DNA of 64,000 nucleotides, taken from the NCBI GenBank assembly GCA_003567005.1, contig PXBF01000068.1, positions 12,392 through 76,391 on the forward strand, read 5' to 3'. Positions within the stretch are counted from its first letter, which is position 1. Every line of letters begins with the position of its first letter. The translations under genes and the position numbers were made by a program. This stretch comes from PVC group bacterium. GTDB taxonomy: Bacteria > Verrucomicrobiota > Kiritimatiellia > UBA8416. Below, one piece after another: positions 1 to 64,000 of this stretch. The notes under the pieces were generated by a model. The model was not told the origin of the DNA, searched no databases, and saw only the letters and a program-made list of their open reading frames with translations.

Positions 1-246
1 ATAGAGTCACCGATCCGGCTAAACCACGATTTTCGTGTTACTTTTGTCACTGTACCTTGCCCCATATTATACCTCTCTTTTTTGTTCAGCCACTCATTGG
101 GCCGCATTGTTATATACTCGTCTTATACGCCATTTGGTGTACAACCCTGCACATTTTCAGCTCACCGGAAACGGGTAAACCCCATGCGATAATTCTTAGA
201 CTCTGTTCATGCCAAAATCTTTGAAAAAAAGATATCAAAAAAGGAA

Positions 247-2220
247 TTACCAGTTCTCTAAAAATTCGTGGCTGTATGAAGATCCTCCGCCCATGATGCC
301 GCCAGACTGCCGAACACCATAGGATCGTTGCGTATGATTAATGGTAATCGTGTGGGAGTAAGCTCCCGATAGATACAACGGAGGAACCACCAGTACCACC
401 TCCATCTCATCGTTTGCGTCTCTACGCCCCCACCTCAAGCTCCAATCAATCACAGTTGCCAAATCCGGATTCAAATCCAAGTGCTGCAGAACGGTAAGCG
501 CCGTTGTGGACAGCGATTCCGGTTTTTGCGTTTTTCTGTATAACGCTACTGTTGCCGCAGGCGTAAATTTTACCGAAACCACCACCTTTTTGCCACTCTC
601 GGTTCCATCATGCAGCGTAAGGTTATACATCCAGGAATCATCCCATATCGCAACCTCTTTGCGCGTATCAACCACTATAGGGTGTCCATTAGGATGCACC
701 AGCAGATCACTGTTGCTGTCCCACAAGAGCGCAGCGAAATCTCCCGTGAGACTGGCTTGCACAGACGTATCGTGCAGATATCCCCGGGCCATTTGGATGC
801 AGCGGGCAAGTGCTTCCGCATCACCATCCATAATCACGGCATCGACAATCTCCGCATGCCCCTTATGTTCCATAATACGTATGGCATCCATCGTACATTT
901 GCGAAGATTCCGCATATAGAAATCGATTGAATCCGCCCTCCCGGGATAGATTTCCTCCTGCGGTATCATTCCGAGCAATGTATAGGCAAGCGCTTCAAAG
1001 GCCACTGCATCAGTATTGAAATAGCGTCTGTAGGTATATAGACCGTTCCGTATCCCCTCATAGTGAAGACTCCAGCCATCCAGTGCCCCGACGCTGTGTT
1101 TTTGCTTACTGCTCCAGAAAAGACTGTGGTCGACAATCTTTCGAATATTACGGACATCGCTCCTAGCAAGTCGCTTGCTTGTCCGACTTGCCACTTCGGT
1201 CATCGTCTCCGGATACCCCGCTGCCCCATCTGTCACGATCCACTCGACCGTTGCGGGGGCACGCGTTGACTGCAAGATGACATGAAAGAGAATAGCAGGC
1301 GAAAAACTAGGCTTGGCAATGACCCGATATCCCTCGCTCACGTTGTGTTTTTCTGCCCATGTTAGAAAATCATTCTCGTCTGCCAAGCGCAACAGCTTGC
1401 GACTCGTACCGGAACCTGCTTCCGCCAGTGACAAGTCCGATGCCGGGCCTTGCATAAAAGGATCCGTTACACGGGCGGGGTCATCCAATTCCTGCCAATC
1501 GGGCAGGATACTGTGTTGCAGGACACCTTCTTCATAGTTGATCTCACGGAAATATTCGGTGTTGTAAATCTGCTTTAAGAAGCGTCCTGACCACGGACGA
1601 TAGTCGCGGTAGATTCCTTCCGCTACGCTACCCCCCTTGTACGTCCAGATCTCTTGATTCACAGGAAGATCAAAATGCTTTTTGAGGGCATAGGTTCTCT
1701 GCAAATCCCCTCTCCAGAATATATTTGTGTGTGCTACGACCGCACTATCGCTGATTAGCTGTTCCTTCCATGCATCGAGCAACTCGACTTTGCGCTTGAG
1801 AACACGAATATCAGGAATGGGCTGGGGCCGTTCAAACCGCCAGGATTTTTCTTGCTGAGCGGGGTCTTCCGGAAACGTAAAAGCAGCCCATTGAAGCGAT
1901 CTTGCCTGGTTGGGATTCGAAGCCGTCCAATATGTTCGTACAACCAGATGCTCTGATGGCTGATGCTCGTCAACAAGTAAGCCAGCCTGATTGGTTGTTG
2001 TCGATGTTGGATGGCCATAAAGCCTATGCAAATCCACACGGCGCGGATAGGGGCTCAAGAGCAGGCTATCGCGCAATGACGCAAACGCCTCAGTAAGTCT
2101 TTCCGCCTCGGAAAGGTGTAAGACCTGTTCCTCTGGAGCTGATACGGGACGAACAGAAGAACATCCAGCCAGCAACACCCCACAGAGCAAGGCCCCAAAA
2201 AATATAGTCCATATCTTCAT
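247..2220 (-). CDS. Secreted lipoprotein of unknown function, possibly a glycoside-hydrolase accessory protein (large DUF4838-like lipoprotein)
   Basis: 657-aa ORF. N-terminal signal peptide with lipobox LLAGC. Sits in a sulfatase/GH2 neighbourhood. No catalytic motif recognised by eye. Confidence 0.5.
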   Translation of the reverse strand: MKIWTIFFGALLCGVLLAGCSSVRPVSAPEEQVLHLSEAERLTEAFASLRDSLLLSPYPRRVDLHRLYGHPTSTTTNQAGLLVDEHQPSEHLVVRTYWTASNPNQARSLQWAAFTFPEDPAQQEKSWRFERPQPIPDIRVLKRKVELLDAWKEQLISDSAVVAHTNIFWRGDLQRTYALKKHFDLPVNQEIWTYKGGSVAEGIYRDYRPWSGRFLKQIYNTEYFREINYEEGVLQHSILPDWQELDDPARVTDPFMQGPASDLSLAEAGSGTSRKLLRLADENDFLTWAEKHNVSEGYRVIAKPSFSPAILFHVILQSTRAPATVEWIVTDGAAGYPETMTEVASRTSKRLARSDVRNIRKIVDHSLFWSSKQKHSVGALDGWSLHYEGIRNGLYTYRRYFNTDAVAFEALAYTLLGMIPQEEIYPGRADSIDFYMRNLRKCTMDAIRIMEHKGHAEIVDAVIMDGDAEALARCIQMARGYLHDTSVQASLTGDFAALLWDSNSDLLVHPNGHPIVVDTRKEVAIWDDSWMYNLTLHDGTESGKKVVVSVKFTPAATVALYRKTQKPESLSTTALTVLQHLDLNPDLATVIDWSLRWGRRDANDEMEVVLVVPPLYLSGAYSHTITINHTQRSYGVRQSGGIMGGGSSYSHEFLENW

Positions 2221-2384
2221 AGCCTATGCTGTAAGTAGGGCTGTAAATATCTCTATAAAGATCACTCGAGGGAAGAGCCTCACGTGCTACTACTCATGTC
2301 CCGCGCCTTGCCATTCGGCGTTGCGGTCTGACGCGAACGTTGGAATCAGTCTTCTTCGGCTTCCGTTTTGTCTCCGCCAGGCGC

Positions 2385-3098
2385 TCATTGCCCAGACCTT
2401 AAACCGAACGCCTTCCAGTGTACCGCGTTCCGCCATTCATCGCTACCGGGCGTTGGACCATGCCCTTGGTCGTCATAAACGCCAAGTTCAGCACTAACGG
2501 CTTGCATCCATGCGGAAGAACCGACCGTTGGCCCATTACCGTCCGCGTCATGAACGTCGACAAAACGGTCAATTTGATGAAGCCATTCCTGACTTCCAAC
2601 AGGTGCAATCTTTTCCAGCCTTGTGAGCGGACGTTCCGGCCTTGCGCCGCTTTCGTCCCTGACATAGTTATGTTCCCATGAAAGCATGACAACATCACCT
2701 TCTTCCAGCGCGTTGATAGCAGCATGCATCTCGGGAGACACCTTGCGGTTATTCATGTTGTCTTCAACAAGAAAAGCGAATTCTTCACGTTTGGGATCGC
2801 CATATTGGCCCGGCTTTTCGTAGGCAATGTAGTGGACGATCCGAAAGGTCGCCAGCGAACCCGAGTTGCCACATTTATCAGGACAGAGCCCTGTCCGCCC
2901 CATGCATCTATGGTAACGAGTCCCCTTGAACTCCGCTACCGTGTCATGTCGCGCCAGCATCTCTACACTCTTTTCCCCCTGTTCGCCCCCATGAGAACCC
3001 CCTGTCAGGAACACCAAAGAGGCAAGAAGCAAAGCAACACGGTTGAGATTGTGGATCATAGCTAGTCTCCTTCTTTCGGTTTTCGTATTGTAGATCAA
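2385..3098 (-). CDS. Secreted hypothetical protein (alternative start near 3059 gives a cleaner signal peptide)
   Basis: 237-aa ORF with a hydrophobic N-terminal segment ALLLASLVFLTGG. Cys pairs CMGRTGLCPDKCG. No recognisable domain. Confidence 0.45.
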   Translation of the reverse strand: MIYNTKTERRRLAMIHNLNRVALLLASLVFLTGGSHGGEQGEKSVEMLARHDTVAEFKGTRYHRCMGRTGLCPDKCGNSGSLATFRIVHYIAYEKPGQYGDPKREEFAFLVEDNMNNRKVSPEMHAAINALEEGDVVMLSWEHNYVRDESGARPERPLTRLEKIAPVGSQEWLHQIDRFVDVHDADGNGPTVGSSAWMQAVSAELGVYDDQGHGPTPGSDEWRNAVHWKAFGLRSGQ

Positions 3099-3236
3099 TT
3101 CCTACAGCGCAGAGTATGAATGAAATACACCCTCGATGCTACCTAAAACTATAAGTACATCTAATTGAAGCTGCTCATTCAATACTTCGCGAAAAATCCC
3201 ATCCATCCGTCGATCATGGATTTTCTACGAAACGTT

Positions 3237-3941
3237 TTATAGACGGCTGGCCGGATGATACCCGAGGTTGTTACGCCCAATTTGCAGACCATATACATGA
3301 TCGGCTGGCTTGATTTCATAGAAGTGCGAGCGCGTGCAGGTGTATAATTTTTCGCCACTCAAATCCTTGAGTAACCCGCAGAGCAAACCCTCGTGGCTGA
3401 CGTAGATCTTATCCCCCGACTCATCGGCTTTCGATTCAACAAAATCGAGCAACCGTTTCCGAGCTTCATCAACATTCTCGACTTTCTGGACAAAATCACG
3501 GAGATGCCCAGGCAGCCGCGCCAAAAGTTCGGGTGTCTTTTCACGAAAAGGATTCAATGCAAACCATTTGTCAGTATGCTCTTTGGTGGCCATCTCGAGC
3601 CCTGATGCAAGCACGGCTTCTTTGAAAAGTGGCCAATTCCAATTATGTACTTCCTGCAATTCAATGGCAGACACCAGATGAACGTCCCGTCCCTCCTCAC
3701 TAAGAATTTCCTGGATGATTTGTGCCGTGTGGATGGCTCGTCCCATCGGGGACGTGTAGATCGTGACTTTTAGAGAGTCTTTTAGAATCTCGCGAATTTC
3801 CTTTGCAGAGGCCGTAACCGCCTCGATCCCCTTTTCATTGAGATCATTGGCTTCGCCAATCGCAACCGGAACATTGCCCTGTTTGTAATCCGTGTAGCCG
3901 TGCCGCATCAGAATCGTAATGCCGTCTCCCAAAATACTCAT
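3237..3941 (-). CDS. Histidine phosphatase family protein (phosphoglycerate-mutase-like)
   Basis: N-terminal LMRHG matches the RHG catalytic motif of the histidine phosphatase superfamily. 234 aa. Its stop overlaps the sulfatase gene by 4 nt (ATGA). Confidence 0.65.
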   Translation of the reverse strand: MSILGDGITILMRHGYTDYKQGNVPVAIGEANDLNEKGIEAVTASAKEIREILKDSLKVTIYTSPMGRAIHTAQIIQEILSEEGRDVHLVSAIELQEVHNWNWPLFKEAVLASGLEMATKEHTDKWFALNPFREKTPELLARLPGHLRDFVQKVENVDEARKRLLDFVESKADESGDKIYVSHEGLLCGLLKDLSGEKLYTCTRSHFYEIKPADHVYGLQIGRNNLGYHPASRL

Positions 3942-5467
3942 GGTGTCGGTTCCATTGCATTGTATGCTTCGCCTTTATTGCGATATTCTTTTTCGCAAGC
4001 TTCCCACTTGGCAATCATTTCCTGCAACTTTTCTGGCATATCTTCAGCGAGATCATGCATTTCGCAACGGTCTTTCGACAAATCATACAACGCCCAGCGA
4101 TCATCGGGCTTGCCCCAATCGGTCAGGGCCTCATTCACGATCTTCCAGTCCCCTACCCGCAGGGCACGGTTACCTTGATGATGAATATAAATATGATCGC
4201 GATCTACGACTCCATCCTTGGCAAAGCTCGGCACCAAGCTCTTACCGGGTAACGGCGGAGCACCTTCCGGAAGTTCCATATGTACGGGATCGCCCCCAGC
4301 CAACTCAATAAACGTTGGCATGAAGTCAATCACATGACCCATATCATGACGTAGCGAGCCACCTGACTTGATGCCATTGGGCCAATGTGCAATTAAGGGG
4401 GTGGATATCCCTCCCTCATGCGCCCAGATCTTGTGACGGCGGAACGGCGTATTGCAGCTCGTCGACCAGCCGGGCCCTAAGCATAAATGCGTGTACTCTG
4501 ATCCAGGCAAAGCCTCGGGATCATGGCCTTTCCCGCGAATCATAATCTCGGCACTGCAACCATTGTCGGAGAAGAACAGGATCAGCGTGTCATCCAGAAC
4601 CTTCATGGACTCCAATTGATCTAGAATCCGACCAATCTCGCGATCCGTCCGGTCAACCATGGCTGCATGGATTGCCATTTTTGTTGCCTGAAAACGCTTC
4701 TGTTCTTCTGTAAGACTGTCCCAAGCCTTAGCGTACTCGACCTCACCTGCCCCTAATTGTTCTCTCCAATTTTCGGTGTTTTCTACAAAATGCGGGGCTG
4801 GCACTTTCGGCTCTCGATCAGATAACGGGCAATCCACCAGTCCCATTGCTTTCATACGCTCGTATCGCCGTTGCCGAATGGCATCCCATCCCTCGAGATA
4901 TTTATCGCGGTATTTATCAATGTCTTCCTGCTCGGCCTGAACGGGAAAATGAGGCGTCGTGTAGCATACATAATGAAAGAAAGGATCATCCTTGCTGTTC
5001 TTCTCATGCTCCTGCAAGCACATGAGAGCATGGTCGGTAATGGCTTCTGCCGAGTATCGGGTTTTACCATCATCGCTGTGGAAGAAGTGATTGAACTGCG
5101 GGATCTCATAACCCCAGCTTATGTCAAACCCACCACCCGTAACCGGATCTGGCGTATTGAAAAGATGCCACTTGCCCGAATGATAATTCCGATAGCCGAG
5201 AGGGCTGAGGTGATGCGGAATCAAGCGTTGCCAAGACGCACGATATTTTCTCACAGGCGGATCCATGCACACCTGCGGCGCGTAATAGCCCGTTAATACC
5301 GACGATCGTGTAGGCCAACAACGCGGTGTACTGTAGAATTGCGTGTACCGCACCCCCTGATTCGCAAGACGATCTATGTTCGGGGTATCGATTTCACCAC
5401 CATAACACCCAGGATCGGAAAACCCCATATCGTCCATCAAAATAATCATAATATTCGGTTTTTTCAT
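3938..5467 (-). CDS. Arylsulfatase (formylglycine-dependent sulfatase family)
   Basis: MIILMDDMGFSDPGCYGG and the sulfatase signature C-W-P-T-R-S-S-V-L-T-G (CxPxR..LTG). 509 aa. No N-terminal signal peptide is visible. Confidence 0.9.
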   Translation of the reverse strand: MKKPNIMIILMDDMGFSDPGCYGGEIDTPNIDRLANQGVRYTQFYSTPRCWPTRSSVLTGYYAPQVCMDPPVRKYRASWQRLIPHHLSPLGYRNYHSGKWHLFNTPDPVTGGGFDISWGYEIPQFNHFFHSDDGKTRYSAEAITDHALMCLQEHEKNSKDDPFFHYVCYTTPHFPVQAEQEDIDKYRDKYLEGWDAIRQRRYERMKAMGLVDCPLSDREPKVPAPHFVENTENWREQLGAGEVEYAKAWDSLTEEQKRFQATKMAIHAAMVDRTDREIGRILDQLESMKVLDDTLILFFSDNGCSAEIMIRGKGHDPEALPGSEYTHLCLGPGWSTSCNTPFRRHKIWAHEGGISTPLIAHWPNGIKSGGSLRHDMGHVIDFMPTFIELAGGDPVHMELPEGAPPLPGKSLVPSFAKDGVVDRDHIYIHHQGNRALRVGDWKIVNEALTDWGKPDDRWALYDLSKDRCEMHDLAEDMPEKLQEMIAKWEACEKEYRNKGEAYNAMEPTP

Positions 5468-5485
5468 GCATCTACTTCCTATCTG

Positions 5486-6655
5486 CTATTGCGATATTTT
5501 TGCCAAATCAACCCAGTACGGATGCATGTTGATGACCGCCCCCGTTTCCCGTGCCTCTTCGATGCCGAAACACGTAAACGATGCGCGCAGACCATCCTCA
5601 AGCGTTGTCGGTGTAGGCGCACCACGCAGCATACAGTCGAGTACATCCTGCGCCATGGGCTCTTCGGCTCCACCGTGATCATCACCCGCAATCGGACGAA
5701 TTGTCTCTGTCTTGGCATCCCAACCAACCGGGGTGTATTCCAACGTTCCTGTCAAAACATTTCCGCGTATGGTACCCTTGGTTCCGCACATGTAGAAACG
5801 TCGCTCTTGCTGGGCACTGTGCATGCAAAAATGAAACGAAATATGCACCCCGTTTTCCAGTTCCATAATGGCAACCTGATTGTCAATCGTATCCTTGTCA
5901 TCGTTAAATGGCGTTATATTTTCTTCATCCCCGACCGCATATCCTGTTGCTAACCCTCGATCATAATACCGATACCCCTCTTCTCCAACGGGATACATAT
6001 CATTATGATGCGCATTCTCTGGCTTGAAGAATGTTAAGCCACCAAAACTCGCCACACGCGCCGGTTGGCTTCCCGTCATCCAAAGCATCAAATCCATGTC
6101 ATGACAGCATTTTTCGACGATCATGGGGCCGCTCCACTCGCTCTTTCGGCGCCAATTGCCATGCATCGAGGCACCATGATAAGGGGAAAGTGTTTCATTA
6201 AATTCCATACTAATCAATTGTCCCAGACGCCCCGCTTCAATCCACTCCTTCATCGTACGGTAAAAAACAGAATACCGCAGCACAAACCCAACAATAAACT
6301 GTTTGGAAGGATTGCGTTTACGGGCAGCTACGATATCCATGCATTGCTCGCGCGTCGTTGCTACCGGTTTTTCGCAAAAAACATCCTTGCCTGCATCTAA
6401 AGCAGCTACGGCATGTCCGCTGTGCAAAGCATTGAAAGAGCCAATAAAAACCCAATCCACATCGGAAGCCGTGACGACTTCCTCAACCGAATGGCACGAG
6501 CGGATGCCGGGATACGCTGCCTGCACACGTTCCGCTGCCTTTGCTGAAGGGTCATGGTAAGCGACAACCGTAACGCGCCCATCACTCAATTTCGTTACAT
6601 TTTTGAGAACATGGTCAATCCGTCTGCCAAACCCAACCACACCAATACGTTTCAT
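5486..6655 (-). CDS. Gfo/Idh/MocA family NAD(P)-dependent oxidoreductase (possibly a GH109-like glycosidase)
   Basis: Rossmann N-terminus MKRIGVVGFGRRIDH. The internal ATG at 6655 is preceded by GGAG. The longer ORF-track N-terminus (to 6790) is low-complexity and was rejected. Family-typical EKP motif (CEKPVA). Confidence 0.8.
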   Translation of the reverse strand: MKRIGVVGFGRRIDHVLKNVTKLSDGRVTVVAYHDPSAKAAERVQAAYPGIRSCHSVEEVVTASDVDWVFIGSFNALHSGHAVAALDAGKDVFCEKPVATTREQCMDIVAARKRNPSKQFIVGFVLRYSVFYRTMKEWIEAGRLGQLISMEFNETLSPYHGASMHGNWRRKSEWSGPMIVEKCCHDMDLMLWMTGSQPARVASFGGLTFFKPENAHHNDMYPVGEEGYRYYDRGLATGYAVGDEENITPFNDDKDTIDNQVAIMELENGVHISFHFCMHSAQQERRFYMCGTKGTIRGNVLTGTLEYTPVGWDAKTETIRPIAGDDHGGAEEPMAQDVLDCMLRGAPTPTTLEDGLRASFTCFGIEEARETGAVINMHPYWVDLAKISQ

Positions 6656-6762
6656 ATCTATACTCCTTCGTTCCAAAATCAGCGAAAAAAGCGTTGCGTT
6701 AGAGACAATGCCGTTTAGGATGCTTGCAATGCAACAGTATTTTTGCACAAAAACGAAGGATA

Positions 6763-9570
6763 ATGACGATGTCGACTTTTGAGAATACACTCTCGCTCGC
6801 AGGCCAATGGCGCTTCAAACTGGATCCGCATAACGAAGGAATCAAACAAAACTGGTTTAACACCGTGTTACCCGACAGCATAGCCCTGCCAGGCACGACC
6901 GATGAGGCCGGCTACGGCGAAGAGACCAATGAAGCCTGTGCTGACCGACTCTCGCGTATCTACCGCTGGATCGGTCCTGCTTGGTACCAACGAGAAGTGG
7001 ATATCCCTTCAACGTGGAAGAACAAAAAAGTATTTCTTTACTTTGAGAGGACAAAAAACAGTCAAATCTGGATTGATGGCGTCTGGGCTGGTAGTGATGA
7101 CTCTCTCTCAACCCCCCATACCTTTGACCTTTCTGCATGGCTGGCCCCTGGCAAACATGCCCTTACCATTCTCATTGACAATGCAAAGTTACCCCCTGTC
7201 GGGCCATGCCATCAGGTAGATGAGCGTACCCAAACAAACTGGAACGGCATTCTGGGCGAAATGACCCTAACAGCACGAGAACCTGTTTGGATTCAGGATT
7301 TGCAAGCCTATCCCAACGCAGCGAAGCGTACGCTGCAAGTGAAGGCGACGATCATCAATGAGACGAACTGGAGCGGTGCCGCTGACTTTACCTGGAAAGC
7401 AGAAGTCTTGGGCAACGATGCCCCCGAAATACCTACTGTAGAAAGTGGGACCTTGCTACGCGAGCGCGTCACAAACACGGCAACGACCATCACGCTTCCC
7501 GAATCCGTTGGTTGCTGGGATGAATTTGATCCCGCATTACTTCGCATAACCCTTGAAATGAAGGCCATGCCTGTAGCGACTTGGCTCCATGATGCGGCTA
7601 GCGTTGTATGTGGCTTGCGCGACTTTTCAACGGACCGTGGCCAATTTGTGATAAACGGACGGCCCACCTATCTGCGGGGGCGCGTAGATAGCGCCATTTT
7701 TCCGCTAACAGGATACGCCCCGATGGAAAAAGCAGAATGGAAGCGGCTGCTTGCGATTGCCAAATCATACGGGTTGAATCATTACCGCTTCCATTCCTGG
7801 TGCCCCCCAAAAGCCGCCTTTGCTGCAGCAGATGAACTAGGCATGTACCTGCTCGTGGAACTTCCCAACAAGCGGGAAATTACCGCCCCCGACAACAAAG
7901 CGTATCGTCCTCCCGCAGAAGCCTATGAAACCTTAGCCGAACTTGAGGGCGATGGTGGACCACCCGCTATCCGTACGGCCTATCTTTTGCGCGAAGGCGA
8001 ACGCATTCTTAAAGCCTATGGTAATCATCCTTCCTTCTGCATGCTCACACTCGGCAATGAGCTTGGTGGCGATGAGAGCGTCATGCGAGACATGTGCGAT
8101 CACTTCCGTTCGCTTGACAATCGCCACTTCTATGCAATGGGATCCGGACATTTCCACTGGGACATTGCACTCCGCGAAGGTGATGATTTTTGGGTTACAC
8201 GGGGCACATCAAGAAAACGCCCTGTTCGCGGAGCGTCTTTTGAATCGAATCTCCACATTGACCATCAAGCCCCATCCACCACCGTTGACTATGGCTCCGC
8301 TATCCAAGGAGTTCCGATTCCTGTTATCACGCACGAAAATGGCGAATTCGAAGTGTACCCCGACTATCGCGAAATAAAAAAATATAAGGGCGTATTGCGT
8401 GCGCGCAATTTTGAAATATTCCGTGAGCGACTCAAAGCCGCAGGAATGCTCGATCAAGCACTGGACTTTTTCAAAGCATCTGGCGCCCTTTCTGTCATTT
8501 GTCATCGCGAGGATATCGAGGCCTGCTTGCGGACAGCAGGTCATGGTGGATTCCATTTACTCGACCTTATGGATTTCAGCGGGCAAGGAACCGCTCTGGT
8601 GGGAATATTAGATGCATTCATGGACTCCAAAGGCCTTATCTCCCCTGAAGCGTGGCGCGCCTTCTGCTGCGAAACCGTTCCCCTACTCTGGATGACCAAA
8701 TATACTTGGACCAATGACGAAACCTTCAAGGCAGGTATTCGCATTGCGCACTACGGTCCTGAAGATTTCCCCAACCAGCATGTACAGTGGAAAGTCACCG
8801 ACGGCAGAAAACTCGTTGCCAAGGGACAAACACGCGCAGTGAATATCACAACTGGAACCGTTACGGATGTGGATTTGATCTCCGTCGATCTAGGTAACAT
8901 GAAGAAAGCCAGCAAATTAAAAGTCACAATATTCGTACCCGACACACCCTATCAAAACAGCTATGACATCTGGGTGTATCCACAAGAGAAGCAATCGATT
9001 AAAAAACCTGCCAAGGCTATTGTCTCGCGTACATACAACCGTAACGTGGAGTCTGCCCTAAACAAGGGAAAAACGGTTCTGCTGCTACCGGTTCCGGAGA
9101 AAATGCAGAACACCGTACGAATGGCATTTCAGACCGGCTTCTGGTCACCCATGTTCCGTATTGGCAACAAAAAGACACCAGATGGTAAGCAGTTCCCGGG
9201 TACACAAGGCATTCTTATCGATCCGAAGCATCCCCTCTTCAAGGATTTTCCCACGGAGTTTCATTCCAATTGGCAATGGTGGCAATTAGTCAAGCATAGT
9301 GCCCCCATGATTTTGGACAATACGCCACCATCATTCCGCCCGCTTGTCCAGGTCATTGATGGTTTTGATCGCAACCATAAATTGGGGCTGATCATAGAAG
9401 CAAGAGTCGGCAAAGGCCGTTTGATTGTCTGCACGATGGATCTACTGGCTCTAGGGAAGCATCCTGAAGCAAGACAACTGCTTCAGTGCCTCTACGCGTA
9501 CGCAGATGACGCAGCGCAAAAGCAGCTGCAGGAGCTTCCGACGGACACGATCAAATCCGTCTTACAATAG
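6763..9570 (+). CDS. Glycoside hydrolase family 2 (beta-galactosidase/beta-glucuronidase/beta-mannosidase-like)
   Basis: N-terminal LAGQWRFKLD sugar-binding-domain hallmark. TIM-barrel segment NHYRFHSWCPPKAAFAAADELGMYLLVELP. About 935 aa. No signal peptide. Confidence 0.8.
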   Translation: MTMSTFENTLSLAGQWRFKLDPHNEGIKQNWFNTVLPDSIALPGTTDEAGYGEETNEACADRLSRIYRWIGPAWYQREVDIPSTWKNKKVFLYFERTKNSQIWIDGVWAGSDDSLSTPHTFDLSAWLAPGKHALTILIDNAKLPPVGPCHQVDERTQTNWNGILGEMTLTAREPVWIQDLQAYPNAAKRTLQVKATIINETNWSGAADFTWKAEVLGNDAPEIPTVESGTLLRERVTNTATTITLPESVGCWDEFDPALLRITLEMKAMPVATWLHDAASVVCGLRDFSTDRGQFVINGRPTYLRGRVDSAIFPLTGYAPMEKAEWKRLLAIAKSYGLNHYRFHSWCPPKAAFAAADELGMYLLVELPNKREITAPDNKAYRPPAEAYETLAELEGDGGPPAIRTAYLLREGERILKAYGNHPSFCMLTLGNELGGDESVMRDMCDHFRSLDNRHFYAMGSGHFHWDIALREGDDFWVTRGTSRKRPVRGASFESNLHIDHQAPSTTVDYGSAIQGVPIPVITHENGEFEVYPDYREIKKYKGVLRARNFEIFRERLKAAGMLDQALDFFKASGALSVICHREDIEACLRTAGHGGFHLLDLMDFSGQGTALVGILDAFMDSKGLISPEAWRAFCCETVPLLWMTKYTWTNDETFKAGIRIAHYGPEDFPNQHVQWKVTDGRKLVAKGQTRAVNITTGTVTDVDLISVDLGNMKKASKLKVTIFVPDTPYQNSYDIWVYPQEKQSIKKPAKAIVSRTYNRNVESALNKGKTVLLLPVPEKMQNTVRMAFQTGFWSPMFRIGNKKTPDGKQFPGTQGILIDPKHPLFKDFPTEFHSNWQWWQLVKHSAPMILDNTPPSFRPLVQVIDGFDRNHKLGLIIEARVGKGRLIVCTMDLLALGKHPEARQLLQCLYAYADDAAQKQLQELPTDTIKSVLQ

Positions 9571-9630
9571 AATAAAGACGTTGCCCACCAGTTTCTGCAA
9601 AAGGCGCGCGGCCAACACTTTCAGCGCTAT

Positions 9631-11613
9631 CTACGTATACTGGAATATGATCATACGTTCTACAAGTGCGGGATCCGCACCGAACAGAATTTGCAATACA
9701 GGTACAAGCGTCCAGAATGCATTCGCAAAAATTTCACCAAAAATAATTCCCAGAAAAAATGGAATGCCAGCCCGATAGGCTCGATTCCCTCCATAACGCA
9801 AGATGAGCGACTTGATCAACCAACCGAAAAAGAGACTAACCACCAATCGTAAACCGATAGATGAATAAACAAAAAGTAAGCCAACAGGGTGTAGCGGCCA
9901 AGACGGAAACCGTGCACATAACATCAGCAATACGGTTGCAAAGATCGCACCACCTACCATAATTCGGAATGTTTCGGCATTGAAACTTCTTTCACGTCCA
10001 CTCAGAAGCTGGCGAATCGGCTCTATGCCCATCATCTCGGCACCACGACCGGCAACAGGCACGTTGACTCCATCGAGTGATGAATAATGATGATACCCCA
10101 TATGAAGATGGACGGCACCACACACAAGAAATCCAAGCACCAACACGCCAAGCCCGAGCCATGCCAGCCGAACCTTATGCCTCGTTGGACTATTCACATG
10201 CAATCCCAAAGCCAGCATCGCCATAACGGCGGCACTCACGGCAGAAGCCCGATTGGCAATAACATAATGCGCTCTTTGCATAAATACAATTGCCGGGTCA
10301 AACCAACGGCTGGGAAACAACCCAAAGATGCGATAGGCAGTCAGCGGAATAATCCAAATATAGGTAATCCCTGTTTCAGCAACGACACGAGCAACCATGA
10401 TCATAATGACGATCGCAAGAAAAAGCAATGCGGCAGCAGCAACCCAACCCATGCCAGCCCAGATAAACCAGATAAACATACCCAGCGCACCCAAAACAAA
10501 AAGGCGCACGGCAAGCTTGCCATCCCTATCAACCGAATCATCCCGCTTCAGACCGAAAGCCGATAAGAACAACTGACCATACGTGTGGCGACCTAACCAA
10601 ATCACCCAAACCGACATGGCAATAAAGGCACCACTGGTCTGATCATATATTGTTGCCGGTCTAAACAACGGAAGATAGCTCCTTGCAAACATCAGAAATA
10701 TCCCATAGCCGAAAATGGCAAACCAAATCGAAAAGCTATAGCGGTTGGGCATAAAATAAGCTAAACCGATAAAAAGGAAATAGAGACGCGATCCCCTGAG
10801 AAATCCGGGCGCATGCATCCAGATGCCATCGGTAAACAAATAGGATATATCCCACTGCAAAGGAAAGGCCGGAAAAGCACCTTGCGTGAAAATCGCGAGC
10901 CCATTCGTTGAATGTAAAAAGAACACAGCACCACACCCGATCCAAAAAGAGCGCGAGGTAAAGAGCTGACTCCAGCGCCCCCCATCCTCCGGCCGTTCCG
11001 CAATCGCCCGATAAATGCGTAATAAGGGAAACGCCAGCCGTTCATGATGCAACCACTGCGGCAAAACCATGAAACCAAGGCCAATCATTAAAACCCAAAA
11101 TGCTACGATGAGCACGCCCCAGGAAAACATCGGTCGTACCCAAGCAGTCCAAGGTATGACATCTCCTGGGAACAACTCCCCTAAAAAACCATCGATAACG
11201 GGCGTATCCTGCTCTGGACCAATTGCATCGGGAAATAACGCAGCGGGAAGTCGAGAGTCGGCAACTGCCTCGGCAATCGTCGCATGCTCATTTATATGCC
11301 GGTTGGCCATAGCCAGGCTGTGTGGGAAAAAGCGCATGAGCCCATTGCTTGGGACCACAGCAGCAAACAAGAGTATGCTGATGATCAGGATGAGTTGCGA
11401 CTGGTTCAGGGTAAGGCTATCGGAAACGCGCTGTAGCAAAGGATTGACCAGAAGCACCAACACAACAATCAGAAACATCACGATTTCAGGTAAATACCCA
11501 TCACTAACGAAACTGTTGTTCAGCAAGAAATTGTTATAAGGCACGAGTAGCCAAATCAGAACAGACAGGAATAAGCCTATCGAAAGTGCGACTATAGCTC
11601 GTATCGTCGTCAT
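9631..11613 (-). CDS. Large polytopic integral membrane protein, function unknown
   Basis: 660 aa with at least 12 hydrophobic helices, Trp/Phe-rich. A 42-nt gap separates it from the upstream PDZ/HEAT gene on the same strand. Confidence 0.55.
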   Translation of the reverse strand: MTTIRAIVALSIGLFLSVLIWLLVPYNNFLLNNSFVSDGYLPEIVMFLIVVLVLLVNPLLQRVSDSLTLNQSQLILIISILLFAAVVPSNGLMRFFPHSLAMANRHINEHATIAEAVADSRLPAALFPDAIGPEQDTPVIDGFLGELFPGDVIPWTAWVRPMFSWGVLIVAFWVLMIGLGFMVLPQWLHHERLAFPLLRIYRAIAERPEDGGRWSQLFTSRSFWIGCGAVFFLHSTNGLAIFTQGAFPAFPLQWDISYLFTDGIWMHAPGFLRGSRLYFLFIGLAYFMPNRYSFSIWFAIFGYGIFLMFARSYLPLFRPATIYDQTSGAFIAMSVWVIWLGRHTYGQLFLSAFGLKRDDSVDRDGKLAVRLFVLGALGMFIWFIWAGMGWVAAAALLFLAIVIMIMVARVVAETGITYIWIIPLTAYRIFGLFPSRWFDPAIVFMQRAHYVIANRASAVSAAVMAMLALGLHVNSPTRHKVRLAWLGLGVLVLGFLVCGAVHLHMGYHHYSSLDGVNVPVAGRGAEMMGIEPIRQLLSGRERSFNAETFRIMVGGAIFATVLLMLCARFPSWPLHPVGLLFVYSSIGLRLVVSLFFGWLIKSLILRYGGNRAYRAGIPFFLGIIFGEIFANAFWTLVPVLQILFGADPALVERMIIFQYT

Positions 11614-11655
11614 GCCTCTCCTTATCCTTATGCGCAGCCCACGTCGTGAGCCAGT

Positions 11656-14289
11656 TTATTCCATCACATCTGCCAATGGGATCATTTCGCGTTCTATCTC
11701 TGATTCACGAATGGATGCAATGATCGCAGCGGCATCTTCTTCCCCGAATTTCTCCCTGATCATAGGTATGATTTCCTCCGCTTCGCGACCAAATGAGCGT
11801 ATAAGCCGTGTCCGATTGCGAATGCGTGGCCCCGGTCGCCCAGTCGGTTCGTGTATCGTTTCCAAGGCCAGCGTGAGCACCTCTTCTATCTGCAAACGAT
11901 TCATCAGATCCAAACCTCCCTGCCGGGGGCCATCTCCGTGATATAGCGTATAGGTCAGGTCCTCATCCCGGATTACATGGATAACGGTATCGGCTACACG
12001 ATGAAAATCTTCCAACGGCATGTTTTGCAGGAGCCGCATCCCCGCATTCCGAGCCCACATATGCGGATGATCGAGCAACCGAAGAATGCCTGCATAAAAC
12101 AGATCCCCATCCAGATCGTGCGCGAACGGATCCGGTTGCAGCATGGTCACCAGCGTCTGCCCAATTGCCCGATCAAGATCCTGGAACGCGTCATAAGGCT
12201 TTTCACGTAAAAGCAGGTGCATCAGTTCTTCCAGATAGATCTTTTTCGTATCCACCTGTGCAAGCTCCCTGATCGCGAGTTGACGAACCCATAAATCCTC
12301 CGACTCGTCCCGTATGATCGCCATCAACGTTTCCAGCGTACCCTCGACCCTGCCATTTTGCAGGGCATGCAATGCGCCGATGCGCTGTTCCCGACTCCCT
12401 TCAAGAAGGATGGTAAGCAGAGATTCCCCCACCTCCGCCTCTTGCTCCACCAACGCGCCGGCCGCCTCCAACCGAACGGGAGGCAACGTATGACCAAGAA
12501 GCTCAATCAATGCAGCAGTAGCCATCTCGGTATCCGGAACCGGGCGTTCCACCGCAGCAAGGGCTGCATCCCCCCTGAGCCAGAGGCCTTCGTCCATTCC
12601 CTTGCCTGTGATATGCAAAACGCGACGCCCAGACGCCATGTTCAGCAAGTTAGGTCCTGTTGAATGCAAATCTCTGTACTGGAAAATATCGCCGCGCTGT
12701 TCCATATGCAAGAACCGGCCATCCCATGTGCGGCTGAACGTTCGTAGCCAGCCTATTTGCCGTTCATAGGCGGCCCACACATCAGGCCCTAAAACATTCG
12801 CGCCAAGTCCAGACCAGAAATAGTTGAAAAAAGGCCCTGTATGCCCCGTGAATATTTCAGGATGCGAGGCCGCCGATAACTGCCCATAGAACCGTGCTGC
12901 ATCGGCATCCCCTAACAACGCAAAACCAACCGCAACGCTGCCACTGGTTCCGTTGCTGGTGAGAATGTGTTCCATGGGGGCATGATTGCCATAGGGTAAT
13001 GCTCCACGACCCGCCCAGTTCCCATATAATGCGCGCGTCTTATCGATAGCTGTACGAATCACGGGATCATCTACCCCGCACTTCTCCGCCAGAATCAAGC
13101 CAATCCACAATACGGCTGAGGTCTGATTGATCGCACCGTAGCCATAAAGCCGTGCATTATAGTGACCGCGATTGGCTTCCGGATTTGCCATGCGATGATT
13201 CCAAAGACCGGCAACATCCTGCCCATGCGCAATCGTGCGCGCATAGGTGCGTATCGCCGGCAGTACATATTCATCACCCGTCAACAGGTAATATTCGCAC
13301 AACGTAATCAAGCGATAAGACCAAGCCCAACTGACCATCGGCGTGGCCAAGGAAAGTTCAAGGTCCGGACGTGCAAAATCTGCTTCGCGTAAACGCGCAC
13401 CGACATATTCAATGTACGTTTCGTTGCCCGTCGCAAGCAGCCCCAGTAACTCGATGTTCATGCGATCATCCTTACCGGTTTCCACAATGATGTCAGCCGC
13501 CCGGGTTATCAGGGCATCGACTTTCGGACAATCTGCAGGGCTCGTTATACTACGGGATCCGAGAGCCGGAAGCCGCAACGTCTTCTCAAAGGATTCCGGT
13601 GCCTCATCCTCTAACGCAGGACGTAAGACACGGAGATTCAATTGCCCGTTTTGCGCCTCGCTCTCTGCCAACTCGATTTGATCGGCAAACAACTGATACA
13701 AATCGCCCCTCACCGGCTTGCCGCCAATCGCCACAATACGATCCCCTACCGCAAGAATCCCATCCGCGGGAGAACCATCCTTGATGCGGGTGATCTCGAC
13801 ATGATCTGCGTACATGGACGCAAAAATTCCTATGGGACCGAAATGCTGGATGGTGCCCGGCGGCGCTGGCAAATGCATGTGCACACTGAAAACCGACTCA
13901 TCCCCGCCCGCTTCTCCCGGCCGCGCAAACGTTAAACGGAGGCGTCCGTCGTTTTCCCGCCACAACCGCAGCATGTGCCTGCGCATCATCGATGAGAGGT
14001 CATTCGCCAATCCACTCCCCTGCACCCGTATCAGTCGATCTCCGGGAAGCGCGCGCCCGTCAAGAGGGCTTTTTGGCTTTACACCTGTTACCAGAACATA
14101 GCCATCTTCGACGGTCCCGATTAAGCCCGTTATGGATAACCGATATTCTTGCCCAGCATCATACGGCCCGCCTTCTGACAAGTCAGGCAAATCACTTGCT
14201 ACTGCGCGAACCATGGAAAGCAAAAAACACAACATACATAAAACAATGTTACGTCGGATATCGGCAAGTACTGTCATAATCATATGCAC
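11656..14289 (-). CDS. Secreted multidomain protein: two PDZ domains, a central all-alpha domain and C-terminal HEAT/armadillo-like repeats
   Basis: Signal peptide. PDZ-like segments GLIGTVEDGYVLVTGVKPKSPLDGRALPGDRLIRVQG and ITRIKDGSPADGILAVGDRIVAIGG. HEAT-like EQRIGALHALQNGR...DLWVRQLAIRELAQV. Confidence 0.55.
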   Translation of the reverse strand: MHMIMTVLADIRRNIVLCMLCFLLSMVRAVASDLPDLSEGGPYDAGQEYRLSITGLIGTVEDGYVLVTGVKPKSPLDGRALPGDRLIRVQGSGLANDLSSMMRRHMLRLWRENDGRLRLTFARPGEAGGDESVFSVHMHLPAPPGTIQHFGPIGIFASMYADHVEITRIKDGSPADGILAVGDRIVAIGGKPVRGDLYQLFADQIELAESEAQNGQLNLRVLRPALEDEAPESFEKTLRLPALGSRSITSPADCPKVDALITRAADIIVETGKDDRMNIELLGLLATGNETYIEYVGARLREADFARPDLELSLATPMVSWAWSYRLITLCEYYLLTGDEYVLPAIRTYARTIAHGQDVAGLWNHRMANPEANRGHYNARLYGYGAINQTSAVLWIGLILAEKCGVDDPVIRTAIDKTRALYGNWAGRGALPYGNHAPMEHILTSNGTSGSVAVGFALLGDADAARFYGQLSAASHPEIFTGHTGPFFNYFWSGLGANVLGPDVWAAYERQIGWLRTFSRTWDGRFLHMEQRGDIFQYRDLHSTGPNLLNMASGRRVLHITGKGMDEGLWLRGDAALAAVERPVPDTEMATAALIELLGHTLPPVRLEAAGALVEQEAEVGESLLTILLEGSREQRIGALHALQNGRVEGTLETLMAIIRDESEDLWVRQLAIRELAQVDTKKIYLEELMHLLLREKPYDAFQDLDRAIGQTLVTMLQPDPFAHDLDGDLFYAGILRLLDHPHMWARNAGMRLLQNMPLEDFHRVADTVIHVIRDEDLTYTLYHGDGPRQGGLDLMNRLQIEEVLTLALETIHEPTGRPGPRIRNRTRLIRSFGREAEEIIPMIREKFGEEDAAAIIASIRESEIEREMIPLADVME

Positions 14290-14417
14290 TTTCTCTCATG
14301 GTACAGCATTCTACAGGATGCACGAAATTGGCATTTGCAACGGACGTACAAGTACCATTTGAGAGACACTACCAGATGAAATGCGTAATAACAAGAATTG
14401 CGATACAATATACGCTA

Positions 14418-16052
14418 TCAGGACGAACGAGATAGCGGCAAAACTTCTGCCAGGACGGCCTGCAGTTCATCTGTTAGATAGGGTTTTCGCAGAAAACCAT
14501 TCGGAATGGGATAATCAGGTGAAGGCGGATCAGCGGTTTTTTCATAGGCACTCATGAAGATTACAGGTATGGATGGATATTCCTGACGCAAAGAAAATAA
14601 CAGATCCCACCCGCTCAGTACCGGCATGCGAACATCACATAAAACAGCCGCGATTTCGCTTTCTTTCGTCTCTGCCAGATATCGCAGTGCTTCTTTTGCA
14701 CTGGTCATCAGAATAGGTTCATAGCCTAAACTTCGCACCTGTAGGCCAATCATTTGCACTAAGGGCGCTTCATCATCCACGACTAAAATATGTTTCTTCG
14801 ACTGCCCTTCGATAGCCTGCTGCGCACCCAGCTGCGAGTCTATCTCTGCTGCACAAGCAGGACCTGCTATTGGAAAGCATACCGAAAAAGACGTTTCCAC
14901 ATCTTCCGTGCTTGAAACGCACATGCAACCACCATGCGCTCGCAATTGTTCCACTGCTATCGATAACCCAATACCGCGTCCCAAAAATTTGGTACTGAAG
15001 AAAGGATCAAATACCTGGCGCATCATGGTCGGAGAAATACCTGCTCCATCATCACGAACCGCTACACAAAGATGACCTTTTTCGCGGTGTTCCCAATCCT
15101 CGGGGATGCAGATAAAATCCTTCTCACAATTTGAACGTTCTTTGCCACAAAGAAGCAACTCCACGTGTTCTGCGCCGGGAGATTCAAAGGCATTCTGGAC
15201 AAGTGCTCTGATAATTTCACGCAACCCGTTCGCGTCTCCCAAAACGATCCCTTCAGAAATGTCCTCTTTCAGGCTAAAGGAAATATGAGCAGGCGCCGTT
15301 TTCTGAAACTCTGCATGAAGTTCCTTGCACAACAGACTTAGGTTCACATGCTGTTGTGGATTCTGTATTTGGCCTGCACACGCCAACATACGCGAACTGA
15401 TCCTGGCCGCATCCAAAAGGCAATCTTGAATGGGCTTCAAGGCACGGATCACGTCATATTGCTTTAAACGTTGCTGTTGTAATTCTGCCATTTCCAGAAA
15501 CCCTAATGCCGCATGAAGCTTATTGTTAAATAGGTGCGCAACAGATCCCATCACCCGATGCAAACTATCCTCTTTCTGCAAGGCATCAATTCTTTGTTGC
15601 AAATCTTGATAGGCACGATCGTCTGTGTGCGATTGCATCATGGCGGTTACATCAACAATTAACCCCTGCACATATGCTGTCCGTCTATCGTCGGCGTCGC
15701 GAAAGATCGTGCCACGCTCAGACACCCATTTGATGTCCTGGTCCTCTGACAGAACCCGATATTCGCATTGATAAGGCTCTTCACGAGAAACCGCTTCATC
15801 CATGATACCGGATACCGCATCACGATCTTCCGGATGCACATAGTTCATAAAGGATGCCAAAGGTTGTCCCGCGAAATGCATAGCAGGCTGACCGGTTAGC
15901 GACTCCACCCCATCTGTGATAAAAACCACATTTCGATTAGCGTCACACGCTGCGCAGTATAGTGTTTCAGGAAAGTTTTGTAGTAAACCCCCGACAGGTA
16001 TGGAACGTTCCGTACCATCTGCCCTCTGATTCAGGTTGGCAGCAACCGCCAT
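14418..16052 (-). CDS. Hybrid sensor histidine kinase/response regulator with a PAS domain
   Basis: PAS-like N-terminus. H-box SVAHLFNNKLHA. HATPase G-boxes GRGIGLSIA. C-terminal receiver ILVVDDEAPL...LCDVRMPVLSGWDL. Confidence 0.85.
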   Translation of the reverse strand: MAVAANLNQRADGTERSIPVGGLLQNFPETLYCAACDANRNVVFITDGVESLTGQPAMHFAGQPLASFMNYVHPEDRDAVSGIMDEAVSREEPYQCEYRVLSEDQDIKWVSERGTIFRDADDRRTAYVQGLIVDVTAMMQSHTDDRAYQDLQQRIDALQKEDSLHRVMGSVAHLFNNKLHAALGFLEMAELQQQRLKQYDVIRALKPIQDCLLDAARISSRMLACAGQIQNPQQHVNLSLLCKELHAEFQKTAPAHISFSLKEDISEGIVLGDANGLREIIRALVQNAFESPGAEHVELLLCGKERSNCEKDFICIPEDWEHREKGHLCVAVRDDGAGISPTMMRQVFDPFFSTKFLGRGIGLSIAVEQLRAHGGCMCVSSTEDVETSFSVCFPIAGPACAAEIDSQLGAQQAIEGQSKKHILVVDDEAPLVQMIGLQVRSLGYEPILMTSAKEALRYLAETKESEIAAVLCDVRMPVLSGWDLLFSLRQEYPSIPVIFMSAYEKTADPPSPDYPIPNGFLRKPYLTDELQAVLAEVLPLSRSS

Positions 16053-16285
16053 TACTTTACCCCTTTCCTAGTAGGTGTGCTCTCTACATAGATAGGCCGT
16101 GCCTCGCTTGACATGTTAATATCATAACCAATAGCCATTATAGCGCAAGCACGAAACACAACTTATCAAACTGTAAAACAGCATGTTTGTCCAATATTAC
16201 GCCACCAGAACGATGCTTGACTTCCGGTCAACTTCTCTGGTGATATTTATCAGTAGCACCGATAGTACAGATAATAAGGCACTTT

Positions 16286-17023
16286 ATGTCAGACAAACCA
16301 AATCCATTCAAAGTCAAGGAAGCGGAACGAACAACCGCTTGGAGCGCATATCGACAATTATATTTTGGTGACGTTTCTCTGCCAAACGCGATACGTACTG
16401 AAATGATCACCTTCCTTTTCAGTACTACGCCCGGAGCGATCGGCTTAGGCTTTCGCAAATTGCTCTATCCCTGTCTATTCGCCCAAACCGGTTCCAGATG
16501 CATATTTGGTCGCAACCTTACGCTTCGGCATACACATAAAATTCGTCTTGGAACAAATGTGATTCTGGATGATGGCGTTGTGCTTGATGCCAAAGGCCAC
16601 ACAAATCAAGGGATAACTATCGGTAACAATGTATATGTGGGACGCAATACAATCATCTATACCAAAAACGGGAATATTCGCATCGGTGACAATGTGAATA
16701 TATCCTCTAACTGCCAGATTTTTTCTTCGGGTGATGTCGTTATCGGCGAAGGCACGATGATCGCTGGTTTTTGTTATATCCTGAATGGTGGCGTTTACAA
16801 CATGGATCAACAAGCATCACCATTTGCCCGACAAGACGGAACGTCATCTGAAGGCCCTACCGTAATTGGACCAAACTGCTGGCTCGCAGCGCATACAACC
16901 ATCACGGATGGCATAGAACTTGGCAGACACTGTGTCGTGGGGGCAGGCTCTGTCGTGTTAGCCGACATGCCACAGGATAGTTTGTGTGCAGGAACCCCAG
17001 CAAAAAAAATACGCGATCTTTAG
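16286..17023 (+). CDS. Hexapeptide-repeat (left-handed beta-helix) sugar O-acyl/acetyltransferase
   Basis: Tandem [LIV]G-x-x-x-x hexapeptides IGNNVYVGRNTIIY, IGDNVNISSNCQIF and IGEGTMIAG. 245 aa. WcaF/NeuD-like context at the head of the glycan cluster. Confidence 0.8.
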   Translation: MSDKPNPFKVKEAERTTAWSAYRQLYFGDVSLPNAIRTEMITFLFSTTPGAIGLGFRKLLYPCLFAQTGSRCIFGRNLTLRHTHKIRLGTNVILDDGVVLDAKGHTNQGITIGNNVYVGRNTIIYTKNGNIRIGDNVNISSNCQIFSSGDVVIGEGTMIAGFCYILNGGVYNMDQQASPFARQDGTSSEGPTVIGPNCWLAAHTTITDGIELGRHCVVGAGSVVLADMPQDSLCAGTPAKKIRDL

Positions 17024-17024
17024 T

Positions 17025-19769
17025 TCACTCTACTGTAAACGATCCCAACCGTACATACCGGCTCCGTATATTCGCTTCTAATACATCTGGCGCGCGAAAA
17101 CGAAACCGTCTTAGATTCCTGGCATGATAAACACCGCCATCGATTACATAATGGCCGGATGGCAGTGGCTCGGCAGGATGCCAATTCGTATACGAATCCG
17201 TTAGTGTCGCTGCACGTAAAGGAATATCCCAACCGCCCACTACTTCACCTTGCTCGTCTTTGACGTGTAAAAAGAGAATGGCATTATCCATGCGCTGATG
17301 GGATATGCCGTCGTCCACATCAAACCGCACTGCGTAAAAGGGCCTTCCCTCTTCCGTTCTGACGGCTAGACCATGTAGTATGCCGAGTCGTGGATACACA
17401 ATTTCTAAAGACGTATCCTGTGGCCACGCCTCCCATGACTCTTCTCGTACAAACCCCGCCATTCCTGCTGGGTCTGGCTTCAACTCCCATCCTAAAACCT
17501 GCAAACCGGGATGGTCAGCCCGTACCTCCAGCATACCATCGAACGGATGAAAGGCCTTGGAAAATTGCCATATCAATTGCGTATCGCCTGGGCCCACGTC
17601 AATACTGGACTCCAGTCCATCTTCAACAGTAGGACCACGCACCAAACGTACATGCATGCGGTTCGTAACGGCTACCGGTCCCAGATCGAGTTGCAATGCA
17701 AACGCACCTGCAGGCAGAACAAGGGGATCTGCGCCAGGCAAGGCGGCAAACGCCTCTTTAACGGTCATGCGTTTCTGATCGCGATAATACAACAATGGTT
17801 CCAAAGCTTCCGTCACGCCCGCATCAACGGCAGTTGATAAGGCCTCAGCAAAATCCTGCATATGATCTCGGTAAGCGCGATCCGCACCAAAATACGCAAA
17901 ACGTTCAACGGCAAAATCGTGATCCAATACCGTTACCCAAACAGGCCCAAGATCGCTCTCCACCTGTATGTCCACCCCGACAGCACGTAATGCCTTCTCG
18001 TCGCTTACATGACGGTAAGCGACCCGAAGGGAGTCCAGCGTGATGATCTTCTGTGCATGCTGTGGCAAAAGCACATTGGAGACAACACGACCACGATGAC
18101 GAATCGAGAATCGCGCCGGTCGGTACCCGGTTTGAATGCCCAAACGAATGTGAGTCGGTCGTGCATCAAACACAAGTGTCTTTCGCACAGAAGATCGGAC
18201 CGGAACCTCGAACATACGTGTGCTGCGGGGGAAATCAGCACCATGCATAAAAATCCAACGCTGTCCACCCGGATACGGTACCGGCGGGTACGGCAAACTC
18301 TCATGGTCCTCCCACCAAGGCGTTGGTGCCAGCATAGCAGAGGGACGATTGCGAAATACCGGTTTTGTAGCTCTCTCTGTAAAGAATCGATTACTTAGCC
18401 CCTCTAAAGCAAGATTCTCCGTGCCAAGAGAACGGTCGTCGACAACGGTTTCAGCAAAACGTGCCCCAAAACCAGCATTTTCCGGACGACGCCAAAAATA
18501 ATCCTCTCTTAGACTCCCCCACCCTAACTCAGCAAGGAGCAATACAAAAACCACACCAGATATTCTTTTCCCCCATTGGCTTCTGGATGCAAGCAGTAGC
18601 GAAATGCCGAGCATGCTCGTCAGTGCCAAGGTCGGCAGCAAAAAGGAAAAATGGAAGGGTTGCACCATTGGCTTGAGTGCAGTAGCCATGAACAGAGCCC
18701 CGATCGAAAAGCTGATAATGGCCAAGCCAAAGAAGCTTCTCCTGCAGACCATACCATCCAGCGTTTCGCGCTTACGGAGATCCTTGTACAGGCGAACAAG
18801 TTGCCAAACACATACACATATAGCTATGCTAAACAGCATAATCCCAATATGCCCAATCATAGGCAGCAAATTTGCACGGAGTCCATGTATCATTTTTTCG
18901 TGTACGGGCAGATCCATGAATGCTTGGGGTACATTGTAATTCCTAATAAATACAAAATTCTGCCGCATATATCGCCATGTTCTCGTCGCATCGATAAGAA
19001 AAGCAGGATTCAATAGCACGACACCGAATACAAACCCGAACAATCCCAAACCAAATCCCTTCCAAGGGCGCTTTAGGGAGACGCGTCCTGCGTGCCAAAC
19101 CGATGCTACAAGCAGCAGTAGTATAATCCATACGCTAAGAAGCCCTTGAAATTTACAGACAAACCCCATGCCGCAGGCTGCTCCCATGAGAATAAACCAC
19201 CGCATTCGACCACTGCAGACGAATCGAGTGCCAGCGACAAGTAACAACGCAAGAAAAAGATCTACCCCTATATCTCCTGTCACACTGTGCGTGACGGTCG
19301 AGCCCAAAGGCGCCAGCGCATAAATCGCTGCAGCACCAACACCATACCAGCGCCCCCATAATTGGGTTGCACTGGCATACAGGAACGCCATAACAATCAT
19401 TCCATATAAAACCCGCAATACGCGCCCCTTGTAATACAACATGACACGCCCCCTGCCGACGCGCGATGTGCTGCTAGGCACAAATAGATATTCCTCTACA
19501 GGTGCTGCGACCTTTCGCCAACCGCGGATAAAGAGTTCATCTACGCGATTTAAGCCATAGGGGTATCCATCATAGTACAAACTATCATAATATTGCACAT
19601 AATTGCCGGATAGGTAATTGTATAACGCCATGACTTGCTTCGAAGAATCGGGATGAAAGACCACGCCATCTTCCAGGCCGCGGAACAGCCCGCTGGCGCG
19701 AAAATAGGCTCCCAAAGCAAAAACAACAATCAACGTCACATAGAAAATGCTTTTACGCTGCAACACCAT
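17025..19769 (-). CDS. GT-C-fold glycosyltransferase-like membrane protein (ArnT/PMT/YfhO-like) with a roughly 400-aa extracytoplasmic C-terminal domain
   Basis: 914 aa. The N-terminal 500 aa are polytopic, with a first-loop acidic motif HPDSS and YYDGYPYG. The C-terminal half is soluble. Convergent 4-nt overlap with the acyltransferase gene. Confidence 0.5.
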   Translation of the reverse strand: MVLQRKSIFYVTLIVVFALGAYFRASGLFRGLEDGVVFHPDSSKQVMALYNYLSGNYVQYYDSLYYDGYPYGLNRVDELFIRGWRKVAAPVEEYLFVPSSTSRVGRGRVMLYYKGRVLRVLYGMIVMAFLYASATQLWGRWYGVGAAAIYALAPLGSTVTHSVTGDIGVDLFLALLLVAGTRFVCSGRMRWFILMGAACGMGFVCKFQGLLSVWIILLLLVASVWHAGRVSLKRPWKGFGLGLFGFVFGVVLLNPAFLIDATRTWRYMRQNFVFIRNYNVPQAFMDLPVHEKMIHGLRANLLPMIGHIGIMLFSIAICVCVWQLVRLYKDLRKRETLDGMVCRRSFFGLAIISFSIGALFMATALKPMVQPFHFSFLLPTLALTSMLGISLLLASRSQWGKRISGVVFVLLLAELGWGSLREDYFWRRPENAGFGARFAETVVDDRSLGTENLALEGLSNRFFTERATKPVFRNRPSAMLAPTPWWEDHESLPYPPVPYPGGQRWIFMHGADFPRSTRMFEVPVRSSVRKTLVFDARPTHIRLGIQTGYRPARFSIRHRGRVVSNVLLPQHAQKIITLDSLRVAYRHVSDEKALRAVGVDIQVESDLGPVWVTVLDHDFAVERFAYFGADRAYRDHMQDFAEALSTAVDAGVTEALEPLLYYRDQKRMTVKEAFAALPGADPLVLPAGAFALQLDLGPVAVTNRMHVRLVRGPTVEDGLESSIDVGPGDTQLIWQFSKAFHPFDGMLEVRADHPGLQVLGWELKPDPAGMAGFVREESWEAWPQDTSLEIVYPRLGILHGLAVRTEEGRPFYAVRFDVDDGISHQRMDNAILFLHVKDEQGEVVGGWDIPLRAATLTDSYTNWHPAEPLPSGHYVIDGGVYHARNLRRFRFRAPDVLEANIRSRYVRLGSFTVE

Positions 19770-19849
19770 GTATCATTCCCACATCAAATTCGCGTATTCA
19801 AGTCCCACAGGGACCAGATATAACCAAAGATGTTCGCGTTTGTCATCTT

Positions 19850-20031
19850 CTAACCCGCATATCTCACAAACTTCGTAGCGAGAGTGTGAAGCGTGCGTCA
19901 TAGCGGGTTCGTGGCGCAGTGTGGCGGGCGACAGTGTGTAGAAACACATGGAGGTCGCCACGCAAGTCGCGGGCCCGATATGACGTGCGATTCGCGCTCG
20001 CAGTAGATGGCTTGTGAGATATGCGGGCTAA
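19850..20031. mobile_element. MITE-like nonautonomous element, copy A (174 bp plus 4-bp CTAA direct repeats)
   Basis: 16-bp perfect terminal inverted repeats CCCGCATATCTCACAA / TTGTGAGATATGCGGG. Flanked by CTAA at 19850-19853 and 20028-20031. Near-identical to the copy at 54885-55021 except for a roughly 46-bp internal insertion. Confidence 0.65.
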
Positions 20032-20106
20032 TGGCGCCACCCCCTGCACACTGCTACGGTTGCCTATGGTTGCCAATTAGACCAGAAACGGGTATATCCC
20101 TTACCT

Positions 20107-21282
20107 ATGGAAACAGAACCAAAATCCAATGTATTGCGGATTCTCTTTGTTAGCGATCATCTAGGGCATGATGCCGGGCGTATTCATGGCGCCACACGAT
20201 ACTTTTTAGATGTACTGCCTCGTTTGCATCGACAAAAGCATATAGCGCTAGATGTTGTATTCCTTCGCGAACCGCATGATTGTGCACAAGAATTGCGGGC
20301 AAAAGGTGTAAATCCCACTTTTTTATCTCGTGCAAAGCATGACCCTCGTGCGGTAACCGACTTGATACACTTGATCAGGAAACACAAAATTGACATCGTG
20401 CATTGTGCTGGGATGAAAGGCATTCTAGCTGGTAGAATGGCTGCAGGGATTACAGGCGCTATCTGTATGGATCATTTTCACGACATGATTCCGCCAACCA
20501 GAAGCATTCAGATGCTCATGCGAGCAACGCGCAAACGCAGCTCGCATTCAATCGCCATCTCTGAAGCAGTTGCGCGCTTTCTACAGACTACGTTTCATAT
20601 CCTGCCGGATCACATAACCTGTATTCGCAATGGCATCAATACAGAACGATTTACGCGAAGACCATCGCCTGAAAAACAATCCCTGCTGCGACAAACATGG
20701 AAGATTCCGGATGACGCTACCATTCTTATCTGTCTAGGGCGCCTCCACCCGCTCAAAGGGCAAGAAGATGCAATTGCTGCACTTCGCTTTTTGGACGACC
20801 CCTCGATTTGGCTTTTGATGGTAGGGGATGGACCTGACGAGTGCCGTCTGAAACAAGCAGCACAGCATGCACAAGTTGTCTTTACAGGTCAACGTACGGA
20901 TATCCCTGATTTACTGGGCATCGCGTCTCTATTGCTGGCACCCTCCAAAAGTGAAGGCTTAGGGTTGGGCGCCATGGAAGCACTATGTGCGGGCGTTCCC
21001 GTACTTGCTTATCAACAAGGTGGCCTGACAGAAATAATCGAACATCACAAAAATGGCATCCTGATACCAACCGGTGAAATAGAAAGCATGGCACAATCGA
21101 TTCGCTATTTGCTTGATAACCAAGATGTCCGCAGCAAAATGTCAAGGTATGCGCAACAAAAAGGGCAAACCTATTCTCTCGATCACCATATGGAGCAATT
21201 GACACGGCTTTATGAGACCGTGAAACTACCTCCATCACTAAGACACCGGGACCCAGTCGCCGGAAGCCAGGAACGAACATGA
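20107..21282 (+). CDS. Glycosyltransferase family 4 (GT-B, group 1)
   Basis: C-terminal GT4 motifs SKSEGLGLGAMEALCAGVPVLAY and E-x7-E (GGLTEIIEHHKNG). 391 aa. Confidence 0.85.
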   Translation: METEPKSNVLRILFVSDHLGHDAGRIHGATRYFLDVLPRLHRQKHIALDVVFLREPHDCAQELRAKGVNPTFLSRAKHDPRAVTDLIHLIRKHKIDIVHCAGMKGILAGRMAAGITGAICMDHFHDMIPPTRSIQMLMRATRKRSSHSIAISEAVARFLQTTFHILPDHITCIRNGINTERFTRRPSPEKQSLLRQTWKIPDDATILICLGRLHPLKGQEDAIAALRFLDDPSIWLLMVGDGPDECRLKQAAQHAQVVFTGQRTDIPDLLGIASLLLAPSKSEGLGLGAMEALCAGVPVLAYQQGGLTEIIEHHKNGILIPTGEIESMAQSIRYLLDNQDVRSKMSRYAQQKGQTYSLDHHMEQLTRLYETVKLPPSLRHRDPVAGSQERT

Positions 21283-22211
21283 ACTTTCTCGCCCAAAGAA
21301 TTGCCAAAAATGGTCCGGAACTACACGCCTTACTTACGGGCGGTTTACCGTATTTTATCACTGCGCGTTCCCCCGTTCCGCTTGCGGATGCCATTCCTGT
21401 GTTTTGTTACCATGTGGTGTCAGCATCTGTATTCAAGCAAGATCTGCAGTTTTTAAAAGACAACGAATACCATACTGTAACTGCAGATCAGTTGCTGAGC
21501 TGGATCGCTGGCAACGCCAGCCCCAAACAAAAGACCGTCGTACTCACTTTTGACGATGGAGCCGACAATTTTTATCGTGTCGCATTTCCGCTCCTCCGCG
21601 CTTTTCAACAAAAAGCGGTCCTGTTTATTTCGCCGGGTTTACATCGTAGCCATAAGGAAGAGCCATTGAGACAGGAGCGACCCTGCACGTGGGAAGAGCT
21701 CCAGGAGATGCATGTGTCCGGTTTCGTCGATATCCAATCCCACTCCTGGGAACACCGATCCTTGCAACATTGGCCCACACCTCTCCCCCTAACGGGCATC
21801 GACAACCAAAGCATGCAAGACCGCCGTGGAAGGCCGCTGGATATAAAGGAAGATGTAACAAAAGCACGTCATGAACTCGAAAAACGATTTACAAAATCCG
21901 TTACCCATCTGGCCTGGCCGTGCTATTATAGCGAATCGCGAAGCATACAGCTAGCAGAGGAGGCCGGTTACAAGGGATTCTGGACGGGCACCCTACCTCG
22001 CATCCCACTCATTACACCGGGGCATGATCCGCATAAAATCGTTCGCATAAGCGGCGAATTCCTGCAGCGCCTGCCGGGGAATCGCCGTAAGCCACTGACC
22101 GCGATTCTGGCCACCCGCTATAAAAATGCATACTCCCGCCTCCGAAACAGACATGCTACTCATACACAAAATGGCGCTAAGCATTGCATCGGTGGCAGTG
22201 ATGTTCTATGA
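21279..22211 (+). CDS. Polysaccharide deacetylase (NodB-homology/CE4) family protein
   Basis: VLTFDDGADNFYRVAFPLL matches the TFDDG NodB motif 1. A later His-containing motif HSWEH. 4-nt ATGA overlap with the upstream GT4. Confidence 0.8.
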   Translation: MNFLAQRIAKNGPELHALLTGGLPYFITARSPVPLADAIPVFCYHVVSASVFKQDLQFLKDNEYHTVTADQLLSWIAGNASPKQKTVVLTFDDGADNFYRVAFPLLRAFQQKAVLFISPGLHRSHKEEPLRQERPCTWEELQEMHVSGFVDIQSHSWEHRSLQHWPTPLPLTGIDNQSMQDRRGRPLDIKEDVTKARHELEKRFTKSVTHLAWPCYYSESRSIQLAEEAGYKGFWTGTLPRIPLITPGHDPHKIVRISGEFLQRLPGNRRKPLTAILATRYKNAYSRLRNRHATHTQNGAKHCIGGSDVL

Positions 22212-23660
22212 ATGCATGATCGTCACATATACCAGGTCTGCACACACACTATGAAAGCTCTACTACACTGGGTTCGCAAACAGGATTTTTCTTATGTATA
22301 TGCCTTACTTGGGGAATCAACCCTAGGGCTCATGTTTATCTTGTATGTAGTGATTGCGCGCGTGGTCGGCCCAGCACAATACGGCATCTTTTCGGCGGCA
22401 GTTGCATTAGGAGGTATCCTCGGCGTCTTCATTCAATTCGGACTACCGGTCCTGTTGACTCGATGTGTTGCCGCACAGCCAACCGAAGGCCCCCGTGCAA
22501 CCATGCGGTTTCTCCTCATACAAGTCGTAAACAGCATCCCCATTTTCATATTCCTTCCGTTATTGACCGCTGCCCTAGGTTTTTCGCGCGAAGGACTGAT
22601 TCTCTGCTACCTTATGGTCGCCGCCGAATTATGCCGGAGTATGAAAATGTCCTGGCGGAGTGTCATGAAAGGGCACAGTTGGTTCAAAATCGAATCCATC
22701 AGTGTATTCCTGGAAAGATCTTTTACGGTGATCTTATCAGCCACTATCCTTTTCGCGACGCATAGCCTTATCCTTACCACGGGAACACTTGTTCTCGCAC
22801 GGATCCTCGATAATCTCGGCACGGGTATCTTTCTAAAACAACGCCTTCGCCTATCTCATAGCCAGCAATGCGAAACCTGGGGCCATACCTACCGCCGAGC
22901 TCTCCCATTTGCCTTACACGGTTTGATGTGGGTCGTGTACTATCAAGTTGACATGATTATGCTCAAAGCGCTCGCACCTGAAGCCGAAGTGGGGTTCTAT
23001 GGCGCAGCATACCGGGTAATGGAAATATTCGGAGCCTTACCGCGCGTTGTATTTTATGTCGCCTTCACGCAGTTCGCAAAATGCCATGCAGAAGACCCAG
23101 CCACAATGCCGCACCATATTTTCAAATCCATGCGAATGCTTTTCTTGCTGATTATCCCCTGCTTGGTCATTGCAGGATACCTTCAACCGCACGTCATCCC
23201 CTTCATGTTCGGCGAGGCTTTTGTTCTTTCGGTTAGTCTACTGGCCGTTCTTTTGCCTGGCCTGGCCATAAAAATGTTCAGCACCTTGAGCGAAGAATAC
23301 TTGTTGGCCACAGAACGGGAAAAGCAACTGCCGTATCTACTACTCATTGTATCGATAACAAATATTGCCACAAACATGATTCTGATTCCACGCATGGGCG
23401 CTATGGGTGCCGCAATCGCCACGGTCGTGAGCGAAGCGGTATTCTGCTTCCTCGGCATCATCATGTTGCTGAAAAGTCCCATTCGCCGCATGGCTGTTGG
23501 CATTTCGATCCTTGTCTTGCCAACAATCGCTATCGCTACGGCACCATCGCTCTACCTTGCCGGAATCCCCATACTCTCCACGCTCGGCATTCTCGCATTT
23601 AGCATATCCGCAGTATGGTTCATGATGAGCACGCTATCCCGGCAAACCCAGTCCCGTTAG
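22212..23660 (+). CDS. Wzx-type oligosaccharide flippase (MOP/polysaccharide biosynthesis protein family); alternative start at 22254
   Basis: 482 aa with about 12-14 TM helices. N-terminal YGIFSAAVALGGILGVF typical of PST/Wzx. Starts immediately after the deacetylase stop. Confidence 0.7.
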   Translation: MHDRHIYQVCTHTMKALLHWVRKQDFSYVYALLGESTLGLMFILYVVIARVVGPAQYGIFSAAVALGGILGVFIQFGLPVLLTRCVAAQPTEGPRATMRFLLIQVVNSIPIFIFLPLLTAALGFSREGLILCYLMVAAELCRSMKMSWRSVMKGHSWFKIESISVFLERSFTVILSATILFATHSLILTTGTLVLARILDNLGTGIFLKQRLRLSHSQQCETWGHTYRRALPFALHGLMWVVYYQVDMIMLKALAPEAEVGFYGAAYRVMEIFGALPRVVFYVAFTQFAKCHAEDPATMPHHIFKSMRMLFLLIIPCLVIAGYLQPHVIPFMFGEAFVLSVSLLAVLLPGLAIKMFSTLSEEYLLATEREKQLPYLLLIVSITNIATNMILIPRMGAMGAAIATVVSEAVFCFLGIIMLLKSPIRRMAVGISILVLPTIAIATAPSLYLAGIPILSTLGILAFSISAVWFMMSTLSRQTQSR

Positions 23661-26218
23661 TCTAGCCGCTCGATTTCCATTCTCTTGACTTCAATAGAGG
23701 CCGCACGATTATATTCATACGCAAGTGTCATCGGCAAAAAAGCGGTTTGATGAAAAAGGATCTCGGCAACAGTCTGTCCCCCATATACCTCTACTTCATG
23801 CGTATTCCCAGCAGCAGCATCTTCACGAAAGCGGATCGAACCAAGAGAAACATCGTCATCCGCGCGATAAACCAATCGCACAGCATAGCTGCCTATCGGT
23901 AGTGGTAATCGCGGACCATACAACACGACATTTGCAGGAACAGATTCCGGGCGCAGCATCACGCTATTTGCCGCGAGATCAGTATAGCCAGCGCGAAACA
24001 GTGTCGGCGCTGGAATCGCGAATGTGTCCCCCACCTCTAAAGCATCCGGCACACGACCTTTGGCAATATACACTTGGTCTACGTCGATCTGCCCCTCCTG
24101 CAACGCAAGGGTAAACGAGAGGTTGGTAGAAAATCCAGAAAAAGAAGAATATGGTATATCAAACCAGGTCCAGTCCGTAGATTCAACAGGATAAGACGCC
24201 TGCACGATTTCCTCTTCTATCCGCATCGAGCGTTGCAAAACACCCTTTCCGCGTAAACGCGCAGACACCCGCAAACCATCCAGATCATGCATCCCCCAAT
24301 CAGGAATCTTTATCCCTTGGTTTGGTGCTGCTAGACGCAAGAAAGGCGCACCACCACGATTGGGGTCGGCATGAGTCGCAATGTCCGCAGACAAAGCAAT
24401 ACGCGTTGCATCCCACCGATAGGTTATCGATGCAGTGTCCCAATCCACTACCTTCTCATTTGCGCTATCGGCAGTTTCCCGAATTTCAAAGGCCCAGACT
24501 GATCGATCTTGTGTAAGATAACGAAGACGATCATGCGCAAGAAAAAGCTGTAATGTCTGCGCCACGCCAAATGGACTTACGCGTTCAGGAAATGCATCCT
24601 CATGCAAGAGCAGATGACGAATCCCCATATCAAGGAGCGCATCCAGTTGCGCATCAGAGGCATAACCACGATTCAAACTGATAAAACGATAAAAAACATC
24701 ATCAATATAGCGTTGCGATACATTCGGGCTATATCCATTGAGCATTCGGATACGATACATCATACCGTAATACTGATACAAAGAAGACCAATGCGTATCA
24801 CCTGGCCATAAAACGATCGCTAGCGCGCGGGGATCCTCGCCGTGCAGCGCTGCGTTGTCCACAACAGCTTGATAGGCTGCTTGTTCACGATCCAACAAAC
24901 TGATTGTGGGTTCAACACGCAATCCCACTTCCAAAACCATACAAGCAACAGCAATGCCGCTTACCATGCGAACCCAGCGTAACCGTTTTGCATGGATGAT
25001 CGTAAGCGCACCAGCCATAAATACCGCGACCAAGGAAGGAAGCAATACTAATATTTTGGCTGGTTGCCGGATCATGCGATAGGGCGGAACGACACGTCCC
25101 AACCGTTCCCACCAGACCTCAGCTGCATAAACTGGCATTCTTGGGCCAAGCGCCAATAATAGTACCCCTAATACCCCAACCAGCAATCCACAAAAAAGAA
25201 GGTCCTTGCGACGACGATCCGCCTCTTTTTGTGCAACAAGTCGACGGAACAAGATTACGGCTCCAAGAACCATGCTTAAGAAGATGGTCCAAGTAAGATA
25301 TACATAGCTATAAGGATCCAACGCGCCGCGAAAGAGATAAGACTGCCAGACAGGTGAAAACAATCGGACCTCATCAATCGTGCGCCCGCCAGACATGGCT
25401 GTGTCTTCCAACCCTTGCCGCACAAACCAAGCTTGCAGCAACACGAGCACAGCAAATCCGACAAAAGGAAGCATGCCCGAAACAATGCTACGAAAACGTT
25501 GCATCGACAAAGACCATCCATCATATAAATACAACCAAACGCACCAGAATGGAGCAAGCAACGCAAGAAAGAAGAACACATGCATATCGGCCCATCCGGA
25601 AAGCAAGAACACAAGTCCTGCCATGGCGCCCCCTCGCATACGCCCGTTGCGTATAGCCCAGTCTAATCCGAGCAAAAAGAATGGTACGTACGCCATTCCG
25701 AAACCAGTAGGACTCCCATGCAAAAAGGTTGCAAGTCGGTACGGGAAAAGTGTGACGACCGTACTGATCCCCCATTGTATAAATGAATCACGACAATATC
25801 GCCGAATGAGCAACAAGGTCCCCAAAAGGGTAAGCCATAATGATAGCAGCCCCGTAAGATTCCATCCAAATGCGCTACCGCCCGCAAAAGACCCCAAAGC
25901 ATAAATTGCAGAAAAGGGCATATAATAGAAATCGGGCACAAAGCGATCCGCATCCACGCCCTCATTAAATTCATAGAGATTATGAAACCATGGCGTCTCC
26001 CCGCGAATGAAGTCAGCAGCGAGCTGAAAGAAATAGAGCAACTGCAAATGATCGCCAGCGATCATTTCTCTTGCCCCACCGAGCTCTGGGGTATGCGATG
26101 AGGGAATCCCCGTGCTGGCGTAACGAGCCAGAGGCCACGTGATAATACTACTACATACCAACGCAATCAAAAGCGTACCAAATCCAATTGCCACACTGCG
26201 TTTCCAATCAGACGTCAT
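23657..26218 (-). CDS. Large GT-C/YfhO-like membrane protein with an extracytoplasmic C-terminal domain
   Basis: Polytopic N-terminal half and soluble C-terminal roughly 400 aa. The chosen start ATG at 26218 is preceded by AGGAA. The ORF-track start at 26296 would overlap the next GT4 and was not used. Confidence 0.5.
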   Translation of the reverse strand: MTSDWKRSVAIGFGTLLIALVCSSIITWPLARYASTGIPSSHTPELGGAREMIAGDHLQLLYFFQLAADFIRGETPWFHNLYEFNEGVDADRFVPDFYYMPFSAIYALGSFAGGSAFGWNLTGLLSLWLTLLGTLLLIRRYCRDSFIQWGISTVVTLFPYRLATFLHGSPTGFGMAYVPFFLLGLDWAIRNGRMRGGAMAGLVFLLSGWADMHVFFFLALLAPFWCVWLYLYDGWSLSMQRFRSIVSGMLPFVGFAVLVLLQAWFVRQGLEDTAMSGGRTIDEVRLFSPVWQSYLFRGALDPYSYVYLTWTIFLSMVLGAVILFRRLVAQKEADRRRKDLLFCGLLVGVLGVLLLALGPRMPVYAAEVWWERLGRVVPPYRMIRQPAKILVLLPSLVAVFMAGALTIIHAKRLRWVRMVSGIAVACMVLEVGLRVEPTISLLDREQAAYQAVVDNAALHGEDPRALAIVLWPGDTHWSSLYQYYGMMYRIRMLNGYSPNVSQRYIDDVFYRFISLNRGYASDAQLDALLDMGIRHLLLHEDAFPERVSPFGVAQTLQLFLAHDRLRYLTQDRSVWAFEIRETADSANEKVVDWDTASITYRWDATRIALSADIATHADPNRGGAPFLRLAAPNQGIKIPDWGMHDLDGLRVSARLRGKGVLQRSMRIEEEIVQASYPVESTDWTWFDIPYSSFSGFSTNLSFTLALQEGQIDVDQVYIAKGRVPDALEVGDTFAIPAPTLFRAGYTDLAANSVMLRPESVPANVVLYGPRLPLPIGSYAVRLVYRADDDVSLGSIRFREDAAAGNTHEVEVYGGQTVAEILFHQTAFLPMTLAYEYNRAASIEVKRMEIERLD

Positions 26219-26286
26219 ACATCCATTCCTTTCGTACCCGAAAAAATCAATACATCCTGTTCGCACGGGCCATCGCTCGATGCCGT

Positions 26287-27459
26287 TTAAGCACACAACT
26301 CCTCGTATACCTTGCCAAGCTCGCGCTTGAAGTAGGCAAAATTATATTTTTCCTGTATCAGCCGCATCCCGCCTACTCCCAATTTCTCACGCAGATTCTC
26401 ATCCTCGACCAACCGAAGCATGGCTTGAGCATAGCTGGCCGCATCGGCCGCTCCAAATACGGCTGTCGATTCATTCAAAATTTGACGGTTGGCCTCATTC
26501 TCCGTGGCAACGATCGGACGCGCAGCTTTCAGATAATCAAGAATTTTAAGTGGTGTATTGGTCCCGGCAATTCGTGGTGACAAAAGAATATCCGACCCAG
26601 CCAATATATCCGGCAAACGATCAGGAGGGATCAATCCTGCAAAATGGACACAATGCGCGCAGCCAGCTTGCTGCATCTGCTCCTTACGGGAGGCTATCTG
26701 CGCAGGCGAACCACCGATAATAACAAAACGGGCCCGCGGATCGGCGCGGCAGACAATAGGAATACTCGAAAAAAGCAAATCAATCCCCTGATATACGGCA
26801 AAAGACCCAACGTATGTCAAAAGGATATCGTTCGCATGTTTTACTAATGCTTTCCGTTGGGTAGATGCACACTCCGGCGAACTTTCTGCAAGCGACGAAG
26901 GGATGTCGGGAATTTCAACCACGGTTTTGTCCGGACACAGCGCGGCCGCGTATTCGGCCAATTTGGGTCCTGTGCCAATGACCGCCGTTGCACGCCGAAT
27001 CGTCCATCGTTCCACCGCCGCATACATGCGCATGACAACATTGCGCAAGTACCCCTTACGATAGGAACGCGGATCCGAATGTTTTTCAAAAACAAATGGA
27101 AGGTCATACCGCCGTGCCAACCAAGCACACACAGCACCGGTATCTTCAACCCCATGCAAACATGTATACACTTCGTTGCGTAACATACTACGGGCACGTA
27201 AGAGCAAAAGAACATCAAACAGGATTTTTGAAATGGATGGCCCGATCGGGAGATTTCTGACCCCCGGAATCGACCGGGTGCGCACAATCGTAACCCCCTG
27301 ATAACCGGGGTCTTCACCAAAAGGTGGCACGAGCAGATCGACCACATATCCCAGTTGCACTAATGCCTGTACATCAAAGCCGACGCGAATGGGCGACCCG
27401 CGCCATTGAAAAAAGGGCTGGGAAACAACAAACAAAACGCGCTTTTTAAACCTTGGCAT
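26287..27459 (-). CDS. Glycosyltransferase family 4 (GT-B, group 1)
   Basis: GT4 motifs FVIIGGSPAQ, SDILLSPRIAGTNTPLKILDYLKAARPIVATE. 390 aa. Confidence 0.85.
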   Translation of the reverse strand: MPRFKKRVLFVVSQPFFQWRGSPIRVGFDVQALVQLGYVVDLLVPPFGEDPGYQGVTIVRTRSIPGVRNLPIGPSISKILFDVLLLLRARSMLRNEVYTCLHGVEDTGAVCAWLARRYDLPFVFEKHSDPRSYRKGYLRNVVMRMYAAVERWTIRRATAVIGTGPKLAEYAAALCPDKTVVEIPDIPSSLAESSPECASTQRKALVKHANDILLTYVGSFAVYQGIDLLFSSIPIVCRADPRARFVIIGGSPAQIASRKEQMQQAGCAHCVHFAGLIPPDRLPDILAGSDILLSPRIAGTNTPLKILDYLKAARPIVATENEANRQILNESTAVFGAADAASYAQAMLRLVEDENLREKLGVGGMRLIQEKYNFAYFKRELGKVYEELCA

Positions 27460-27629
27460 ACAATCTCCTTGTACGACAAAGCACTACCAAAAAGGATACG
27501 GAAAAGGAATACTTAGTTTGCTCGTGATTGTGTTTTCCTCTATGCTCTCTGGCTTAGCAGCTATGCAGCAGTAGAAGGTTGAATATTTTTTTGTCCCTAA
27601 CATCGTGACACCGCGGAGAGGAGTGAATG

Positions 27630-28619
27630 ATGCAATGCGCCATTGTGACCGGAGCCGGCGGCTTCACCGGAAGCAAACTCTGTCGACATTTACTCGAACA
27701 TAAGGTTCGTGTGAAGGCCATGATACGGCCAGAGGCGAATACGGACAGACTGAAAGACCTCGATGTCGAAATCGTGCGCGGGGACATCGGACACGATGAT
27801 GGTCTTTCCTCAATCGACTTCCAACATGTGGATACCGTTTTCCATATTGCTGCAATGTACCGGCAAGAGGGCGCCACCCGAGACGTCTTTCGAAACATAA
27901 ATGTGAATGGAACCAAACGTATTCTCAAAAAAGCATCGGCAGCAAGGGTCAAGCGATTTGTACATTGTAGCACAGCAGGTGTCCACGGCTGGATTGATCG
28001 CGAAAACCCCGCTAACGAAAACGCACCTTTTCGCCCCGGAGACTGGTATCAGGAGACAAAACTGGAAGGAGAACAGTGCGCAACCGAATGGGGCAAATTG
28101 CACAACCTTCCCGTAACCGTGATTCGGCCTACGGCAATCTGCGGCCCCGGAGACACACGGTTCTTAAAGCTTTTTCGGGCCATTCATCGTCGACGCTTTG
28201 TCATGATCGGGAGTGGCCGGCACCATTATCACTTTGTCCATGTAGATGACTTAGCCCAAGGATTCATCAAAGCCGCACAAAGCGAAAAAGCGGCGGGCGA
28301 AACCTTCATCATCCCGGGACCCTACTCCATCACGCTTCAGGTCATGGTGGCATATATATGCCAGATCCTTGATGCCCCGCTCCCACACTTGCGTATCCCT
28401 GTATTTCCGGTAACGCTGGCTGCCCATACCTGCGCTGCCATCTGTAAACGTATCGGAATTACGCCTCCTTTGTATCCACGCAGAGTTGATTTCTTTACCA
28501 AGCATCGCTCATATGATGGAAGCAAAGCGCATACCCTACTTGCGTATCAGCCACGCATTTCCCCATTCGAAGCACTATCGCAAATGGGCGCATGGTACCG
28601 GGAGCATAAACTCTTATAA
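27630..28619 (+). CDS. NAD-dependent epimerase/dehydratase (extended SDR)
   Basis: Gly-rich VTGAGGFTGS NAD-binding loop. YxxxK (HYHFVHVDD region). RBS GGAGAGGAG upstream. Confidence 0.85.
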   Translation: MQCAIVTGAGGFTGSKLCRHLLEHKVRVKAMIRPEANTDRLKDLDVEIVRGDIGHDDGLSSIDFQHVDTVFHIAAMYRQEGATRDVFRNINVNGTKRILKKASAARVKRFVHCSTAGVHGWIDRENPANENAPFRPGDWYQETKLEGEQCATEWGKLHNLPVTVIRPTAICGPGDTRFLKLFRAIHRRRFVMIGSGRHHYHFVHVDDLAQGFIKAAQSEKAAGETFIIPGPYSITLQVMVAYICQILDAPLPHLRIPVFPVTLAAHTCAAICKRIGITPPLYPRRVDFFTKHRSYDGSKAHTLLAYQPRISPFEALSQMGAWYREHKLL

Positions 28620-28639
28620 TCCTGCAGAAAGGAGCATAT

Positions 28640-29176
28640 ATGCCTTCCCCTTACGCTCACACAGTCGCTGGTGTCATCCTCGCAACACCGTGGTTGCAAA
28701 ACAAACAGATTGCCCTTAAACATAAAGAGGATATTGCTACCATACTCGGTTTTTCCCTTGCTCCCGACCTCGACGTAATCCCTGGCTTTATCACTAATGA
28801 TCTACCCTCGTATCACAACCAATTTTCTCATAGCATCCTGTTTGGCATAAGCATATGCCTCATATATGCTGGATTCCGTTTACTCCTTCCTGCCCCTAAG
28901 TCTTTTATGAGAACCGCAATCATAGCTGCATCCGCATATGGTTTACACCTACTCATGGATTTGTTTACCTATGGGCGCGGTCTAAAATTATTTTGGCCCA
29001 TTACCAACCAGCGCTTCCACCCCCCCTTTTTGCTTTTCTACGGCGTACGCCACTCAGAAGGTTGGTTTTCCTATCACCATTGGATTACGATTGCAACGGA
29101 ATCACTTACCATGCTGCCACTGTTAGCTGTGGCATGGTTGTTTGCAAGACAAAGGAGAACATGCAATGAGCAATGA
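28640..29176 (+). CDS. Membrane-bound metal-dependent hydrolase, DUF457/YdjM family
   Basis: N-terminal MPSPYAHTVAG matches the DUF457 M-x-x-x-x-H start. 178 aa with 4-5 TM helices and conserved His/Asp. Confidence 0.55.
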   Translation: MPSPYAHTVAGVILATPWLQNKQIALKHKEDIATILGFSLAPDLDVIPGFITNDLPSYHNQFSHSILFGISICLIYAGFRLLLPAPKSFMRTAIIAASAYGLHLLMDLFTYGRGLKLFWPITNQRFHPPFLLFYGVRHSEGWFSYHHWITIATESLTMLPLLAVAWLFARQRRTCNEQ

Positions 29177-29930
29177 TGTATCAATGCCACATAACCTCCC
29201 CCATCCACCCATGGCAGATATCGAAACCGCGTCTGAAGACTACGCAACGCGTTTTGCAGGCCCCTCTGGCAAATGGTTACTCAAGATACAAGAGAGAGGT
29301 GTACGCTATGCCCTCAAACGAGCTACCCATACGCCAACCGTGCTGGATGTAGGGGGGGGGCACGCACAATTAACCCATGTGTATCTGGAACAAGAACGGA
29401 ACGTAACCATTGCTGGAAGCGCTGCTGAACCGGCTGGACGATTACAAACATTTCTTTCAAATCCGAATTGTAAATATCAATACGCAAATTTGTTGCAATT
29501 ACCATACCCCAAAAAAAGTTTTCAACTAGTTGCCTCTTTCCGGTTATTGACCCATTGTGAGCAATGGGAACAACTCGTAGAACAACTCTGCCGCGTCTCG
29601 CAACAGTATGTAATGATCGATTACCCCACTTCTCAAAGCATAAATGCTATTGCGCCCGCTCTGTTTGATGCAAAAAAGAAAATCGAAAAAAACACACGTT
29701 ACTGGCGCTCTTTCCGCCACAAGGAAGTCGATGCAGCCTTTTCTGAGCATGGATTCAAACGTATTACCACATACAAGCAGTTTTTCTTTCCCATGGCATT
29801 GCACCGCATGCTGCAATGCCGCCCACTGAGCTGCGTCATCGAAGGGATCGCGCGAGCATCCGGTTTAACTCGCTGGCTCGGTTCTCCGGTCATCGCCCTC
29901 TACCAGTTTGCGAATACAGAAGAAGATTGA
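29166..29930 (+). CDS. Class I SAM-dependent methyltransferase
   Basis: Motif I VLDVGGGHAQ. The GGG is encoded by a G9 homopolymer at 29352-29360. About 255 aa. Confidence 0.75.
   Translation: MSNDVSMPHNLPHPPMADIETASEDYATRFAGPSGKWLLKIQERGVRYALKRATHTPTVLDVGGGHAQLTHVYLEQERNVTIAGSAAEPAGRLQTFLSNPNCKYQYANLLQLPYPKKSFQLVASFRLLTHCEQWEQLVEQLCRVSQQYVMIDYPTSQSINAIAPALFDAKKKIEKNTRYWRSFRHKEVDAAFSEHGFKRITTYKQFFFPMALHRMLQCRPLSCVIEGIARASGLTRWLGSPVIALYQFANTEED
29352..29360 (+). repeat. Poly-G(9) homopolymeric tract inside the methyltransferase coding sequence
   Basis: Nine consecutive G encoding Gly-Gly-Gly of SAM-binding motif I. Candidate slipped-strand mispairing site. Confidence 0.6.
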
Positions 29931-30065
29931 CCCTACGCTGTTTTGCTGTATGTTTAAAACCATGTCTGGTAGAGACATGGAAAGGAGGCATGATAATACC
30001 ACCGATTCATGACGAGTACGTTACAAATCAAACAATGTCTAAAAAAATATATAAGGAGACCAGTT

Positions 30066-30692
30066 ATGTTACATAAAATGTCTATTACCATGTTAGCGTT
30101 GATTCTCGCTACGCCAGCCCTGGCAATTGTTAGCCAACCCATTGCAGAAGATGCGTCGGTAACGCCTGCGGGAACCATTCGCATGAGTGGCGGTGTCACG
30201 CTGGAAAGCGATTTCCAAATGTACGGCGTGCGGGGATCCTACACGCTCATTGATGGGTTAACGGCATTTTTGGGTGCTGGTATTGCGGATCCCGACTTCT
30301 GGGGAACCGGCCCATACATTCAGGCAGGGGGTTCCTACGCACTACCTAACTTAGATTTACCCGTAGACCTCGCGCTTCGCGGCGGACTTGGGTTTACAAC
30401 GTTTAGCCGAGGAGGCGCTGATCTGGATATCACCAGCTTCAATGGTGGTCTACTCGCAAGCGCACCTGTGCACGATATGGTTACGCTCTATGGATTTGGT
30501 GGCTTGAGTATTGTGCGGACCGAAGTGAGTGGAAGTTTTGCTGGTTTCAGAAGCTCCACAAGCGATACGGACACGGAGCCAGCCATTGCCGTTGGTGGTA
30601 TGTTTGACTTGGATCAAAATATCTCCTTCTATGGAGAGCTTGCACACATAGATGAACTCTTTATCAGTGTAGGCGCCCGCTACACATTCTAA
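30066..30692 (+). CDS. Small outer-membrane beta-barrel protein (OmpW/OmpA-beta-barrel-like)
   Basis: AAGGAGA RBS 6 nt upstream. Signal peptide MSITMLALILATPALA. Alternating amphipathic strands. C-terminal YTF with terminal Phe. Confidence 0.6.
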   Translation: MLHKMSITMLALILATPALAIVSQPIAEDASVTPAGTIRMSGGVTLESDFQMYGVRGSYTLIDGLTAFLGAGIADPDFWGTGPYIQAGGSYALPNLDLPVDLALRGGLGFTTFSRGGADLDITSFNGGLLASAPVHDMVTLYGFGGLSIVRTEVSGSFAGFRSSTSDTDTEPAIAVGGMFDLDQNISFYGELAHIDELFISVGARYTF

Positions 30693-30706
30693 AAACCGTT
30701 CCTTGC

Positions 30707-30760
30707 GAAGCCTGCGTGTAAGCCAAAGGCCTATGCACGCAGGCTTCTTGTTTCCCGCTT
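30707..30760 (+). terminator. Rho-independent terminator
   Basis: Perfect 12-bp stem GAAGCCTGCGTG ... CACGCAGGCTTC (30707-30718 and 30736-30747) followed by TTGTTTCCCGCTTTTCAC. Confidence 0.7.
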
Positions 30761-30806
30761 TTCACATTTCTACCTTTTCCAGCTCCAGTATGGTAATTAT
30801 ACGTTT

Positions 30807-31718
30807 ATGAAATCATCTTATTGTATAGGCACAGTCTGGGGCATACCGCTAAAAATCCATATTTCCCTTTTCTTTCTACTCGCCTTCATTTCTCTGGAGG
30901 CATTTCGAATCGGTTTGCAAGTATTCGGGATCTGGGTTGCCATCCTCGGCGTTATGGCTGCTGTGCTCTTGCAGGCATGTTTATTTGCCAGCATCGGTTT
31001 GCACGAGCTTGGCCATTGTTATATTGCCATGCGCAAAGGCTGTAAAGTCCGTGAAATCACGCTTCTGATCATGGGCGGTGCTGCCATGATGGAAAGCATC
31101 CCGCGAAAGCCGAAAGATGAATTTCAAATGGCAATCGCAGGGCCTGCCGTAAGCGCCTCTCTGGCTATGGTCTTCGGTACAATTGCCTACCTGTTTCCAA
31201 TCGATGAAGAAAATATATGGGCTTGGTTCGGATTCTTTTTCTCCGTGTTGGCTTGGGGGAATGGAGCACTTGCGATCTTTAACCTTTTGCCTGCTTTTCC
31301 GATGGATGGAGGACGCGTGACGAGAGCAATATTAACAAACCGGCTTGGTCGTCTACGGGCCACCCGCATAGCAATGCTACTTGGACGCTGTTTTGCTATC
31401 CTATTTGGAGGAATCGGTTTTCTGGGCATGATCTCTATGATCGAAAGAATACAGCCGTTTCATGGGTTCATCTTACTCATCATTTCTGGTTTTGTGTACA
31501 TAATGGGAAATCGCGAATATCAGCAGGTACGCATAGAAACACTGCTGGAATATCGTGGTTTCCATTCGCGGAGAGATACGACGTCTTCACACGATTTTCA
31601 CGAGATACCTCCGGATGACGAAACCGCAATCATTAGTCCCCCCCCCTATAAGCGCGGGCCATCAGATCAAGCCCACATTGAAAAGCAACCGCATGAGAAA
31701 TTCTCCTTTTTCGAATAA
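30807..31718 (+). CDS. Site-2-protease-like zinc metalloprotease, peptidase family M50
   Basis: HELGH zinc motif within TM helix (GLHELGHCYIAMRKG) and downstream NLLPAFPMDGGRV (LDG motif). C-terminal tail contains a C9 tract encoding PPP. Confidence 0.8.
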   Translation: MKSSYCIGTVWGIPLKIHISLFFLLAFISLEAFRIGLQVFGIWVAILGVMAAVLLQACLFASIGLHELGHCYIAMRKGCKVREITLLIMGGAAMMESIPRKPKDEFQMAIAGPAVSASLAMVFGTIAYLFPIDEENIWAWFGFFFSVLAWGNGALAIFNLLPAFPMDGGRVTRAILTNRLGRLRATRIAMLLGRCFAILFGGIGFLGMISMIERIQPFHGFILLIISGFVYIMGNREYQQVRIETLLEYRGFHSRRDTTSSHDFHEIPPDDETAIISPPPYKRGPSDQAHIEKQPHEKFSFFE

Positions 31719-31750
31719 AGATACCATGACCATATCGTGGAGAGGAAAGC

Positions 31751-33127
31751 ATGATGTTACAGCGTCACTATAAACCTGCAATAGAATGGATCAACCAATA
31801 CCAACGCGACCTCCAGCAATCCCATACGAATCAGGCGCAGATTACAATCGGACTTTGCCGCGATCATAAACCGGTAGCGCGTACGACAGTACCGATCTTT
31901 CCCGCAGATCAACAACTGCATCGCACCTGCAAATACGTGGAAAGACACTTGAAATCGTTACTATGGATGCATGGAGGAAACCGTATTTTGCTCGATGCGC
32001 CTGCTCCCCTCCAGCAATGGTTGCAAAACTATTATACAAAATCCCCAACGGGCATGTTTGATTCTACCGTAATGGGAGAAAAAATTTGTGGAAGCCCCAT
32101 AACGATAGAACCTATGGCAGGGCAATCCATTCCTTCCCCGGATGCAGGTGCCCAATCCGTGGGAAGAAATCTTGATGGCTGTCGTATCGGATTCGACCTT
32201 GGAGGCAGTGACCGCAAATGTGCTGCCCTTATAGATGGTGAGGTGGTTTTTTCCGAAGAAATCCCTTGGGATCCATACTTTCAGAAAGATCCGCAATATC
32301 ATTTTGAAGGAATTATGGACGCACTCAAGCGTGCAGCAAAACACCTGCCTCGGGTGGATGCGATCGGAGGGAGTGCCGCAGGTGTATATGTCGACAATGA
32401 AGTACGCGTAGCCTCGCTCTTTCGCGGCGTGGAACCAGCGGAATTCGAAAAATCAGTGCGAAATATCTTTCAACGCGTGCAAGCCGCCTGGGACAATGTC
32501 CCCTTTGTCGTGATCAACGATGGAGAAGTAACCGCTTTGGCTGGGGCCATGTCGCTACAAGCCTCTGCGCTATTGGGCATATCTATGGGAACCAGTACTG
32601 CTGCTGGCTACGTCACGCCGGAAGGACACCTCACAGACTGGCTCAATGAATTGGCATTTGTCCCCGTCGATTATAGCGATCAGGCTCCCATAGACGAATG
32701 GTCCGGAGATATCGGATGTGCCGTGCAATATTTCTCCCAGCAAGGCGTTGCGCGCCTCGCGCGCGAAGCAGGTATGCCCTTTCCTGCTGAGATGCCACTT
32801 CCCGAACAATTGATCGAGGTCCAAAACCGTATGGCAACTGGAGACTCCGTTGCAGAATCCATCTACACAGCCATCGGTGAGGCCTTCGGACACACCCTCG
32901 CGCATTGGTCTCATTTCTACGAATTAGAACACATATTGATACTGGGACGCGTAACCAGTGGTCCAGGTGGCGAACAAATCCTATCCCAAGCCCGGCAGTG
33001 CCTCAATACCCACTACCCGGATATCTCGCGGGAAATCCAACTGCACATTCCCGATGAGAAAATGAAGCGTCACGGACAAGCCATCGCCGCCGCAAGCCTC
33101 CCCTCCCTCGCCAGCAGCCGTTACTGA
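31751..33127 (+). CDS. ROK/BadF-type sugar kinase-like protein with a roughly 140-aa N-terminal extension
   Basis: ASKHA motifs GFDLGGSDRKCAAL (phosphate 1), VVINDGEVTALAG, LGISMGTSTAAGYV. 458 aa is long for a ROK protein. Confidence 0.5.
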   Translation: MMLQRHYKPAIEWINQYQRDLQQSHTNQAQITIGLCRDHKPVARTTVPIFPADQQLHRTCKYVERHLKSLLWMHGGNRILLDAPAPLQQWLQNYYTKSPTGMFDSTVMGEKICGSPITIEPMAGQSIPSPDAGAQSVGRNLDGCRIGFDLGGSDRKCAALIDGEVVFSEEIPWDPYFQKDPQYHFEGIMDALKRAAKHLPRVDAIGGSAAGVYVDNEVRVASLFRGVEPAEFEKSVRNIFQRVQAAWDNVPFVVINDGEVTALAGAMSLQASALLGISMGTSTAAGYVTPEGHLTDWLNELAFVPVDYSDQAPIDEWSGDIGCAVQYFSQQGVARLAREAGMPFPAEMPLPEQLIEVQNRMATGDSVAESIYTAIGEAFGHTLAHWSHFYELEHILILGRVTSGPGGEQILSQARQCLNTHYPDISREIQLHIPDEKMKRHGQAIAAASLPSLASSRY

Positions 33128-33185
33128 CGCAAGGCGTTTGTCGACACATAAGGGCCACGTCCGCGCATCGCGTCGCTCAACGCAT

Positions 33186-33228
33186 GGGGCCAGCATCGAA
33201 AATACTGGCCCCACTTGTATTTCTCCCT
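33186..33228 (+). terminator. Putative intrinsic terminator between convergent genes
   Basis: 8-bp perfect stem GGGGCCAG...CTGGCCCC (11-nt loop) followed by a T-rich ACTTGTATTTCTCCCTTTA. Confidence 0.4.
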
Positions 33229-33272
33229 TTATCGAACAGGATTTCCTCCGATGAAGATATCAGCACATTCTC

Positions 33273-35363
33273 TTAGAAACGAACCGTAGCGCCCAGTTCA
33301 AAACTGCGCTCCGGTCCAACATAGATCCCTTGACGCAATCCTGAAATATACTGTTCATCGGTGATATTCTTGATGGCACCAAATACATCAATTGATTCAC
33401 TGACGGCAAACTGACTTGTGAAATCAAACGTATGATAACTTGGAACCAACCCACCCCAAGTGCCTTGCTCCTCCGAGGTGAAATCTCGTACATTCATGCC
33501 ATCCCCATACGTCTCGCCAACATAGTTTAAAAGGATACTCGTTTGCAAACGCCCATAGGTATAGCCAACAGTAAGGTTCCCTGCCAGTTCTGGTGAGTAT
33601 GGCAAACGGTTTCCCTTCTCTGCCTCTCCTTCCCGATCTTCGCCAAATTCCGCAGTGGGGATCCAGGTTAGGTTTCCGTTAAGGCTGAATCCGCTTTCGA
33701 ACGCATATCCAACTGTGCCTTCTAGCCCTTGAATCAGTGCGCTGCCTTCATTCGGGTTCCGAATACCCGAAACCCCCGGATCGACCTGATTGGAAAAGTC
33801 CATTTGAAAAGCGGTCACCTCGTAATGCAAACGTTCATCGCCGCCTCTTACCCCAAACTCCACATTAATAGACGTTTCAGCGTCCGTTGGGGGTTGCTCA
33901 GCCCCTACTACGCTACCGACCAACGGCGGAGCAAAAGCACGATACACGCTACCAAATATTTGGGAAGCGGGGATGACTTGATAAGTCGCTCCAATGCCAG
34001 GCATGAATTCCGTGTTCCTGAAACGATCGTGGTCATCACCCACCTGGCGGTTTTCGCGCTTCTGCTCATAAGACTCCATACGAAGCCCGGTAGTTACCGC
34101 AAACCGTTCCGTAATGCCGGATCGATTCTGGACAAAAAGCGCGAGGCTCTCAGCCGAGTCTAATCGGTCACGCAGCAAGGGTTGATTTGGGGTGCGTGGC
34201 GAAGACCGATCAGCGCGAATCGTCTGGTCCAACATTTCCTCACGCATGAGACGAACCCCCCATTCGGATTCGTTATCCCAATCAAAAGCCGCATGTTGCA
34301 CCGTTAAACGCGAATCGATACCAAACCTTTCAAATGAACGATTGTTACCCTGCACTTCATCGCTATAATTCCATACGCGAAACCCATTAGCATTAACGCT
34401 CGTGGGTTGATCCGAGACAAGACGATATCGCCAATAATCACGGTTCATGTCGCTCCAGTACCCCACTGTCAACAAGGATACTTCAGGGGTAATCTGCCAG
34501 TCATGGCTCATATCAAATGCCTTGCGCTCGGTCAGGAACCAATCATCGGGTGCAGGGTTAAACTGTTCGCCTGCACGGTATGCATCGGGAAATAACCCAC
34601 GATACGAAATATTGGCGTCGGTCTCATAATACAAAAACTTCAGTGTCAGAAAATGGTTATCACCAATCGCACTCGTTGTCTTGAGCATGAGATCTGTCAT
34701 CTCATACTCTCGATCCATAAAGCCATCGCTCCGCGCATGGGTCGCAATAACCCCATAACGCGAGCCCAGTGATTCTGCGCCACCCCCGATTTCTATGGTT
34801 GCTTCTCGCGTGTTCCAGGAACCATAGCGTCCTCGAATCATCACACCATCATCCGGCGTTTTGGTCTGATAGTTAATGACCCCACCAACCGTGTTGGGTC
34901 CGTAGCGCAAAGATGCTGCACCCTTTAATACCTCAACTCCGGCCATCCGTTGCACACGCGGATTGTAATAACGTGAATTACCGACAAAAATGCCCGGCTG
35001 CACAGGAACACCATCTTCCAGTACCAGCGTCTTGTAATCGCCAGCAGGAAGTCCGCGGACCCCCACATTCACCACCACCGCGTTCTCGTCCTCCCCTTTG
35101 ATATAGATGCCCGGAATCCGGCGTAACACATCTTCTGTTGAACGCGGTTGCAGCTGATTGATCTCCACCTCCCCCACAACCGAGATCGATCCCGGCTGCA
35201 GGCCAGCATCATCCTGGCGCCCAAGTACCGTAACTGGGGCAAGCACTTGTATCCTTCCACTATCTGCTCGAACTGATTCCCCAATAAAAAACACGCCCAC
35301 CAGTAAAGCACCCACCTTAACGATTGACCAAAATCTCATCATCATTACCCCCATATTTTGCAC
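33273..35363 (-). CDS. TonB-dependent outer-membrane receptor
   Basis: Signal peptide. Plug domain with NQLQPRSTEDVLRRIPGIYI. A 22-strand barrel-sized protein (696 aa). C-terminal ...ATVRF with terminal Phe. Confidence 0.85.
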   Translation of the reverse strand: MQNMGVMMMRFWSIVKVGALLVGVFFIGESVRADSGRIQVLAPVTVLGRQDDAGLQPGSISVVGEVEINQLQPRSTEDVLRRIPGIYIKGEDENAVVVNVGVRGLPAGDYKTLVLEDGVPVQPGIFVGNSRYYNPRVQRMAGVEVLKGAASLRYGPNTVGGVINYQTKTPDDGVMIRGRYGSWNTREATIEIGGGAESLGSRYGVIATHARSDGFMDREYEMTDLMLKTTSAIGDNHFLTLKFLYYETDANISYRGLFPDAYRAGEQFNPAPDDWFLTERKAFDMSHDWQITPEVSLLTVGYWSDMNRDYWRYRLVSDQPTSVNANGFRVWNYSDEVQGNNRSFERFGIDSRLTVQHAAFDWDNESEWGVRLMREEMLDQTIRADRSSPRTPNQPLLRDRLDSAESLALFVQNRSGITERFAVTTGLRMESYEQKRENRQVGDDHDRFRNTEFMPGIGATYQVIPASQIFGSVYRAFAPPLVGSVVGAEQPPTDAETSINVEFGVRGGDERLHYEVTAFQMDFSNQVDPGVSGIRNPNEGSALIQGLEGTVGYAFESGFSLNGNLTWIPTAEFGEDREGEAEKGNRLPYSPELAGNLTVGYTYGRLQTSILLNYVGETYGDGMNVRDFTSEEQGTWGGLVPSYHTFDFTSQFAVSESIDVFGAIKNITDEQYISGLRQGIYVGPERSFELGATVRF

Positions 35364-35532
35364 ACACGCAATACAACAAGCTAAACTTCATGAAAGAAAA
35401 CATAGCAACAACGCCGCATAGTTTTATAACTTAAACTAGATTAGTCAAGACTAACAATATAAACGAATAAATGAAACATGAAGGATTTCCACAATGAGTC
35501 GCTTGCTGGCACGCGATTCGTTTCTAGCGGAT

Positions 35533-36747
35533 TTACACTTCTTCAGCAAGTGCCGCTTCCGCCAGAACCATGTCGTGGCGGCGTAGCCACGTATAGACAG
35601 CGCTAAACGCTAATAGCAAGACATTCAACCAGATTGCACCTGCATATCCGCCTGTCCAATCATATATCCACCCACCAAATGCAGGCCCTAGTAATGCAGA
35701 AATGCCATACAAAAGAAATAAGATTGGATACACGCAATTTACCCCCTCCAGCCCATAAACGCGGGAAACCTCAGCGGCATATACAACAAAGCAACCGCCA
35801 AAGGAAAACCCGACAAGCGCGGTAAAGATCAAATAAGCGACGGCATTTCCCCGCAACAAAAACATGGCAGGGATCATTAAGGCTGTCAGCAACAAGTTGG
35901 CCGGAATAGCGCGATAGCCAATTTGATCAAAGACCCACCCCCAGGTCAGTCTACCGGTAGCGTTACCAAAAGCAAAAAAACTGATTGAGAGAATAGCGGT
36001 AGATTCGAGAACGCCATGTGCTAAGCCTAGCGGTTTCAGGTTTCCCACCACCAACAAACCGGCGAACGTACCGGAAAAGATTCCCATTCCCAACAACCAG
36101 AACCGCCTATCGCGTAACAGCTTTGCAAGTGTGGGTTGCGGAACCGGAACGCTACGGCCCTCCGGTGGCCGAAACAGGCACAATGCACACAAACACACAA
36201 TGCCACCATAGCCAAAAGATATCATAGTAAATATCTCCAATAGCCCTGTACCTCTTTCGAGCAATATAACTGCCAGCTGGGAAAGCAAAATGGCCCCCCC
36301 ACCGAATCCCGTCACAGCGACACCCGTCACAAGTCCACGATGTGCCGGAAACCATAACATGCCCGACTTAAGCGCCGCAACGTAACCAAACCCAATAGCG
36401 GCCCCGCTCATAATGCCAATTCCAGCAAAAAGCCCCCAAAAGTGACCTTGGCTCAATACAGCAACCCCATATCCACTGCCGTACAAGACCCCGGCAATCA
36501 GTCCATTGACGCGTGCTCCAATGCGCAACTGCAACCGTCCTGCCGCAATCATGGCTACCGTAAAGCTGGCTATGGTTAACCCAAATACGATTTGTGTCTG
36601 CATGCGCGTGAGTCCAAAATCACGCTGTAAAATCGGCACAAACACACTCCAGCCGTAAAGTCCCCCCATACAAGTCTGCATCAAGAATACAGCCAACAGC
36701 ATAATCCAACGCTTTACGCCTGTCGTTACGGGAGGGCATCTCTTCAT
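35533..36747 (-). CDS. MFS transporter (oxalate/formate antiporter-like)
   Basis: 12 TM helices. N-terminal GGLYGWSVFVPIL characteristic of OFA-type MFS. 404 aa. Confidence 0.75.
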   Translation of the reverse strand: MKRCPPVTTGVKRWIMLLAVFLMQTCMGGLYGWSVFVPILQRDFGLTRMQTQIVFGLTIASFTVAMIAAGRLQLRIGARVNGLIAGVLYGSGYGVAVLSQGHFWGLFAGIGIMSGAAIGFGYVAALKSGMLWFPAHRGLVTGVAVTGFGGGAILLSQLAVILLERGTGLLEIFTMISFGYGGIVCLCALCLFRPPEGRSVPVPQPTLAKLLRDRRFWLLGMGIFSGTFAGLLVVGNLKPLGLAHGVLESTAILSISFFAFGNATGRLTWGWVFDQIGYRAIPANLLLTALMIPAMFLLRGNAVAYLIFTALVGFSFGGCFVVYAAEVSRVYGLEGVNCVYPILFLLYGISALLGPAFGGWIYDWTGGYAGAIWLNVLLLAFSAVYTWLRRHDMVLAEAALAEEV

Positions 36748-36768
36748 CGCATAGCTCCTGCCAAAATG

Positions 36769-37941
36769 TTACGTATGCACACGACAAAATGCTTCCATGC
36801 GGTCCAAACCCTTCTCGATAGTTGCCATATCCGTGGCATAACTGATTCGAATGTTCGCGTCGGCACCAAATGCAACGCCTGGTACGACCGCAACTTTCTG
36901 CTCTTCCAACAACAATTCACAGAATTGCACAGAGTCGAGCCCCGTCCCGGAAATATTCGGAAATAAGTAAAAGGCACCTTCCGGTTTACAACACATCACA
37001 CCCGGCATAGCCTGCAGACGTTCTAATGCATAGTCACGTCTCTTTTGAAAGGCAGCACACCATTCCTGCATATGATCCTGTGGACCATCCAATGCAGCGA
37101 CGCCTCCTTTTTGCGCGAAACTACAAGGATTGCTCGTGCTGTGACTCTGTAATGTCGTCATGGCCTTGGCAATAGGCAAAGGCGCAGCACAGAACCCCAG
37201 ACGCCAACCCGTCATACTCCATGCTTTTGCAAACCCATTCGCAATAATCGTGATGGCTTGATACTCACTGCCGAACGATGCCGGACTCCGGTGCCGAGCT
37301 CGCCCGTAAATTAAATGCTCATAGATTTCATCACTCAATATGTAGACACCATGTTCCAAGCAAATATCGGCAAGATCCTGCAACTCTTTGGGGCTGTAAA
37401 CCGCTCCCGTCGGATTGCTCGGAGAGTTGAGAATCACAATCTTGGTCGCAGCAGTAATAGCTTGACGAAGTTGTCTCGGCGTCATCTTGAAACCGGTAGA
37501 TTCATCCATAGGTACAATGATGGGCTTCGCATTCGCCAATTTTACCATTTCAGTATAGCTCACCCAGTACGGCGCGGGGATAATGACCTCATCACCTTGC
37601 TGGCAGAGCACTTGCATTGCATTGAAGCAGGTATGTTTTCCACCGCAGGATACCACAATTTGCTCGGGAGCATACGAAACCCCATTGTCCCGCTCGAACT
37701 TGCCTGTGATAGCTCTTCGAAGCTCTGGAATACCTGCTACCGGTGTATACTTCGTAAAGCCTTGGGCCAAAGCCTGAGATGCTGCCTGCTTGATGTGCGC
37801 AGGTGTATCAAAATCCGGCTCACCGGCGCCAAAGCCCACAACATCAATCCCACTCTGGCGCATTTCCTTGGCCTTGGCGTCAATGGCCAAGGTCATCGAA
37901 GGATTCATCCGCCCCACTCGATCCGCAAGTTTGTATTCCAT
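36769..37941 (-). CDS. Pyridoxal-phosphate-dependent aminotransferase, class I (aspartate aminotransferase-like)
   Basis: PLP-lysine region NGFAKAWSMTGWRLGF (SKxxxMTGWRxG motif). 390 aa. 21-nt gap to the downstream MFS gene on the same strand. Confidence 0.85.
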   Translation of the reverse strand: MEYKLADRVGRMNPSMTLAIDAKAKEMRQSGIDVVGFGAGEPDFDTPAHIKQAASQALAQGFTKYTPVAGIPELRRAITGKFERDNGVSYAPEQIVVSCGGKHTCFNAMQVLCQQGDEVIIPAPYWVSYTEMVKLANAKPIIVPMDESTGFKMTPRQLRQAITAATKIVILNSPSNPTGAVYSPKELQDLADICLEHGVYILSDEIYEHLIYGRARHRSPASFGSEYQAITIIANGFAKAWSMTGWRLGFCAAPLPIAKAMTTLQSHSTSNPCSFAQKGGVAALDGPQDHMQEWCAAFQKRRDYALERLQAMPGVMCCKPEGAFYLFPNISGTGLDSVQFCELLLEEQKVAVVPGVAFGADANIRISYATDMATIEKGLDRMEAFCRVHT

Positions 37942-38133
37942 TTCTTATCGACCCTGTCAATTTTCACATAGGATATGTTTGATCTTTACCCAATGCTCCA
38001 CATGGATACCACGCACTACCATCAGGAAAAATTTGCCCCAGCGGCATTACACTTCTCAGACTAGCTTGTCAAGACGTCTTCTATATTATGAGCTTGAATG
38101 TTGTAACCGCGAATCGCTACTCTACCCCCTATT

Positions 38134-38778
38134 ATGAAGATCAAATCAATACCAGTAGGTGCCTTTGAAGTAAATTGTTGGATCTTGGTGAATCAGCGCC
38201 GGGAAGCCATTATTGTTGACCCAGGTGCGGATGCTCCCCTCATAGAAGCTTGGTTGCAAAAAATGCGTCTGCATGTGCAAGGCTATTTGCTCACGCATGG
38301 ACACATGGACCATGTATCGGCGCTAGCCACATTAGTTGCAAAACACCCGGCCCCAATCCGCATACATCCAGCCGACGCAAATTGGGCCTTCTCATCATCC
38401 AATCAGATGCCCCCCTACTACCCCGCCCCTACCCCACCACCCGAAGAACTGCTGCAAGCTGACCTCGTTGAGTCGACCGGAAACGAGATGGCTGGCTCGC
38501 TTTTCAATGTGCTGGAAACCCCCGGCCATTCGCCCGGTTCTGTCTGCCTCCACTTTATCAATGAAAACACCCTGTTTACCGGCGACACAATACTCGCTGG
38601 TTCTGCAGGACGCACCGACTTTCCTGGCGGAAGTGCCAGCGATATGAAGCAATCACTGAAACGCCTATTGTCCCTACCCCCGAAAACAGTCATTTGCAGT
38701 GGTCACGGTCCAGCATCAACACTGGAAGATGAAATACAGACAAATCCTTTTCTACAAGAGTTCCAAACAGCGAAATAA
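38134..38778 (+). CDS. MBL-fold metallo-hydrolase, YcbL/glyoxalase-II-like
   Basis: THGHMDHV (HxHxDH), PGHSPGS and GDTIL motifs. The overall arrangement resembles E. coli YcbL. 214 aa. Confidence 0.8.
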   Translation: MKIKSIPVGAFEVNCWILVNQRREAIIVDPGADAPLIEAWLQKMRLHVQGYLLTHGHMDHVSALATLVAKHPAPIRIHPADANWAFSSSNQMPPYYPAPTPPPEELLQADLVESTGNEMAGSLFNVLETPGHSPGSVCLHFINENTLFTGDTILAGSAGRTDFPGGSASDMKQSLKRLLSLPPKTVICSGHGPASTLEDEIQTNPFLQEFQTAK

Positions 38779-38784
38779 TATACC

Positions 38785-39222
38785 ATGCTTACCGTTCATG
38801 CCGCAGGGATAGATACCGATAAGGTTGCACAGCAAATCAAAGCGCAGGCAGCCAAACGACATACGTCTGCCAAACTTACGATGGAACGCTTATCGAATAG
38901 CAAAATACAGTCTCCGGATGGATTTGCCAACAATACAGCTTTCATCGAGGCGTTGCTCGCTACCCTCCACGATACTGCATTTGTTGATATTAGCGACTTT
39001 GAGATCGTGGAACGACGGCAACGCTGGAGCTTGCCCCTTATTGCGCTAAAAAAATGCATCTGGAGTATGCTCCGTTTCTACACCTATCGCCTCTGGTCCC
39101 AACAAAATGAAATTAATGGATTTCTGTTGGCGGCCTTGCAAGGCATCCATGAAGACAGCAGCGAACGGATCAATGCGCTGGAAGAGAGAATCACAGAATT
39201 GGAATCGAAGCGCGACCAATGA
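38785..39222 (+). CDS. Hypothetical protein with a coiled-coil C-terminus
   Basis: 145 aa. No recognised motif. C-terminal heptad-like RINALEERITELESKRDQ. Its stop overlaps the next ORF by 4 nt. Confidence 0.4.
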   Translation: MLTVHAAGIDTDKVAQQIKAQAAKRHTSAKLTMERLSNSKIQSPDGFANNTAFIEALLATLHDTAFVDISDFEIVERRQRWSLPLIALKKCIWSMLRFYTYRLWSQQNEINGFLLAALQGIHEDSSERINALEERITELESKRDQ

Positions 39223-40121
39223 CGAATGTGTATGGAGCGCTGACATGTGTAGACCCTAAGCTATTGATGTACGAAACGTTGCGAACCCTACCCAAATGCA
39301 ATAAGATCATACACATGAAGGCAAAACAGAAAACGAAATGGCGACTCGATCGCGCACGCTTGGTCTTTGCAAGCATCTTGATCATCCTATCACTATGTGC
39401 GAATCTCGGCATTGCACGCGAAACGGGTGATCACAACCTCCCGCCCCTCTCTTACCGAACATGGACTAGCGAAGCTGGACAAACACTCGAAGCCGCTTTC
39501 ATCCATCTGCATCAGAACCAAGTTGTTCTCAAAGATCGCGAAGAGCAGCGTATCGCGATTCCAATTAATCGTTTGAGCTGGCGCGATCAAATCATGGCCC
39601 GTAGATTATCCGGATTACGCGGCACGGAGCCATTGTCCAGCGGAAGACGTGCAGTAACCCAAAGGCGACGCGCAGCCGATGCAAAAGTCATCGCTGCCTT
39701 CGGATCCGATTGCGAACCACTCCTGATCGATGCGATACAAGATGCGCGGCGCGAAATCCTGGTCGCCATTTACACGATGACGAGTCTGCCCATAGCCGAA
39801 GCCCTGCGCGAGGCCGCACAACGCGGTGTCGATATTCACATAAAATATGACAAAGGCCAAATCGAGGTGGGACGCATGTCTGAAATCATCGAAAGCCTTG
39901 AACCGGAACGCAACATCACCATAACCCCTATAGAAATGAGCGGACGTTTTGCATCGATGCATCACAAATTCGCGGTCATGGATCAGGCGGTCGTATTCAC
40001 AGGGTCATTCAACTTTACCGTGACAGCGGCAACGCAAAGCTATGAAAATGCCGTCGTTATCTATTCCGACAGCATTGCACAACGCTATACGCAGGAATTC
40101 GAATCCATTGAAAGTCGCTAA
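39219..40121 (+). CDS. Secreted or membrane-anchored SHD1-domain protein with a C-terminal PLD-family (HKD) Nuc-like nuclease/phosphodiesterase domain; alternative start 39315
   Basis: Signal/TM LVFASILIILSLCANLGIA. SLA1-homology SHD1 motif RTWTSEAGQTLEAAFIHLHQNQVVLKDREEQRIAIPINRLSWRDQ. Single HKD motif MHHKFAVMD...GSFNFT. Confidence 0.7.
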   Translation: MTNVYGALTCVDPKLLMYETLRTLPKCNKIIHMKAKQKTKWRLDRARLVFASILIILSLCANLGIARETGDHNLPPLSYRTWTSEAGQTLEAAFIHLHQNQVVLKDREEQRIAIPINRLSWRDQIMARRLSGLRGTEPLSSGRRAVTQRRRAADAKVIAAFGSDCEPLLIDAIQDARREILVAIYTMTSLPIAEALREAAQRGVDIHIKYDKGQIEVGRMSEIIESLEPERNITITPIEMSGRFASMHHKFAVMDQAVVFTGSFNFTVTAATQSYENAVVIYSDSIAQRYTQEFESIESR

Positions 40122-40942
40122 AGCATACGCATACTGCCTTTATGAAAGGCCGTATCCACCGTAATAACCATTGCGCCTTGACGAGTCTGCATATCACCCG
40201 TTATCAACTCAAGACCTTCCAGCAGAGCAGCTTCCCGTTCTGCAGGTATCAGCGACAATATGGTTTGGCTGTGCTGTTTACGCTGCTGCATAAAGCCAAT
40301 ATATTCGGCAAAAACGGGTACATTCGAAATATAATGCCCCATACCAAGCCCTTCGAGCACCGTAGCCCCTTCGATCCCCTGCTCCAGAAAGTATTGCAGC
40401 ACATCATAAAGCAAATCTTCATCGTATAAAATAACGAGTAGAACGCGCATACGTTGCACTTGCGCAGATGCCGCAGCGGTTGGATCGCATTGTTGCACCA
40501 TCGCTTCATGTAATGCTTCGGGGGTTTTGGCCGAAAGCAAGGTTCTCCTGCGGCGCGCCGACCCCGTAATGCGCGAAATGCCGGCAAGTGCCTTCAAGTG
40601 GCCGCTGGGCTCTTCTGCAGGGCCAAGTACAACAAATAACAGACGGCATTTACGGCGGTCTAATGATTCAAAATCTACCCCTTTGGGGGCAACGGCCACA
40701 CCCACAACAAACTGTTTCAAGCCGGGCACCCGGGCATGCGGCAACGCCACGCTACGACCCAGCCCCGTGCTGCCTTTGGCTTCACGTGCAGCCAGCAACT
40801 GATACACACGCTCAGCCCCAATTTCGGCAACAGCGGGATGCTTGGCCATGAGTTCGGCGAGCTTGCGTAACACCGCGTCTTTGTTTCTGGCATGAAAATC
40901 AACACGGCAGCAGTTTGCATGTAACGCATCGAGTAAAATCAT
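40118..40942 (-). CDS. Fusion of a PTS EIIA type-2 (EIIA-Ntr-like) domain and a C-terminal PII-like (GlnB-fold/DUF190-like) domain
   Basis: Phospho-His motif GRSVALPHARVPG (His69) in the N-terminal domain. C-terminal roughly 115 aa fit a beta-alpha-beta-beta-alpha-beta pattern (RVLLVILYDEDLLYDVLQYFLEQGIEGATVLEGLGMGH...). 4-nt overlap with the upstream antiporter gene. Confidence 0.65.
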   Translation of the reverse strand: MILLDALHANCCRVDFHARNKDAVLRKLAELMAKHPAVAEIGAERVYQLLAAREAKGSTGLGRSVALPHARVPGLKQFVVGVAVAPKGVDFESLDRRKCRLLFVVLGPAEEPSGHLKALAGISRITGSARRRRTLLSAKTPEALHEAMVQQCDPTAAASAQVQRMRVLLVILYDEDLLYDVLQYFLEQGIEGATVLEGLGMGHYISNVPVFAEYIGFMQQRKQHSQTILSLIPAEREAALLEGLELITGDMQTRQGAMVITVDTAFHKGSMRML

Positions 40943-42201
40943 TCGTCTTCCTCCATCTCATTCCCGCGAATAATGGCTCCTTTCGCCAAAGGCGGCCCTA
41001 GAAGCTGATTGATAAACACCGACAACAGCACAACATTGACCAATGTCTCCACTACTTGTGCTTGCACGTCAGTCATATTCGCCGCCAGCGGTGATGCCTG
41101 GATCAGCAATACCAGTCCCAATGCAACACCCGCTTGCGGGAACATGCAAAGCCCTAAATTCAGCCGAATCGGTACCGCACATTGCGTAAATCTCCCTCCG
41201 AGGTAAGTCGTCCCCCACTTTGCCAGATTTCGACTGCATATAAACACAAACCCCAGCAACAAAACAGTCGGGCGCATCAGAATGGAAAGTTGCAACTCAC
41301 TACCCGCCAACACAAAAAATAATGCATAAAGCGGCGGTGTGAGCGGCTCGAGCAGTCGGAAAATACGGTGATGACGGGCCGAGACATTTGTCAGAACCGC
41401 TCCTGCGGTCATATTCATCAAAAGCGGAGAAAGATGAAATACGATCGCGATGGCTGTTGCCATACAAACAATCCCAAGCACGATCAGCAAAATCTCATTC
41501 GGATGGTTCTTGCGGGCAATTGACATATGCAAAATACTGCCCATAACCAGACCTGCTGCAAGGGATAGTACAACTTCACCCAGCGCACTCCAGAAAAGGC
41601 TACTCGCAGATTCTTCTCCCCCAGCCCAACCCAGCATCCCAGCGGCCAACGAAAAACAAATGCCAAACAAAATAACAGCGCCTGCATCCAGTAACGCAAC
41701 CGTGCCGTACAAACAATCTACGAAAAAGCCTTTTGCACGAAGCGATTGCACCATGGCAACAACCACGGCTGGAGAAGAGGTTGTGGCTATGGCCGCAAGT
41801 ATCATGGCGAAAGGCAAGGCCAGACCAGCCAGAACCATAGCACCCAGAACAATCACAAAGGTACCGACCAACTGAAACAATGAGATCCACAATACGGGGG
41901 ATCCCATGCGTTTGAGCTTCGATAGAGAAAACTCACTGCCAATCGTCAAGGCAATCAGTCCAAGCGCAATCTCCGTAATCATTTTCATCGAGCCAGCAAC
42001 CTGCAAAGGAACAATTCCCAGCATGCTGTCGCCCAGCATGACGCCCGCCAAAATGAACCCCGTTATTTCCGGCAATTTCACATAACGAGCCAAGATACCA
42101 ATGCAATAGCCCATGAGCAACATCGCCCCCACTGTGAACAATACATGTTCACTCAGTAGTGCTCGCAACGTGATCAGCGGTTCAATGAGAATATGCAACA
42201 T
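40939..42201 (-). CDS. Cation:proton antiporter, CPA2/Kef-type membrane domain without a fused RCK domain
   Basis: 420 aa, about 12 TM. N-terminal LPEITGFILAGVMLGDSMLG typical of Na+/H+ exchanger-family proteins. Confidence 0.8.
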   Translation of the reverse strand: MLHILIEPLITLRALLSEHVLFTVGAMLLMGYCIGILARYVKLPEITGFILAGVMLGDSMLGIVPLQVAGSMKMITEIALGLIALTIGSEFSLSKLKRMGSPVLWISLFQLVGTFVIVLGAMVLAGLALPFAMILAAIATTSSPAVVVAMVQSLRAKGFFVDCLYGTVALLDAGAVILFGICFSLAAGMLGWAGGEESASSLFWSALGEVVLSLAAGLVMGSILHMSIARKNHPNEILLIVLGIVCMATAIAIVFHLSPLLMNMTAGAVLTNVSARHHRIFRLLEPLTPPLYALFFVLAGSELQLSILMRPTVLLLGFVFICSRNLAKWGTTYLGGRFTQCAVPIRLNLGLCMFPQAGVALGLVLLIQASPLAANMTDVQAQVVETLVNVVLLSVFINQLLGPPLAKGAIIRGNEMEEDE

Positions 42202-42211
42202 AAGCTATCTT

Positions 42212-43261
42212 TCAGGCATATTGATCCAACGCCCAGGCAGCATGCTCGCGAAGAATAGCGTCAGATCCATTTCGCAATTGTTCCAACGCAGCAATGCTGG
42301 CTGTATCCTGCAAATTTCCAGCTACGATGCAAGCATTTCTCTGCATCCGCCAGAGGCCTGTCCGCATGAGTGGCGTCCCGGAAAATCGTTTAGCAAAAGC
42401 GTTTTCATCCATCTTCAGAATTTTAGATGGCCAAATGCCGGGGCCAGCACGCCAAGCAAGAAAATCATCCTCTTTTGTCAACTGTTTACGCAATTGAAAC
42501 GGACAGACATCTTGACACAAATCGCAACCAAAAAGCCAAGTTCCCATGGGCTTACGTAACGCCAGAGGAATCGGCCCCTTATGCTCAATCGTAAGATACG
42601 AAATGCACAAACGCGCATCGATTTCCCCCGAACGGATCAAAGCGCCCGTTGGACATATATCCAGACATTTACGACATCCGGATGGACAGGCCCCATGCTT
42701 CGCTTCAACAAGAGGGGTGGCCGCCCAATGCCGCGTCGACAATACTTCTCCAATGACAAACCAGCTACCCAATGCGCTATGAATCAGCAGGGTATTTCGA
42801 CCGATAAAACCGCCCCCGCCCGCACATGCATAATAGCGCTCATCTAAAGGCAACGCATCCGTATAGCCCTTGAAAGCTTCCGCAGGATAGTTCTCGCGCA
42901 ACATACGCGCCGCTTTGCGCAATCGATTGCCAAGCACTTTGTGGTAATCGCGCCCCCAGGCATAACGTGCGATGCGCCCCTGCCCCGACTCACAACTGCC
43001 TGGTTGATAATAAGAAAGGCCAGAAATCAGTACAGAGCGACACCCCGGCAACATATGGCTCGGATCGTATTTGCCTTCCGCATGGCGTTCCAACCACTTC
43101 ATATCGCCATGCCGACCTGCCCGCAGCCAGGACTGGTAACGAGCCGTTGCCGCCGCATCCGGCCCCGCATCCGCCACGCCCAATAACTGCAAACCGACAT
43201 CTTGAAAGATTGCCGCCACATCCGCGGGAACAGCAGGAAAATAGGAGGACTGGGGCATCAT
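42212..43261 (-). CDS. queG: tRNA epoxyqueuosine(34) reductase
   Basis: Two 4Fe-4S ferredoxin motifs CPSGCRKCLDICP and CDLCQDVCP. C-terminal HEAT-like tail LEQLRNGSDAILREHAAWAL. 349 aa. Confidence 0.6.
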   Translation of the reverse strand: MMPQSSYFPAVPADVAAIFQDVGLQLLGVADAGPDAAATARYQSWLRAGRHGDMKWLERHAEGKYDPSHMLPGCRSVLISGLSYYQPGSCESGQGRIARYAWGRDYHKVLGNRLRKAARMLRENYPAEAFKGYTDALPLDERYYACAGGGGFIGRNTLLIHSALGSWFVIGEVLSTRHWAATPLVEAKHGACPSGCRKCLDICPTGALIRSGEIDARLCISYLTIEHKGPIPLALRKPMGTWLFGCDLCQDVCPFQLRKQLTKEDDFLAWRAGPGIWPSKILKMDENAFAKRFSGTPLMRTGLWRMQRNACIVAGNLQDTASIAALEQLRNGSDAILREHAAWALDQYA

Positions 43262-43303
43262 GGATAAGCCTCCCCATTCTCGTTCCGAGCACGCAAAAGG
43301 AGT

Positions 43304-44584
43304 CTAGTCGTTATTTGGATCATCCATTTCATCCTTTCGATGATAAACCGAACGAGCACGCCGCTGCGATGCATCATTCCATTGTAAAAGAAGCCACAAC
43401 CCCGCAGCACCGACCAAGACAATACCGGTAATAATCCAGAAAACGATTGATAAGGAAATGCCCGTAACCAAAAAAAACCAGCCGAGAACGGGTCCCAGGA
43501 TACCTCGCACGCCCATGAACCAGAAATGCAATCCAAGATAATGCGGCGTTCTATGCGCAGGCGCCAAACGCAAAACAGACAATAAACTGGCAATTTCCAA
43601 CCCTGCGATCATAAAGCGAAAGATGGCTTCTGCAGAGGCAACGACAATCACGGGATTGACTGTATGCATGGCTAGCGCCAACGCAGCGGGACGAATGGCC
43701 TTGAACGTCATGCATATCGCGAGAACAAACAGCGGATTGCCTGTTCGACGTGCGACCTTACTCCACAAAAAATATCCCCCTATGGAAGCAAGCGGACCCG
43801 CAATCCCCAATGCTGCCGCCACATCGCTATAACGCAAATTCAAAACATCCGTGAAATACACGGGCAAAACCGGCATGCCGATCTTCTCGGCAAACGTACC
43901 AATAAAAAACACCAGCAAAAAGATGCCAAATCGTCGATCTTCTAGCAAAACACGGAACTCTTCGCCAAATGCTAATGGCCGCGAACGTTGGGACGCACTC
44001 TCAATTTGACGGCGTGGAAGCGCAAAAAGAAAGCCCACAGTCGCCAATGCCAAAAGCCCTGCAAGCGGGAAAACAATACGATAGCTCCACACATTGACAT
44101 CAAAAAGATTACCCGCCAACCATGTAAGCGGAACCGACGTCAGAACCGTAGTCACACGAATCCATTTCATCGTATCGCCCTGTAGGCCCGGGCGCACATG
44201 ACCCCGCAATAAGTTACCCGTTAAGCTGATGGATGACGAGACGATTGCAACCACAACGGTTGCCAAAATCGTAAACGCTATCGGTCCTGTCGTTACGGCA
44301 AATCCCAGAAGGAGAAAGCAAGAGATCACGCGGGAAATACCGAGCAATCGACTCCAACCAATGTTTCCCGCCAAGCGTGCGATCCGCATCGAACCGAGAA
44401 ACCCCAGAAAGGGAGCCATTGCCAAAAGAGCCATGGCACTATCACCGGCTCCCAGCCTGCGCGCTACCACACCGTAAAAGGGAATGCCGATTCCATGTAT
44501 GAAAGCGAGCCCAACGGCATCCCACAAGGCTGCCCGCACAAAAGGCTGGCTCATTCTGGGGATTCGTCCGTATCGCTTCATCAA
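43304..44584 (-). CDS. MFS transporter
   Basis: 426 aa, 12 predicted TM helices. MFS-like loop 2-3 GVVARRLG. Confidence 0.7.
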   Translation of the reverse strand: MMKRYGRIPRMSQPFVRAALWDAVGLAFIHGIGIPFYGVVARRLGAGDSAMALLAMAPFLGFLGSMRIARLAGNIGWSRLLGISRVISCFLLLGFAVTTGPIAFTILATVVVAIVSSSISLTGNLLRGHVRPGLQGDTMKWIRVTTVLTSVPLTWLAGNLFDVNVWSYRIVFPLAGLLALATVGFLFALPRRQIESASQRSRPLAFGEEFRVLLEDRRFGIFLLVFFIGTFAEKIGMPVLPVYFTDVLNLRYSDVAAALGIAGPLASIGGYFLWSKVARRTGNPLFVLAICMTFKAIRPAALALAMHTVNPVIVVASAEAIFRFMIAGLEIASLLSVLRLAPAHRTPHYLGLHFWFMGVRGILGPVLGWFFLVTGISLSIVFWIITGIVLVGAAGLWLLLQWNDASQRRARSVYHRKDEMDDPNND

Positions 44585-44632
44585 ACCAACGTACCCCTAC
44601 AGAAAAGCAAAGACAACGCAAAGGGAATCCCG

Positions 44633-44980
44633 TTAATCCGCCTTTCGGGACAAATGAATCGATAACACCTGCTCATCATAACATACTTCAGATAAATCAC
44701 TCATAAGCGCAACCAGATACAGCTCGTTACTGTTCTCTACCTCGCCAGCCAGTTGCCAGTAATAATCCTCTAATTCAGGATTGCGTTCCGCTGATAACTT
44801 ATCACGCAGCTCCTTGATCTCTTGTTCGCTCACGTCGACATTTTCAAAACGAAAAAGCAGCTCATATCCCGATTTGCACTTTTCTGTCGTAAAATACGTT
44901 TTGGTCGGCTCGTACTTGTACATGCAAACCGTCATCACTTCATCCGCAATTTTCAAAACTTTCTTCAATTCATGTTTCAT
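44633..44980 (-). CDS. Small hypothetical protein, compositionally AT-richer than its neighbours
   Basis: 115-aa acidic ORF whose start overlaps the DUF1538 gene stop by 4 nt. Visibly lower GC than flanking genes. Confidence 0.4.
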   Translation of the reverse strand: MKHELKKVLKIADEVMTVCMYKYEPTKTYFTTEKCKSGYELLFRFENVDVSEQEIKELRDKLSAERNPELEDYYWQLAGEVENSNELYLVALMSDLSEVCYDEQVLSIHLSRKAD

Positions 44981-46278
44981 GATCTATCCTCCTTTTTGAG
45001 GGAATTGATGATCGGCACGAGAAAAGACGCAACAAAGCCCCCCGCAAACCCATTATTGTACAAATTTACCCCGCCATGCAATACGCCAACATTCATCACA
45101 ATCGACAAATGACAAAATCCTGCAACGATTCCCGCAAAAACTCCGAATTGACCAGCAATTGGTGCTAATGTAGTACCAAAAAGTCCAGCAATGATGACCG
45201 GCGTACTCCCTCCATCCCACATTTTTAACATAGACGCAAGATACACCCCTAGTAAAATAGGCACGCAATTTTTAACATGTTTACCAAATGCCGCGAATCC
45301 CACAACGGTTAAAATACCACCAATCACCGGCCCATTGAAACGGCCTCCAAGCGCAATCACAAAAAAAGATGCAATGAGCCCCATGAACCCCATATTGAAA
45401 ACGCTCGAAGGCACATCACCAATCCGCATAAAATCACTGATCAACCGACCCGACGATGCATGAATGAGACGCATTTTTTCTGCTATCACGCGATTCCCAC
45501 ATCGATCTAATACATATCCCGCAAACATAAGAAACACAAAAAAAACAAGTAAAAGGACTTTCAGGAAAAAGTCATAGCGATCTTCTAACAGCGATGTTGG
45601 CGCTACGGTAAAGTCAAAACTACGTAGCCAAGCCGTAAGAAAAGACCCCACGATGCCCCCCGTAAATCCGATATTGTAAATATTGTAACCATCGTGAAAA
45701 CGCAGCATGTGCGATGCGAGTGGCGGCAACACGAATCCGGCCAATACCCCCAAAAGGGCTCCAGTAACAGCGGCAACGCCGCCCGAAAGGTGCGAGCCGA
45801 AGGTAATCGCACTTACAAGCGGAGCCAAGGTTGTACCAAACAAAGCAACCAGTGCATAGTTACGCGTCGGAACCCTTTGCACCTTGGCAAACAGAGCAAC
45901 GCCAATAAATATCGGCCATACATTGAAAATATTTTTACCAAAGAAAGCAAACCCGATCACTGTATACACAGCAGCAACAAAGGGGCCATTCAACTCTACT
46001 CGCAACAACGCCAGTAATACGCAGCAGATGATTCCGCATAGCCCCGCATTCACCAGTGTGGCACCTACCCCCCCAATATGTAGGTAATCATGCAACAGCA
46101 CACTGGGTGATGTGATGATATTTCGCATGCCCGCTATAATGGCGCTTGGTGTCTCACTGAATAGCCCAACGATCAATAACAATACAGGAAATACGTAAAT
46201 CCCGTATTGTAATACCTTATCGTACCGCATTTCGTCTGGCTCATCTTTTACCATTATGCCCCCTATCCATGTATACAT
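44977..46278 (-). CDS. DUF1538-family membrane protein (internally duplicated)
   Basis: Two homologous halves: VGATLVNAGLCGIICC...YTVIGFAFFGKNIFNVWPIFIGVALFAK versus MGFMGLIASFFVIALGG...LTVVGFAAFGKHVKNCVPILLGVYLASM. Confidence 0.6.
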   Translation of the reverse strand: MYTWIGGIMVKDEPDEMRYDKVLQYGIYVFPVLLLIVGLFSETPSAIIAGMRNIITSPSVLLHDYLHIGGVGATLVNAGLCGIICCVLLALLRVELNGPFVAAVYTVIGFAFFGKNIFNVWPIFIGVALFAKVQRVPTRNYALVALFGTTLAPLVSAITFGSHLSGGVAAVTGALLGVLAGFVLPPLASHMLRFHDGYNIYNIGFTGGIVGSFLTAWLRSFDFTVAPTSLLEDRYDFFLKVLLLVFFVFLMFAGYVLDRCGNRVIAEKMRLIHASSGRLISDFMRIGDVPSSVFNMGFMGLIASFFVIALGGRFNGPVIGGILTVVGFAAFGKHVKNCVPILLGVYLASMLKMWDGGSTPVIIAGLFGTTLAPIAGQFGVFAGIVAGFCHLSIVMNVGVLHGGVNLYNNGFAGGFVASFLVPIINSLKKEDRS

Positions 46279-47042
46279 GCTTCTATATCAAGATCATACT
46301 GCAACACAGGAAAGTTTCTCCTTAACTGCCGGACTTGGTGTACGTCTACGTCCACCAAAAGAAAAGCAGGATTTTGCTCATCCGCTTCGGCGCGGATTCC
46401 GCCATCCGGTCCACAAACCATCGATTTTCCCCCAAATGACAAGTTGCCCCGACTTCCGCAGTAATTCACGCCAACAACGTATGCCTGATTCTCCAATGCA
46501 CGCGCACGCAATAATAGCTGCCAATCATCAATCCGCTTCCACGGCCATGCAGAAACCACGACCAGCACTTCTGCGCCAGCTTTGGCATAAGACCGGTATA
46601 ATGCAGGAAATCGAAGGTCAAAACAAATAGATAACCCAAAGAGCACACCATCTACATCAATGAGACAAGGATCTCTTCCAGGCAAGAAATGAAGATCTTC
46701 GCGCGCATCCGAATTCGAGAAAATATGCAGCTTCTCATAAGGAACGATAAGGTCCCCCCGCGGAGAAAAGCTGTACAGTGCATTGGCGTCCCGTGTCCTA
46801 CCCGGCTTGCGCATGCCGGCAAATATCCAAAGTCCAGATTCCTGTGACTGCTTCGCTAAAAAACGCGGGGACTCCGCTGTCTGAGCAGACGCGATATCCA
46901 AGTCATATCCACTATCAGATAGCTCCGGAAAAAACACTGCATGGCAACCGGAAGCAACAGCAGTTGCAATATAGTCTTCGTAATGCGCCGTTGTGTTCGG
47001 TATCACGCTACAAGCAGATAATTGGACAACGCCGACGCGCAT
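46263..47042 (-). CDS. Carbon-nitrogen hydrolase (nitrilase superfamily)
   Basis: E-K-C triad context: FFPELS (Glu), YEKLHIF (Lys), LSICFDLRFP (Cys). 259 aa. Overlaps the DUF1538 gene by 16 nt. Confidence 0.8.
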   Translation of the reverse strand: MRVGVVQLSACSVIPNTTAHYEDYIATAVASGCHAVFFPELSDSGYDLDIASAQTAESPRFLAKQSQESGLWIFAGMRKPGRTRDANALYSFSPRGDLIVPYEKLHIFSNSDAREDLHFLPGRDPCLIDVDGVLFGLSICFDLRFPALYRSYAKAGAEVLVVVSAWPWKRIDDWQLLLRARALENQAYVVGVNYCGSRGNLSFGGKSMVCGPDGGIRAEADEQNPAFLLVDVDVHQVRQLRRNFPVLQYDLDIEACIHG

Positions 47043-47044
47043 AC

Positions 47045-47686
47045 CTATTCTCCCTCACCTGCATCATCCGGCAACACCGCGTCAAGGGCCGCCTGCTTCA
47101 CACCGTCATCAACTGCTTCGAATGCCATGCGATAGGTATGAATGCTATCCACATACTGCTGAACGTCTTTAGGCGACACCTTCTGCGACTTTTTACCTGT
47201 TCGATAAAGGGCATGTAGAATATCTGGCAAAGGAATCAAATCCTCAATTTGCCGCGCTGCACTCGTACGTCCATCATAGAGCCCAATGCGTTGCAAGACT
47301 TCCAGCATTTTCGAACAAAGTTGCGTAGTACAAGTCACCGGCCGACATTTCTGCAAACGGCAGCCCTGTCTGCCGAGCGCCGGGCAAGGACCATTGCCCG
47401 GCATGCGCCCCATCGGCAGTGGTTCCAATCTTGCATACCACTTTCGATCAAAATGCGCCTGAACCGGATTTAAGGTGTCCCAGTGATCGTGTACTTGGTT
47501 ATCAATCATACAACAGCACCAGGATTCCCGCGCATCACGCTTTCCGGCACCATGCTCTCGTAACGTTTTACGGGCGCATCGACCACAAAGAGGCCCAAAA
47601 CCATCAAACAATTTCCACAAGGCACGCTCAATTTTATGAAAATGCTGCAAATCGCGACTATGAATGTTTCCCATGACGCACCTCAA
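47045..47686 (-). CDS. YkgJ-family (PF03692-like) cysteine-cluster protein, putative Fe-S/Zn-binding
   Basis: CGRCARK...WCCC plus CPALGRQGCRLQKCRPVTC resembling the C-xFL-...-C-xIY-xxRP-xxC signature of YkgJ/FliB proteins. A 2-nt gap separates it from the C-N hydrolase. Confidence 0.45.
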   Translation of the reverse strand: MRCVMGNIHSRDLQHFHKIERALWKLFDGFGPLCGRCARKTLREHGAGKRDARESWCCCMIDNQVHDHWDTLNPVQAHFDRKWYARLEPLPMGRMPGNGPCPALGRQGCRLQKCRPVTCTTQLCSKMLEVLQRIGLYDGRTSAARQIEDLIPLPDILHALYRTGKKSQKVSPKDVQQYVDSIHTYRMAFEAVDDGVKQAALDAVLPDDAGEGE

Positions 47687-47694
47687 ACTGTTAC

Positions 47695-50600
47695 TTAACG
47701 CCTCAGGCCAAAAGGACTGGACCCCTGACCGGATTGCTCCTGTAACAGTTGGCTTAACCTAGGATGCGACTGAATCGTCATTTGTGCTTCTGTACCGCCA
47801 TAGCGCATAGCTGTGCGCAGGGCATTGCTCGCAGCCTGTACCTCATTGCGCGCAAGCCGAAACTCCGCCAGCTCAATCCACTCTTCCCATGCTTGCGGGT
47901 TCCGATCCAGGTATTTCTCCAAGACCTCGACAGCCGCATCATAATCCTCGATAACGCGCAACGTGGCGAGAGCATCCAGCAGGGCTTCCGGTGCTGCATC
48001 AGAGGGCAAGCGTTCAAGTGCTAACGCAACCACTTCTCCTGCACGCGCACGCATCTCGGCCTGCGCATACATGCGAGCCAACGGCAGCAATAAAAAGGCA
48101 GGCGCCTCAGGGTTCGAAACCAAACTATCCGCCAAGCGGCGAAAACGGTCACGCTGCCCACGATGAAGATACAATTGCGCCAATTGCAGCGCATCTTGCG
48201 CGCCAATGGTTCCCTCCTGCAATTGACGTTCCAGCTCTCTTACGTGGACTTGCATACGCTCCACGCGGTCGACTTGTTCCAAAAAATGATCGATGCGCGT
48301 ATTCGCAGGGTCGCGTTCCTTAAAAGATGACATCAGCTCCCGTGCATCGTCAAAACGAGTTAAACGCATATACAATTCAGCTAATCTGAAATGCGCTTCG
48401 GGACTCAACGGATACAGTGCCAAAGACTCGTGAAAGGCGATTTCGGCTTCACGGATCATACCGCGGTGGGCATATAAGCCTGCAATCGCACTGCGTAATT
48501 TCGAGAATGACTTTTGCCCTGGAACATCACGCCGAAACATCGGGTGCGCTAAAAAGCGTCGCGTGTACCAATCCCAAAAATCTAAATCATCTTCAATCGT
48601 TTCGCGCGGTATCCGATCAAGTGGTTCCGAATTGATCTTCATAATCAAACCATGCGGCGAAAGATACGGATACATCCAACGCATGACATAACTCTCCTCA
48701 ATATAAAAATCATGTCGGTCTCGGTTATGTTCAAATATCTTGCGCGCTAGGATCGCATTAATCTCCATAACCCCCATTACACCGCTTACCTGTACACGCC
48801 CCCCCTCAACCGTAACACCCGGCACCGACTGCCGCACCCCCGTTTCCATTTCTCGGACAAATTGCCTAAAAGCTGCGGCATTGTCCGCCACACTCGGAAT
48901 CCAGATGTCATTGCCATATAAATCACGCATAACAGCCATATACGTGCCATCTGCTAATGCATTCTGCGTAATTAAATGAACGTCTGGACGGACATCGGCG
49001 GAGTAAATCATGTAGGTCGGCACAAAACGGCCGGGATCCGTTCCCCCAAAGAAAATAGCATCAGGACCCATTTCTGAGGGAAAAGACGGATTGGGCAAAG
49101 GCTCTTCATCTGGCGCCAGCTCCTCTAGGATTCCCACGGCACCGCGTAACGCATAATGACCAAACTGCCATCCAAAATCACGGTTGTGTTGATCCGCTCC
49201 ACCATAAACCAAAAGTAAACGCTCATTAAAAGCATTCGACCAAATAGGAACCACAGGTAATGCCAAGGCAATAAGGAGTGCGAAAGAACTGGCACCCGGG
49301 GAAACATGCCGTAGCTTGTCATCCAAATACGCCAGCAGAAATACCAAGCCGTAACCTACCCAGAAAGAAAACAAAAGATGCGACGATATGAATTTTACGC
49401 GTTGAATAAACGTGTCTTGAATGTCCATTTGCAAATCGGCCAAGGCAATTAGCCCCAAACTGAGCGTAACAAATGCAATCAGGGTAGACACCATCCAACG
49501 CTGTACACCGGCATCAACCGTCAGTATAAAACGATCTTTCAGCGAAACCACTTTTAGCGCCAACCATATAAGTAGCACTGGCACAACCAGAAGCGCAGGA
49601 ATAAGCAGTAATTCGGCCGCAAACCCGGGAGGCAAGGGATCCCCTGTCCGCAACGGTTCAATGACGGACAAGAACTTACGCATCACCAGTGCGAGATAAA
49701 TGAGGCCAATCCCGACTACAACCAAAACGGCTGTAATGCGTTCCCATGCTCTCGCGCCACGAGCGAATACATGCTCCTCCCATAACCCCCTGAAGCGTGT
49801 AACAAGCGTCATCGTTGCCCCTATAGCCAAAAGCAAAAAGACCCCGAATGAAGGTATTTTATAAAAGGGGAAATACTGAGCCAGCGGCAACAATAACAGC
49901 GCAAACAGCGTGAGAAGAATACCCCATTTCATCGCATCAAATGGAGGTTCGTTGCCTTTCCGGTTCCAGCGCCACGTACAAAATGGTAGAAATGCAACCA
50001 GCGACACGAACATGGTAAAGTTCAACCGCAAATCGGCCAGATATGTGCCGATTTGCTCAACAAACCGCCAGGAAAAGATGTCAACCGGGGCAATTTCCTC
50101 ATACTGTCCGCGACTGATGGCATGCATAAAACCATCCCATGTGCGCGGATATCCCCAGTTCATGGGGGGATTACGCAAATCCGACACGATCGGCATGTAG
50201 GCATAGACCGCAACACCGACTTGCGCCAGCAAAATCGTGATGGCTACCGTTTTACCGCGCGGGAGAAAATAATACGAAAGGATCAGCAAAGTACCATTGA
50301 GTCCCAAATACCAATACCACAACGGCTCCGTGGGATGCTCAATGGCTGGCAGAATGCCCACGTAAACCAAGGCAACGGCCCCTACCAAAGGACCGCCGAC
50401 AAGCGCAAAATCCCGAAACAATTCGAAATCCTTGAACAATACGACGATTGCCAAGGCTAAGGCCGCAAGCAATAGCACCTGGTAATTTGTCAAACCAATA
50501 CCAAAAACAAGCGCAAGCCAATATAAATACTTGTCTTTCGGGCGATTGAGCCACAGATACACGAAAAGCAAGACAAAGACTAAAAAGAACGCATTTAGAC

Positions 50601-51096
50601 TATATACCTCGATAATTGTCGACTGGGACCACATGATGGGCGTAAAGGCAAAAAACAGACTACTGGAAACACCCGCAACAAAACAAATAGCATTTTCCAT
50701 CTTCTTGGTCATGTCATGCGAAATGGCCTGCGAGAAATACAAAACATCGCGGCCTGACCGGCATACGAGTATGGCCGTCAAGGCCGCAGCCAGGGCACCG
50801 AAAACCGCAGAAACAAAACCGATACCCCACGCAGGATTCGGTTGTCCCCGGAACGTAATGAAAGAAAATACCCTTGCAAAAACCCACGCAATCATGGTCC
50901 AGCTCGGATATCCTGGCGGATGGGGAACACCTAGCCAGTCAGCGGCAACTGCGAATTCGCCTGAATCTTCTAGCGTTACAGTTGGAGCCAATGTAATTGT
51001 GTAGACAACAAGTGAAATGAACCCCGAAATCCAAAATGCCAACCAATCAATGCGCCGGAAAAAAGGCCCCTGCTTTATGTTATTTGATGCATGCAT
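47695..51096 (-). CDS. DUF2723 (TMEM260-like, GT-C-fold putative O-glycosyltransferase) membrane protein with a C-terminal TPR-repeat domain
   Basis: LEDSGEFAVAADWLGVPHPPGYP motif near the first loop. About 20 TM helices. The C-terminal roughly 350 aa are TPR-like. The start ATG at 51096 is preceded by GGGAGG. The ORF-track extension to 51342 was rejected as low-complexity/Cys-rich. Confidence 0.6.
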   Translation of the reverse strand: MHASNNIKQGPFFRRIDWLAFWISGFISLVVYTITLAPTVTLEDSGEFAVAADWLGVPHPPGYPSWTMIAWVFARVFSFITFRGQPNPAWGIGFVSAVFGALAAALTAILVCRSGRDVLYFSQAISHDMTKKMENAICFVAGVSSSLFFAFTPIMWSQSTIIEVYSLNAFFLVFVLLFVYLWLNRPKDKYLYWLALVFGIGLTNYQVLLLAALALAIVVLFKDFELFRDFALVGGPLVGAVALVYVGILPAIEHPTEPLWYWYLGLNGTLLILSYYFLPRGKTVAITILLAQVGVAVYAYMPIVSDLRNPPMNWGYPRTWDGFMHAISRGQYEEIAPVDIFSWRFVEQIGTYLADLRLNFTMFVSLVAFLPFCTWRWNRKGNEPPFDAMKWGILLTLFALLLLPLAQYFPFYKIPSFGVFLLLAIGATMTLVTRFRGLWEEHVFARGARAWERITAVLVVVGIGLIYLALVMRKFLSVIEPLRTGDPLPPGFAAELLLIPALLVVPVLLIWLALKVVSLKDRFILTVDAGVQRWMVSTLIAFVTLSLGLIALADLQMDIQDTFIQRVKFISSHLLFSFWVGYGLVFLLAYLDDKLRHVSPGASSFALLIALALPVVPIWSNAFNERLLLVYGGADQHNRDFGWQFGHYALRGAVGILEELAPDEEPLPNPSFPSEMGPDAIFFGGTDPGRFVPTYMIYSADVRPDVHLITQNALADGTYMAVMRDLYGNDIWIPSVADNAAAFRQFVREMETGVRQSVPGVTVEGGRVQVSGVMGVMEINAILARKIFEHNRDRHDFYIEESYVMRWMYPYLSPHGLIMKINSEPLDRIPRETIEDDLDFWDWYTRRFLAHPMFRRDVPGQKSFSKLRSAIAGLYAHRGMIREAEIAFHESLALYPLSPEAHFRLAELYMRLTRFDDARELMSSFKERDPANTRIDHFLEQVDRVERMQVHVRELERQLQEGTIGAQDALQLAQLYLHRGQRDRFRRLADSLVSNPEAPAFLLLPLARMYAQAEMRARAGEVVALALERLPSDAAPEALLDALATLRVIEDYDAAVEVLEKYLDRNPQAWEEWIELAEFRLARNEVQAASNALRTAMRYGGTEAQMTIQSHPRLSQLLQEQSGQGSSPFGLRR

Positions 51097-51301
51097 ACCT
51101 TTTGTGGATTCCTCCCAAATAAATGTAACTACATATAAAATCGCTCTTTTTTTGCGTTTTGTTTGTACCACGATGCGTCTGCTAGATGCAAGAATCAAGC
51201 CCATCCAGTTGTGTGTGAATTGACAGCATCCCAAAGACCCTTTACCATAACAACAGTTTTTACAACAAAACGCCACAAACAGGAAAAAAGGAACGGTGTA
51301 C

Positions 51302-51691
51302 ATGTTCATCAAAGTACGAAATATGATAGCTATCGCCAGCATGATAGGAACGATTTTTGCGTTGACCGGTTGTGAGACAGAACCATCAGATCAGATTGCG
51401 ATCTCTGTTTCGCCCAACGCCGCAAACGTAAGACGAGGACAATCACAAGAATTTTCTGTATCCGGTTGGCAAGATTACACGTGGGAAATCTACGAGGAAC
51501 GAGGTGACAATGTTGGGGTCTTATCCACCCGTAAAGGGGAGAGAACCGTTTACACTGCGGTGAGTGGCACCAACGACGTAGTCGTTCTGCGCGCATATGC
51601 AAACGTGAGCACTGCAATCACGAATAGGGACGATGAAGGGCAGGAACGCTCACGGGTATTCGCAGAAGCCATCATCTCACATCGCCCGTGA
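51302..51691 (+). CDS. Small lipoprotein of unknown function
   Basis: Signal peptide with lipobox ALTGC. AGGAA RBS 10 nt upstream of the ATG at 51302. Confidence 0.5.
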   Translation: MFIKVRNMIAIASMIGTIFALTGCETEPSDQIAISVSPNAANVRRGQSQEFSVSGWQDYTWEIYEERGDNVGVLSTRKGERTVYTAVSGTNDVVVLRAYANVSTAITNRDDEGQERSRVFAEAIISHRP

Positions 51692-51695
51692 GCCC

Positions 51696-52517
51696 ATGCA
51701 TGCATCGTTAGATATCACCAGCACGACAAACCCACGCATCAAGCATAGTATCAAATTACGCCAGCGGTCCCACCGCGATGCAGCAGCGCAAATGCTGATC
51801 GAAGGATACCGCGAAATTCTGCGTGCAAACCGCAACCAACACGAAATCACCACTGTTTTCTATTGCGAAGAGCTATTTCAAGGAGATAATAATCATGCGC
51901 TGCTCAAGAGGCTGCACGCATCCGGCGCGACATGCATTCGCTGCAGCAAACCTGTATTTCAAAAGATTTCATACCGAGACAGACCGGATGGACTCCTGGC
52001 AGTGGCCCCGCAACTTCACCAGACACTTGCTGACATTACGCTTTCAGAAAAACCATTCGTCGTAATTGCAGAATCTATTGAAAAACCAGGCAATCTTGGC
52101 ACCATCTTACGCAGCGCAGACGCAGCTGGTGCAGATGCCGTGATTGTCTGCGACCGATGCACCGATATCAATAATCCCAATGTTGTGCGTGCAAGCATTG
52201 GCACGCTCTTTTGCCGTCCTGTTGTGGAAGCATCCACGACAGAAACCATACAATGGCTGCGAAATCACAACATTCAAAGCCTCGCGGCAACGCCACATGC
52301 AGAGTTGCTTTATACCGATGCAGACTGCACGGGAGCTGTTGCCATCGTGATGGGAACGGAGCAATATGGGCTTAGCGAAGCCTGGATGCACCAAGCCGAC
52401 ATCCAAGTCCGAATCCCTATGCATGGACAGGCAGATTCACTCAATGTCGCCACCGCCACCACAATATTGCTCTATGAAGTGTGCCGCCAACGGGAAGTCT
52501 TCAGTAAACCAAAATAA
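51696..52517 (+). CDS. TrmH/SpoU-family RNA 2'-O-methyltransferase (RlmB-like)
   Basis: SPOUT motifs EKPGNLGTILRSADAAGADAVIV, VRASIGTL and GQADSLNVATAT. About 273 aa. Confidence 0.8.
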   Translation: MHASLDITSTTNPRIKHSIKLRQRSHRDAAAQMLIEGYREILRANRNQHEITTVFYCEELFQGDNNHALLKRLHASGATCIRCSKPVFQKISYRDRPDGLLAVAPQLHQTLADITLSEKPFVVIAESIEKPGNLGTILRSADAAGADAVIVCDRCTDINNPNVVRASIGTLFCRPVVEASTTETIQWLRNHNIQSLAATPHAELLYTDADCTGAVAIVMGTEQYGLSEAWMHQADIQVRIPMHGQADSLNVATATTILLYEVCRQREVFSKPK

Positions 52518-53139
52518 TGAGCCCATAGAGGAAAACGGCAAGGGCCAAATCGATTACCCCCCATATCCGACAATGCCGATCTGATGGTAACAAGCGCGTA
52601 ACGGCCAAACGAAACCAATAGGGACCGAGCAATAAGGCTAACCCCATCACGACGCATACATAAGCAAGCACGGACATTACGACACTCCAAGGCGAGGGAT
52701 GCAAACGCGCGGCAAATAGAACAGGCGCTGGATATAATAGCAAGAGCGCACCCAATGCACGCGGACCAAGGAGCTCATCCATGTAATACCAGATAAAAGC
52801 AGCCAAAAAAAGCGCCACGGGCCAGACGAGCGGCTTCCACGGCTCGAATCGCCCAAGTGGCATCATATAGACAACCCAAGCTGCCCATAAAACGGCCGCC
52901 CCCGCTAAAAGGCGACCGCTCCATACATCACGCGGAAATCGTTCCAACCAATATCGTACCCGCTTGGGGGCAGCCAGTAAAGCAACCGATTCAGTTGTCA
53001 ATAAAACCGCCAAAACAAGTGTCCATGCTGCAAGTGCACTCAATACCTCATCTCCTGTCTCAGTCTTCAATATCCTTATACAATACGTGCTCGTAGCATG
53101 CCCCGAGAAGAAGTAGACGGCAAGCATATCTAACCACAT
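52501..53139 (-). CDS. Hypothetical integral membrane protein
   Basis: 212 aa, 6 hydrophobic helices. Convergent 17-nt overlap with the TrmH gene. Confidence 0.45.
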   Translation of the reverse strand: MWLDMLAVYFFSGHATSTYCIRILKTETGDEVLSALAAWTLVLAVLLTTESVALLAAPKRVRYWLERFPRDVWSGRLLAGAAVLWAAWVVYMMPLGRFEPWKPLVWPVALFLAAFIWYYMDELLGPRALGALLLLYPAPVLFAARLHPSPWSVVMSVLAYVCVVMGLALLLGPYWFRLAVTRLLPSDRHCRIWGVIDLALAVFLYGLIILVY

Positions 53140-53218
53140 ACCCTAACTTCCGTATTTTTAAATCTCCTCTTGTCCGAGTAAATGTAAAATAGTAAACTAC
53201 GAATAGTGGAGGTGTTAT

Positions 53219-53782
53219 ATGAAGACATGCATAATAGTCACATTGTTAGCATTGCTAATACAGACACAGGCTACACAGGCAAGTTCGCGGCGCGATATAG
53301 TACGCGGCGCGCTTGTTGGCGCAGCAACCGGAGCGCTGGCCTCCGAACTCAGTAGCGATATTAGCGCACGAACCGCCATCCCCGTTCTGGCCGGTGTTGG
53401 CGCACTCACCGGGTATGCCAGAAACCAATACCGCTATCATGAAGGCTACCGCTACAGTCCCCATTGGAATGTATACTATGGCAGGCATCCATACTACCAC
53501 CCTATGGGATACCGTCACCGCCATCGCCGCCGTTTCAGGACACTTCAACCCGTGCGAGTGGCACCTGTCACGCAGACGACTCCAAACACAAATGCATCTT
53601 CGACTCGATCGGTCAACAGGCACCCCGGCGTTTCTAGAATTCCTGTTTCTTTTGAGACGGAACGAGGTTTTCCGCTAACCATTACCATCACCAAAGTTGG
53701 AAACCAATATGTTGGGCCGAGAGGAGAAACCTACGACCAGATGCCCACCATCGAACAGCTACAACAGACATACAAACCATAG
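53219..53782 (+). CDS. Secreted glycine-zipper protein with a His/Tyr/Arg-rich segment
   Basis: Signal peptide. Glycine-zipper GALVGAATGALASEL and VLAGVGALTGYA. Low-complexity YRYHEGYRYSPHWNVYYGRHPYYHPMGYRHRHRRR. Confidence 0.5.
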   Translation: MKTCIIVTLLALLIQTQATQASSRRDIVRGALVGAATGALASELSSDISARTAIPVLAGVGALTGYARNQYRYHEGYRYSPHWNVYYGRHPYYHPMGYRHRHRRRFRTLQPVRVAPVTQTTPNTNASSTRSVNRHPGVSRIPVSFETERGFPLTITITKVGNQYVGPRGETYDQMPTIEQLQQTYKP

Positions 53783-54004
53783 CATCCGTTCCTATAGCTC
53801 GCCTTTTCTCCTATAGAACAAGCATATAATCAAGCAACTATACATTCATATTCACAGATCCAAAATACAACAGAATGTAAAATGGTATCGCTGCTAATCC
53901 GAGTCGTAGTAGAGAGATAAATCGGCGATACGAACGGAGCCAAGATACAAAAGTGTAAAACGATTTACTTGCACTTCTCCCCCGATCCTGACATCCTACG
54001 CACC

Positions 54005-54592
54005 ATGAAAAAACAAAAACAACAGGAAAAGCCGCCCACACCACCAGCCGAATGGGTGGAATTATACAGTGACTATTTATACCGCTATGCCCTCATGCGC
54101 TTAAAAGACCCGATTAATGCAGAAGACGCTGTACAAGAAACCTTCCTGGCAGGCATTAAAGGACTCAAACAATTCGACGGACGCGTTGATGTCAAGTATT
54201 GGCTGCGCGGTATCTTGCGTAATAAAATCGTCGATTATATCCGCAAGAATACACGCGAGCACCCTGTCAATAATGACGACGGACGGGATATCGTAGAAAG
54301 CTATTCCTTCGAAAAATTCGGCATCGCCGAGCGATCGCCGAAACCATGGCAATTTGCGCCTGAACGGGAATTTGAAAAAGGGGAATTCTGGGAAGCATTT
54401 GAAAAGTGCCTATCCAAACTCAGCGATACAATGCGTCAGGCGTTTGTCTTGAAAATGGTCGATGGAATGGATTCAGAATCGGTATGTAAGGCATTAAATA
54501 TCCAGCCGAACAATTTGTGGGTCTTAAATCATAGGGCAAGAGCGCAATTGAAAGCTTGTCTGGAATCTAACTGGGATCGCGAAGAGGATTAA
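54005..54592 (+). CDS. ECF-type RNA polymerase sigma-70 factor
   Basis: Region 2 LYSDYLYRYALMRLKD...DAVQETFL. Region 4 RQAFVLKMVDGMDSESVCKALNIQPNNLWVLNHRARAQL. The first in-frame ATG at 54005 was used; the ORF-track start is a TTG. Confidence 0.8.
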   Translation: MKKQKQQEKPPTPPAEWVELYSDYLYRYALMRLKDPINAEDAVQETFLAGIKGLKQFDGRVDVKYWLRGILRNKIVDYIRKNTREHPVNNDDGRDIVESYSFEKFGIAERSPKPWQFAPEREFEKGEFWEAFEKCLSKLSDTMRQAFVLKMVDGMDSESVCKALNIQPNNLWVLNHRARAQLKACLESNWDREED

Positions 54593-54853
54593 ATGCTAAC
54601 CTGTAAACAAGTATCTAAGGCTCTTGCCGAATCTGATTATAAAGAGCTGCCTCTATACAAGAGGTTGCTACTACGCTTTCATATTACCATCTGTTTTATT
54701 TGTAAAGGCTACAACAAAAACGTAATGCGCTTTCACGATATGGCGCGTGCATTTCGGCGCTATGAAGACGAAAAAACAGCCGAGGCCGCCCCCGAGAATG
54801 CAAAGAAAAAATGGATCCAAAGCATTGAGGTTAACGCTTCCACGAAAGACTAG
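54593..54853 (+). CDS. Putative zinc-finger (ZAS-type) anti-sigma factor
   Basis: Start ATG directly abuts the sigma stop. GAAGAGGA RBS. C4 ... H30-x3-C34-x2-C37 (HITICFIC) matches the ZAS H-x3-C-x2-C signature. 86 aa. Confidence 0.55.
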   Translation: MLTCKQVSKALAESDYKELPLYKRLLLRFHITICFICKGYNKNVMRFHDMARAFRRYEDEKTAEAAPENAKKKWIQSIEVNASTKD

Positions 54854-54884
54854 CCTACACGAGGTAAGGGAAAAGGGCATACCT

Positions 54885-55021
54885 TTAGCCCGCATATCTC
54901 ACAAACTTCGTAGCGAGAGTGTGAAGCGTGCCTCATAGCGGGCTCGCCACGCAAGGTCGCGGACCCGATATGACGTGCGACTCGCACTCGCAGTAGATGG
55001 CTTGTGAGATATGCGGGTTAG
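54885..55021. mobile_element. MITE-like nonautonomous element, copy B (129 bp plus 4-bp TTAG direct repeats)
   Basis: Same 16-bp terminal inverted repeats as copy A. Flanked by TTAG at 54885-54888 and 55018-55021. Internal imperfect palindrome. Confidence 0.65.
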
Positions 55022-55212
55022 TAAAGGCACTTGGGTGACCAAGATGATGCATATTGTAACTTTTGGCAGGTAGGGCGAGGCGTCCGCGCCGAGCCGTTGC
55101 TCGGTAGTCGCGGCGCACCGGGGATCCTACTTCGTCCCGCTTGGCGGGACTTCGCAGGACAAGGCTGGTTCGCCCCACCCGGATTGGCAAAAAACAAACA
55201 TGAAGTTAAAAC

Positions 55213-55839
55213 CTAGGGCGCTTGCCGGCAGAGCGCCCAGCCTTCACCTGTTGATTTGTAAACAATGCGATCATGTAACCGGTTCGCACCGCCCTGCCAA
55301 AACTCCATAAGCGACGGTTTCAATAAATATCCGCCCCAAAACGGCGGACAAGGCACAGCCTGATCCCTGTACTTCTGCTCAACTTGATTATATTGCTCTT
55401 GCAGCACGCCCAATCCACCTATCGTCTGACTTTGCGGAGAACTCCACGCCCCCAATTGGCTACCGCGAGGACGCCCCGCAAAATATGCTTCCGATTCTGC
55501 TCGGGATAAGCGCTCCGCACGCCCCTCCGCTCGAATCTGTCGCACTTGCGTCGGCCACCAAAATGTAGCAGCAAATCGCGGATTGACAGTGAGATGCTGC
55601 CCTTTTCGACTCTCATAATTTGTAAAGAAGCGAATCCCACCGGCATGAAAACCGCGCATCAGCACAATACGCGCAGAAGGAGACCCATCAGGAGTTGCTG
55701 TTGCCAAGAGCATCGCCCCAGCCTCCCATGGCTCCGTTTTGCAAGCGTCCTCATGCCATATCGCAAACAGATCCATGGGATGCTCGGGTAAGGTGCTCCA
55801 ATCTAAACGTTCGTCCCGCCACTCTTTTGATTGCATCAA
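55213..55839 (-). CDS. pdxH: Pyridoxamine/pyridoxine 5'-phosphate oxidase
   Basis: FMN-binding split-barrel motifs ARIVLMRGFHAGGIRFFTNYESRKG and the C-terminal EFWQGGANRLHDR signature. 208 aa. Confidence 0.85.
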   Translation of the reverse strand: MMQSKEWRDERLDWSTLPEHPMDLFAIWHEDACKTEPWEAGAMLLATATPDGSPSARIVLMRGFHAGGIRFFTNYESRKGQHLTVNPRFAATFWWPTQVRQIRAEGRAERLSRAESEAYFAGRPRGSQLGAWSSPQSQTIGGLGVLQEQYNQVEQKYRDQAVPCPPFWGGYLLKPSLMEFWQGGANRLHDRIVYKSTGEGWALCRQAP

Positions 55840-55934
55840 TCACACTCCTGCTTTTTTTCACCTTATGGTTCCATTCAAACAGGACATCCTTACAAACCCA
55901 ACATGGACATATACGCAGACCGGCGAAAAAAAAG

Positions 55935-56198
55935 CTAACCTAATGGCAATTCGTCGGCATCCGGTGTGTCGCCATGCGGAAAGGACTCCGTTTCTACAGG
56001 CCCCTCCTTGGTTAGAAGCTTCTCAATCTTACGTTCAACTTCATCAAGTTTTCCCGAACAGAATTTGATCAACTTCTGTCCCTCCTCAAACCGGGCAATC
56101 ATATCGTCCAAACTTAATTCGCCACTTTCCATACCAGCGACAATCTCTTCCAGACGTGCCAATGACTTTTCAAAAGACACATTCTTTTCATTGCTCAT
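55935..56198 (-). CDS. xseB: Exodeoxyribonuclease VII small subunit
   Basis: SFEKSLARLEEIVAGMESGELSLDDMIARFEEGQKLIKFC is a textbook XseB helix-hairpin. 87 aa. Sits 3 nt downstream of xseA. Confidence 0.8.
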   Translation of the reverse strand: MSNEKNVSFEKSLARLEEIVAGMESGELSLDDMIARFEEGQKLIKFCSGKLDEVERKIEKLLTKEGPVETESFPHGDTPDADELPLG

Positions 56199-56201
56199 AC
56201 C

Positions 56202-57557
56202 CTATCCTTTCTCCTTGCCCTCTACAACACGCGCCAATACTTCGCCTTTCGCCAATCGCGTCCGTACATGATCACCCGCTCTAACAGCAGAAGCGTCCCG
56301 CAAGATCGTTCCATCATCCAGTCGCGTAACCGAATATCCACGTTGCAAAACAGCTAAAGGATTCAGTGCCCGGAGTTGCAACGTCAAACGTTGCACCTCT
56401 TGTGTCGCACGCTGCTGCCGTAATCGTAACGCCTGCTCCATATGGCGCGAAGAAGTCTCGAGCCCCTGACGTCCTGCTTGCATAGCCGAACGACTGCGCT
56501 GCTGCAAGGTACTGCTGACCCAATCCAATGATTGCTGCGCCGACTGCATACTTCCGCGTAATTCACGACGCATGCGCTGATCCACAGTATCCATGCGTTC
56601 CCGATACCGCGCGACGGCATTGCTGGGCTCCCGAAATACATAGTGCTGTGCGGAACGCGTCAAACGATGTTTTGCCCGCTCCAGCACATGCTGCATGCAC
56701 CCCTCCAAGCGCCGACCGTATTCCGCAAGCATATCCGTAAAGGCATCTTTACGACCAACCACCAATTCTGCTGCCGCCGATGGCGTAGGAGCGCGCACAT
56801 CTGCCACGAAATCACAAATAGTAAAATCGATTTCATGTCCAACAGCAGAAATAACGGGAATCTGCGAACGATCAACAGCCCGAGCAACCACCTCCTCATT
56901 GAACGACCACAAATCCTCCAAACTGCCGCCACCCCGACCAACAATCAGAACATCCAAACCGCCAATTTCATTCAACCGTCCGATCGCTGCGGCCACTTCC
57001 TCTGCAGCACCATCGCCTTGCACCTTTACGGGCGCTAGTAATACATGAAGATTGGGGAAACGACGGGTCACAACGTTCAAAATATCGCGAATAGCCGCCC
57101 CCGTTGCAGATGTAACCACCCCTACATGCTGAGGAAGCAAGGGTAAGGGCTTTTTGCGCGATGCCGCAAAAAGCCCTTCCTCTGCCAATCGTTTCTTCAA
57201 AGCTTCAAACTGCGCTTGCAGGGAACCTTTTCCGCCAGGTTCCATGCGGCGAATTAAAATCTGATAATTGCCGCGTTTTTCATATACGGTAATTTCACCA
57301 AAAGCACGTACTACATCGCCACTTTTGGGGGTAAACCCCAGCCCCCGCTGACTCCCCTTGAACATGACAGCCTGAATTTGCGCCCCTTCATCCTTGATCG
57401 TAAAATACATGTGCCCTGAGGCAGGACGCGCCAAGTTGGAAATTTCCCCCTCGACCCCGACAGCACCGAATCCTCTCTCAAGCGTCCCCTTGATCCGGCG
57501 TGTCAACTCGCTGACACTCCATATTGAATCATTTCTCTCCATCAAACCTTTGCTCAC
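56202..57557 (-). CDS. xseA: Exodeoxyribonuclease VII large subunit
   Basis: N-terminal OB-fold WSVSELTRRIKGTLE...VEGEISN...GHMYFTLKD-like. Catalytic region GRGGGSLEDLWSFNEE. 451 aa. Confidence 0.85.
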   Translation of the reverse strand: MSKGLMERNDSIWSVSELTRRIKGTLERGFGAVGVEGEISNLARPASGHMYFTIKDEGAQIQAVMFKGSQRGLGFTPKSGDVVRAFGEITVYEKRGNYQILIRRMEPGGKGSLQAQFEALKKRLAEEGLFAASRKKPLPLLPQHVGVVTSATGAAIRDILNVVTRRFPNLHVLLAPVKVQGDGAAEEVAAAIGRLNEIGGLDVLIVGRGGGSLEDLWSFNEEVVARAVDRSQIPVISAVGHEIDFTICDFVADVRAPTPSAAAELVVGRKDAFTDMLAEYGRRLEGCMQHVLERAKHRLTRSAQHYVFREPSNAVARYRERMDTVDQRMRRELRGSMQSAQQSLDWVSSTLQQRSRSAMQAGRQGLETSSRHMEQALRLRQQRATQEVQRLTLQLRALNPLAVLQRGYSVTRLDDGTILRDASAVRAGDHVRTRLAKGEVLARVVEGKEKG

Positions 57558-57647
57558 TTCCCTGTTTCGGTAACATTATGGCAGAGAGTAAACTAACGAG
57601 GATCTCCTCAGTCGCCAAGCACACATTTATGCGCCACGCACAAACAG

Positions 57648-57676
57648 AAAAAAAGCGCCTGGATCATCCAGACGCT
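57648..57676 (-). terminator. Rho-independent terminator after the YeeE/YedE pair
   Basis: On the minus strand AGCGTCTGGAT-GA-TCCAGGCGCT hairpin (57654-57676) followed by TTTTTTTCTGTTTG (complement of the A-run 57648-57654). Confidence 0.55.
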
Positions 57677-57698
57677 CCGCAGCACATTGTAAACGCAT

Positions 57699-58229
57699 CT
57701 ACAAATTCTTCTTCTCGAAGAATACAAAGACGCCAAGCACAAGACACCAGAACGCCACCACGACAAACCAAGGATTCAGCCCAACCATTTCTGGAACCCC
57801 CAAGTTACCAAAATCTTTCCAAGCCATCACAGTGCGCGAAAGCCAAGGATAAAGTTCAGCAAAAACGGCAGCCCCGATCACCATTCCGATAACGGCAAAT
57901 ATAGCATGCCATCGGCCTTCCCCAATCGCCCCCATAGAGGTTCCCGGACAATAGCCCATGATCGCCCAACCAATACCGAAAAGCAAACCGCCGATGATTA
58001 CAGCCCCCATGTTCATGGGTTTGTGACTGAAAGAGTCTATCACGCCAAGTTCAACAAGGAGATGCAAACCCACACTACCAACGATAATGGCTGACAACAT
58101 GAACTTGAGAATCGTCATATCTTTCAGCAACATCGCACCCAGTTGCTTCTCATAGCGAAGCACACGCCCCTTCTGCAACAAAAACCCAAAAATCACACCT
58201 GTAACCAATCCTAGAATCAGCCTATCCAT
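57699..58229 (-). CDS. YeeE/YedE-family (DUF395) sulfur-compound transporter half
   Basis: Conserved GYCPG motif (AIMGYCPGTSMGA). 4 TM. Internal start MDRLILG chosen. Confidence 0.7.
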   Translation of the reverse strand: MDRLILGLVTGVIFGFLLQKGRVLRYEKQLGAMLLKDMTILKFMLSAIIVGSVGLHLLVELGVIDSFSHKPMNMGAVIIGGLLFGIGWAIMGYCPGTSMGAIGEGRWHAIFAVIGMVIGAAVFAELYPWLSRTVMAWKDFGNLGVPEMVGLNPWFVVVAFWCLVLGVFVFFEKKNL

Positions 58230-58773
58230 GACGTTTCCCTCCTTTGAATACGAGTTGTGCAACGACTACACCTGTACCGAAGAAAAAGGCCAACGCCACA
58301 AAACCGCTTACGGAAAGCTGCATCAGGCCACTTAGACCATGACCACTTGGACATCCATCGGCTAACCGTGCACCGATCATGGCAATCATACCGCCGAGCA
58401 CTGCGCCGACCGCACGTACGCCTATAGAAGATCCAAAGCGATCACGCCAAATAGGGGGTGAGGATTCAGTCTCAAAACTGCGATCTGTCAAAGATGCCAG
58501 CAAGGCCCCAATCAAGATTCCGATTACAATCATGTACTGCCAATCAATCTGCGGCGGGGTTTGCTGATAATAAGGGTTCGCCGCCACACGATCGGGCAAA
58601 ATGGCACGATGGACATAACCCGCTGCCCGCACGAACGTAGTCGAAGCCCCCAGAAAACTGGTCTGCCCAGTTATTCCGGTCGTTGCCCAAGCCGAACCCA
58701 CTGCAAGTAACCCTACGAGTGCACCTGCCAGATAGGGACTCCAGCCGCCACCTTCCTGCTTCCATTTCATCAT
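58222..58773 (-). CDS. YeeE/YedE-family (DUF395) sulfur-compound transporter half
   Basis: Conserved GCPSGHG motif (LADGCPSGHGLSG). 4 TM. 8-nt overlap with the downstream half gene. Confidence 0.7.
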   Translation of the reverse strand: MMKWKQEGGGWSPYLAGALVGLLAVGSAWATTGITGQTSFLGASTTFVRAAGYVHRAILPDRVAANPYYQQTPPQIDWQYMIVIGILIGALLASLTDRSFETESSPPIWRDRFGSSIGVRAVGAVLGGMIAMIGARLADGCPSGHGLSGLMQLSVSGFVALAFFFGTGVVVAQLVFKGGKRHG

Positions 58774-58963
58774 GACCTCCCCCTGTAATTCACATGTCTA
58801 TCTCAAAACAACCACCGACACTTTACGGTAGTTGCAAAGGGCATTAAGTTTCACAATGTGCTAATTAAACAAAAAGGACATAAACGTACAAGACTATTTT
58901 ACTCATCTTACATAAAACCATGCCCATTCACGCAAAACGTAGTGATCCGATAGGGTGATCGTA

Positions 58964-58972
58964 CCCCCCCCC
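58964..58972. repeat. Poly-C(9) homopolymeric tract in an intergenic region
   Basis: Nine consecutive C between the comEC 3' end and the YeeE/YedE promoter region. Confidence 0.6.
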
Positions 58973-58996
58973 AGAACGCAATTGTTTTATGGTACG

Positions 58997-61900
58997 CTAA
59001 AGTCCAATGGCAACATCGGATACCGTCTCATCAAGACCGCCCTGTGTGCGATTCCGTTGCGCTTGCGTATCGATCTGATACGTCGCACCATCGGACGTAA
59101 TGTAGATGGCCTGATCGCGATCGGTGCTCCATACGCGGACTCCATAATCTATATAGAATCGCCGGGTTACCCCGAACCGATCGAGTGCATCGCGCCCCTC
59201 GCGTCCCAGTACGGGACGTGGGTTACCGAACTCCAGAATGATATCTTCTGGTTCCACGGCAGCAAGCAATACCCCCGTCGAATCCTGTAATACACTGCGC
59301 ATACGCTGTACATTTCCTTGAACCGTGGGAGGAAAAGGCGCAGCCGCTTGATAAGGCGCAACCAATATATTTGCGCGTATATGGGCTGGATCCGCTGACA
59401 TAGCAAAATCGCGCTGCGCTTCGAGTTCCATCGCGCCAGGTAGTAGCATGGAAAATGCGCCATATAAAATGCGTACTTGCATCGAACGTGTATACCATGG
59501 GCCCTGCTCTGGCAGAACGGAGACCACTTCAATACGAAATATTCCCCCATCATGCTCTTCCTCAACCAGTACCGTCGGCTCTTCCACAGGCGTTGCCATC
59601 AGATTCCACGAAGCCCAACGGTTAAACCATGTGCCCTCTCGCTTGTGTAAGCGCTCCAACACAGATGGGCGTTGCGGCCATTGCGGATCCCCTGCCCAAA
59701 CAGAAAAGATGTCATCCGCGCGCGGGTGAGAATGATTTTCACGATCAATACTAGTAATTTCCGATCGTTCAAATGGTAAAATCAGGCTTTTTATACGCTG
59801 ATGCATCAGGATATAGGATAAACCGCCCGCTCGTTCTGGACGTGGGGATGAGGCTATGAACATATCCAGTTTGCCAATACGTTGATGCGAAAAGGTCGGC
59901 AAGATCGTTCGCATGGCCTCATTGCGCCGCCCCCGTTCATACTCCACAAACCCACTATCTATTAAATAATGCGCACCACCAGGACTCTGAACATGAATAG
60001 CACTACCATACCCCACCGGCAAAACGGTTACCTCCAAGGGATCTGAGCTATCAGAACGCCACGGTGTACCACCCCTCACGAGCAGGAGTAAGAAACCGAC
60101 CATAGCAATACCATAGGGGATCCAACGCTTGGGACCCTTCCATGAAACACCAAGTTTTCCGAGCAGTCGGGATCCATATCTTTGCACGGGATCCGGCCAA
60201 ACCAGCAGGGCAAGTACGCCGTAATAAAAGAGAAGCGCATAACCGGATGGACGCGGAACAAAAGGATGCGGGAACACGCGTGCAAAAACATAGGCCAACC
60301 ATAGGAACAAACTCGCCGCCAACCAATTCGCGGCATTCAGGAACAAGGCCAGAAGTGGCCCCAGCCCCGGAATCAACCCCAATAGGCCAGCGAGCACGCC
60401 AAGCTGTACCACCACGCCGATAAGCGGGATCGCAATCAGATTCGCATACATCCCCCCAAATGGCCACTGATTGAAATAATAGGCCGATAACGGAATCATC
60501 ATGCCGATTTGAATCGCAATCTGCGCGGCCATAAAGGTACCGATACTCTCTGGAATACGAGTAAAGCGGAATCGGGAATCTATGCCGATTCCTGTACGAT
60601 CACAGGCTCTCGCCACCCAAAAAACCAGCCCCCAAAACATGCTCCATGGTATCCAGAATTGCGCGGTTGTGACCAAAGCCCAGCGGATCGCGGCAAACAG
60701 GGTTGTCAGAACCGTGCATAGGATAACGGATGCAAAACAATTACCGCGCAACCGGCATAATTGCGCATAAATCGGTCCCGTCAACAAGGCCAGTGACAAA
60801 ATGGCACCAAAGGAAAGCGTAAACGATGGATCGACAACGACGAGCGGATTATGAACCAAAATCAGCGCTGCGGCGATTGGAACACCGGTTAATACGGATG
60901 AGCGTAACCCTTTATCCAGATAGGCCCATGTCAACAAAAAGAGGCTATTCATAATAACAGCCCGAAGTGTGGAAGGCCGCGCACCCGTTATGATCGCAAA
61001 TATAACCAATACGCCAATAACCACAGGCACAAACACTTGGCGGGGAAATTTGATCAAAGAAAAGATTGCAACAAACATAACCGTCAGAATCGTCACATGC
61101 AGACCGGAAACGGCCAGAACATGATTCACCCCGGAGGCACGGAAATCCGATACGATCTGCGCCTCGCTAGGGGCCAGACCAAATCGCTGCATCCAACCCG
61201 GACCTTCCCCGGGAAACATCACACCATGTAATCCATAACGTAAGCCAAGCGTTACACCGCCTAGAAAGGCGGACTGCGGATACGGCATGGTTGCCTTGAA
61301 GATACCCAGCATGCGATCACGTAGCCCTAAAGAAAATGCCACCAGTGGGTTCCCACTTCGTTGTGGCTGCCCCGTAGGAGCCAATAAAGACACTGGAGAC
61401 GGCTCTCTTGGGCGCGCATAGGGTCGCATAACCGCATAGATATTATGGTTTTGCATGAAACGGCGCGCGTCAAAACCACCTTCTACCGATGGACCACGCG
61501 CAACGGTCAATTCGCCCCGTATCACTATATCAGCCCCATAGGCTTCTGTTTGCGCCAAACGCGTAAAATTCTCGAGATTCGGATGTACCGTAACCTGAAT
61601 ATCCCCACCTTCCACACGATAGTATGGACCGCCAGCGGGATACTGAATGTAAGCAGGTTCGACCGTAAGAACGCTCTTGAAGTCATACACATTGGGATCC
61701 TGCGCAATGCGCCCTAACACGGTTACGTCAGACTGGCCGCGAGCAGGTCGGACAAAAGACCCGATATGATTAGATAAGCGAAAAACCGTCAGCGGTAGAT
61801 CCGCATCACCAACATCCCACAGTACATCATCTATACGACTAAACGGTTGATCCACACGAAACGTGGCACCTGCAGGTGTATGCGCCGGAATGTCCACTGT

Positions 61901-62386
61901 AGCACTCTTGATGGGCATCCTGTGCTCGTTAAACACCCAGCGTCCCGCTTCATCCAGCAAAGGATTTTCATCATAATCTAACACAGCTTGACGTGCTACG
62001 AGTTCGCCGGCAAAACGAAAACCTACCGCTTCCTCCACATCCGCATCTACACGGACAATCAGTCGGCTCGTATCGCGAAGTGGTTCGCGTTCAATATAGC
62101 GGCCATTTTCTATCTGCCCGATGCGCCGATCTGGAACACGATACGCAACCGAATAACGTGTGTATCCAACAAGAACAGCCAAAACCACAAGAACATACCA
62201 TAACGTGAGATTCCACAGATTGCCTTTGGAACGCCAACCCAACCAGATGGCCAAGACAAGAGTGACACCCAGACCTGTCAGAATCCAATAGCGCGTTGCA
62301 TGCGATAGCACCTCAACCGGAAGAAGCATGGCTAGGATAAGCCCGCCAATAAACAAGTAACAGGTAGTGATCAGCTTAGTGTTCAT
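58997..62386 (-). CDS. comEC: ComEC/Rec2-family DNA internalisation channel protein with a degenerate (pseudo) metallo-beta-lactamase domain
   Basis: Competence-domain hallmark GVNHVLAVSGLHVTIL. N-terminal DUF4131-like region. C-terminal MBL-like region (aa 784-1105) with motif 1 VLPVGYGSAIHV..YLIDSG, but the HxDxDH position reads SSPRPERAGG. 1129 aa. Confidence 0.75.
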   Translation of the reverse strand: MNTKLITTCYLFIGGLILAMLLPVEVLSHATRYWILTGLGVTLVLAIWLGWRSKGNLWNLTLWYVLVVLAVLVGYTRYSVAYRVPDRRIGQIENGRYIEREPLRDTSRLIVRVDADVEEAVGFRFAGELVARQAVLDYDENPLLDEAGRWVFNEHRMPIKSATVDIPAHTPAGATFRVDQPFSRIDDVLWDVGDADLPLTVFRLSNHIGSFVRPARGQSDVTVLGRIAQDPNVYDFKSVLTVEPAYIQYPAGGPYYRVEGGDIQVTVHPNLENFTRLAQTEAYGADIVIRGELTVARGPSVEGGFDARRFMQNHNIYAVMRPYARPREPSPVSLLAPTGQPQRSGNPLVAFSLGLRDRMLGIFKATMPYPQSAFLGGVTLGLRYGLHGVMFPGEGPGWMQRFGLAPSEAQIVSDFRASGVNHVLAVSGLHVTILTVMFVAIFSLIKFPRQVFVPVVIGVLVIFAIITGARPSTLRAVIMNSLFLLTWAYLDKGLRSSVLTGVPIAAALILVHNPLVVVDPSFTLSFGAILSLALLTGPIYAQLCRLRGNCFASVILCTVLTTLFAAIRWALVTTAQFWIPWSMFWGLVFWVARACDRTGIGIDSRFRFTRIPESIGTFMAAQIAIQIGMMIPLSAYYFNQWPFGGMYANLIAIPLIGVVVQLGVLAGLLGLIPGLGPLLALFLNAANWLAASLFLWLAYVFARVFPHPFVPRPSGYALLFYYGVLALLVWPDPVQRYGSRLLGKLGVSWKGPKRWIPYGIAMVGFLLLLVRGGTPWRSDSSDPLEVTVLPVGYGSAIHVQSPGGAHYLIDSGFVEYERGRRNEAMRTILPTFSHQRIGKLDMFIASSPRPERAGGLSYILMHQRIKSLILPFERSEITSIDRENHSHPRADDIFSVWAGDPQWPQRPSVLERLHKREGTWFNRWASWNLMATPVEEPTVLVEEEHDGGIFRIEVVSVLPEQGPWYTRSMQVRILYGAFSMLLPGAMELEAQRDFAMSADPAHIRANILVAPYQAAAPFPPTVQGNVQRMRSVLQDSTGVLLAAVEPEDIILEFGNPRPVLGREGRDALDRFGVTRRFYIDYGVRVWSTDRDQAIYITSDGATYQIDTQAQRNRTQGGLDETVSDVAIGL

Positions 62387-62576
62387 CCCCGCCTTCCTCC
62401 CAACCGGTTTCCGGATAATAGGCCCGATTGGATTCCCAAATGGGCCCTGCCGTTATGTCCCCGGATGCCCAAGCCCGAACAGTACCACGGTAATCAGGAT
62501 GCAAGAATAGAACCACACCACCAATCACGAGCGCCCCAGCAAGAATATATAGTAAAAGGCGTACACCGCGCTCCAT
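62376..62576 (-). CDS. Mini membrane protein (single TM helix)
   Basis: 66 aa, MERGVRLLLYILAGALVIGGVVLFL. Overlaps the comEC start by 11 nt. Translational coupling suggests it is real. Confidence 0.4.
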   Translation of the reverse strand: MERGVRLLLYILAGALVIGGVVLFLHPDYRGTVRAWASGDITAGPIWESNRAYYPETGWEEGGDEH

Positions 62577-62579
62577 ACA

Positions 62580-62789
62580 TCATCCCTTTCGACCCGGCTC
62601 TTCCGGATCCTTCACACGTAATAGCGTAATAAAAATAAAAGCAAAGGGTACAAATGGAAAAAAATACAGAATACCTTCACGCGTATGAAAAACCCGCACA
62701 GACCCAGATGCCAACCAGAGTAAATAGAGCAACATTCCCACAGCATTACAAATCAGAATACAGGTCCGGATGATATCACGCTCCATCAT
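62580..62789 (-). CDS. Mini membrane protein (two TM helices)
   Basis: 69 aa, MMERDIIRTCILICNAVGMLLYLLWL...FFPFVPFAFIFITLL. Its start overlaps the NERD gene stop by 4 nt. Confidence 0.4.
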   Translation of the reverse strand: MMERDIIRTCILICNAVGMLLYLLWLASGSVRVFHTREGILYFFPFVPFAFIFITLLRVKDPEEPGRKG

Positions 62790-63541
62790 GACATCTCCAG
62801 AAACATATGTAAAACAGCATCAACGGTATCCTCCGATAAAGCAGCCGGTAAACGGTGTGTCGCAATAAAACGCGCTGCAGAATCTGGCTGCAAGATAGGA
62901 ACAGGCGCATCCGCTATGCTCACTTTCGTGTGTGGCGATCGAAAGACAATAAGAGGAATAACCGAAGCAGATGACAGACCGACATTTCGTAACATACCCC
63001 CCAGAATCTGACTACTACGCTGCACTTGCCGGATGGGATTCGGTACCCGCAACGGTTTGCTCCCACGTGTCTTTTCTTGCTCCCAATAGGGCTGATCGGC
63101 TACACCGGAAATCTGTCCCCGCCAGTTTTTTGTCTCAATCACAAAAATCCCATTGGGAGAGACAACGACATGGTCAAGTTGTGCGCGCTGCAAGCCACTC
63201 CGCACAATTTGATCATTGAAAATGTAGTGCGTGTTATCCAACGCGCGATCCAATGTGCGCGTAACGGTTGCTTCTCCCTGCAAACCGGCCTGAACATTGC
63301 CTGCCTCCTGTAGATTTTGCTGGATCCGCAAGCGGTGTGCATAACCAGCAACCAGCCCGATTACGCCAAGAATGAAAATACCGGGCGCACCAGCCACCAG
63401 CCAGCGCACCGCCCCCATCACAGTAACAAGAGCAGCAAGACCGAATTCAATGGGAACCCAGCGTTGCAAGGCGCGCGACTCCTGCAACATACGCTTATGT
63501 TTACGCGATAACGAGGTCTCTTCTGTAAGGATGCGCGCCAT
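62786..63541 (-). CDS. Membrane-anchored NERD (nuclease-related domain) protein
   Basis: Two N-terminal TM helices, then the NERD signature GEATVTRTLDRAL...IFNDQIV...QLDHVVVSPNGIFVIETKNWRG. Confidence 0.7.
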   Translation of the reverse strand: MARILTEETSLSRKHKRMLQESRALQRWVPIEFGLAALVTVMGAVRWLVAGAPGIFILGVIGLVAGYAHRLRIQQNLQEAGNVQAGLQGEATVTRTLDRALDNTHYIFNDQIVRSGLQRAQLDHVVVSPNGIFVIETKNWRGQISGVADQPYWEQEKTRGSKPLRVPNPIRQVQRSSQILGGMLRNVGLSSASVIPLIVFRSPHTKVSIADAPVPILQPDSAARFIATHRLPAALSEDTVDAVLHMFLEMS

Positions 63542-63543
63542 AT

Positions 63544-64000
63544 TTATCCCTCGGCATTCTCGGTACGCCCCAGATGCTCAACGACCTCAGCACGTGCGGC
63601 GCGCCGCAGACGCTCTGCAATACGGATCAAAACCCGATCTCCAACCTGCGTATCGGGCACAAATACAACGAGCCCATTAATGCGGGCAACCCCATCGTTT
63701 TGCGGATTACGGCGATCCCGTTCCACAATGGTAACGATGTATTCATCACCTACCGCAACGGTTTGTCCGGATCGCTCAGATGAAGCCGTTTCCCGCTCCG
63801 CTCGTGATGCTGGATCCGCACGGTCCAGCCAATCAACAACCACACCATCTGCCGCGCTACGCCGCAAACGCGTGATCTCAATAACAACCTCGTCTCCCAC
63901 AACCGTATCCGGCACAAAAACGATGAGACCATTGATGCGCGCGATACCGGCAACACCATCTCGTGATTGATCCCCAATGCGAACGCGATACCGACCGCCG
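63544..64000 (-). CDS. Tandem TRAM-domain protein, 5'-truncated by the window edge
   Basis: At least two repeats of the TRAM signature DGVARINGLVVFVPDTQVGDRVLIRI and GIARINGLIVFVPDTVVGDEVVIEI. The frame stays open to the window end. The ORF-track start at 63915 is a GTG inside a repeat. Confidence 0.55.
   Translation of the reverse strand, partial: GGRYRVRIGDQSRDGVAGIARINGLIVFVPDTVVGDEVVIEITRLRRSAADGVVVDWLDRADPASRAERETASSERSGQTVAVGDEYIVTIVERDRRNPQNDGVARINGLVVFVPDTQVGDRVLIRIAERLRRAARAEVVEHLGRTENAEG

Follow-up and report, generated by a model that had tools for sequence, protein, structure and literature searches.

The window, that is, the whole 64-kb stretch of DNA that was analysed, carries on its minus strand two overlapping genes, the first encoding a cation/proton antiporter and the second a soluble protein in which a PTS EIIA type-2 domain is fused to a PII-like domain. 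The features of the locus, in window positions, are as follows.

40939..42201, minus strand: antiporter gene, an open reading frame of 420 amino acids; the product consists of the membrane domain alone and is a divergent, NapA-like (CPA2-type) protein within the CPA superfamily
41683..41697, minus strand: ion-site motif of TM5, A169-L-L171-D172-A173, aligned to D156-D157 of NapA
41218..41220, minus strand: Lys328, invariant by column counts and placed opposite the 'GK' of NapA TM10 by the NapA alignment
40950..40954, minus strand: GGAGG ribosome-binding site within the antiporter 3' end, 7 nt before the regulator ATG, read from the sequence
40939..40942, minus strand: ATGA stop/start overlap of 4 nt between antiporter and regulator (translational coupling), read from the sequence
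40118..40942, minus strand: regulator gene, an open reading frame of 274 amino acids plus stop, encoding the fusion of an EIIA(Ntr)-like and a PII-like domain
40502..40924, minus strand: PtsN-like PTS EIIA type-2 domain, residues 7-147, from Pfam, a PDB match and the structural model (pLDDT about 90-96)
40736..40738, minus strand: predicted phospho-acceptor His69 of the ALPHAR motif, aligned to H73 of E. coli PtsN (1a6j)
40451..40501, minus strand: variable linker, residues 148-164, of low model confidence (pLDDT about 57)
40121..40450, minus strand: divergent PII-family domain of beta-alpha-beta-beta-alpha-beta order, residues about 165-274, from AlphaFold2, Foldseek, Pfam, PDB profile and hhalign analyses
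40274..40345, minus strand: T-loop equivalent, residues 200-223, GMGHYISNVPVFAEYIGFMQQRKQ, 24 residues, a low-confidence model loop between beta2 and beta3

The regulator gene is flanked by the antiporter gene and a PLD-like gene and does not lie in an rpoN-hpf-ptsN-type cluster, and no gene for Enzyme I or HPr was found within the 64-kb window. As part of the overall explanation favoured below, and with the same modest confidence, the two genes are read as a self-contained, translationally coupled module.

The Pfam model Na_H_Exchanger (PF00999) matches the antiporter with E=2.7e-30 (105.9 bits against a gathering score of 26.2). This match spans residues 32-406 of 420 and so leaves no room in the protein for an RCK domain or any other soluble one, and Pfam and NCBIfam profiles for RCK, KTN and TrkA domains had no match in either the antiporter or the regulator. 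A profile of the antiporter family found the CPA2 member NapA (5bz2) as its best match in the PDB (1.2e-8), followed by the CPA1 member MjNhaP1 (6.9e-7), while a single-sequence search of the PDB with the window antiporter returned no match. The NCBIfam CPA2 model TIGR00932 scored 44.7 bits, under its cut-off of 238.3. At the ion site, D172 is kept in 79/79 relatives, and the position before it, L171 in the window protein, completes a D-D pair in 61 of the 79; it is possible that the coupling or the ion of the window antiporter, itself only inferred, differs from that of most relatives. Lys328, aligned with K305 of NapA, is present in all 79 relatives, as is Arg324 four residues before it. An Asp-Asp pair in TM5 together with a lysine in TM10 marks CPA2 proteins of the electrogenic type. 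The original prediction, made without database searches, had described a 4-nt-overlapping gene pair and an antiporter consisting of the membrane domain only, both of which held. Its assignment to CPA2 held in part, the protein being closest to NapA but under the NCBIfam cut-off, and its description of a 'Kef-like' exchanger mediating cation 'efflux' has not been shown, as the closest match is NapA and there is no C-terminal KTN or RCK domain of the sort carried by Kef/KEA systems, which are gated by glutathione or by an ancillary KefF or KefG.

The N-terminal half of the regulator matches Pfam PTS_EIIA_2 (PF00359) over residues 7-147 (E=5.5e-24, 85.2 bits against a cut-off of 27), and its closest solved structure is E. 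coli PtsN (PDB 1a6j, E=1.5e-14). It misses the NCBIfam equivalog cut-offs for PtsN itself (79.3 against 138.7 bits for TIGR01419, 56.1 against 221 bits for NF008145) and, unlike the free-standing PtsN and EIIA-Ntr proteins of about 150-160 residues, it forms part of a 274-residue fusion. Residues 64-72 read SVALPHARV, and the active-site residues are conserved throughout the relatives, which are 273-278 residues long and as little as 37% identical (H69 in 78/78, R53 in 78/78 and H115 in 77/78). The identity of this domain and the conservation of its histidine are shown; phosphorylation of that histidine is inferred. The commonest residue at linker positions 151-164 has a mean frequency of only 0.27. 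Public databases label the fusion proteins 'PTS sugar transporter subunit IIA' only.

The C-terminal domain is named by no Pfam or NCBIfam model. An AlphaFold2 monomer model gave it the order E5-12, H15-27, E33-38, a long loop of low confidence, E65-73, H74-88 and E97-103 (domain numbering). Foldseek comparison of this model with the PDB returned 84 matches at E<=1e-3, the best 50 of which all belong to the PII superfamily (PstA/DarA, GlnK, GlnB, PotN, SbtB, CPII, DUF3240 and CutA1) with probability 1.00 and TM-scores of 0.52-0.78. Sequence searches lead to the same family, although weakly for the window domain itself, which scores 13.3 bits with Pfam P-II (PF00543; E=0.11), under the gathering score of 25 bits. 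The P-II model matches 20 of 22 family members at sub-threshold or borderline levels (best 1.5e-5), and free-standing PII-like relatives, matched by the domain profile with E-values of 1e-18 to 1e-21, exceed the P-II gathering score at 30.6-33.4 bits. In a PDB profile search with the domain, PII/GlnK proteins were the only matches. The NCBIfam DarA model does not match the window domain and gives one free-standing relative 15.1 bits against a cut-off of 140. These analyses show the domain to be a real but very divergent member of the PII family.

In an hhalign alignment to GlnB, LEGLGMGH (residues 196-203) pairs with TEVKGFGR, where beta2 ends and the T-loop has its base, so that GAT (192-194) and GMG (200-202) fall on G27-M28-T29 and G35-F36-G37. 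The T-loop that follows is the most conserved segment of the regulator, with 11 of its 24 positions conserved at >=95%, compared with 17 of the 150 positions of the EIIA domain, and its near-invariant sequence is GMGxYISNVPLFAEFIGFM. Canonical PII proteins (GlnB/GlnK) hold ATP/ADP and 2-oxoglutarate through G37, R38, Q39, K58, G87-D88-G89-K90, R101 and R103 and are modified on the T-loop at Y51 or S49. The B-loop, which connects alpha2 to beta4 in the PII fold, here reads TGDxxxxQGA and lacks K90; no equivalent could be aligned for R38, Q39 and K90, or for Y51. K268 and R272 in the C-terminal tail might stand in for R101 and R103 of PII. Because several canonical residues have no alignable equivalents, the ligand of the domain, if there is one, remains unidentified; a nucleotide ligand and the oligomeric state are matters of inference. 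The prediction of an EIIA type-2 domain retaining the phosphorylatable motif VALPHARV was borne out by the alignment of H69 with PtsN H73, as were those of a PII/GlnB fold over about 115 residues (the domain has about 110) and of LEGLGMGH as a T-loop-like segment. It would have been refuted by a fold that was not ferredoxin-like or PII-like, or by assignment to an unrelated family; AlphaFold2 and Foldseek placed the fold in the PII superfamily and sequence searches gave P-II, albeit below threshold for the window domain itself.

The arrangement is found in at least 125 species genomes, and 78 loci from different species genomes are informative for gene neighbourhood. In all but two of these 78 (76), the gene immediately upstream, in the same orientation, encodes the antiporter; the loci are drawn from Spirochaetota (51), Cloacimonadota, Kiritimatiellae, Verrucomicrobiota, Planctomycetaceae, Desulfuromonas-type bacteria, Chitinivibrionales and WOR-3; the two exceptions, both Lentisphaeria, carry the fusion without an adjoining antiporter. 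Of the 76 linked loci, 69 have the two genes spaced by -4 to +3 nt, and 51 have an overlap of -4 or -1. No further neighbour gene is conserved around the pair, and its flanks vary among genomes. In one carrier genome (1/80 loci) genes for HPr, an EIIA-Glc-type protein and Enzyme I directly follow the module. The pairing of antiporter and regulator is therefore not due to chance, as far as gene linkage goes; physical contact between the two proteins is inferred. The original prediction had called the wiring unusual; the arrangement is not rare, but it does appear to be undescribed: no paper or curated model describing the module was found in the literature and databases searched.

Split versions of the parts were examined in 41 metagenome-contig loci that encode free-standing PII-like relatives and have enough flanking DNA. 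In 12 of these, genes for an EIIA protein and the PII-like protein precede an antiporter of the same subfamily as that of the window, and in three the PII-like gene precedes such an antiporter gene by itself. The order PII-like, EIIA and then an Mrp antiporter operon occurs in seven loci, PII-like followed by Mrp in four, and EIIA, PII-like and then ClC in two. Eight loci have EIIA alone beside the PII-like gene with no transporter nearby, and the remaining five have the PII-like gene without EIIA, antiporter, Mrp or ClC. An ion transporter is thus adjacent in 28/41 loci, and both fused and split forms are shown to exist. That the PII-like protein pairs with an antiporter in the absence of EIIA, and with EIIA in the absence of an antiporter, is what one would predict were PII to be the adaptor, with EIIA as its input.

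The closest precedent is the E. coli PtsN-YcgO system, in which unphosphorylated PtsN binds via its His73 face to CorC, an accessory cytosolic domain of the K+/H+ antiporter YcgO, and inhibits YcgO (PMC11808508; bioRxiv 10.64898/2026.08.14.744764). H73 lies at the interface of this complex, and the phosphomimic substitution H73E abolishes binding (PMC11808508; bioRxiv 10.64898/2026.08.14.744764). Both systems bring together an EIIA(Ntr)-type protein, most similar in the window to PtsN, and an antiporter of the CPA superfamily, although regulation in the window is only inferred. In PtsN-YcgO, control is post-translational and is exerted through the accessory cytosolic domain rather than the membrane helices, and the position of the phospho-acceptor histidine at the interface means that phosphorylation switches binding. 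The systems differ in that YcgO is a CPA1 protein with its own RCK and CorC domains, whereas the window antiporter is NapA-like and has no soluble domain; in that the accessory domain of the window system is PII-like and is fused to EIIA rather than to the transporter; and in that the window genes form an operon, while ptsN and ycgO lie apart in E. coli.

The second half of the regulator recalls GlnK-AmtB and SbtB-SbtA, in which the transporter gene likewise has as its neighbour a gene for a small protein of beta-alpha-beta-beta-alpha-beta order whose T-loop is long. The structural matches of the window domain include GlnK1 and SbtB, and its T-loop is its best-conserved part. In contrast to those systems, the partner here is a cation/proton antiporter, for which a dimer is expected, whereas AmtB and SbtA form trimers; in sequence the T-loop has no relationship to that of GlnK or of SbtB; the canonical nucleotide and 2-oxoglutarate residues are only partly recognisable; and neither GlnK nor SbtB is known to us to be fused or adjacent to an EIIA domain. 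PotN and DarA/PstA, also among the best structural matches (3m05, 4wk1, 4d3h, 7o4x), are PII-like proteins with roles outside nitrogen control that are tied to transport and osmotic homeostasis, but they share no significant sequence match with the window domain, have other loop proportions and are linked to neither EIIA nor antiporters. In KefC-KefF, KhtTU and CpaA, a CPA2-type exchanger is served by a soluble cytoplasmic regulatory module that is fused or encoded by an adjacent gene, as is inferred here; however, those systems are RCK/KTN-regulated, and the EIIA and PII-like folds are unrelated to RCK. Finally, LacS-type transporters carry a fused EIIA-Glc-like domain that is phosphorylated by HPr (PMC10710835), and thus also have a PTS EIIA domain appended for the regulation of a secondary transporter outside the PTS, the role inferred for the window protein. 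The domain of LacS is an EIIA-Glc family member (EIIA_1) within the transporter polypeptide, whereas that of the window is of the type-2/Ntr kind and resides in a separate soluble protein joined to a PII-like domain.

On balance, comparative genomics and the E. coli PtsN-YcgO precedent lend a slight edge to a model in which the PII-like domain is a plug or adaptor for the antiporter under the control of EIIA phosphorylation, although this function is inferred. A NapA-like monovalent cation/proton antiporter without a cytoplasmic regulatory domain of its own would be served by the separate soluble regulator. The PII-like domain would address the transporter, its T-loop docking on the cytoplasmic face and gating transport in the manner of GlnK-AmtB and SbtB-SbtA, and the EIIA domain, on its flexible linker of ~15 residues, would supply the signal. 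Phosphorylation of His69 by HPr or NPr of a PTS phosphorelay may alter the contact of EIIA with the PII domain or the antiporter, such that transport would be switched on or off by the PEP and carbon/nitrogen status of the cell; both the effect on transport and the direction of regulation are inferred. PtsN obtains its phosphate from NPr or HPr, which are in turn supplied by EI-Ntr or EI. Genes of PTS-Ntr have been reported from Spirochaetales and Planctomycetales (PMC13104625). The conservation of the T-loop above all other segments is what would be expected of a docking surface and provides indirect support for its insertion into the transporter. A simple three-fold plug does not fit, because canonical PII proteins are homotrimers, their nucleotide-binding clefts lying at the subunit boundaries, and AmtB and SbtA are likewise trimeric, but the CPA antiporters NapA and YcgO are dimeric. 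The regulator may also have other targets, given the two Lentisphaeria fusions without an antiporter and the eight split pairs without a transporter. The original proposal that the phosphorylation state of PTS-Ntr is wired to a cation exchanger is supported in this inferential sense and has not been demonstrated.

The alternative that survives best, while still unlikely, is that the PII-like domain regulates the antiporter in response to a small molecule that occupies the PII-like clefts, for example c-di-AMP or an adenine nucleotide, and that EIIA is never phosphorylated and serves only in ligand binding or docking. In its favour, the 64-kb window has no genes of a PTS phosphorelay, the c-di-AMP receptors PstA/DarA are among the best Foldseek matches, and seven of the 41 split loci combine the PII-like protein with an antiporter or Mrp without an EIIA gene; c-di-AMP is also well known to regulate transporters of K+ and of the CPA2 family. 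Against it, each of H69, R53 and H115 persists in 77 or 78 of the 78 relatives down to ~37% identity, which is hard to account for unless the phosphorylation site is used. Furthermore, the T-loop of 24 residues is long, whereas PstA and DarA have a short T-loop and a long B-loop, and the DarA model fails to match the window domain.

It is very unlikely that the fusion is merely an obligatory structural or activating subunit, as KefF is for KefC and KefG for KefB, required for assembly or basal activity without signal-dependent switching. Tight translational coupling, which implies near-equal output of the two proteins, the lack of a soluble domain in this antiporter subfamily and the almost universal pairing in the fused family are compatible with such a role. 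However, both domains come from dedicated signalling families, the phospho-acceptor histidine is invariant, and the same protein pair occurs beside the unrelated transporters Mrp and ClC, which fits a portable regulator better. Just as improbable is the idea that the fusion is the cell's general, many-target regulator of the PtsN type, merely co-expressed with an antiporter that is not its direct target: E. coli PtsN does have the partners TrkA, KdpD, PhoR and YcgO (PMC13104625), and two genomes with an unlinked fusion and 8/41 split pairs without an adjacent transporter are in line with it, but adjacency is kept in 76/78 genomes despite changing surroundings, the free-standing PII-like relative pairs by itself with the same antiporter subfamily, and the regulator gene lies outside any rpoN-type operon, where ptsN normally sits, as it does in E. 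coli, away from ycgO.

Under the favoured model of a phosphorylation-controlled PII-like adaptor, a bolder reading can be entertained, although the evidence as it stands leans slightly against it. EIIA(Ntr)-like domains and this 'GMG' subfamily of PII-like domains, fused or encoded side by side, may constitute a portable regulatory module, widespread but unrecognised, that serves architecturally unrelated exchangers of monovalent ions and protons (NapA-like CPA, Mrp/CPA3 and occasionally ClC), one that would physically join PTS-Ntr and PII, both classical 'nitrogen' signalling systems, in a single switch setting Na+/K+/H+ homeostasis by PEP and energy status in bacteria of anaerobic sediments and soda lakes.

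Of the systems by which bacteria sense their metabolic state, PII proteins and the regulatory PTS rank with the most widespread, and each is separately known to control transporters, GlnK acting on AmtB, SbtB on SbtA, and PtsN on TrkA, KdpD and YcgO. The family described here joins the two in one polypeptide or operon that is, by inference, dedicated to cation/proton antiporters, and it exposes an annotation gap in Pfam and NCBIfam, where its C-terminal domain has no name. If the model is correct, it would offer a testable answer to how antiporters without RCK domains are regulated post-translationally and would bring the CPA family, and probably Mrp as well, under PII-like control; for neither was a soluble regulator of the PII-like kind found in the literature searched. 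The logic by which E. coli PtsN controls an antiporter, only just solved structurally, would then exemplify a more general principle, one that arose on more than one occasion and drew on different adaptor domains. The pair would also provide a small, two-protein study system from organisms whose alkaline, saline and anoxic habitats make the balance of Na+ and H+ critical. With function still inferred, the evidence modestly favours the view that antiporter and regulator form a previously undescribed switch, conserved across many bacterial phyla, that links metabolic state to ion and pH balance.

The antiporter and its regulator are encoded by two overlapping genes:

40939..42201, minus strand: antiporter gene, ORF of 420 aa
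40118..40942, minus strand: regulator gene, ORF of 274 aa

The antiporter stop codon and the regulator start codon share the tetranucleotide ATGA at 40939..40942, and GGAGG lies 7 nt 5' of the regulator ATG. Pfam searches matched the antiporter to Na_H_Exchanger (E=2.7e-30, residues 32-406) and to no further domain, and the N-terminal part of the regulator to PTS_EIIA_2 (E=5.5e-24, residues 7-147); the regulator's only other match, to DUF190, was weak and confined to residues 176-199. The factual claims of the original prediction, which described two ORFs with a 4-nt overlap, a membrane-only antiporter and an EIIA domain with its His motif, were correct.

Among NCBIfam models, PtsN, the EIIA(Ntr) of E. 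coli, ranks first for the N-terminal domain of the regulator, yet the score falls below the equivalog cut-off (79.3 versus 138.7 bits). E. coli PtsN is also the closest solved structure (1a6j, E=1.5e-14), and His69 in the segment SVALPHARV aligns with its phospho-acceptor, His73. H69 and R53 are invariant across 78 fused proteins and H115 is present in 77 of them, these three residues corresponding to active-site residues of PtsN. Precomputed Pfam annotation recognizes only EIIA in all 28 full-length relatives of the regulator, which are 273-278 aa long and range down to 37% identity.

The C-terminal domain of the regulator, predicted to be PII-like, is a remote but real member of the PII family, a conclusion that rests on structural evidence (an AlphaFold2 model and Foldseek) together with sequence evidence (the Pfam P-II model, hhalign and free-standing relatives). 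AlphaFold2, supplied with an alignment of the 28 relatives, produced a confident EIIA domain, a low-confidence linker and then the C-terminal domain, consisting of a strand (165-172), a helix (175-187), a strand (193-199), a low-confidence loop (200-223), a strand (224-233), a helix (234-248) and a strand (257-263); the same topology was obtained when this domain was modelled alone (pLDDT 75, pTM 0.68). Foldseek returned 84 PDB matches at E<=1e-3, the best 50 of which all belong to the PII superfamily (probability 1.00, TM-scores 0.52-0.78) and include a PstA/DarA homologue (3m05), GlnK1, PstA, GlnB/GlnZ, PotN, SbtB, a DUF3240 protein, CPII and CutA1. A profile of the domain aligned only with PII/GlnK chains in the PDB, weakly (E=0.4-1.2), and hhalign placed LEGLGMGH on TEVKGFGR of GlnB, where beta2 runs into the T-loop base. 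Pfam P-II matches 20 of 22 family members (best 1.5e-5), while the window's own domain scores 13.3 bits, under the curated threshold. When 1.84 billion representative proteins were searched exhaustively with a profile, 633 relatives of the domain were recovered, many of them free-standing proteins of 105-120 aa that match the domain profile at 1e-21 to 1e-9, and several of these, at 30.6-33.4 bits, exceed Pfam's gathering score for P-II. The subfamily is not represented by any NCBIfam model.

Conservation among the 78 fused proteins peaks in the segment equivalent to the T-loop (200-223; consensus GMGxYISNVPLFAEFIGFMxExKN), where 11 of 24 positions are conserved at >=95%; the EIIA domain has 17 such positions out of 150, and conservation is lowest in the linker. 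The nucleotide-binding residues of PII are recognizable only in part.

Other identities for the C-terminal domain were considered. The c-di-AMP receptor DarA/PstA provided the top structural matches, but sequence support was absent in NCBIfam and the loop proportions are opposite; c-di-AMP remains a possible ligand on the strength of this likeness, without binding data. DUF190 matched weakly in 6 of 22 members, over a 24-residue stretch (best E=0.012), and DUF3224 matched 9 of 22 (best E=0.051). DUF3240 appeared only as Foldseek match number 28. Because of its coverage of the family and its best E-value, P-II is a better assignment than any of these three.

A profile of the PII domain was used to scan one genome per species (185,579 species). 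Relatives were found in at least 125 genomes, and 80 loci were retrieved and assessed by ORF and HMM analysis. The domain is fused to EIIA in every locus not truncated by a contig end, and an antiporter of the same subfamily lies immediately upstream on the same strand in 76 of 78 informative loci; the two genes overlap by 1 nt in 35 of these and by 4 nt in 16, and are 0 to 3 nt apart in 18. In three sampled relatives of the regulator (57%, 44% and 37% identity), a Na_H_Exchanger gene likewise comes immediately before it, in neighborhoods that are otherwise unrelated. The two exceptions among the 78 loci are from Lentisphaeria; there the fusion is flanked on one side by an S49 peptidase gene and on the other by a gene for a glycoside hydrolase, and no antiporter is nearby:

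L042, 907..1734, and L057, 4501..5328: Lentisphaeria fusions without antiporter; neighbors encode an S49 peptidase and glycoside hydrolases of families 4 and 31

No third conserved partner gene was found around the pair in the 80 loci. Chance adjacency of antiporter and regulator is ruled out by the extent of the linkage, the gap distribution and the absence of any other conserved neighbor. The closest relative, with 92% identity in the PII domain, is from a Kiritimatiellae metagenome-assembled genome, and many carriers, judging by isolate codes, appear to come from soda-lake or saline sediments. Complete genomes with the module include OZ245363.1, OY771587.1, OZ271854.1 and CAXXTU010000002.1.

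Carriers of the fused regulator (80 genome loci)
Spirochaetota: 51
Cloacimonadota: 7
Kiritimatiellae: 6
Verrucomicrobiota: 5
'PVC group': 2
Lentisphaeria: 2
Desulfuromonas-type: 2
Chitinivibrionales: 2
Planctomycetaceae: 1
WOR-3: 1
Unclassified: 1

Free-standing PII-like relatives, looked up singly, differ in arrangement. For one (P0166), a separate 158-aa EIIA gene ends 4 nt upstream, the gene for a small DUF2007-like protein comes next, and a ClC-CBS channel gene lies beyond that; a second (P0167) directly follows a separate EIIA gene. Two others are upstream of an antiporter of the window's subfamily (P0177, 412-aa antiporter, 311 bits with the antiporter family HMM; P0164). Metagenomes were scanned with an 8-sequence subset of 33 free-standing relatives, the full set being too diverse, which confirmed at least 492 relatives; 80 loci were kept, and arrangements were counted in the 41 whose flanks reached at least 600 nt on the upstream side and 1,500 nt on the downstream side.

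Gene arrangements at 41 well-flanked metagenome loci
EIIA, PII-like, antiporter of the window's subfamily: 12
PII-like, antiporter: 3
PII-like, EIIA, Mrp-type operon: 7
PII-like, Mrp-type operon without EIIA: 4
EIIA, PII-like, ClC: 2
EIIA only beside PII-like: 8
None of EIIA, antiporter, Mrp or ClC beside PII-like: 5

Of these 41 loci, 29 have an EIIA gene and 28 an ion exchanger next to the PII-like gene. What unites the arrangements is the PII-like protein, found with an exchanger in the absence of EIIA and with EIIA in the absence of an exchanger. It precedes an Mrp operon, assigned from Pfam matches to MnhE, MrpF, MnhB and MbhD, in 11 loci, 7 of which include EIIA, and the gene order there (PII-like, EIIA, Mrp) contrasts with that of the CPA version (EIIA, PII-like, antiporter). 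Mrp-type multisubunit Na+/H+ antiporter operons headed by a PII-like gene and then a separate EIIA gene are seen, for example, at L135 (3923..5923), L110, L120 and L150. At approximately 6 loci the EIIA and PII-like pair is followed by a DUF2007-like small protein, a family that shares the GlnB-like fold clan (e.g., L088, 164..3013; L093, 3530..4706; L151, 4360..4701), with a ClC-CBS channel gene next at L088 and L089. Physical contact is expected between proteins that are joined in one polypeptide in some genomes and encoded separately in others. Because EIIA and the PII-like protein show this pattern, they are inferred to interact, in the absence of interaction data.

A single-sequence search of the PDB with the antiporter found no match, and its structural comparison rests on a 25-sequence family profile, which aligned best with NapA (1.2e-8) and next with MjNhaP1, both antiporters of known structure. 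D172, which matches the essential Asp of NapA, the TM10 Lys K328 and R324 are all invariant. Asp precedes D172 in 61 of 79 relatives and Gly in 7, while the window and the relatives closest to it have Leu there; on this evidence neither the ion carried nor the stoichiometry can be assigned. Conserved cytoplasmic elements of the antiporter include loops around R155-D162 and N272-P290 and the C-terminal tail AIIRGNxME, which are candidate contact sites for the T-loop. In the window's antiporter, and in the ten relatives most similar to it, Leu-Asp (41683..41697, minus strand) stands in place of the Asp-Asp ion-site motif that most of the family has. Carriers of the variant, Kiritimatiellae and soda-lake Spirochaetaceae, cross phyla, a possible hint of lateral transfer, and the variant might reflect a different coupling stoichiometry, although this is inferred from sequence alone.

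Several features of the surrounding DNA were also noted.

42202..44584, minus strand: QueG-like epoxyqueuosine reductase gene, ending 10 nt 5' of the antiporter start, and MFS transporter gene just upstream
39219..40121, plus strand: PLD-like protein of 300 aa with an SHD1-like segment, converging on the regulator gene with a 4-nt overlap of its stop codon
44633..46278, minus strand: DUF1576 membrane protein (433 aa, Pfam E=6.2e-113), with a 4-nt overlap with a family-less 115-aa ORF

The QueG-like and MFS genes are not conserved beside the antiporter in other genomes; the transcript could conceivably extend to include them. DUF1576 was rejected as a linked gene and attributed to synteny or coincidence, being present only in the window, a close relative (L006) and one unrelated locus (L091), where it lies just upstream of a free-standing PII-like gene followed by an antiporter gene. 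Promoter and terminator scans around the operon did no better than on shuffled sequence, and no tRNA genes or Rfam matches were found in the 64 kb. GC skew is negative in all 2-kb bins across 1..64000, and most of the ORFs examined from 35.5 to 46.3 kb lie on the minus strand.

Phosphorelay input to the EIIA domain is inferred, its presence in carrier genomes not having been surveyed genome-wide. Enzyme I, HPr and NPr were not detected in the 64-kb window with approximate E. coli and B. subtilis queries, a result that is uninformative at this window size. A recent review placed PTS-Ntr genes in Spirochaetales and Planctomycetales (PMC13104625). At one locus, from a Spirochaetales metagenome-assembled genome (L063, 3166..9489), genes for HPr (PF00381), an EIIA-Glc-type protein (PF00358), a family-less 471-aa protein and Enzyme I come after those for the antiporter and the fusion; HPr and Enzyme I directly follow the module at no other of the 80 genome loci.

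By analogy, the closest working counterpart of this pair is that of PtsN and YcgO, a CPA1 K+/H+ antiporter of E. coli. Unphosphorylated PtsN binds the CorC domain of YcgO and inhibits the antiporter, His73 forms part of the interface, and binding is abolished by the phosphomimetic substitution H73E (PMC11808508; bioRxiv 10.64898/2026.08.14.744764). The same logic is proposed here, except that the adaptor in E. coli is CorC fused to the transporter, whereas here it would be a PII-like domain fused to EIIA. GlnK and SbtB gate AmtB and SbtA, respectively, through their T-loops, and provide a second analogue, for the PII-like domain. RCK-regulated CPA2 systems are analogous in role only. The gating reading has a weak point in the mismatch between PII trimers and the expected antiporter dimer, and regulation of antiport has one in the minority of loci without an adjacent transporter.

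The proposal that the regulator wires PTS-Ntr phosphorylation state to cation efflux is supported overall, while the functional wiring itself is inferred, without functional test. Comparative genomics and analogy suggest that the module probably combines PII-like transporter gating with PtsN-type control of cation/proton antiport. Neither an EIIA-PII fusion nor a PII-like regulator of CPA or Mrp antiporters was described in the full-text literature searched, which left out most subscription journals. The module is widespread, apparently both unannotated and undescribed, and the mechanism proposed for it is clear enough for experimental test.

Follow-up and report, generated by a model that had tools for sequence, protein, structure and literature searches.

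What would a ComEC-type channel do when the genes packed directly ahead of it encode a TRAM protein and a membrane-anchored NERD nuclease-fold protein? At one end of the window (the whole 64,000-nucleotide stretch of DNA analyzed here), we read five minus-strand ORFs, TRAM, NERD, miniA, miniB and ComEC (Table 1), in which the TRAM stop lies 2 nt from the NERD ATG, NERD and miniA overlap by 4 nt (ATGA), miniA and miniB are separated by 3 nt, and miniB and ComEC overlap by 11 nt. The tight packing claimed in the original prediction therefore stands for the minus-strand unit, its overlaps and the TRAM-NERD gap, with the miniA-miniB gap corrected from 2 to 3 nt, and its domain calls were right, as the Pfam TRAM, NERD, Competence and DUF4131 models all score above their gathering thresholds. 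Searches of the operon against Pfam and NCBIfam found no HHH or dCMP-deaminase family match in any of the four proteins upstream of ComEC, so the arrangement does differ, as had been claimed, from the canonical comEA-comEB-comEC operon. A literature search likewise found nothing on ComEC combined with NERD or TRAM, in line with the earlier remark that no such arrangement had been described; within the searched literature, TRAM-NERD-ComEC is an undescribed ComEC arrangement.

Table 1. Features of the five-gene operon, in window coordinates.
Feature	Position	Strand	Basis or remark
TRAM gene, 3′ part, 152 codons	63544..64000	-	gene runs off the window end
TRAM module 1	63817..63999	-	P0268 layout
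TRAM module 2	63562..63750	-	P0268 layout
NERD gene, 251 aa	62786..63541	-	Pfam NERD, E 4.7e-23
NERD protein TM hairpin, residues 28-69	63335..63460	-	predicted
NERD domain, residues 86-200	62942..63286	-	Pfam NERD
Putative catalytic residues E90, D123, E136-x-K138	63122..63178	-	invariance in the family
miniA, 69 aa, MMERDII...	62580..62789	-	two predicted TM helices
miniB, 66 aa, MERGVR...	62376..62576	-	single-pass membrane protein
ComEC, 1129 aa	58997..62386	-	Pfam Competence and DUF4131; profile match to 30bt_A
ComEC beta-lactamase-like domain, metal-site motifs replaced	59000..60034	-	profile alignment to 30bt_A
'VGYGS' in place of DVGQGD	60002..60016	-	ComEC MBL domain
'SSPRPER' in place of T-H-x-D-x-D-H	59831..59851	-	ComEC MBL domain
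'PGAMEL' in place of the D700 motif	59423..59440	-	ComEC MBL domain
'APYQAA' in place of PHHGS	59342..59359	-	ComEC MBL domain

The same five-gene order recurs in about 20 contigs of Kiritimatiellia and of MAGs mislabeled "Verrucomicrobia", both in our locus comparison (the window, L001, L008, L010-L014, L021 and L027) and in metagenome contigs (L090-L097, L099 and L101). It is thus not peculiar to this strain; had it been, that would have spoken against the original prediction by the prediction's own criterion. Because the order holds at protein identities of only 37-65% between loci and with differing flanks (MetRS and urease in L001, PFOR and PMT_2 in L008, sulfur transport and xseAB in the window), it is no chance juxtaposition, and the five genes make up a unit that is both conserved and tightly coupled. 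The two small proteins match no family in Pfam, NCBIfam or PADLOC. miniA homologs are found in all five-gene loci and also in L016-L018, L020 and L029, which have neither NERD nor TRAM there. Besides its single TM pass, miniB has a C-terminal tail rich in acidic residues and carries the motif HPDYR...W.G...SPIW.SN..YYP. In 10 loci it still overlaps the start of ComEC, by 4, 11 or 17 nt, and in other phyla miniB-like genes lie directly against long ComECs (L022, L024, L025, L028 and L030; by eye also L035 and L023). By this sequence evidence, the coupling of miniB translation to that of ComEC extends across phyla.

The ComEC itself is of a long form (~1,130-1,180 aa) with a conserved GVNHVLAVSGLHV channel motif. 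The window protein matches Pfam Competence (PF03772; 123.3 bits against a cut-off of 23, E 1.5e-35) and, N-terminal to the channel, DUF4131 (PF13567; 37.4 bits against 31.6, E 2.7e-9), a region that aligns by profile to the OB region of the solved ComEC 30bt_A. The profile match to 30bt_A (E 1.8e-56) spans the OB, channel and beta-lactamase-like (MBL) domains; a profile of 54 relatives aligns the MBL domain to 30bt_A residues 393-628 and 660-796 and matches the isolated domain 9ic4_A (E 3.3e-32), and PF00753 matches in a few relatives. Among the NCBIfam models, the ComEC_N-term domain model TIGR00360 is passed (44.6 against 36.5 bits), and the equivalog TIGR00361 gives 81.2 bits, below its cut-off of 190.05. 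Where 30bt_A has DVGQGD and THPDADH, the ComEC profile reads sVGYGS and TSPrPER, and the window protein carries VGYGS, S-x-R-x-E-R, A and Y/Q at the sites corresponding to DVGQGD, H598-x-D600-x-D602-H603, D700 and H725, respectively. In canonical ComEC, the ligands H598, D600, D602, H603, D700 and H725 have assigned metal-binding roles, and their alanine mutants are virtually inactive (PMC12455585). None of 120 members of the operon-ComEC family has the full metal motif: H598 is replaced by S in 116 and H603 by R in 112, and D600 is never D. The metal-binding motif is likewise absent from 28/28 long ComECs in loci where it could be aligned, and L035 keeps it in part (S-x-E-x-D-H); by contrast, the canonical ~800-aa ComECs of other phyla have HxDxDH in all of the ~45 that aligned at the motif (a few others failed to align) and DVGQGD in nearly all. 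Judged by these alignments, the operon ComEC retains the OB, channel and beta-lactamase-like folds and has lost the nuclease metal-binding residues. It thus shares with canonical ComEC/Rec2 (solved as 30bt and 9vc6; Moorella, Bacillus, Legionella) the order of TM helices, periplasmic OB (DUF4131), Competence and beta-lactamase-like fold, but exceeds it by ~330 residues and has insertions ahead of the OB, in the channel domain and in the MBL domain, belongs to a clade from which HxDxDH and DVGQGD are gone throughout, stays below the TIGR00361 cut-off and is always preceded by the overlapping miniB gene.

The NERD protein (PF08378; 82.3 bits against 22.1) belongs to a family of ~55 proteins, nearly all of 251-254 aa, and comprises a conserved N-terminal MARILTEE, a TM hairpin, a helical stalk that ends near residue 100, and the NERD domain. 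Its AF2 model (pLDDT 91.8) finds its best nuclease-fold matches in VC1899, AF1548, Can2, Upx, NucS and MGME1. E90, D123, H124, E136, T137 and K138 are invariant across the 53-56 aligned relatives, and the protein keeps a complete putative PD-(D/E)xK signature, E...D...ExK. K+R averages 6.4 over the 27-aa N-tail, 0.9 over the hairpin loop and 3.7 beyond TM2, and the two-helix hairpin most likely holds the NERD domain on the cytoplasmic face. Membrane-anchored accessory nucleases are an established part of competence, as in EndA of Streptococcus pneumoniae and NucA of Bacillus subtilis. The operon resembles these systems in having a separate, membrane-tethered putative nuclease beside ComEC, but this NERD protein has a predicted PD-(D/E)xK-like fold rather than being of the His-Me finger or NucA type, and its hairpin predicts a cytoplasmic and not an extracellular catalytic domain. 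The destruction of the ComEC nuclease site strengthens the idea, already part of the original prediction, that NERD supplies the nuclease. Yet the OB and nuclease domains of canonical ComEC are periplasmic (PMC13539106), and a NERD domain predicted to be cytoplasmic is therefore no simple substitute for the ComEC domain.

The full-length TRAM protein is represented by P0268 (233 aa), which is 100% identical to the part encoded in the window, so the gene continues for about 245 nt past position 64000. P0268 consists of an N-tail, a TM helix (18-40), a linker, TRAM module 1, a second linker and TRAM module 2; it matches PF01938 in two stretches (63.4 bits against 21, E 1.8e-17) and passes the NCBIfam PyTRAM model (96 bits, cut-off 85). 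The AF2 model (pLDDT 84.5) shows helix 18-40 and two beta-barrels, each with pLDDT above 90, for which Foldseek retrieves the archaeal 1yez (42% identity, TM 0.80) and 1yvc, at TM scores of 0.77-0.80, as well as RlmCD/RumA. Single modules are 33-42% identical to the stand-alone archaeal TRAM proteins (1yez, 1yvc; PyTRAM RNA chaperone), but those are soluble, cytoplasmic and ~70 aa long, whereas the operon modules are repeated and membrane-tethered. Relatives contain 2-5 modules, joined by Pro/Ala-rich linkers; the window protein has two where relatives have three, the middle one being deleted. With a single N-terminal TM helix in 95/97 family members, the TRAM protein amounts to 2-5 TRAM/OB-like modules strung behind an N-terminal membrane anchor. 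The TRAM domain is known above all for binding RNA, and the modules here carry little net charge (mean +0.4). Across the 97 members, acidic residues are enriched after the helix (2.8 versus 0.8), and the window protein has charges of +4/-1 before it and +1/-3 after it; K+R is equal on either side, and the orientation is weakly predicted. Gram-positive ComEA is likewise membrane-anchored (PMC13539106), and the combination of an N-terminal anchor with putative nucleic-acid-binding modules makes it plausible that the TRAM protein stands in for ComEA, as originally proposed, with the weakly predicted orientation as a reservation. The two share a single TM anchor at the N terminus, a region behind it for binding nucleic acid (putative in the TRAM protein) and a place in a ComEC operon, and by analogy the TRAM protein, too, may hold DNA at the channel entrance; however, it has 2-5 TRAM beta-barrels in place of a helix-hairpin-helix and is at most an analog, not a homolog, of this DNA receptor, which competence systems have in a membrane-anchored or a periplasmic form.

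A pointer to function comes from other phyla, where ndk lies directly upstream of the long ComEC and miniB pair in L022, L023, L024, L026 and L031, and deoC with a pyrimidine-nucleoside phosphorylase in L028 and L035. These ComECs, too, have lost the MBL site wholly or partly, and neither neighbor occurs upstream in any of ~50 canonical ComEC loci; the ndk/deo neighborhoods are all in other phyla, and several may share ancestry. We posit, at about an even chance of being right, that the operon is a co-translated module for the uptake and breakdown of extracellular nucleic acid, in which DNA scavenging is likelier than transformation. The TRAM string, lying in the periplasm (N-in, C-out), would catch nucleic acid that is single-stranded or frayed at the mouth of the channel, in a ComEA-like manner; ComEC, of which miniA and miniB would be small subunits, would pass one strand inward while the other is not degraded; and the NERD nuclease, held by its hairpin at the cytoplasmic face, would cut the incoming strand into products for nucleotide salvage or catabolism. 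With uptake, cutting and such a fate of the products as proposed, the likely purpose would be DNA scavenging ("nutritional competence"). In a variant of this scheme, the TRAM string would be cytoplasmic and act as a single-strand-binding ratchet beside NERD. Against the uptake model, no operon gene replaces the lost periplasmic strand-degrading activity if NERD is cytoplasmic, so that the model offers no mechanism for unwinding duplex DNA; the TRAM modules are near neutral and of a domain better known for RNA; the ndk and deo neighbors lie in other phyla; and the metal motif of L035 is partly kept. In 2001, Finkel and Kolter reportedly linked competence-gene homologs of Escherichia coli to the use of DNA as a nutrient. 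That use is discussed in PMC3330819. Both cases propose a ComEC homolog that imports DNA for catabolism and not for recombination, but E. coli uses canonical com homologs, whereas the operon ComEC belongs to a distinct nuclease-dead clade with dedicated partners, a clade physically linked in other phyla to ndk or to deoC and nucleoside phosphorylase. More tentatively, and with the balance tilted somewhat against it, we suggest a separate multi-phylum ComEC branch for DNA as food, built on a long ComEC with its periplasmic nuclease turned pseudo-enzyme and an always co-translated, single-pass miniB (~50-100 aa). Several candidate phyla would have wired it to ndk, or to deoC and nucleoside phosphorylase, and Kiritimatiellia to a periplasmic TRAM receptor and a cytoplasmic, membrane-tethered NERD "shredder". 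If true, it would give nutritional competence its first dedicated molecular machine, and ComEC its first set of partners without ComEA.

Alternatively, the operon could encode a natural-transformation apparatus, in which TRAM replaces ComEA, NERD either replaces the dead MBL domain or makes single strands in the manner of EndA or NucA, and the strand is recombined rather than eaten. The well-conserved channel and OB domains of ComEC, the ComEA-like anchored multi-module binder, the apparently intact NERD nuclease encoded beside a nuclease-dead ComEC and the precedent of EndA and NucA all fit this reading. We nevertheless hold it to be unlikely, as NERD is predicted to lie on the wrong side of the membrane to degrade a strand at the channel mouth, the transforming strand would be at risk from a nuclease placed where it emerges into the cytoplasm, related long ComECs adjoin nucleotide-catabolism genes (ndk, or deoC and nucleoside phosphorylase), and the window ComEC, at 81 versus 190 bits, falls below the NCBIfam cut-off for competence ComECs.

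Quite unlikely, in our estimate, is that TRAM and NERD are a separate membrane RNA/DNA-processing pair that in one clade shares a transcript with miniA-miniB-ComEC and has no link to transport. The linkage of TRAM-NERD to ComEC is confined to one Kiritimatiellia subclade: ComEC relatives at 37-40% identity keep miniA and/or miniB with TRAM and NERD not beside ComEC (L016-L020, L029 and L170), and a single lineage (L098) has TRAM-NERD-NERD with no ComEC adjoining. The pair could therefore work independently, which also weighs against the uptake model, and the classical role of TRAM in RNA binding, with archaeal TRAM RNA chaperones and RlmCD/RumA as the closest structures, points the same way. 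On the other side, in all NERD-family loci above 200 bits with enough sequence the pair directly adjoins miniA-miniB-ComEC, with genes that overlap or stand a few nucleotides apart, these junctions persist at protein identities of 37-65% and as the flanks change, and TRAM and NERD are both membrane-anchored, as is ComEC.

An anti-phage or anti-plasmid defense module with the NERD nuclease as effector is very improbable. NERD domains do stand N-terminally in the defense kinases PglW (BREX) and MAD6, and the window NERD protein matches these models partially (PglW 9.3e-8, MAD6 3e-13); however, its PglW, MkoA and MAD6 matches cover the NERD domain only and lie far below the cut-offs (49 versus 460 bits; 23 versus 990 bits), TRAM, miniA, miniB and ComEC match no PADLOC model and no NCBIfam model of the BREX or MADS systems, and the neighborhood is one of stable chromosomal housekeeping genes and not a defense island. 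Chance adjacency of unrelated genes, or an artifact of annotation, has nothing in its favor but the shortness of the two mini ORFs; it is refuted by the order in about 20 contigs, the conservation of the mini ORFs as proteins (HMM E 1e-25 to 1e-34) and the conserved start/stop overlaps.

The five consecutive minus-strand ORFs of the module, which encode a TRAM protein, a NERD protein, two small membrane proteins (miniA and miniB) and ComEC, are separated by a 2-nt gap at the TRAM-NERD junction (TAA-at-ATG), a 4-nt overlap at the NERD-miniA junction (ATGA), a 3-nt gap at the miniA-miniB junction (TGA-tgt-ATG) and an 11-nt overlap at the miniB-ComEC junction (ATGAACACTAA), with a purine-rich stretch 5′ of every start codon. 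The tight packing described in the original prediction is seen in the sequence, except that the miniA-miniB gap is of 3 rather than 2 nt; its gene list is correct, save that the first (TRAM) gene is interrupted by the window end, and Pfam upholds each of its domain calls, namely TRAM, NERD (4.7e-23), Competence (1.5e-35) and DUF4131 (2.7e-9). A scan of 58600..64000 for promoter and terminator consensus sequences gave no more sites than shuffled sequence, and no Rfam family was found either across the window or in the region preceding the operon in eight relatives, which leaves no riboswitch lead. The window genes that follow the module (two halves of Sulf_transp, then xseA, xseB and pdxH) were rejected as parts of the module, as their adjacency is not conserved in other loci. 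The split Sulf_transp (YeeE/YedE-like) gene pair (57699..58773) lies between ComEC and xseB/xseA (55935..57557), which encode, on the ComEC strand and 1.4 kb downstream of it, the small and large subunits of the single-strand-specific exonuclease VII; the proximity of the latter two to ComEC is probably coincidental.

Coordinates of the module genes in the window and of related features in the compared genome and metagenome loci (L numbers)
Feature	Sequence	Coordinates	Strand	Remarks
ComEC	window	58997..62386	-	1129 aa
miniB	window	62376..62576	-	66-aa ORF; overlaps/abuts ComEC start
miniA	window	62580..62789	-	69-aa ORF
NERD	window	62786..63541	-	251-aa ORF
TRAM	window	from 63544, still open at 64000	-	ORF cut by window end
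miniB-like gene	L022	527-685		overlaps/abuts ComEC start
miniB-like gene	L024	7486-7680		overlaps/abuts ComEC start
miniB-like gene	L028	3061-3369		overlaps/abuts ComEC start
miniB-like gene	L030	7546-7713		overlaps/abuts ComEC start
miniB-like gene	L035	7438-7629		overlaps/abuts ComEC start
Cation-diffusion-facilitator-like ORF (N-terminus, by eye)	L016	6863-7741		between miniA and miniB-ComEC
Cation-diffusion-facilitator-like ORF (N-terminus, by eye)	L029	3545-4438		between miniA and miniB-ComEC
deoC + pyrimidine-nucleoside phosphorylase	L028	817-3031		upstream of miniB-ComEC
deoC + pyrimidine-nucleoside phosphorylase	L035	5121-7434		upstream of miniB-ComEC
TRAM + two NERD paralogues	L098	3428-6669		no ComEC adjoining

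This gene order, whose confinement to one strain would have marked it as fortuitous, recurs across genome and metagenome loci. Searches with the NERD protein recovered about 55 relatives, nearly all of 251-254 aa and 37-64% identical, of which those with a name are labelled Kiritimatiellae or Kiritimatiellia. A 1.5-Mb contig (L001; NERD 41% identical) displays TRAM(306)-NERD(251)-81-69-ComEC(1159), with MetRS upstream and an M50 peptidase and urease downstream, and a second locus (L008; 48% identical) displays TRAM(370)-NERD-68-68-ComEC(1158) flanked by PFOR and a PMT_2 gene. A single-protein NERD scan of genome contigs gave no match; the full module was found in L010-L014, L021 and L027 when a ComEC alignment was run against one genome per GTDB species and HMMs of each of the five protein families were then applied. 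A NERD-profile scan of metagenomes found TRAM upstream and miniA-miniB-ComEC downstream in L090-L097, L099 and L101, a pattern that holds for every NERD-family match above 200 bits with enough contig. Across ten loci, the miniB stop overlaps the homologous ComEC start by 4, 11 or 17 nt. Two distant NERD proteins (P0056 and P0059; 25-34% identity) were rejected as family members, their neighborhoods being unrelated.

The linkage of TRAM-NERD to ComEC has limits. Loci with Kiritimatiellia-type ComECs of 39-40% identity (L016-L018, L020 and L029) keep miniA and miniB with no TRAM or NERD nearby and feature a cation-efflux-like gene between miniA and miniB-ComEC, while a 4.04-Mb genome (L170; ComEC 37% identical) has only a miniB-like gene before ComEC. 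In a high-GC lineage (L098), two NERD paralogues come after a five-module TRAM protein; the ExK motif is degenerate in the first paralogue (LNTLNW) but intact in the second (VESKYW), which suggests a pair of active and inactive NERD proteins and a TRAM-NERD unit that may stand alone. From these gene contents, we conclude that miniB-ComEC is the old core, that miniA is Kiritimatiellia-wide and that TRAM and NERD form a tight pair, which one subclade has linked to the miniB-ComEC core.

To our knowledge, natural transformation universally relies on ComEC to import DNA across the inner membrane; ComEA outside and ComFA/ComFC/DprA inside are the known partners of ComEC, whose canonical beta-lactamase-like (MBL) domain breaks down the second strand. 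A profile built from 54 relatives of the window ComEC (A1) aligns with the solved full-length ComEC 30bt_A (E 1.8e-56) across the OB, channel and beta-lactamase-like domains and also matches the isolated nuclease domain 9ic4_A. The window protein exceeds 30bt_A in length by ~330 residues, and its score with the NCBIfam ComEC/Rec2 equivalog is 81 bits, the cut-off being 190. In the alignment with 30bt_A, the canonical 'KVTFIDVGQGDA' stands opposite 'kvtvLsvgYGss' and the canonical 'VISTHPDADHIGG' opposite 'liltsprperaaG'. In the Moorella-type domain, H598, D600, D602, H603, D700 and H725 coordinate Mn2+ or position the substrate, and mutating most of the metal-coordinating residues leaves it virtually inactive (PMC12455585). 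Among 120 ComEC family members, H598 is replaced by Ser in 116, D602 by Glu in 111 and H603 by Arg in 112, D600 is never Asp and D700 is kept in 84; the window ComEC keeps only the Glu at these sites. The HxDxDH/DVGQGD motifs are missing from 28/28 long ComECs with an aligned motif (L001-L037), a partial S-x-E-x-D-H being retained in L035, whereas in the control set of ~800-aa ComECs of other phyla (L038-L086) HxDxDH is present in all and DVGQGD in nearly all of the ~45 with an aligned motif in the same scan, a handful being unaligned. A loss specific to NERD-carrying genomes is ruled out, since all long ComECs are affected, including those without an adjacent NERD. At the Pfam level, ComECs are already known to gain and lose the Lactamase_B domain (PMC6299819); in contrast, the long ComEC retains the fold and its active site is gone. 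We accordingly predict, from these substitutions, that it is a pseudo-nuclease. Its clade is under strong conservation despite the loss of the catalytic site and has acquired four new, putatively dedicated partners.

The full-length form of the window TRAM protein in the protein database (P0268; 233 aa, 100% identical, encoded on a 171,793-bp NCBI contig) contains two TRAM stretches (Pfam, 1.8e-17). In its AF2 model, a disordered linker connects a helix (18-40) to two beta-barrels, which match stand-alone TRAM proteins of archaea (1yez, 42% identity, TM 0.80) as well as RlmCD and RumA in their TRAM domains. Of 97 family members, 95 have one N-terminal TM helix, and the modules, separated by Pro/Ala-rich linkers, number three in 82 proteins, two in 8, four in 7 and five in one, the window protein having lost the middle module. 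The added length of long members consists of additional TRAM modules, with no TRAM-NERD fusion among them. It is a small family confined to a restricted lineage range, with 83 clusters at E ≤ 1e-30 in a set of 1.84 billion representatives, and its next relatives are RlmD TRAM domains at ~1e-6. Mean K+R is 1.9 on each side of the helix; the enrichment of acidic residues after it (2.8 vs 0.8 before), together with the charges of the window protein (+4/-1 before, +1/-3 after), weakly favors an N-in, C-out topology, which would place the TRAM modules in the periplasm. The proposal that TRAM repeats stand in for ComEA is plausible from the architecture, the likeness to Gram-positive ComEA being that of an anchored string of predicted nucleic-acid-binding modules encoded with ComEC; the fold differs.

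In the NERD family, the invariant E90, D123-H124 and E136-T137-K138 constitute a complete PD-(D/E)xK signature, predicting a nuclease. The AlphaFold2 model is confident (pLDDT 91.8) and has long antiparallel helices (10-50 and 54-100), the tip of the pair forming a hydrophobic hairpin (residues 28-69), and then an alpha/beta domain. Among nuclease folds, the best matches are to VC1899, AF1548, Can2, the Upx restriction endonuclease, NucS and MGME1. Positive charge (mean K+R) drops from 6.4 in the 27-residue N-tail to 0.9 in the loop and returns to 3.7 directly beyond the second helix, from which, by the positive-inside rule, both ends and the nuclease domain are predicted to face the cytoplasm. 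As the nuclease domain of canonical ComEC is positioned where the channel opens to the periplasm (PMC13539106), NERD would be no like-for-like replacement for it; the original prediction that NERD supplies a nuclease activity is supported by its intact signature. Glu32, midway along the first membrane helix (window 63446..63448), is likewise invariant, and the N-terminal peptide MARILTEE is nearly so; a partner membrane protein may make contact at either.

Beyond Kiritimatiellia, miniB-like genes abut long ComECs in loci whose MAG labels are Riflebacteria (L030), Schekmanbacteria (L035), CSSED10-310 (L028) and unclassified bacteria (L022-L026). miniB is a single-pass microprotein of ~50-100 aa with the motif NPDYR...SN..YYP, matched by no Pfam or NCBIfam family; conserved in several phyla, it is a candidate for a new subunit of ComEC. 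Directly upstream of miniB-ComEC is a nucleoside diphosphate kinase gene (ndk) in L022, L023, L024, L026 and L031, or a pyrimidine-nucleoside phosphorylase gene preceded by deoC (deoxyribose-phosphate aldolase) in L028 and L035; the latter two enzymes form a deoxynucleoside catabolic route. None of the three genes is next to canonical ComEC in ~50 loci, and the long ComECs linked to them have lost the MBL site, which is partly retained in L035. These neighborhoods lie in phyla other than Kiritimatiellia, and the ndk cases may be non-independent.

The module is, then, a conserved co-translated unit with an anchored multi-TRAM protein and a conserved miniB-ComEC overlap, pairing a ComEC that is nuclease-dead by its residues with an apparently intact NERD catalytic site. 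The ndk/deoC neighborhoods and the predicted cytoplasmic nuclease of Kiritimatiellia point to DNA being imported for breakdown rather than recombination. Finkel and Kolter reportedly proposed in 2001 that E. coli competence-gene homologues import DNA for breakdown. That proposed role has since been discussed (PMC3330819). Periplasmic TRAM modules would bind nucleic acid where it enters the channel, a strand would pass inward through ComEC, assisted by miniA and miniB, and NERD would cut it at the inner face, the products entering salvage or catabolism. This scheme has no periplasmic nuclease to open a duplex; the substrate may already be single-stranded, may be fragmented by nucleases encoded elsewhere or may be RNA. 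Alternatively, a cytoplasmic TRAM string could act as a single-strand-binding ratchet beside NERD.

Among the competing explanations, a genuine transformation apparatus in which NERD has an EndA-like role has the ComEC homologue in its favor and the catabolic neighborhoods against it, and we consider it unlikely. Somewhat less probable again is that TRAM-NERD is an independent processing pair merely sharing a transcript, as the L098 unit might suggest, set against the recurrent five-gene order. A defense module is highly improbable and was rejected, as the PglW and MAD6 matches are partial, cover only the NERD domain and fall far below cut-offs. Chance juxtaposition has a negligible probability beside the recurrence of the order.

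In the literature searched, no paper features both ComEC and NERD, ComEC and 'TRAM domain' occur together in a single, unrelated paper, Kiritimatiellia ComEC is nowhere linked to TRAM, NERD, miniA or miniB, and nothing relevant was found on Kiritimatiellia with ComEC or extracellular DNA; the arrangement thus appears as undescribed as originally supposed. Since the domain families are already known and a ComEC homologue is at the center, it is not a categorically new system. Its interest to the transformation field lies in a conserved pseudo-nuclease ComEC, a natural experiment on non-cutting roles of the C-terminal domain, in four new candidate ComEC partners and in a gene-neighborhood argument for nutritional DNA uptake. 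If DNA import for catabolism is true, it would give the long-debated 'DNA for food' role of competence a concrete genetic system in which it can be tested and tie abundant polysaccharide degraders of sediment and gut to extracellular-DNA turnover.

Elsewhere in the window, two large minus-strand ORFs of 657 and 879 aa (247..2220 and 23657..26296) have no Pfam match at E ≤ 1e-5. At 9631..14289, two adjacent genes of uncharacterized families, one for a 660-aa DUF6785/DUF6784 protein and one for an 877-aa DUF6288 protein that also has PDZ and HEAT repeats, lie beside a hybrid histidine kinase. At 53969..54853, an ECF-type sigma factor (Sigma70_r2, r4_2) is directly followed, with zero gap, by an ORF of 86 aa resembling its anti-sigma factor. 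Two very large proteins are predicted to be protein O-mannosyltransferase-like membrane proteins, one TMEM260-like with TPR (47695..51342, 1215 aa) and the other PMT_2 (17025..19769, 914 aa); a PMT_2 gene also follows ComEC in L008. In the Kiritimatiellia contig L001, an Rfam 5′ ureB sRNA match (16586-16917, 95 bits) is antisense within the urease cluster that lies downstream of its module.

Follow-up and report, generated by a model that had tools for sequence, protein, structure and literature searches.

Transforming DNA universally enters the cell by way of ComEC, whose metallo-beta-lactamase (MBL) domain was recently identified as the nuclease that degrades one strand and as essential for transformation in model species. 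In the domain of Moorella glycerini, the single substitutions H598A, D602A, H603A and D700A each virtually abolished nuclease activity, and the equivalent mutants of L. pneumophila were not transformable (PMC12455585). The ComEC of S. pneumoniae (CelB) keeps 2/7 ligands and is predicted to be inactive, the strand being degraded by EndA (PMC5031224), a separate membrane-bound nuclease (PMC5031224, PMC12455585). The ComEC of H. pylori is devoid of the MBL domain altogether (PMC5031224, PMC12455585), and yet H. pylori is transformable (PMC5031224). The concept of an outsourced nuclease is not new, S. pneumoniae ComEC/EndA being the textbook precedent (PMC5031224).

A ComEC gene of the class Kiritimatiellia, located in a stretch of 64,000 nucleotides (here called the window), was compared with these systems.

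Gene model and homology of the C-terminal domain

The gene and its C-terminal domain (CTD) were delimited as follows:

58997..62386, (-) strand: ComEC/Rec2 gene, 1129 aa (ORF)
59042..60040, (-) strand: degenerate MBL-fold domain, predicted pseudo-nuclease, aa ~783-1115 (phmmer, hhalign, HMM, AF2/Foldseek)

The protein is composed of N-terminal transmembrane helices, an enlarged OB-fold region, a Competence channel domain and the C-terminal degenerate MBL domain. Pfam Competence (PF03772) matched at E 1.5e-35 with 123 bits (cut-off 23), and DUF4131 (PF13567, N-terminal OB fold) at E 2.7e-09 with 37.4 bits (cut-off 31.6). The equivalog cut-off of NCBIfam TIGR00361 ComEC_Rec2 was missed (81.2 bits vs 190), the alignment being confined to the channel region. 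The full-length AF2 model (pLDDT 79, pTM 0.78) is beta-rich in aa 87-335, which resemble SSB OB folds and the ComEC OB domain 9iew, and its Foldseek comparison with a PDB copy lacking the solved full-length ComEC 30bt retrieved matches at domain level only (9ic4 and 9iew/SSB). Identity with the Kiritimatiellia orthologues was 45-54 % over the full length, and close relatives are annotated as 'ComEC/Rec2 family competence protein' in the source databases. The window ComEC is a divergent, long-form subfamily. The hydropathy count of its transmembrane helices is too crude for a full topology, and the putative outside location of the CTD was taken from homology. No Rfam match to structured RNAs was obtained in 55-64 kb, and the literature search on Kiritimatiellia ComEC returned nothing relevant.

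A genuine MBL domain of the ComEC type makes up the C-terminal ~335 aa. The phmmer search of the window ComEC against the PDB retrieved 9ic4_A (E 5e-17) and 30bt_A (E 1e-14). The hhalign comparison of the Kiritimatiellia family with 58 canonical ComEC MBL domains reached a probability of 100 % (E 6.3e-48, 273 columns), and a ComEC-specific MBL HMM matched the window domain at E 9.6e-34. The generic Lactamase_B model of Pfam and the NCBIfam models gave no match on the CTD, even at E<=10, and detection depended on the ComEC-specific profiles (hhalign and the ComEC-MBL HMM). The AF2 model of the CTD, built from only 19 sequences, had a pLDDT of 89.1, and its top Foldseek match in the PDB was 9ic4 (E 1e-20, TM 0.79-0.82). 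The initial annotation had proposed a profile alignment and a structural comparison as checks on its assignment; both identified the CTD as a ComEC MBL homologue with a preserved fold.

An error of sequencing or assembly, or the incipient decay of the ComEC gene into a pseudogene, would be in line with the silence of the generic models, with the low score against TIGR00361 and with a related contig in which the ComEC gene is split into three calls (L001). However, the 3390-nt ORF runs through without interruption, and the two other frames across 58990-60100 are stop-rich and hide no HxDxDH; there is therefore no frameshift. Two records, a JGI/IMG contig (P0003) and an NCBI contig (P0153), carry a 100 % identical CTD, which argues against sequencing error to the extent that they do not go back to the same underlying data, as they possibly do. 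Orthologues from independent MAGs, 21 in number, carry the same substitutions; conservation is strong at the clade-specific residues, and AF2 predicts the fold with confidence. Artefact or decay is effectively refuted by the orthologue comparison, and no trace was found of the sequencing error that had been named at the outset as a possible objection.

Metal-ligand positions, insertions and tail

The positions of the catalytic motifs were located by alignment:

60002..60016, (-) strand: VGYGS (aa 791-795) in place of canonical VGQGD, Asp replaced by S795
59831..59851, (-) strand: SSPRPER (aa 846-852) in place of motif 2, (T)HxH/DxDH; H replaced by S847, H/D by R849, D by E851 and H by R852
59432..59440, (-) strand: PGA (aa 983-985) at motif 4, bridging Asp (D700) replaced by A985
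59348..59356, (-) strand: PYQ (aa 1011-1013) at motif 5, HH (H725/H726) replaced by Y1012/Q1013

None of the conserved catalytic-site residues (Moorella numbering) was kept in the window ComEC (0/8): D546 corresponds to S795, H598 to S847, D600 to R849, D602 to E851, H603 to R852, D700 to A985, H725 to Y1012 and H726 to Q1013. Canonical ComEC MBLs have the motif-4 Asp in 58/58 sequences and the motif-5 His likewise in 58/58. The loss of all canonical metal ligands, as claimed in the initial annotation, was thus confirmed. At H598, D602, H603 and D700 the window protein has S, E, R and A. Because no ligand is kept and these positions are indispensable in the mutated homologue (PMC12455585), the domain is predicted to be catalytically dead, and the earlier prediction to this effect gains support from the homologue mutagenesis. 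D810, D841, E851, D1089 and D1091 are still conserved in the MBL domain.

The peptides on which that prediction had been based were all recovered at their places in ComEC: VLPVGYGSAIHVQSPGGAHYLIDSG at aa 788-812, HSHPRADD at 885-892, PGA at 983-985, PYQAAA at 1011-1016, NPRP at 1055-1058 and STDRDQAIYITSDG at 1087-1100. The motif-2 peptide, given as aa 841-855, was correct in sequence but one residue off at its start, as MFIASSPRPERAGG occupies aa 842-855 (nt 59822-59863). The reading of the TGD and HHGS positions as PGA and PYQAAA was borne out, but that of the GHP position as NPRP was in the wrong register: G1061-R1062-E1063 stands there instead. The His of GHP is variable among canonical ComECs, in which GFP, GCP and GQP occur.

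The altered motifs VGYGS and SP[R/L]PER were common to the Kiritimatiellia orthologues (n=21), with single positions conserved in 19-21/21 (Y793 21/21, S795 20/21, S847 21/21, E851 21/21, R852 19/21). This comparison with orthologues, also proposed beforehand, makes it clear that the substitutions extend to independent MAGs, and on the aligned sequences ligand loss is a trait of the whole class Kiritimatiellia. The motif-4 Asp was kept in 10/21 orthologues and is gone from the window protein and its nearer relatives. The first His of motif 5 was kept in all 21 other orthologues; only the window protein, the most degenerate of the Kiritimatiellia ComECs, has lost it. Also conserved in the clade are an ERGRRNE block, Arg and Trp residues in the insertions, the C-terminal tail and the replacement residues themselves. 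These clade-specific invariant residues, together with the confident AF2 fold from 19 sequences, indicate purifying selection on the domain.

Three further elements distinguish the CTD:

59612..59767, (-) strand: insertion 1, aa ~874-925, helical, containing the HSHPRADD loop (length comparison, hhalign gaps, secondary structure, conservation)
59267..59341, (-) strand: insertion 2, aa ~1016-1040, two helices past the former HHG motif, CTD 248-266 (length, hhalign gap, helices)
59000..59041, (-) strand: conserved disordered C-terminal tail ending in ETVSDVAIGL-COOH (orthologue alignment, pLDDT <50)

Instead of the single insertion of about 100 aa described initially, two insertions were found, of about 60 aa in total. 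Motifs 2 and 4 are separated by 132 aa in the window protein vs a canonical median of 96 (+36), and HHG and TD by 74 aa vs 49 (+25). The residues W903, R906, R916, N922 and W924 of insertion 1 are invariant in the clade. The suggestion that HSHPRADD provides alternative ligands did not hold, since H885, H887, D891 and D892 are unconserved in the 21 orthologues; as a metal site the peptide was rejected, being part of a variable loop of low model confidence in which the window protein has a 15-aa deletion. The tail, with the clade consensus DAVSD[LI]x[IV]G[LF], was found in 19/20 orthologues with the C-terminus present and also in the 19-sequence alignment, and its pLDDT was <50 in both the CTD-alone and the full-length models.

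A domain that is still a hydrolase, with a remodelled mononuclear or metal-independent site, for example around E851/R852 and other conserved acids, is very unlikely. All members of the clade have E851, the counterpart of D602, and roughly one orthologue in two combines it with the Asp of motif 4 and the His of motif 5, three 'site 2' ligand positions in all, so that residual mononuclear chemistry is conceivable in those relatives. In the window protein, however, that Asp and that His are also gone, and metal ions would be repelled by the Arg residues that occupy two of the former ligand positions. No His/Asp cluster lies nearby except the unconserved HSHPRADD, and the loss of H598, H603 or D700 alone is already inactivating in the Moorella homologue.

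Upstream gene cluster and fate of the non-transported strand

Four genes lie upstream of ComEC up to the window edge:

62376..62576, (-) strand: small2, 66-aa single-transmembrane microprotein with an acidic tail and an SNRAYYPE motif (sequence, conservation)
62580..62789, (-) strand: small1, 69-aa two-transmembrane microprotein, overlapping the NERD stop codon (sequence, conservation)
62786..63541, (-) strand: membrane-anchored NERD (PD-(D/E)xK) nuclease, 251 aa (Pfam NERD 4.7e-23)
63544..64000, (-) strand: 3' part of a TRAM-repeat gene with at least 2 TRAM repeats, running off the window edge (Pfam TRAM 2.8e-11, open ORF)

All genes of the TRAM-NERD-small1-small2-ComEC cluster have the same orientation and overlap or are closely spaced, and the cluster, with its TRAM-NERD-ComEC synteny, was conserved in 17/17 Kiritimatiellia loci with upstream sequence. 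The stop of small2 overlaps the ComEC start codon, and small2 is conserved in Kiritimatiellia loci; in Elusimicrobiota, Hydrogenedentota and locus L025, the start of ComEC is likewise overlapped by a small ORF of related sequence containing SN[RK]xY[YF]P. The small1 motif N[TA]xG..YLxWL...ERIxY..GVLYxLP..PFxFIF was found in loci L003, L008, L010, L012, L013, L019 and L020. Owing to these two small ORFs, the NERD gene is the third gene upstream of ComEC, and not the second as first annotated. Its catalytic motif QxDH...ETKNW (QLDH in the window) is conserved in 17/17 orthologues, and its two-transmembrane hairpin (aa 31-68) has a short loop, a basic C-flank and an N-flank with K+R = 7. By the positive-inside rule, the basic N-flank places the NERD domain in the cytoplasm, a predicted orientation derived from crude hydropathy and a positive-inside estimate. 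Orthologues of the TRAM-repeat protein have 261-418 aa, with an N-terminal transmembrane anchor in 5-6 of the 8 examined (those with a clean start call). From the synteny, the TRAM-repeat protein, NERD, the two microproteins and ComEC probably belong to a single machinery for DNA uptake. A defence-system reading of the NERD gene was discarded, as PADLOC gave only weak matches to the PglW NERD region and to MkoA (E 2.4e-4) and no system match.

Long ComECs of a similar form also occur in Hydrogenedentota and Elusimicrobiota. In Elusimicrobiota (P0064, locus L022) the long ComEC has 0/8 ligands, and the downstream gene, which overlaps it, encodes a secreted ComEC-type MBL with a fully intact catalytic site (E 2.5e-83). 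On these sequences, the cis domain can be dead with the activity supplied in trans. This locus resembles the window in its 0/8 ComEC, in a SNRxYFP transmembrane microprotein over the ComEC start and in a nuclease of the PD-(D/E)xK superfamily; it differs in the intact MBL immediately downstream, since Kiritimatiellia have none within +/-8 kb. A stand-alone MBL in locus L025 was rejected as a second in-trans example because it is itself degenerate (VPYSHH, THGG). Related degenerate long ComECs adjoin ComEA-like HHH_3 genes and a secretin, which embeds this type of ComEC in DNA-uptake clusters.

The initial annotation had suggested that strand degradation may have been outsourced to the NERD nuclease or to a secreted PLD nuclease at 39.2 kb. 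That the co-operonic, membrane-anchored NERD protein takes over from the MBL domain and breaks down the non-transported strand at the mouth of the channel is favoured by its position, by the synteny across the class and by the intact D...ETK motif of all orthologues, and a further PD-(D/E)xK-family nuclease (PDDEXK_1) adjoins the dead-MBL ComEC in Elusimicrobiota. However, the site of action of the ComEC MBL lies outside the membrane (PMC12455585), and a cytoplasmic NERD domain would be on the wrong side for this task. In Elusimicrobiota the replacement in trans is the secreted MBL and not the PD-(D/E)xK protein, and no report linking NERD with ComEC or competence was found in the literature. 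This form of outsourcing is accordingly considered improbable. Degradation by a soluble or secreted nuclease whose gene lies elsewhere (PLD, or a stand-alone MBL or EndA-like protein outside the window), or simple displacement of the strand, as must occur in H. pylori, is a genuine but tentative possibility. The PLD/Nuc-like gene (39219-40121) has an intact HxKx4D...GSxN and, following an internal Met, a segment resembling a signal peptide, and its product is therefore probably secreted, as had been proposed; but it lies 19 kb from ComEC, and it was rejected as a linked partner since no homologue occurs in any of the 25 ComEC loci. The secreted canonical ComEC-type MBL of Elusimicrobiota, many short stand-alone ComEC-type MBL proteins among the database matches and the transformability of H. 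pylori without the domain favour a supply from elsewhere or simple displacement, whereas neither the window nor the +/-8 kb examined in 20 Kiritimatiellia loci contains a stand-alone MBL. No EndA-type gene is present nearby in the window.

Proposed role and comparison with known systems

The preferred reading, to which a probability of about 0.8 is given, is that the ComEC CTD is a pseudo-nuclease that would have arisen from a Mn2+/Zn2+-dependent MBL by stepwise ligand loss and would have been retained, likely as a scaffold or DNA-guiding cap with a docking function. The CTD would keep its alpha-beta/beta-alpha fold and presumably its place beside the OB fold, on the external side of the DNA channel, and without the binuclear metal site it should be unable to cut DNA. 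In the Kiritimatiellia ancestor, motif 2 would have changed to S-P-[R/L]-P-E-R and VGQGD to VGYGS; later, the bridging Asp (D700) would have been lost in part of the class and, in the window lineage alone, the motif-5 His as well. The most likely role of the CTD is that of a scaffold or DNA-guiding channel cap and partner docking platform, and the non-transported strand, if degraded at all, would be handled by another protein.

A broader proposal, for which the odds are low, is that the long-form, dead-MBL ComECs constitute a distinct, undescribed DNA-uptake module with a coupled SN[RK]xY[YF]P microprotein, a TRAM receptor and a cytoplasmic NERD. Kiritimatiellia would possess such a module, and Elusimicrobiota, Hydrogenedentota and relatives would have similar versions of it. 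The membrane-anchored TRAM-repeat protein would act as a ComEA-like DNA receptor, the microprotein would be translationally coupled to ComEC, and NERD would stand on the cytoplasmic face. If true, DNA processing would move from the periplasmic channel entrance to the cytoplasmic exit, in keeping with DNA that is first imported and then cleaved in the cytoplasm, either as a nutrient or in a new form of strand handling.

For the pseudo-nuclease reading, a class with a retained and fully inactivated domain points to a second, non-catalytic role worth preserving, for which scaffold, DNA guide and docking are the candidates. The graded ligand loss across the class offers a natural separation-of-function series, and Elusimicrobiota a natural split, while the TRAM/NERD/microprotein cluster nominates possible new DNA-uptake components in the poorly studied PVC superphylum.

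With canonical ComEC MBL domains (Moorella 9IC4; B. subtilis, L. pneumophila) the window domain shares the fold, the C-terminal position and the non-catalytic motifs P802, LIDxG, LD841, GGL and RTD..GA...SDG; it differs in that all catalytic and metal residues are replaced, in its extra residues and in being invisible to Lactamase_B. The isolated canonical domain (BLACT) shows no DNA binding. Like H. pylori and the ComECs of 'DC'/'C' profile, it has no predicted functional nuclease in cis, but the H. pylori ComEC ends before the domain, whereas the window domain is present and cryptic. In Pfam surveys the window protein would score as 'DUF4131+Competence' only (PMC6299819). Some of the reported Lactamase_B losses may thus be degenerate domains, and surveys that score such losses will miss cryptic domains of this kind.

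The closest likeness is to S. pneumoniae ComEC/EndA, in which a full-length MBL fold has most of its ligands non-conservatively replaced and is predicted to be inactive. The window protein differs from it in keeping 0/8 residues instead of 2/7, in a trait fixed across a class of the PVC superphylum, in the two clade-specific insertions and the conserved C-terminal tail and, in a diderm organism, in the conserved TRAM/NERD/two-microprotein cluster in place of a nearby EndA-type gene. Given the S. pneumoniae precedent of an inactive ComEC MBL with the nuclease elsewhere, the present finding extends a known theme and does not open a new one.

The ComEC gene and its C-terminal domain

Positions 59072-60037 fall within one uninterrupted open reading frame on the minus strand, which was characterized as follows:

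58997..62386 (-): ComEC, 1129 aa
aa 205-323: DUF4131 (OB fold), Pfam E 2.7e-09
aa 410-588: Competence channel domain, Pfam E 1.5e-35

Neither the whole ComEC nor its last 352 aa taken alone gave a Pfam match to Lactamase_B at thresholds up to E<=10, and the protein reached 81 bits against the NCBIfam ComEC equivalog TIGR00361 (cut-off 190). This failure to detect the C-terminal domain is confined to the generic Pfam model; an HMM built from canonical ComEC metallo-beta-lactamase (MBL) domains detected it in the window ORF with an E value of 9.6e-34. In phmmer searches against PDB sequences, the C-terminal region matched 9ic4_A, the crystal structure of the Moorella glycerini ComEC beta-lactamase-like domain (E 5e-17), and 30bt_A, an 801-residue chain deposited as ComEC (E 1e-14). 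The profile alignment (hhalign) of the 19-member family against 58 canonical ComEC MBL domains gave a probability of 100 % (E 6.3e-48, 273 columns). The AlphaFold2 model of the domain, built from a 19-sequence alignment (pLDDT 89.1, pTM 0.89), had 9ic4 as its best PDB match in Foldseek (E 1e-20, TM 0.79 normalised to the target) and phosphorylcholine esterase Pce as the second; among known structures, Pce is also reported to resemble the Moorella domain most closely (PMC12455585). In the full-length model (pLDDT 79, pTM 0.78) the domain matched 9ic4 again (TM 0.82), and the N-terminal beta-rich region matched SSB-type OB folds and the ComEC OB domain 9iew. Sequence, profile and structure-model comparisons agree with the initial annotation that this is a genuine ComEC MBL domain.

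The extracytoplasmic N-terminal region (61150-62160 (-), aa ~76-412) is enlarged to roughly double a canonical DUF4131 OB fold. Many additional beta-strands are present between aa 87 and 335, though the Pfam match covers only aa 205-323, and a low-confidence loop of ~43 residues (aa 367-409) precedes the channel domain.

The peptides quoted in the initial annotation were all recovered at the positions given, the sole slip being the start of MFIASSPRPERAGG, whose sequence is correct and whose true span is aa 842-855, not 841-855. A sequencing artefact is very unlikely as the cause of the substitutions, since an exhaustive HMMER search found the C-terminal domain 100 % identical in P0003 (a protein from a JGI/IMG contig) and the complete 1129-aa ComEC is also present on an NCBI contig of 171,793 bp, records which may derive from the same data. 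Against an error masking intact ligands stand this identity and the other two frames across 58990-60100, which are stop-rich and hide no HxDxDH.

Loss of the catalytic centre and its distribution

Residues were mapped with the Moorella numbering (PMC12455585), transferred through sequence alignments.

Table. Catalytic-site positions in Moorella ComEC and the corresponding residues of the window protein
D546 (VGQGD): S795
H598 (motif 2): S847
D600 (motif 2): R849
D602 (motif 2, general base): E851
H603 (motif 2): R852
D700 (motif 4, bridging Asp): A985
H725 (motif 5, PHHGS): Y1012
H726 (motif 5, PHHGS): Q1013

The window protein keeps 0/8 of these positions, and Arg occupies two former ligand positions. 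In the canonical set D700, H725 and H726 are each present in 58/58 sequences, the invariance of motif 2 there being circular, as the set was selected by this motif. The Moorella mutants H598A, D602A, H603A and D700A are virtually inactive, activity of D600A is down about five-fold, and L. pneumophila mutants at equivalent residues are non-transformable (PMC12455585). Since homologues mutated at equivalent positions are inactive, the window domain bears several singly inactivating changes; the prediction of a catalytically dead domain that has lost its metal ligands, made in the initial annotation, is well supported. Its reading of NPRP as the GHP position did not hold: the true equivalent is G1061-R1062-E1063, and the clade-conserved FGNPRPVLG pairs with the 'sxGxxN' block of canonical sequences. 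The His of GHP varies even among canonical ComECs (GFP, GCP, GQP, KHP).

Instead of the single insertion of ~100 aa described initially, extra sequence was found in two places, both helical in the AlphaFold2 model. Motifs 2 and 4 are 132 aa apart versus a canonical median of 96 (+36; +40 to +55 aa in most relatives), and 74 aa separate HHG from the TD motif versus 49 (+25). W903, R906, R916, N922 and W924 in the first insertion are clade-invariant; elsewhere in the domain ERGRRNE (817-823), R826, R852, R1057 and R1065 are invariant or almost so. The suggestion that HSHPRADD might supply alternative ligands was not borne out, as H885, H887, D891 and D892 are each unconserved in 21 orthologues; this stretch, where the window carries a 15-aa deletion and pLDDT is ~58, is predicted to form no alternative metal site.

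A word-indexed search returned two relatives only; an exhaustive search recovered a family of long-form ComECs (1090-1170 aa, ~30 representatives), in all of which the HxH/DxDH motif is absent. The scan for related loci sampled each species by a single genome and yielded 20 loci, with identities to the window protein of 37-45 % (C-terminal domain) and 44-54 % (whole protein); 19 of them belong to MAGs named Kiritimatiellae, Kiritimatiellia or Verrucomicrobia/Verrucomicrobiota. These matches make Kiritimatiellota the most likely origin of the window, in keeping with its gene content (a sulfatase, a GH2 enzyme, glycosyltransferases, a TonB receptor).

The substitutions are shared by orthologues, as follows:

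VGYG[SR] replacing VGQGD: all 21 Kiritimatiellia orthologues; VGYGS in the window
S-P-[R/L/H]-[P/A]-E-[R/E/H] replacing motif 2: all 21; SPRPER in the window
Motif-4 Asp: kept in 10, absent from 11 (the window's nearer relatives) and from the window
First motif-5 His: kept in 21/21; absent from the window (PYQA)

These counts suggest that motifs 1b and 2 would have been lost first, in the class ancestor, then motif 4 and then motif 5, the window protein representing the end point (0/8). Long ComECs with comparable degeneration were also identified in one MAG each of Hydrogenedentota (P0039, 1/8) and Elusimicrobiota (P0064, 0/8). Because the replacement residues are themselves conserved, the fold is modelled confidently from few sequences and the ComEC ORF is intact in all genomes, sequence and model together argue for a constrained pseudo-enzyme domain and not for decay.

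The conserved ComEC tail (59000-59041 (-), aa 1116-1129; ...ETVSDVAIGL-COOH in the window) follows the clade consensus DAVSD[LI]x[IV]G[LF]-COOH in 19/20 orthologues with the C-terminus present. It is disordered in both AlphaFold2 models and looks like a docking peptide (PDZ-like or beta-augmentation) for a partner.

Gene neighbourhood and candidate substitute nucleases

The following genes precede ComEC on the same strand:

63544 to beyond 64000 (-): TRAM-domain gene, off the window edge, at least two repeats visible
62786-63541 (-): NERD protein, Pfam E 4.7e-23
62580-62789 (-): small1, 69 aa, two TM helices, between NERD and small2, overlapping the NERD stop codon
62376-62576 (-): small2, 66 aa, a single TM helix and an acidic tail containing SNRAYYPE; stop codon overlapping the ComEC ATG

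The order TRAM-repeat, NERD, small1, small2, ComEC was found in 17/17 related loci with upstream sequence. On the downstream side, where the window has a split YeeE/YedE pair, XseA/XseB and PdxH, gene content is not conserved among these loci. Together this is strong evidence, from synteny, that the five genes are functionally linked. The YeeE/YedE pair (57699-58773 (-)) consists of overlapping ORFs of 183 and 187 aa, matching the C- and N-terminal halves of Sulf_transp, respectively, and represents a transporter split either naturally or by a frameshift. XseA/XseB (exonuclease VII large and small subunits, 55935-57557 (-)) is encoded in the same orientation a short way downstream of ComEC, an adjacency that is probably coincidental since it is not conserved in related loci. 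Unrelated to ComEC is an uncharacterised pair, a large DUF6288 protein with PDZ and HEAT regions (11656-14289 (-)) and the adjoining DUF6785/DUF6784 membrane protein (9631-11613 (-)).

All NERD orthologues keep the PD-(D/E)xK signature QxDH...ETKNW. At their N-terminus is a conserved basic stretch (MARILTxETSLxRK..., K+R = 7), after which come two hydrophobic helices with a short loop between; by the positive-inside rule, a crude topology estimate, the nuclease domain is probably cytoplasmic. The MBL and OB domains of ComEC act on the outer face of the membrane (PMC12455585), so NERD is doubtful as a substitute degrading the non-transported strand. In the PLD-family protein (39219-40121 (+)) the HxKx4D/GSxN motif is intact. 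No homologue of it was found in the 25 ComEC loci examined, so there is nothing to connect it with ComEC. It is a single-HKD, Nuc-like protein with an SHD1-like region; internal Met33 precedes a basic n-region and a hydrophobic signal-peptide-like segment, and the annotated ATG is probably too far upstream. A search of the window and of +/-8 kb around ComEC in 20 Kiritimatiellia loci found no stand-alone MBL.

Other lineages offer a natural control. In the Elusimicrobiota loci L022 (MAG contig, JGI 3300009838) and L023, a small TM ORF ending ...SNRSYFPSVW precedes the 0/8 ComEC and overlaps its start. Directly after ComEC in L022, with stop and start overlapping, a 464-aa signal-peptide protein (10982-12376) is a canonical ComEC-type MBL (VGQGD, HPHMDH, GD, HHGS; E 2.5e-83 with the canonical ComEC-MBL HMM), adjoined by a 655-aa double PDDEXK_1 nuclease with Cys clusters (12373-14340). 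A dead cis domain with a predicted active trans copy exists in nature, to judge from these motifs, and the pair supports a scaffold role for the dead domain and outsourcing generally. The stand-alone MBL also carries a long low-complexity Pro/Ser/Lys-rich tail with repeated 'VQVDLG'-like units.

In L024 (Hydrogenedentota) and L025, NDK and a small ORF (SN[RK]xxxFYP or SNRNYFP) precede the degenerate ComEC and ComEA-like HHH_3 proteins follow it; L025 also encodes a secretin fused to a ComEA-like HHH_3 (1-1722) in the same cluster. With these genes adjoining, both ComECs appear embedded in DNA-uptake gene sets. The stand-alone ComEC-type MBL of L025 (11825-12865) was rejected as an intact copy, being itself degenerate (VPYSHH, THGG). 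The outsourcing of strand degradation proposed initially is thus partly supported, as a general idea by the Elusimicrobiota trans MBL and for NERD by synteny; the side of the membrane predicted for NERD and the lack of linkage between PLD and ComEC speak against it.

TRAM-repeat orthologues carry a single N-terminal TM anchor (5-6/8 examined, those with a clean start call); those of L003, L004, L007, L008, L012 and L015 have ~260-420 aa, with 2-3 TRAM repeats behind the anchor. Gram-positive ComEA has the same architecture, with a single N-terminal membrane anchor, and by this likeness the TRAM-repeat protein may be a DNA receptor. The small1 motif N[TA]xG..YLxWL..ERIxY..GVLYxLP..PFxFIF was seen only in Kiritimatiellia loci. 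Small2-type microproteins (51-69 aa, single TM, C-terminal SN[RK]xY[YF]P) stand directly upstream of long degenerate-MBL ComECs in four phylum-level lineages: Kiritimatiellia (window 62376-62576 (-)), Elusimicrobiota (L022, 7798-8007), Hydrogenedentota (L024, 710-892) and that of L025 (7849-8004). The ORF overlaps the ComEC start in three lineages and ends 2 nt before it in L024; it is covered by no Pfam family and may encode a ComEC accessory subunit.

Comparison with known ComEC proteins

No literature was found on Kiritimatiellia ComEC, or linking NERD to ComEC or competence, and the TRAM-repeat/NERD/two-microprotein cluster is apparently undescribed. Pimentel & Zhang 2018 classed ComECs by Pfam domains (PMC6299819); in that scheme the window protein would be 'DUF4131+Competence', with Lactamase_B counted as lost despite the fold being present. 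The H. pylori ComEC is without an MBL domain altogether (PMC5031224; PMC12455585). The S. pneumoniae ComEC has a full-length MBL domain keeping 2/7 ligand positions (Baker et al. 2016, PMC5031224), and strand degradation is carried out by EndA (PMC5031224; PMC12455585). Compared with the pneumococcal ComEC, the window type is more extreme, a class-wide predicted pseudo-nuclease, and the Kiritimatiellia form is set apart by insertions of its own, the conserved C-terminal tail and the TRAM/NERD/two-microprotein cluster.
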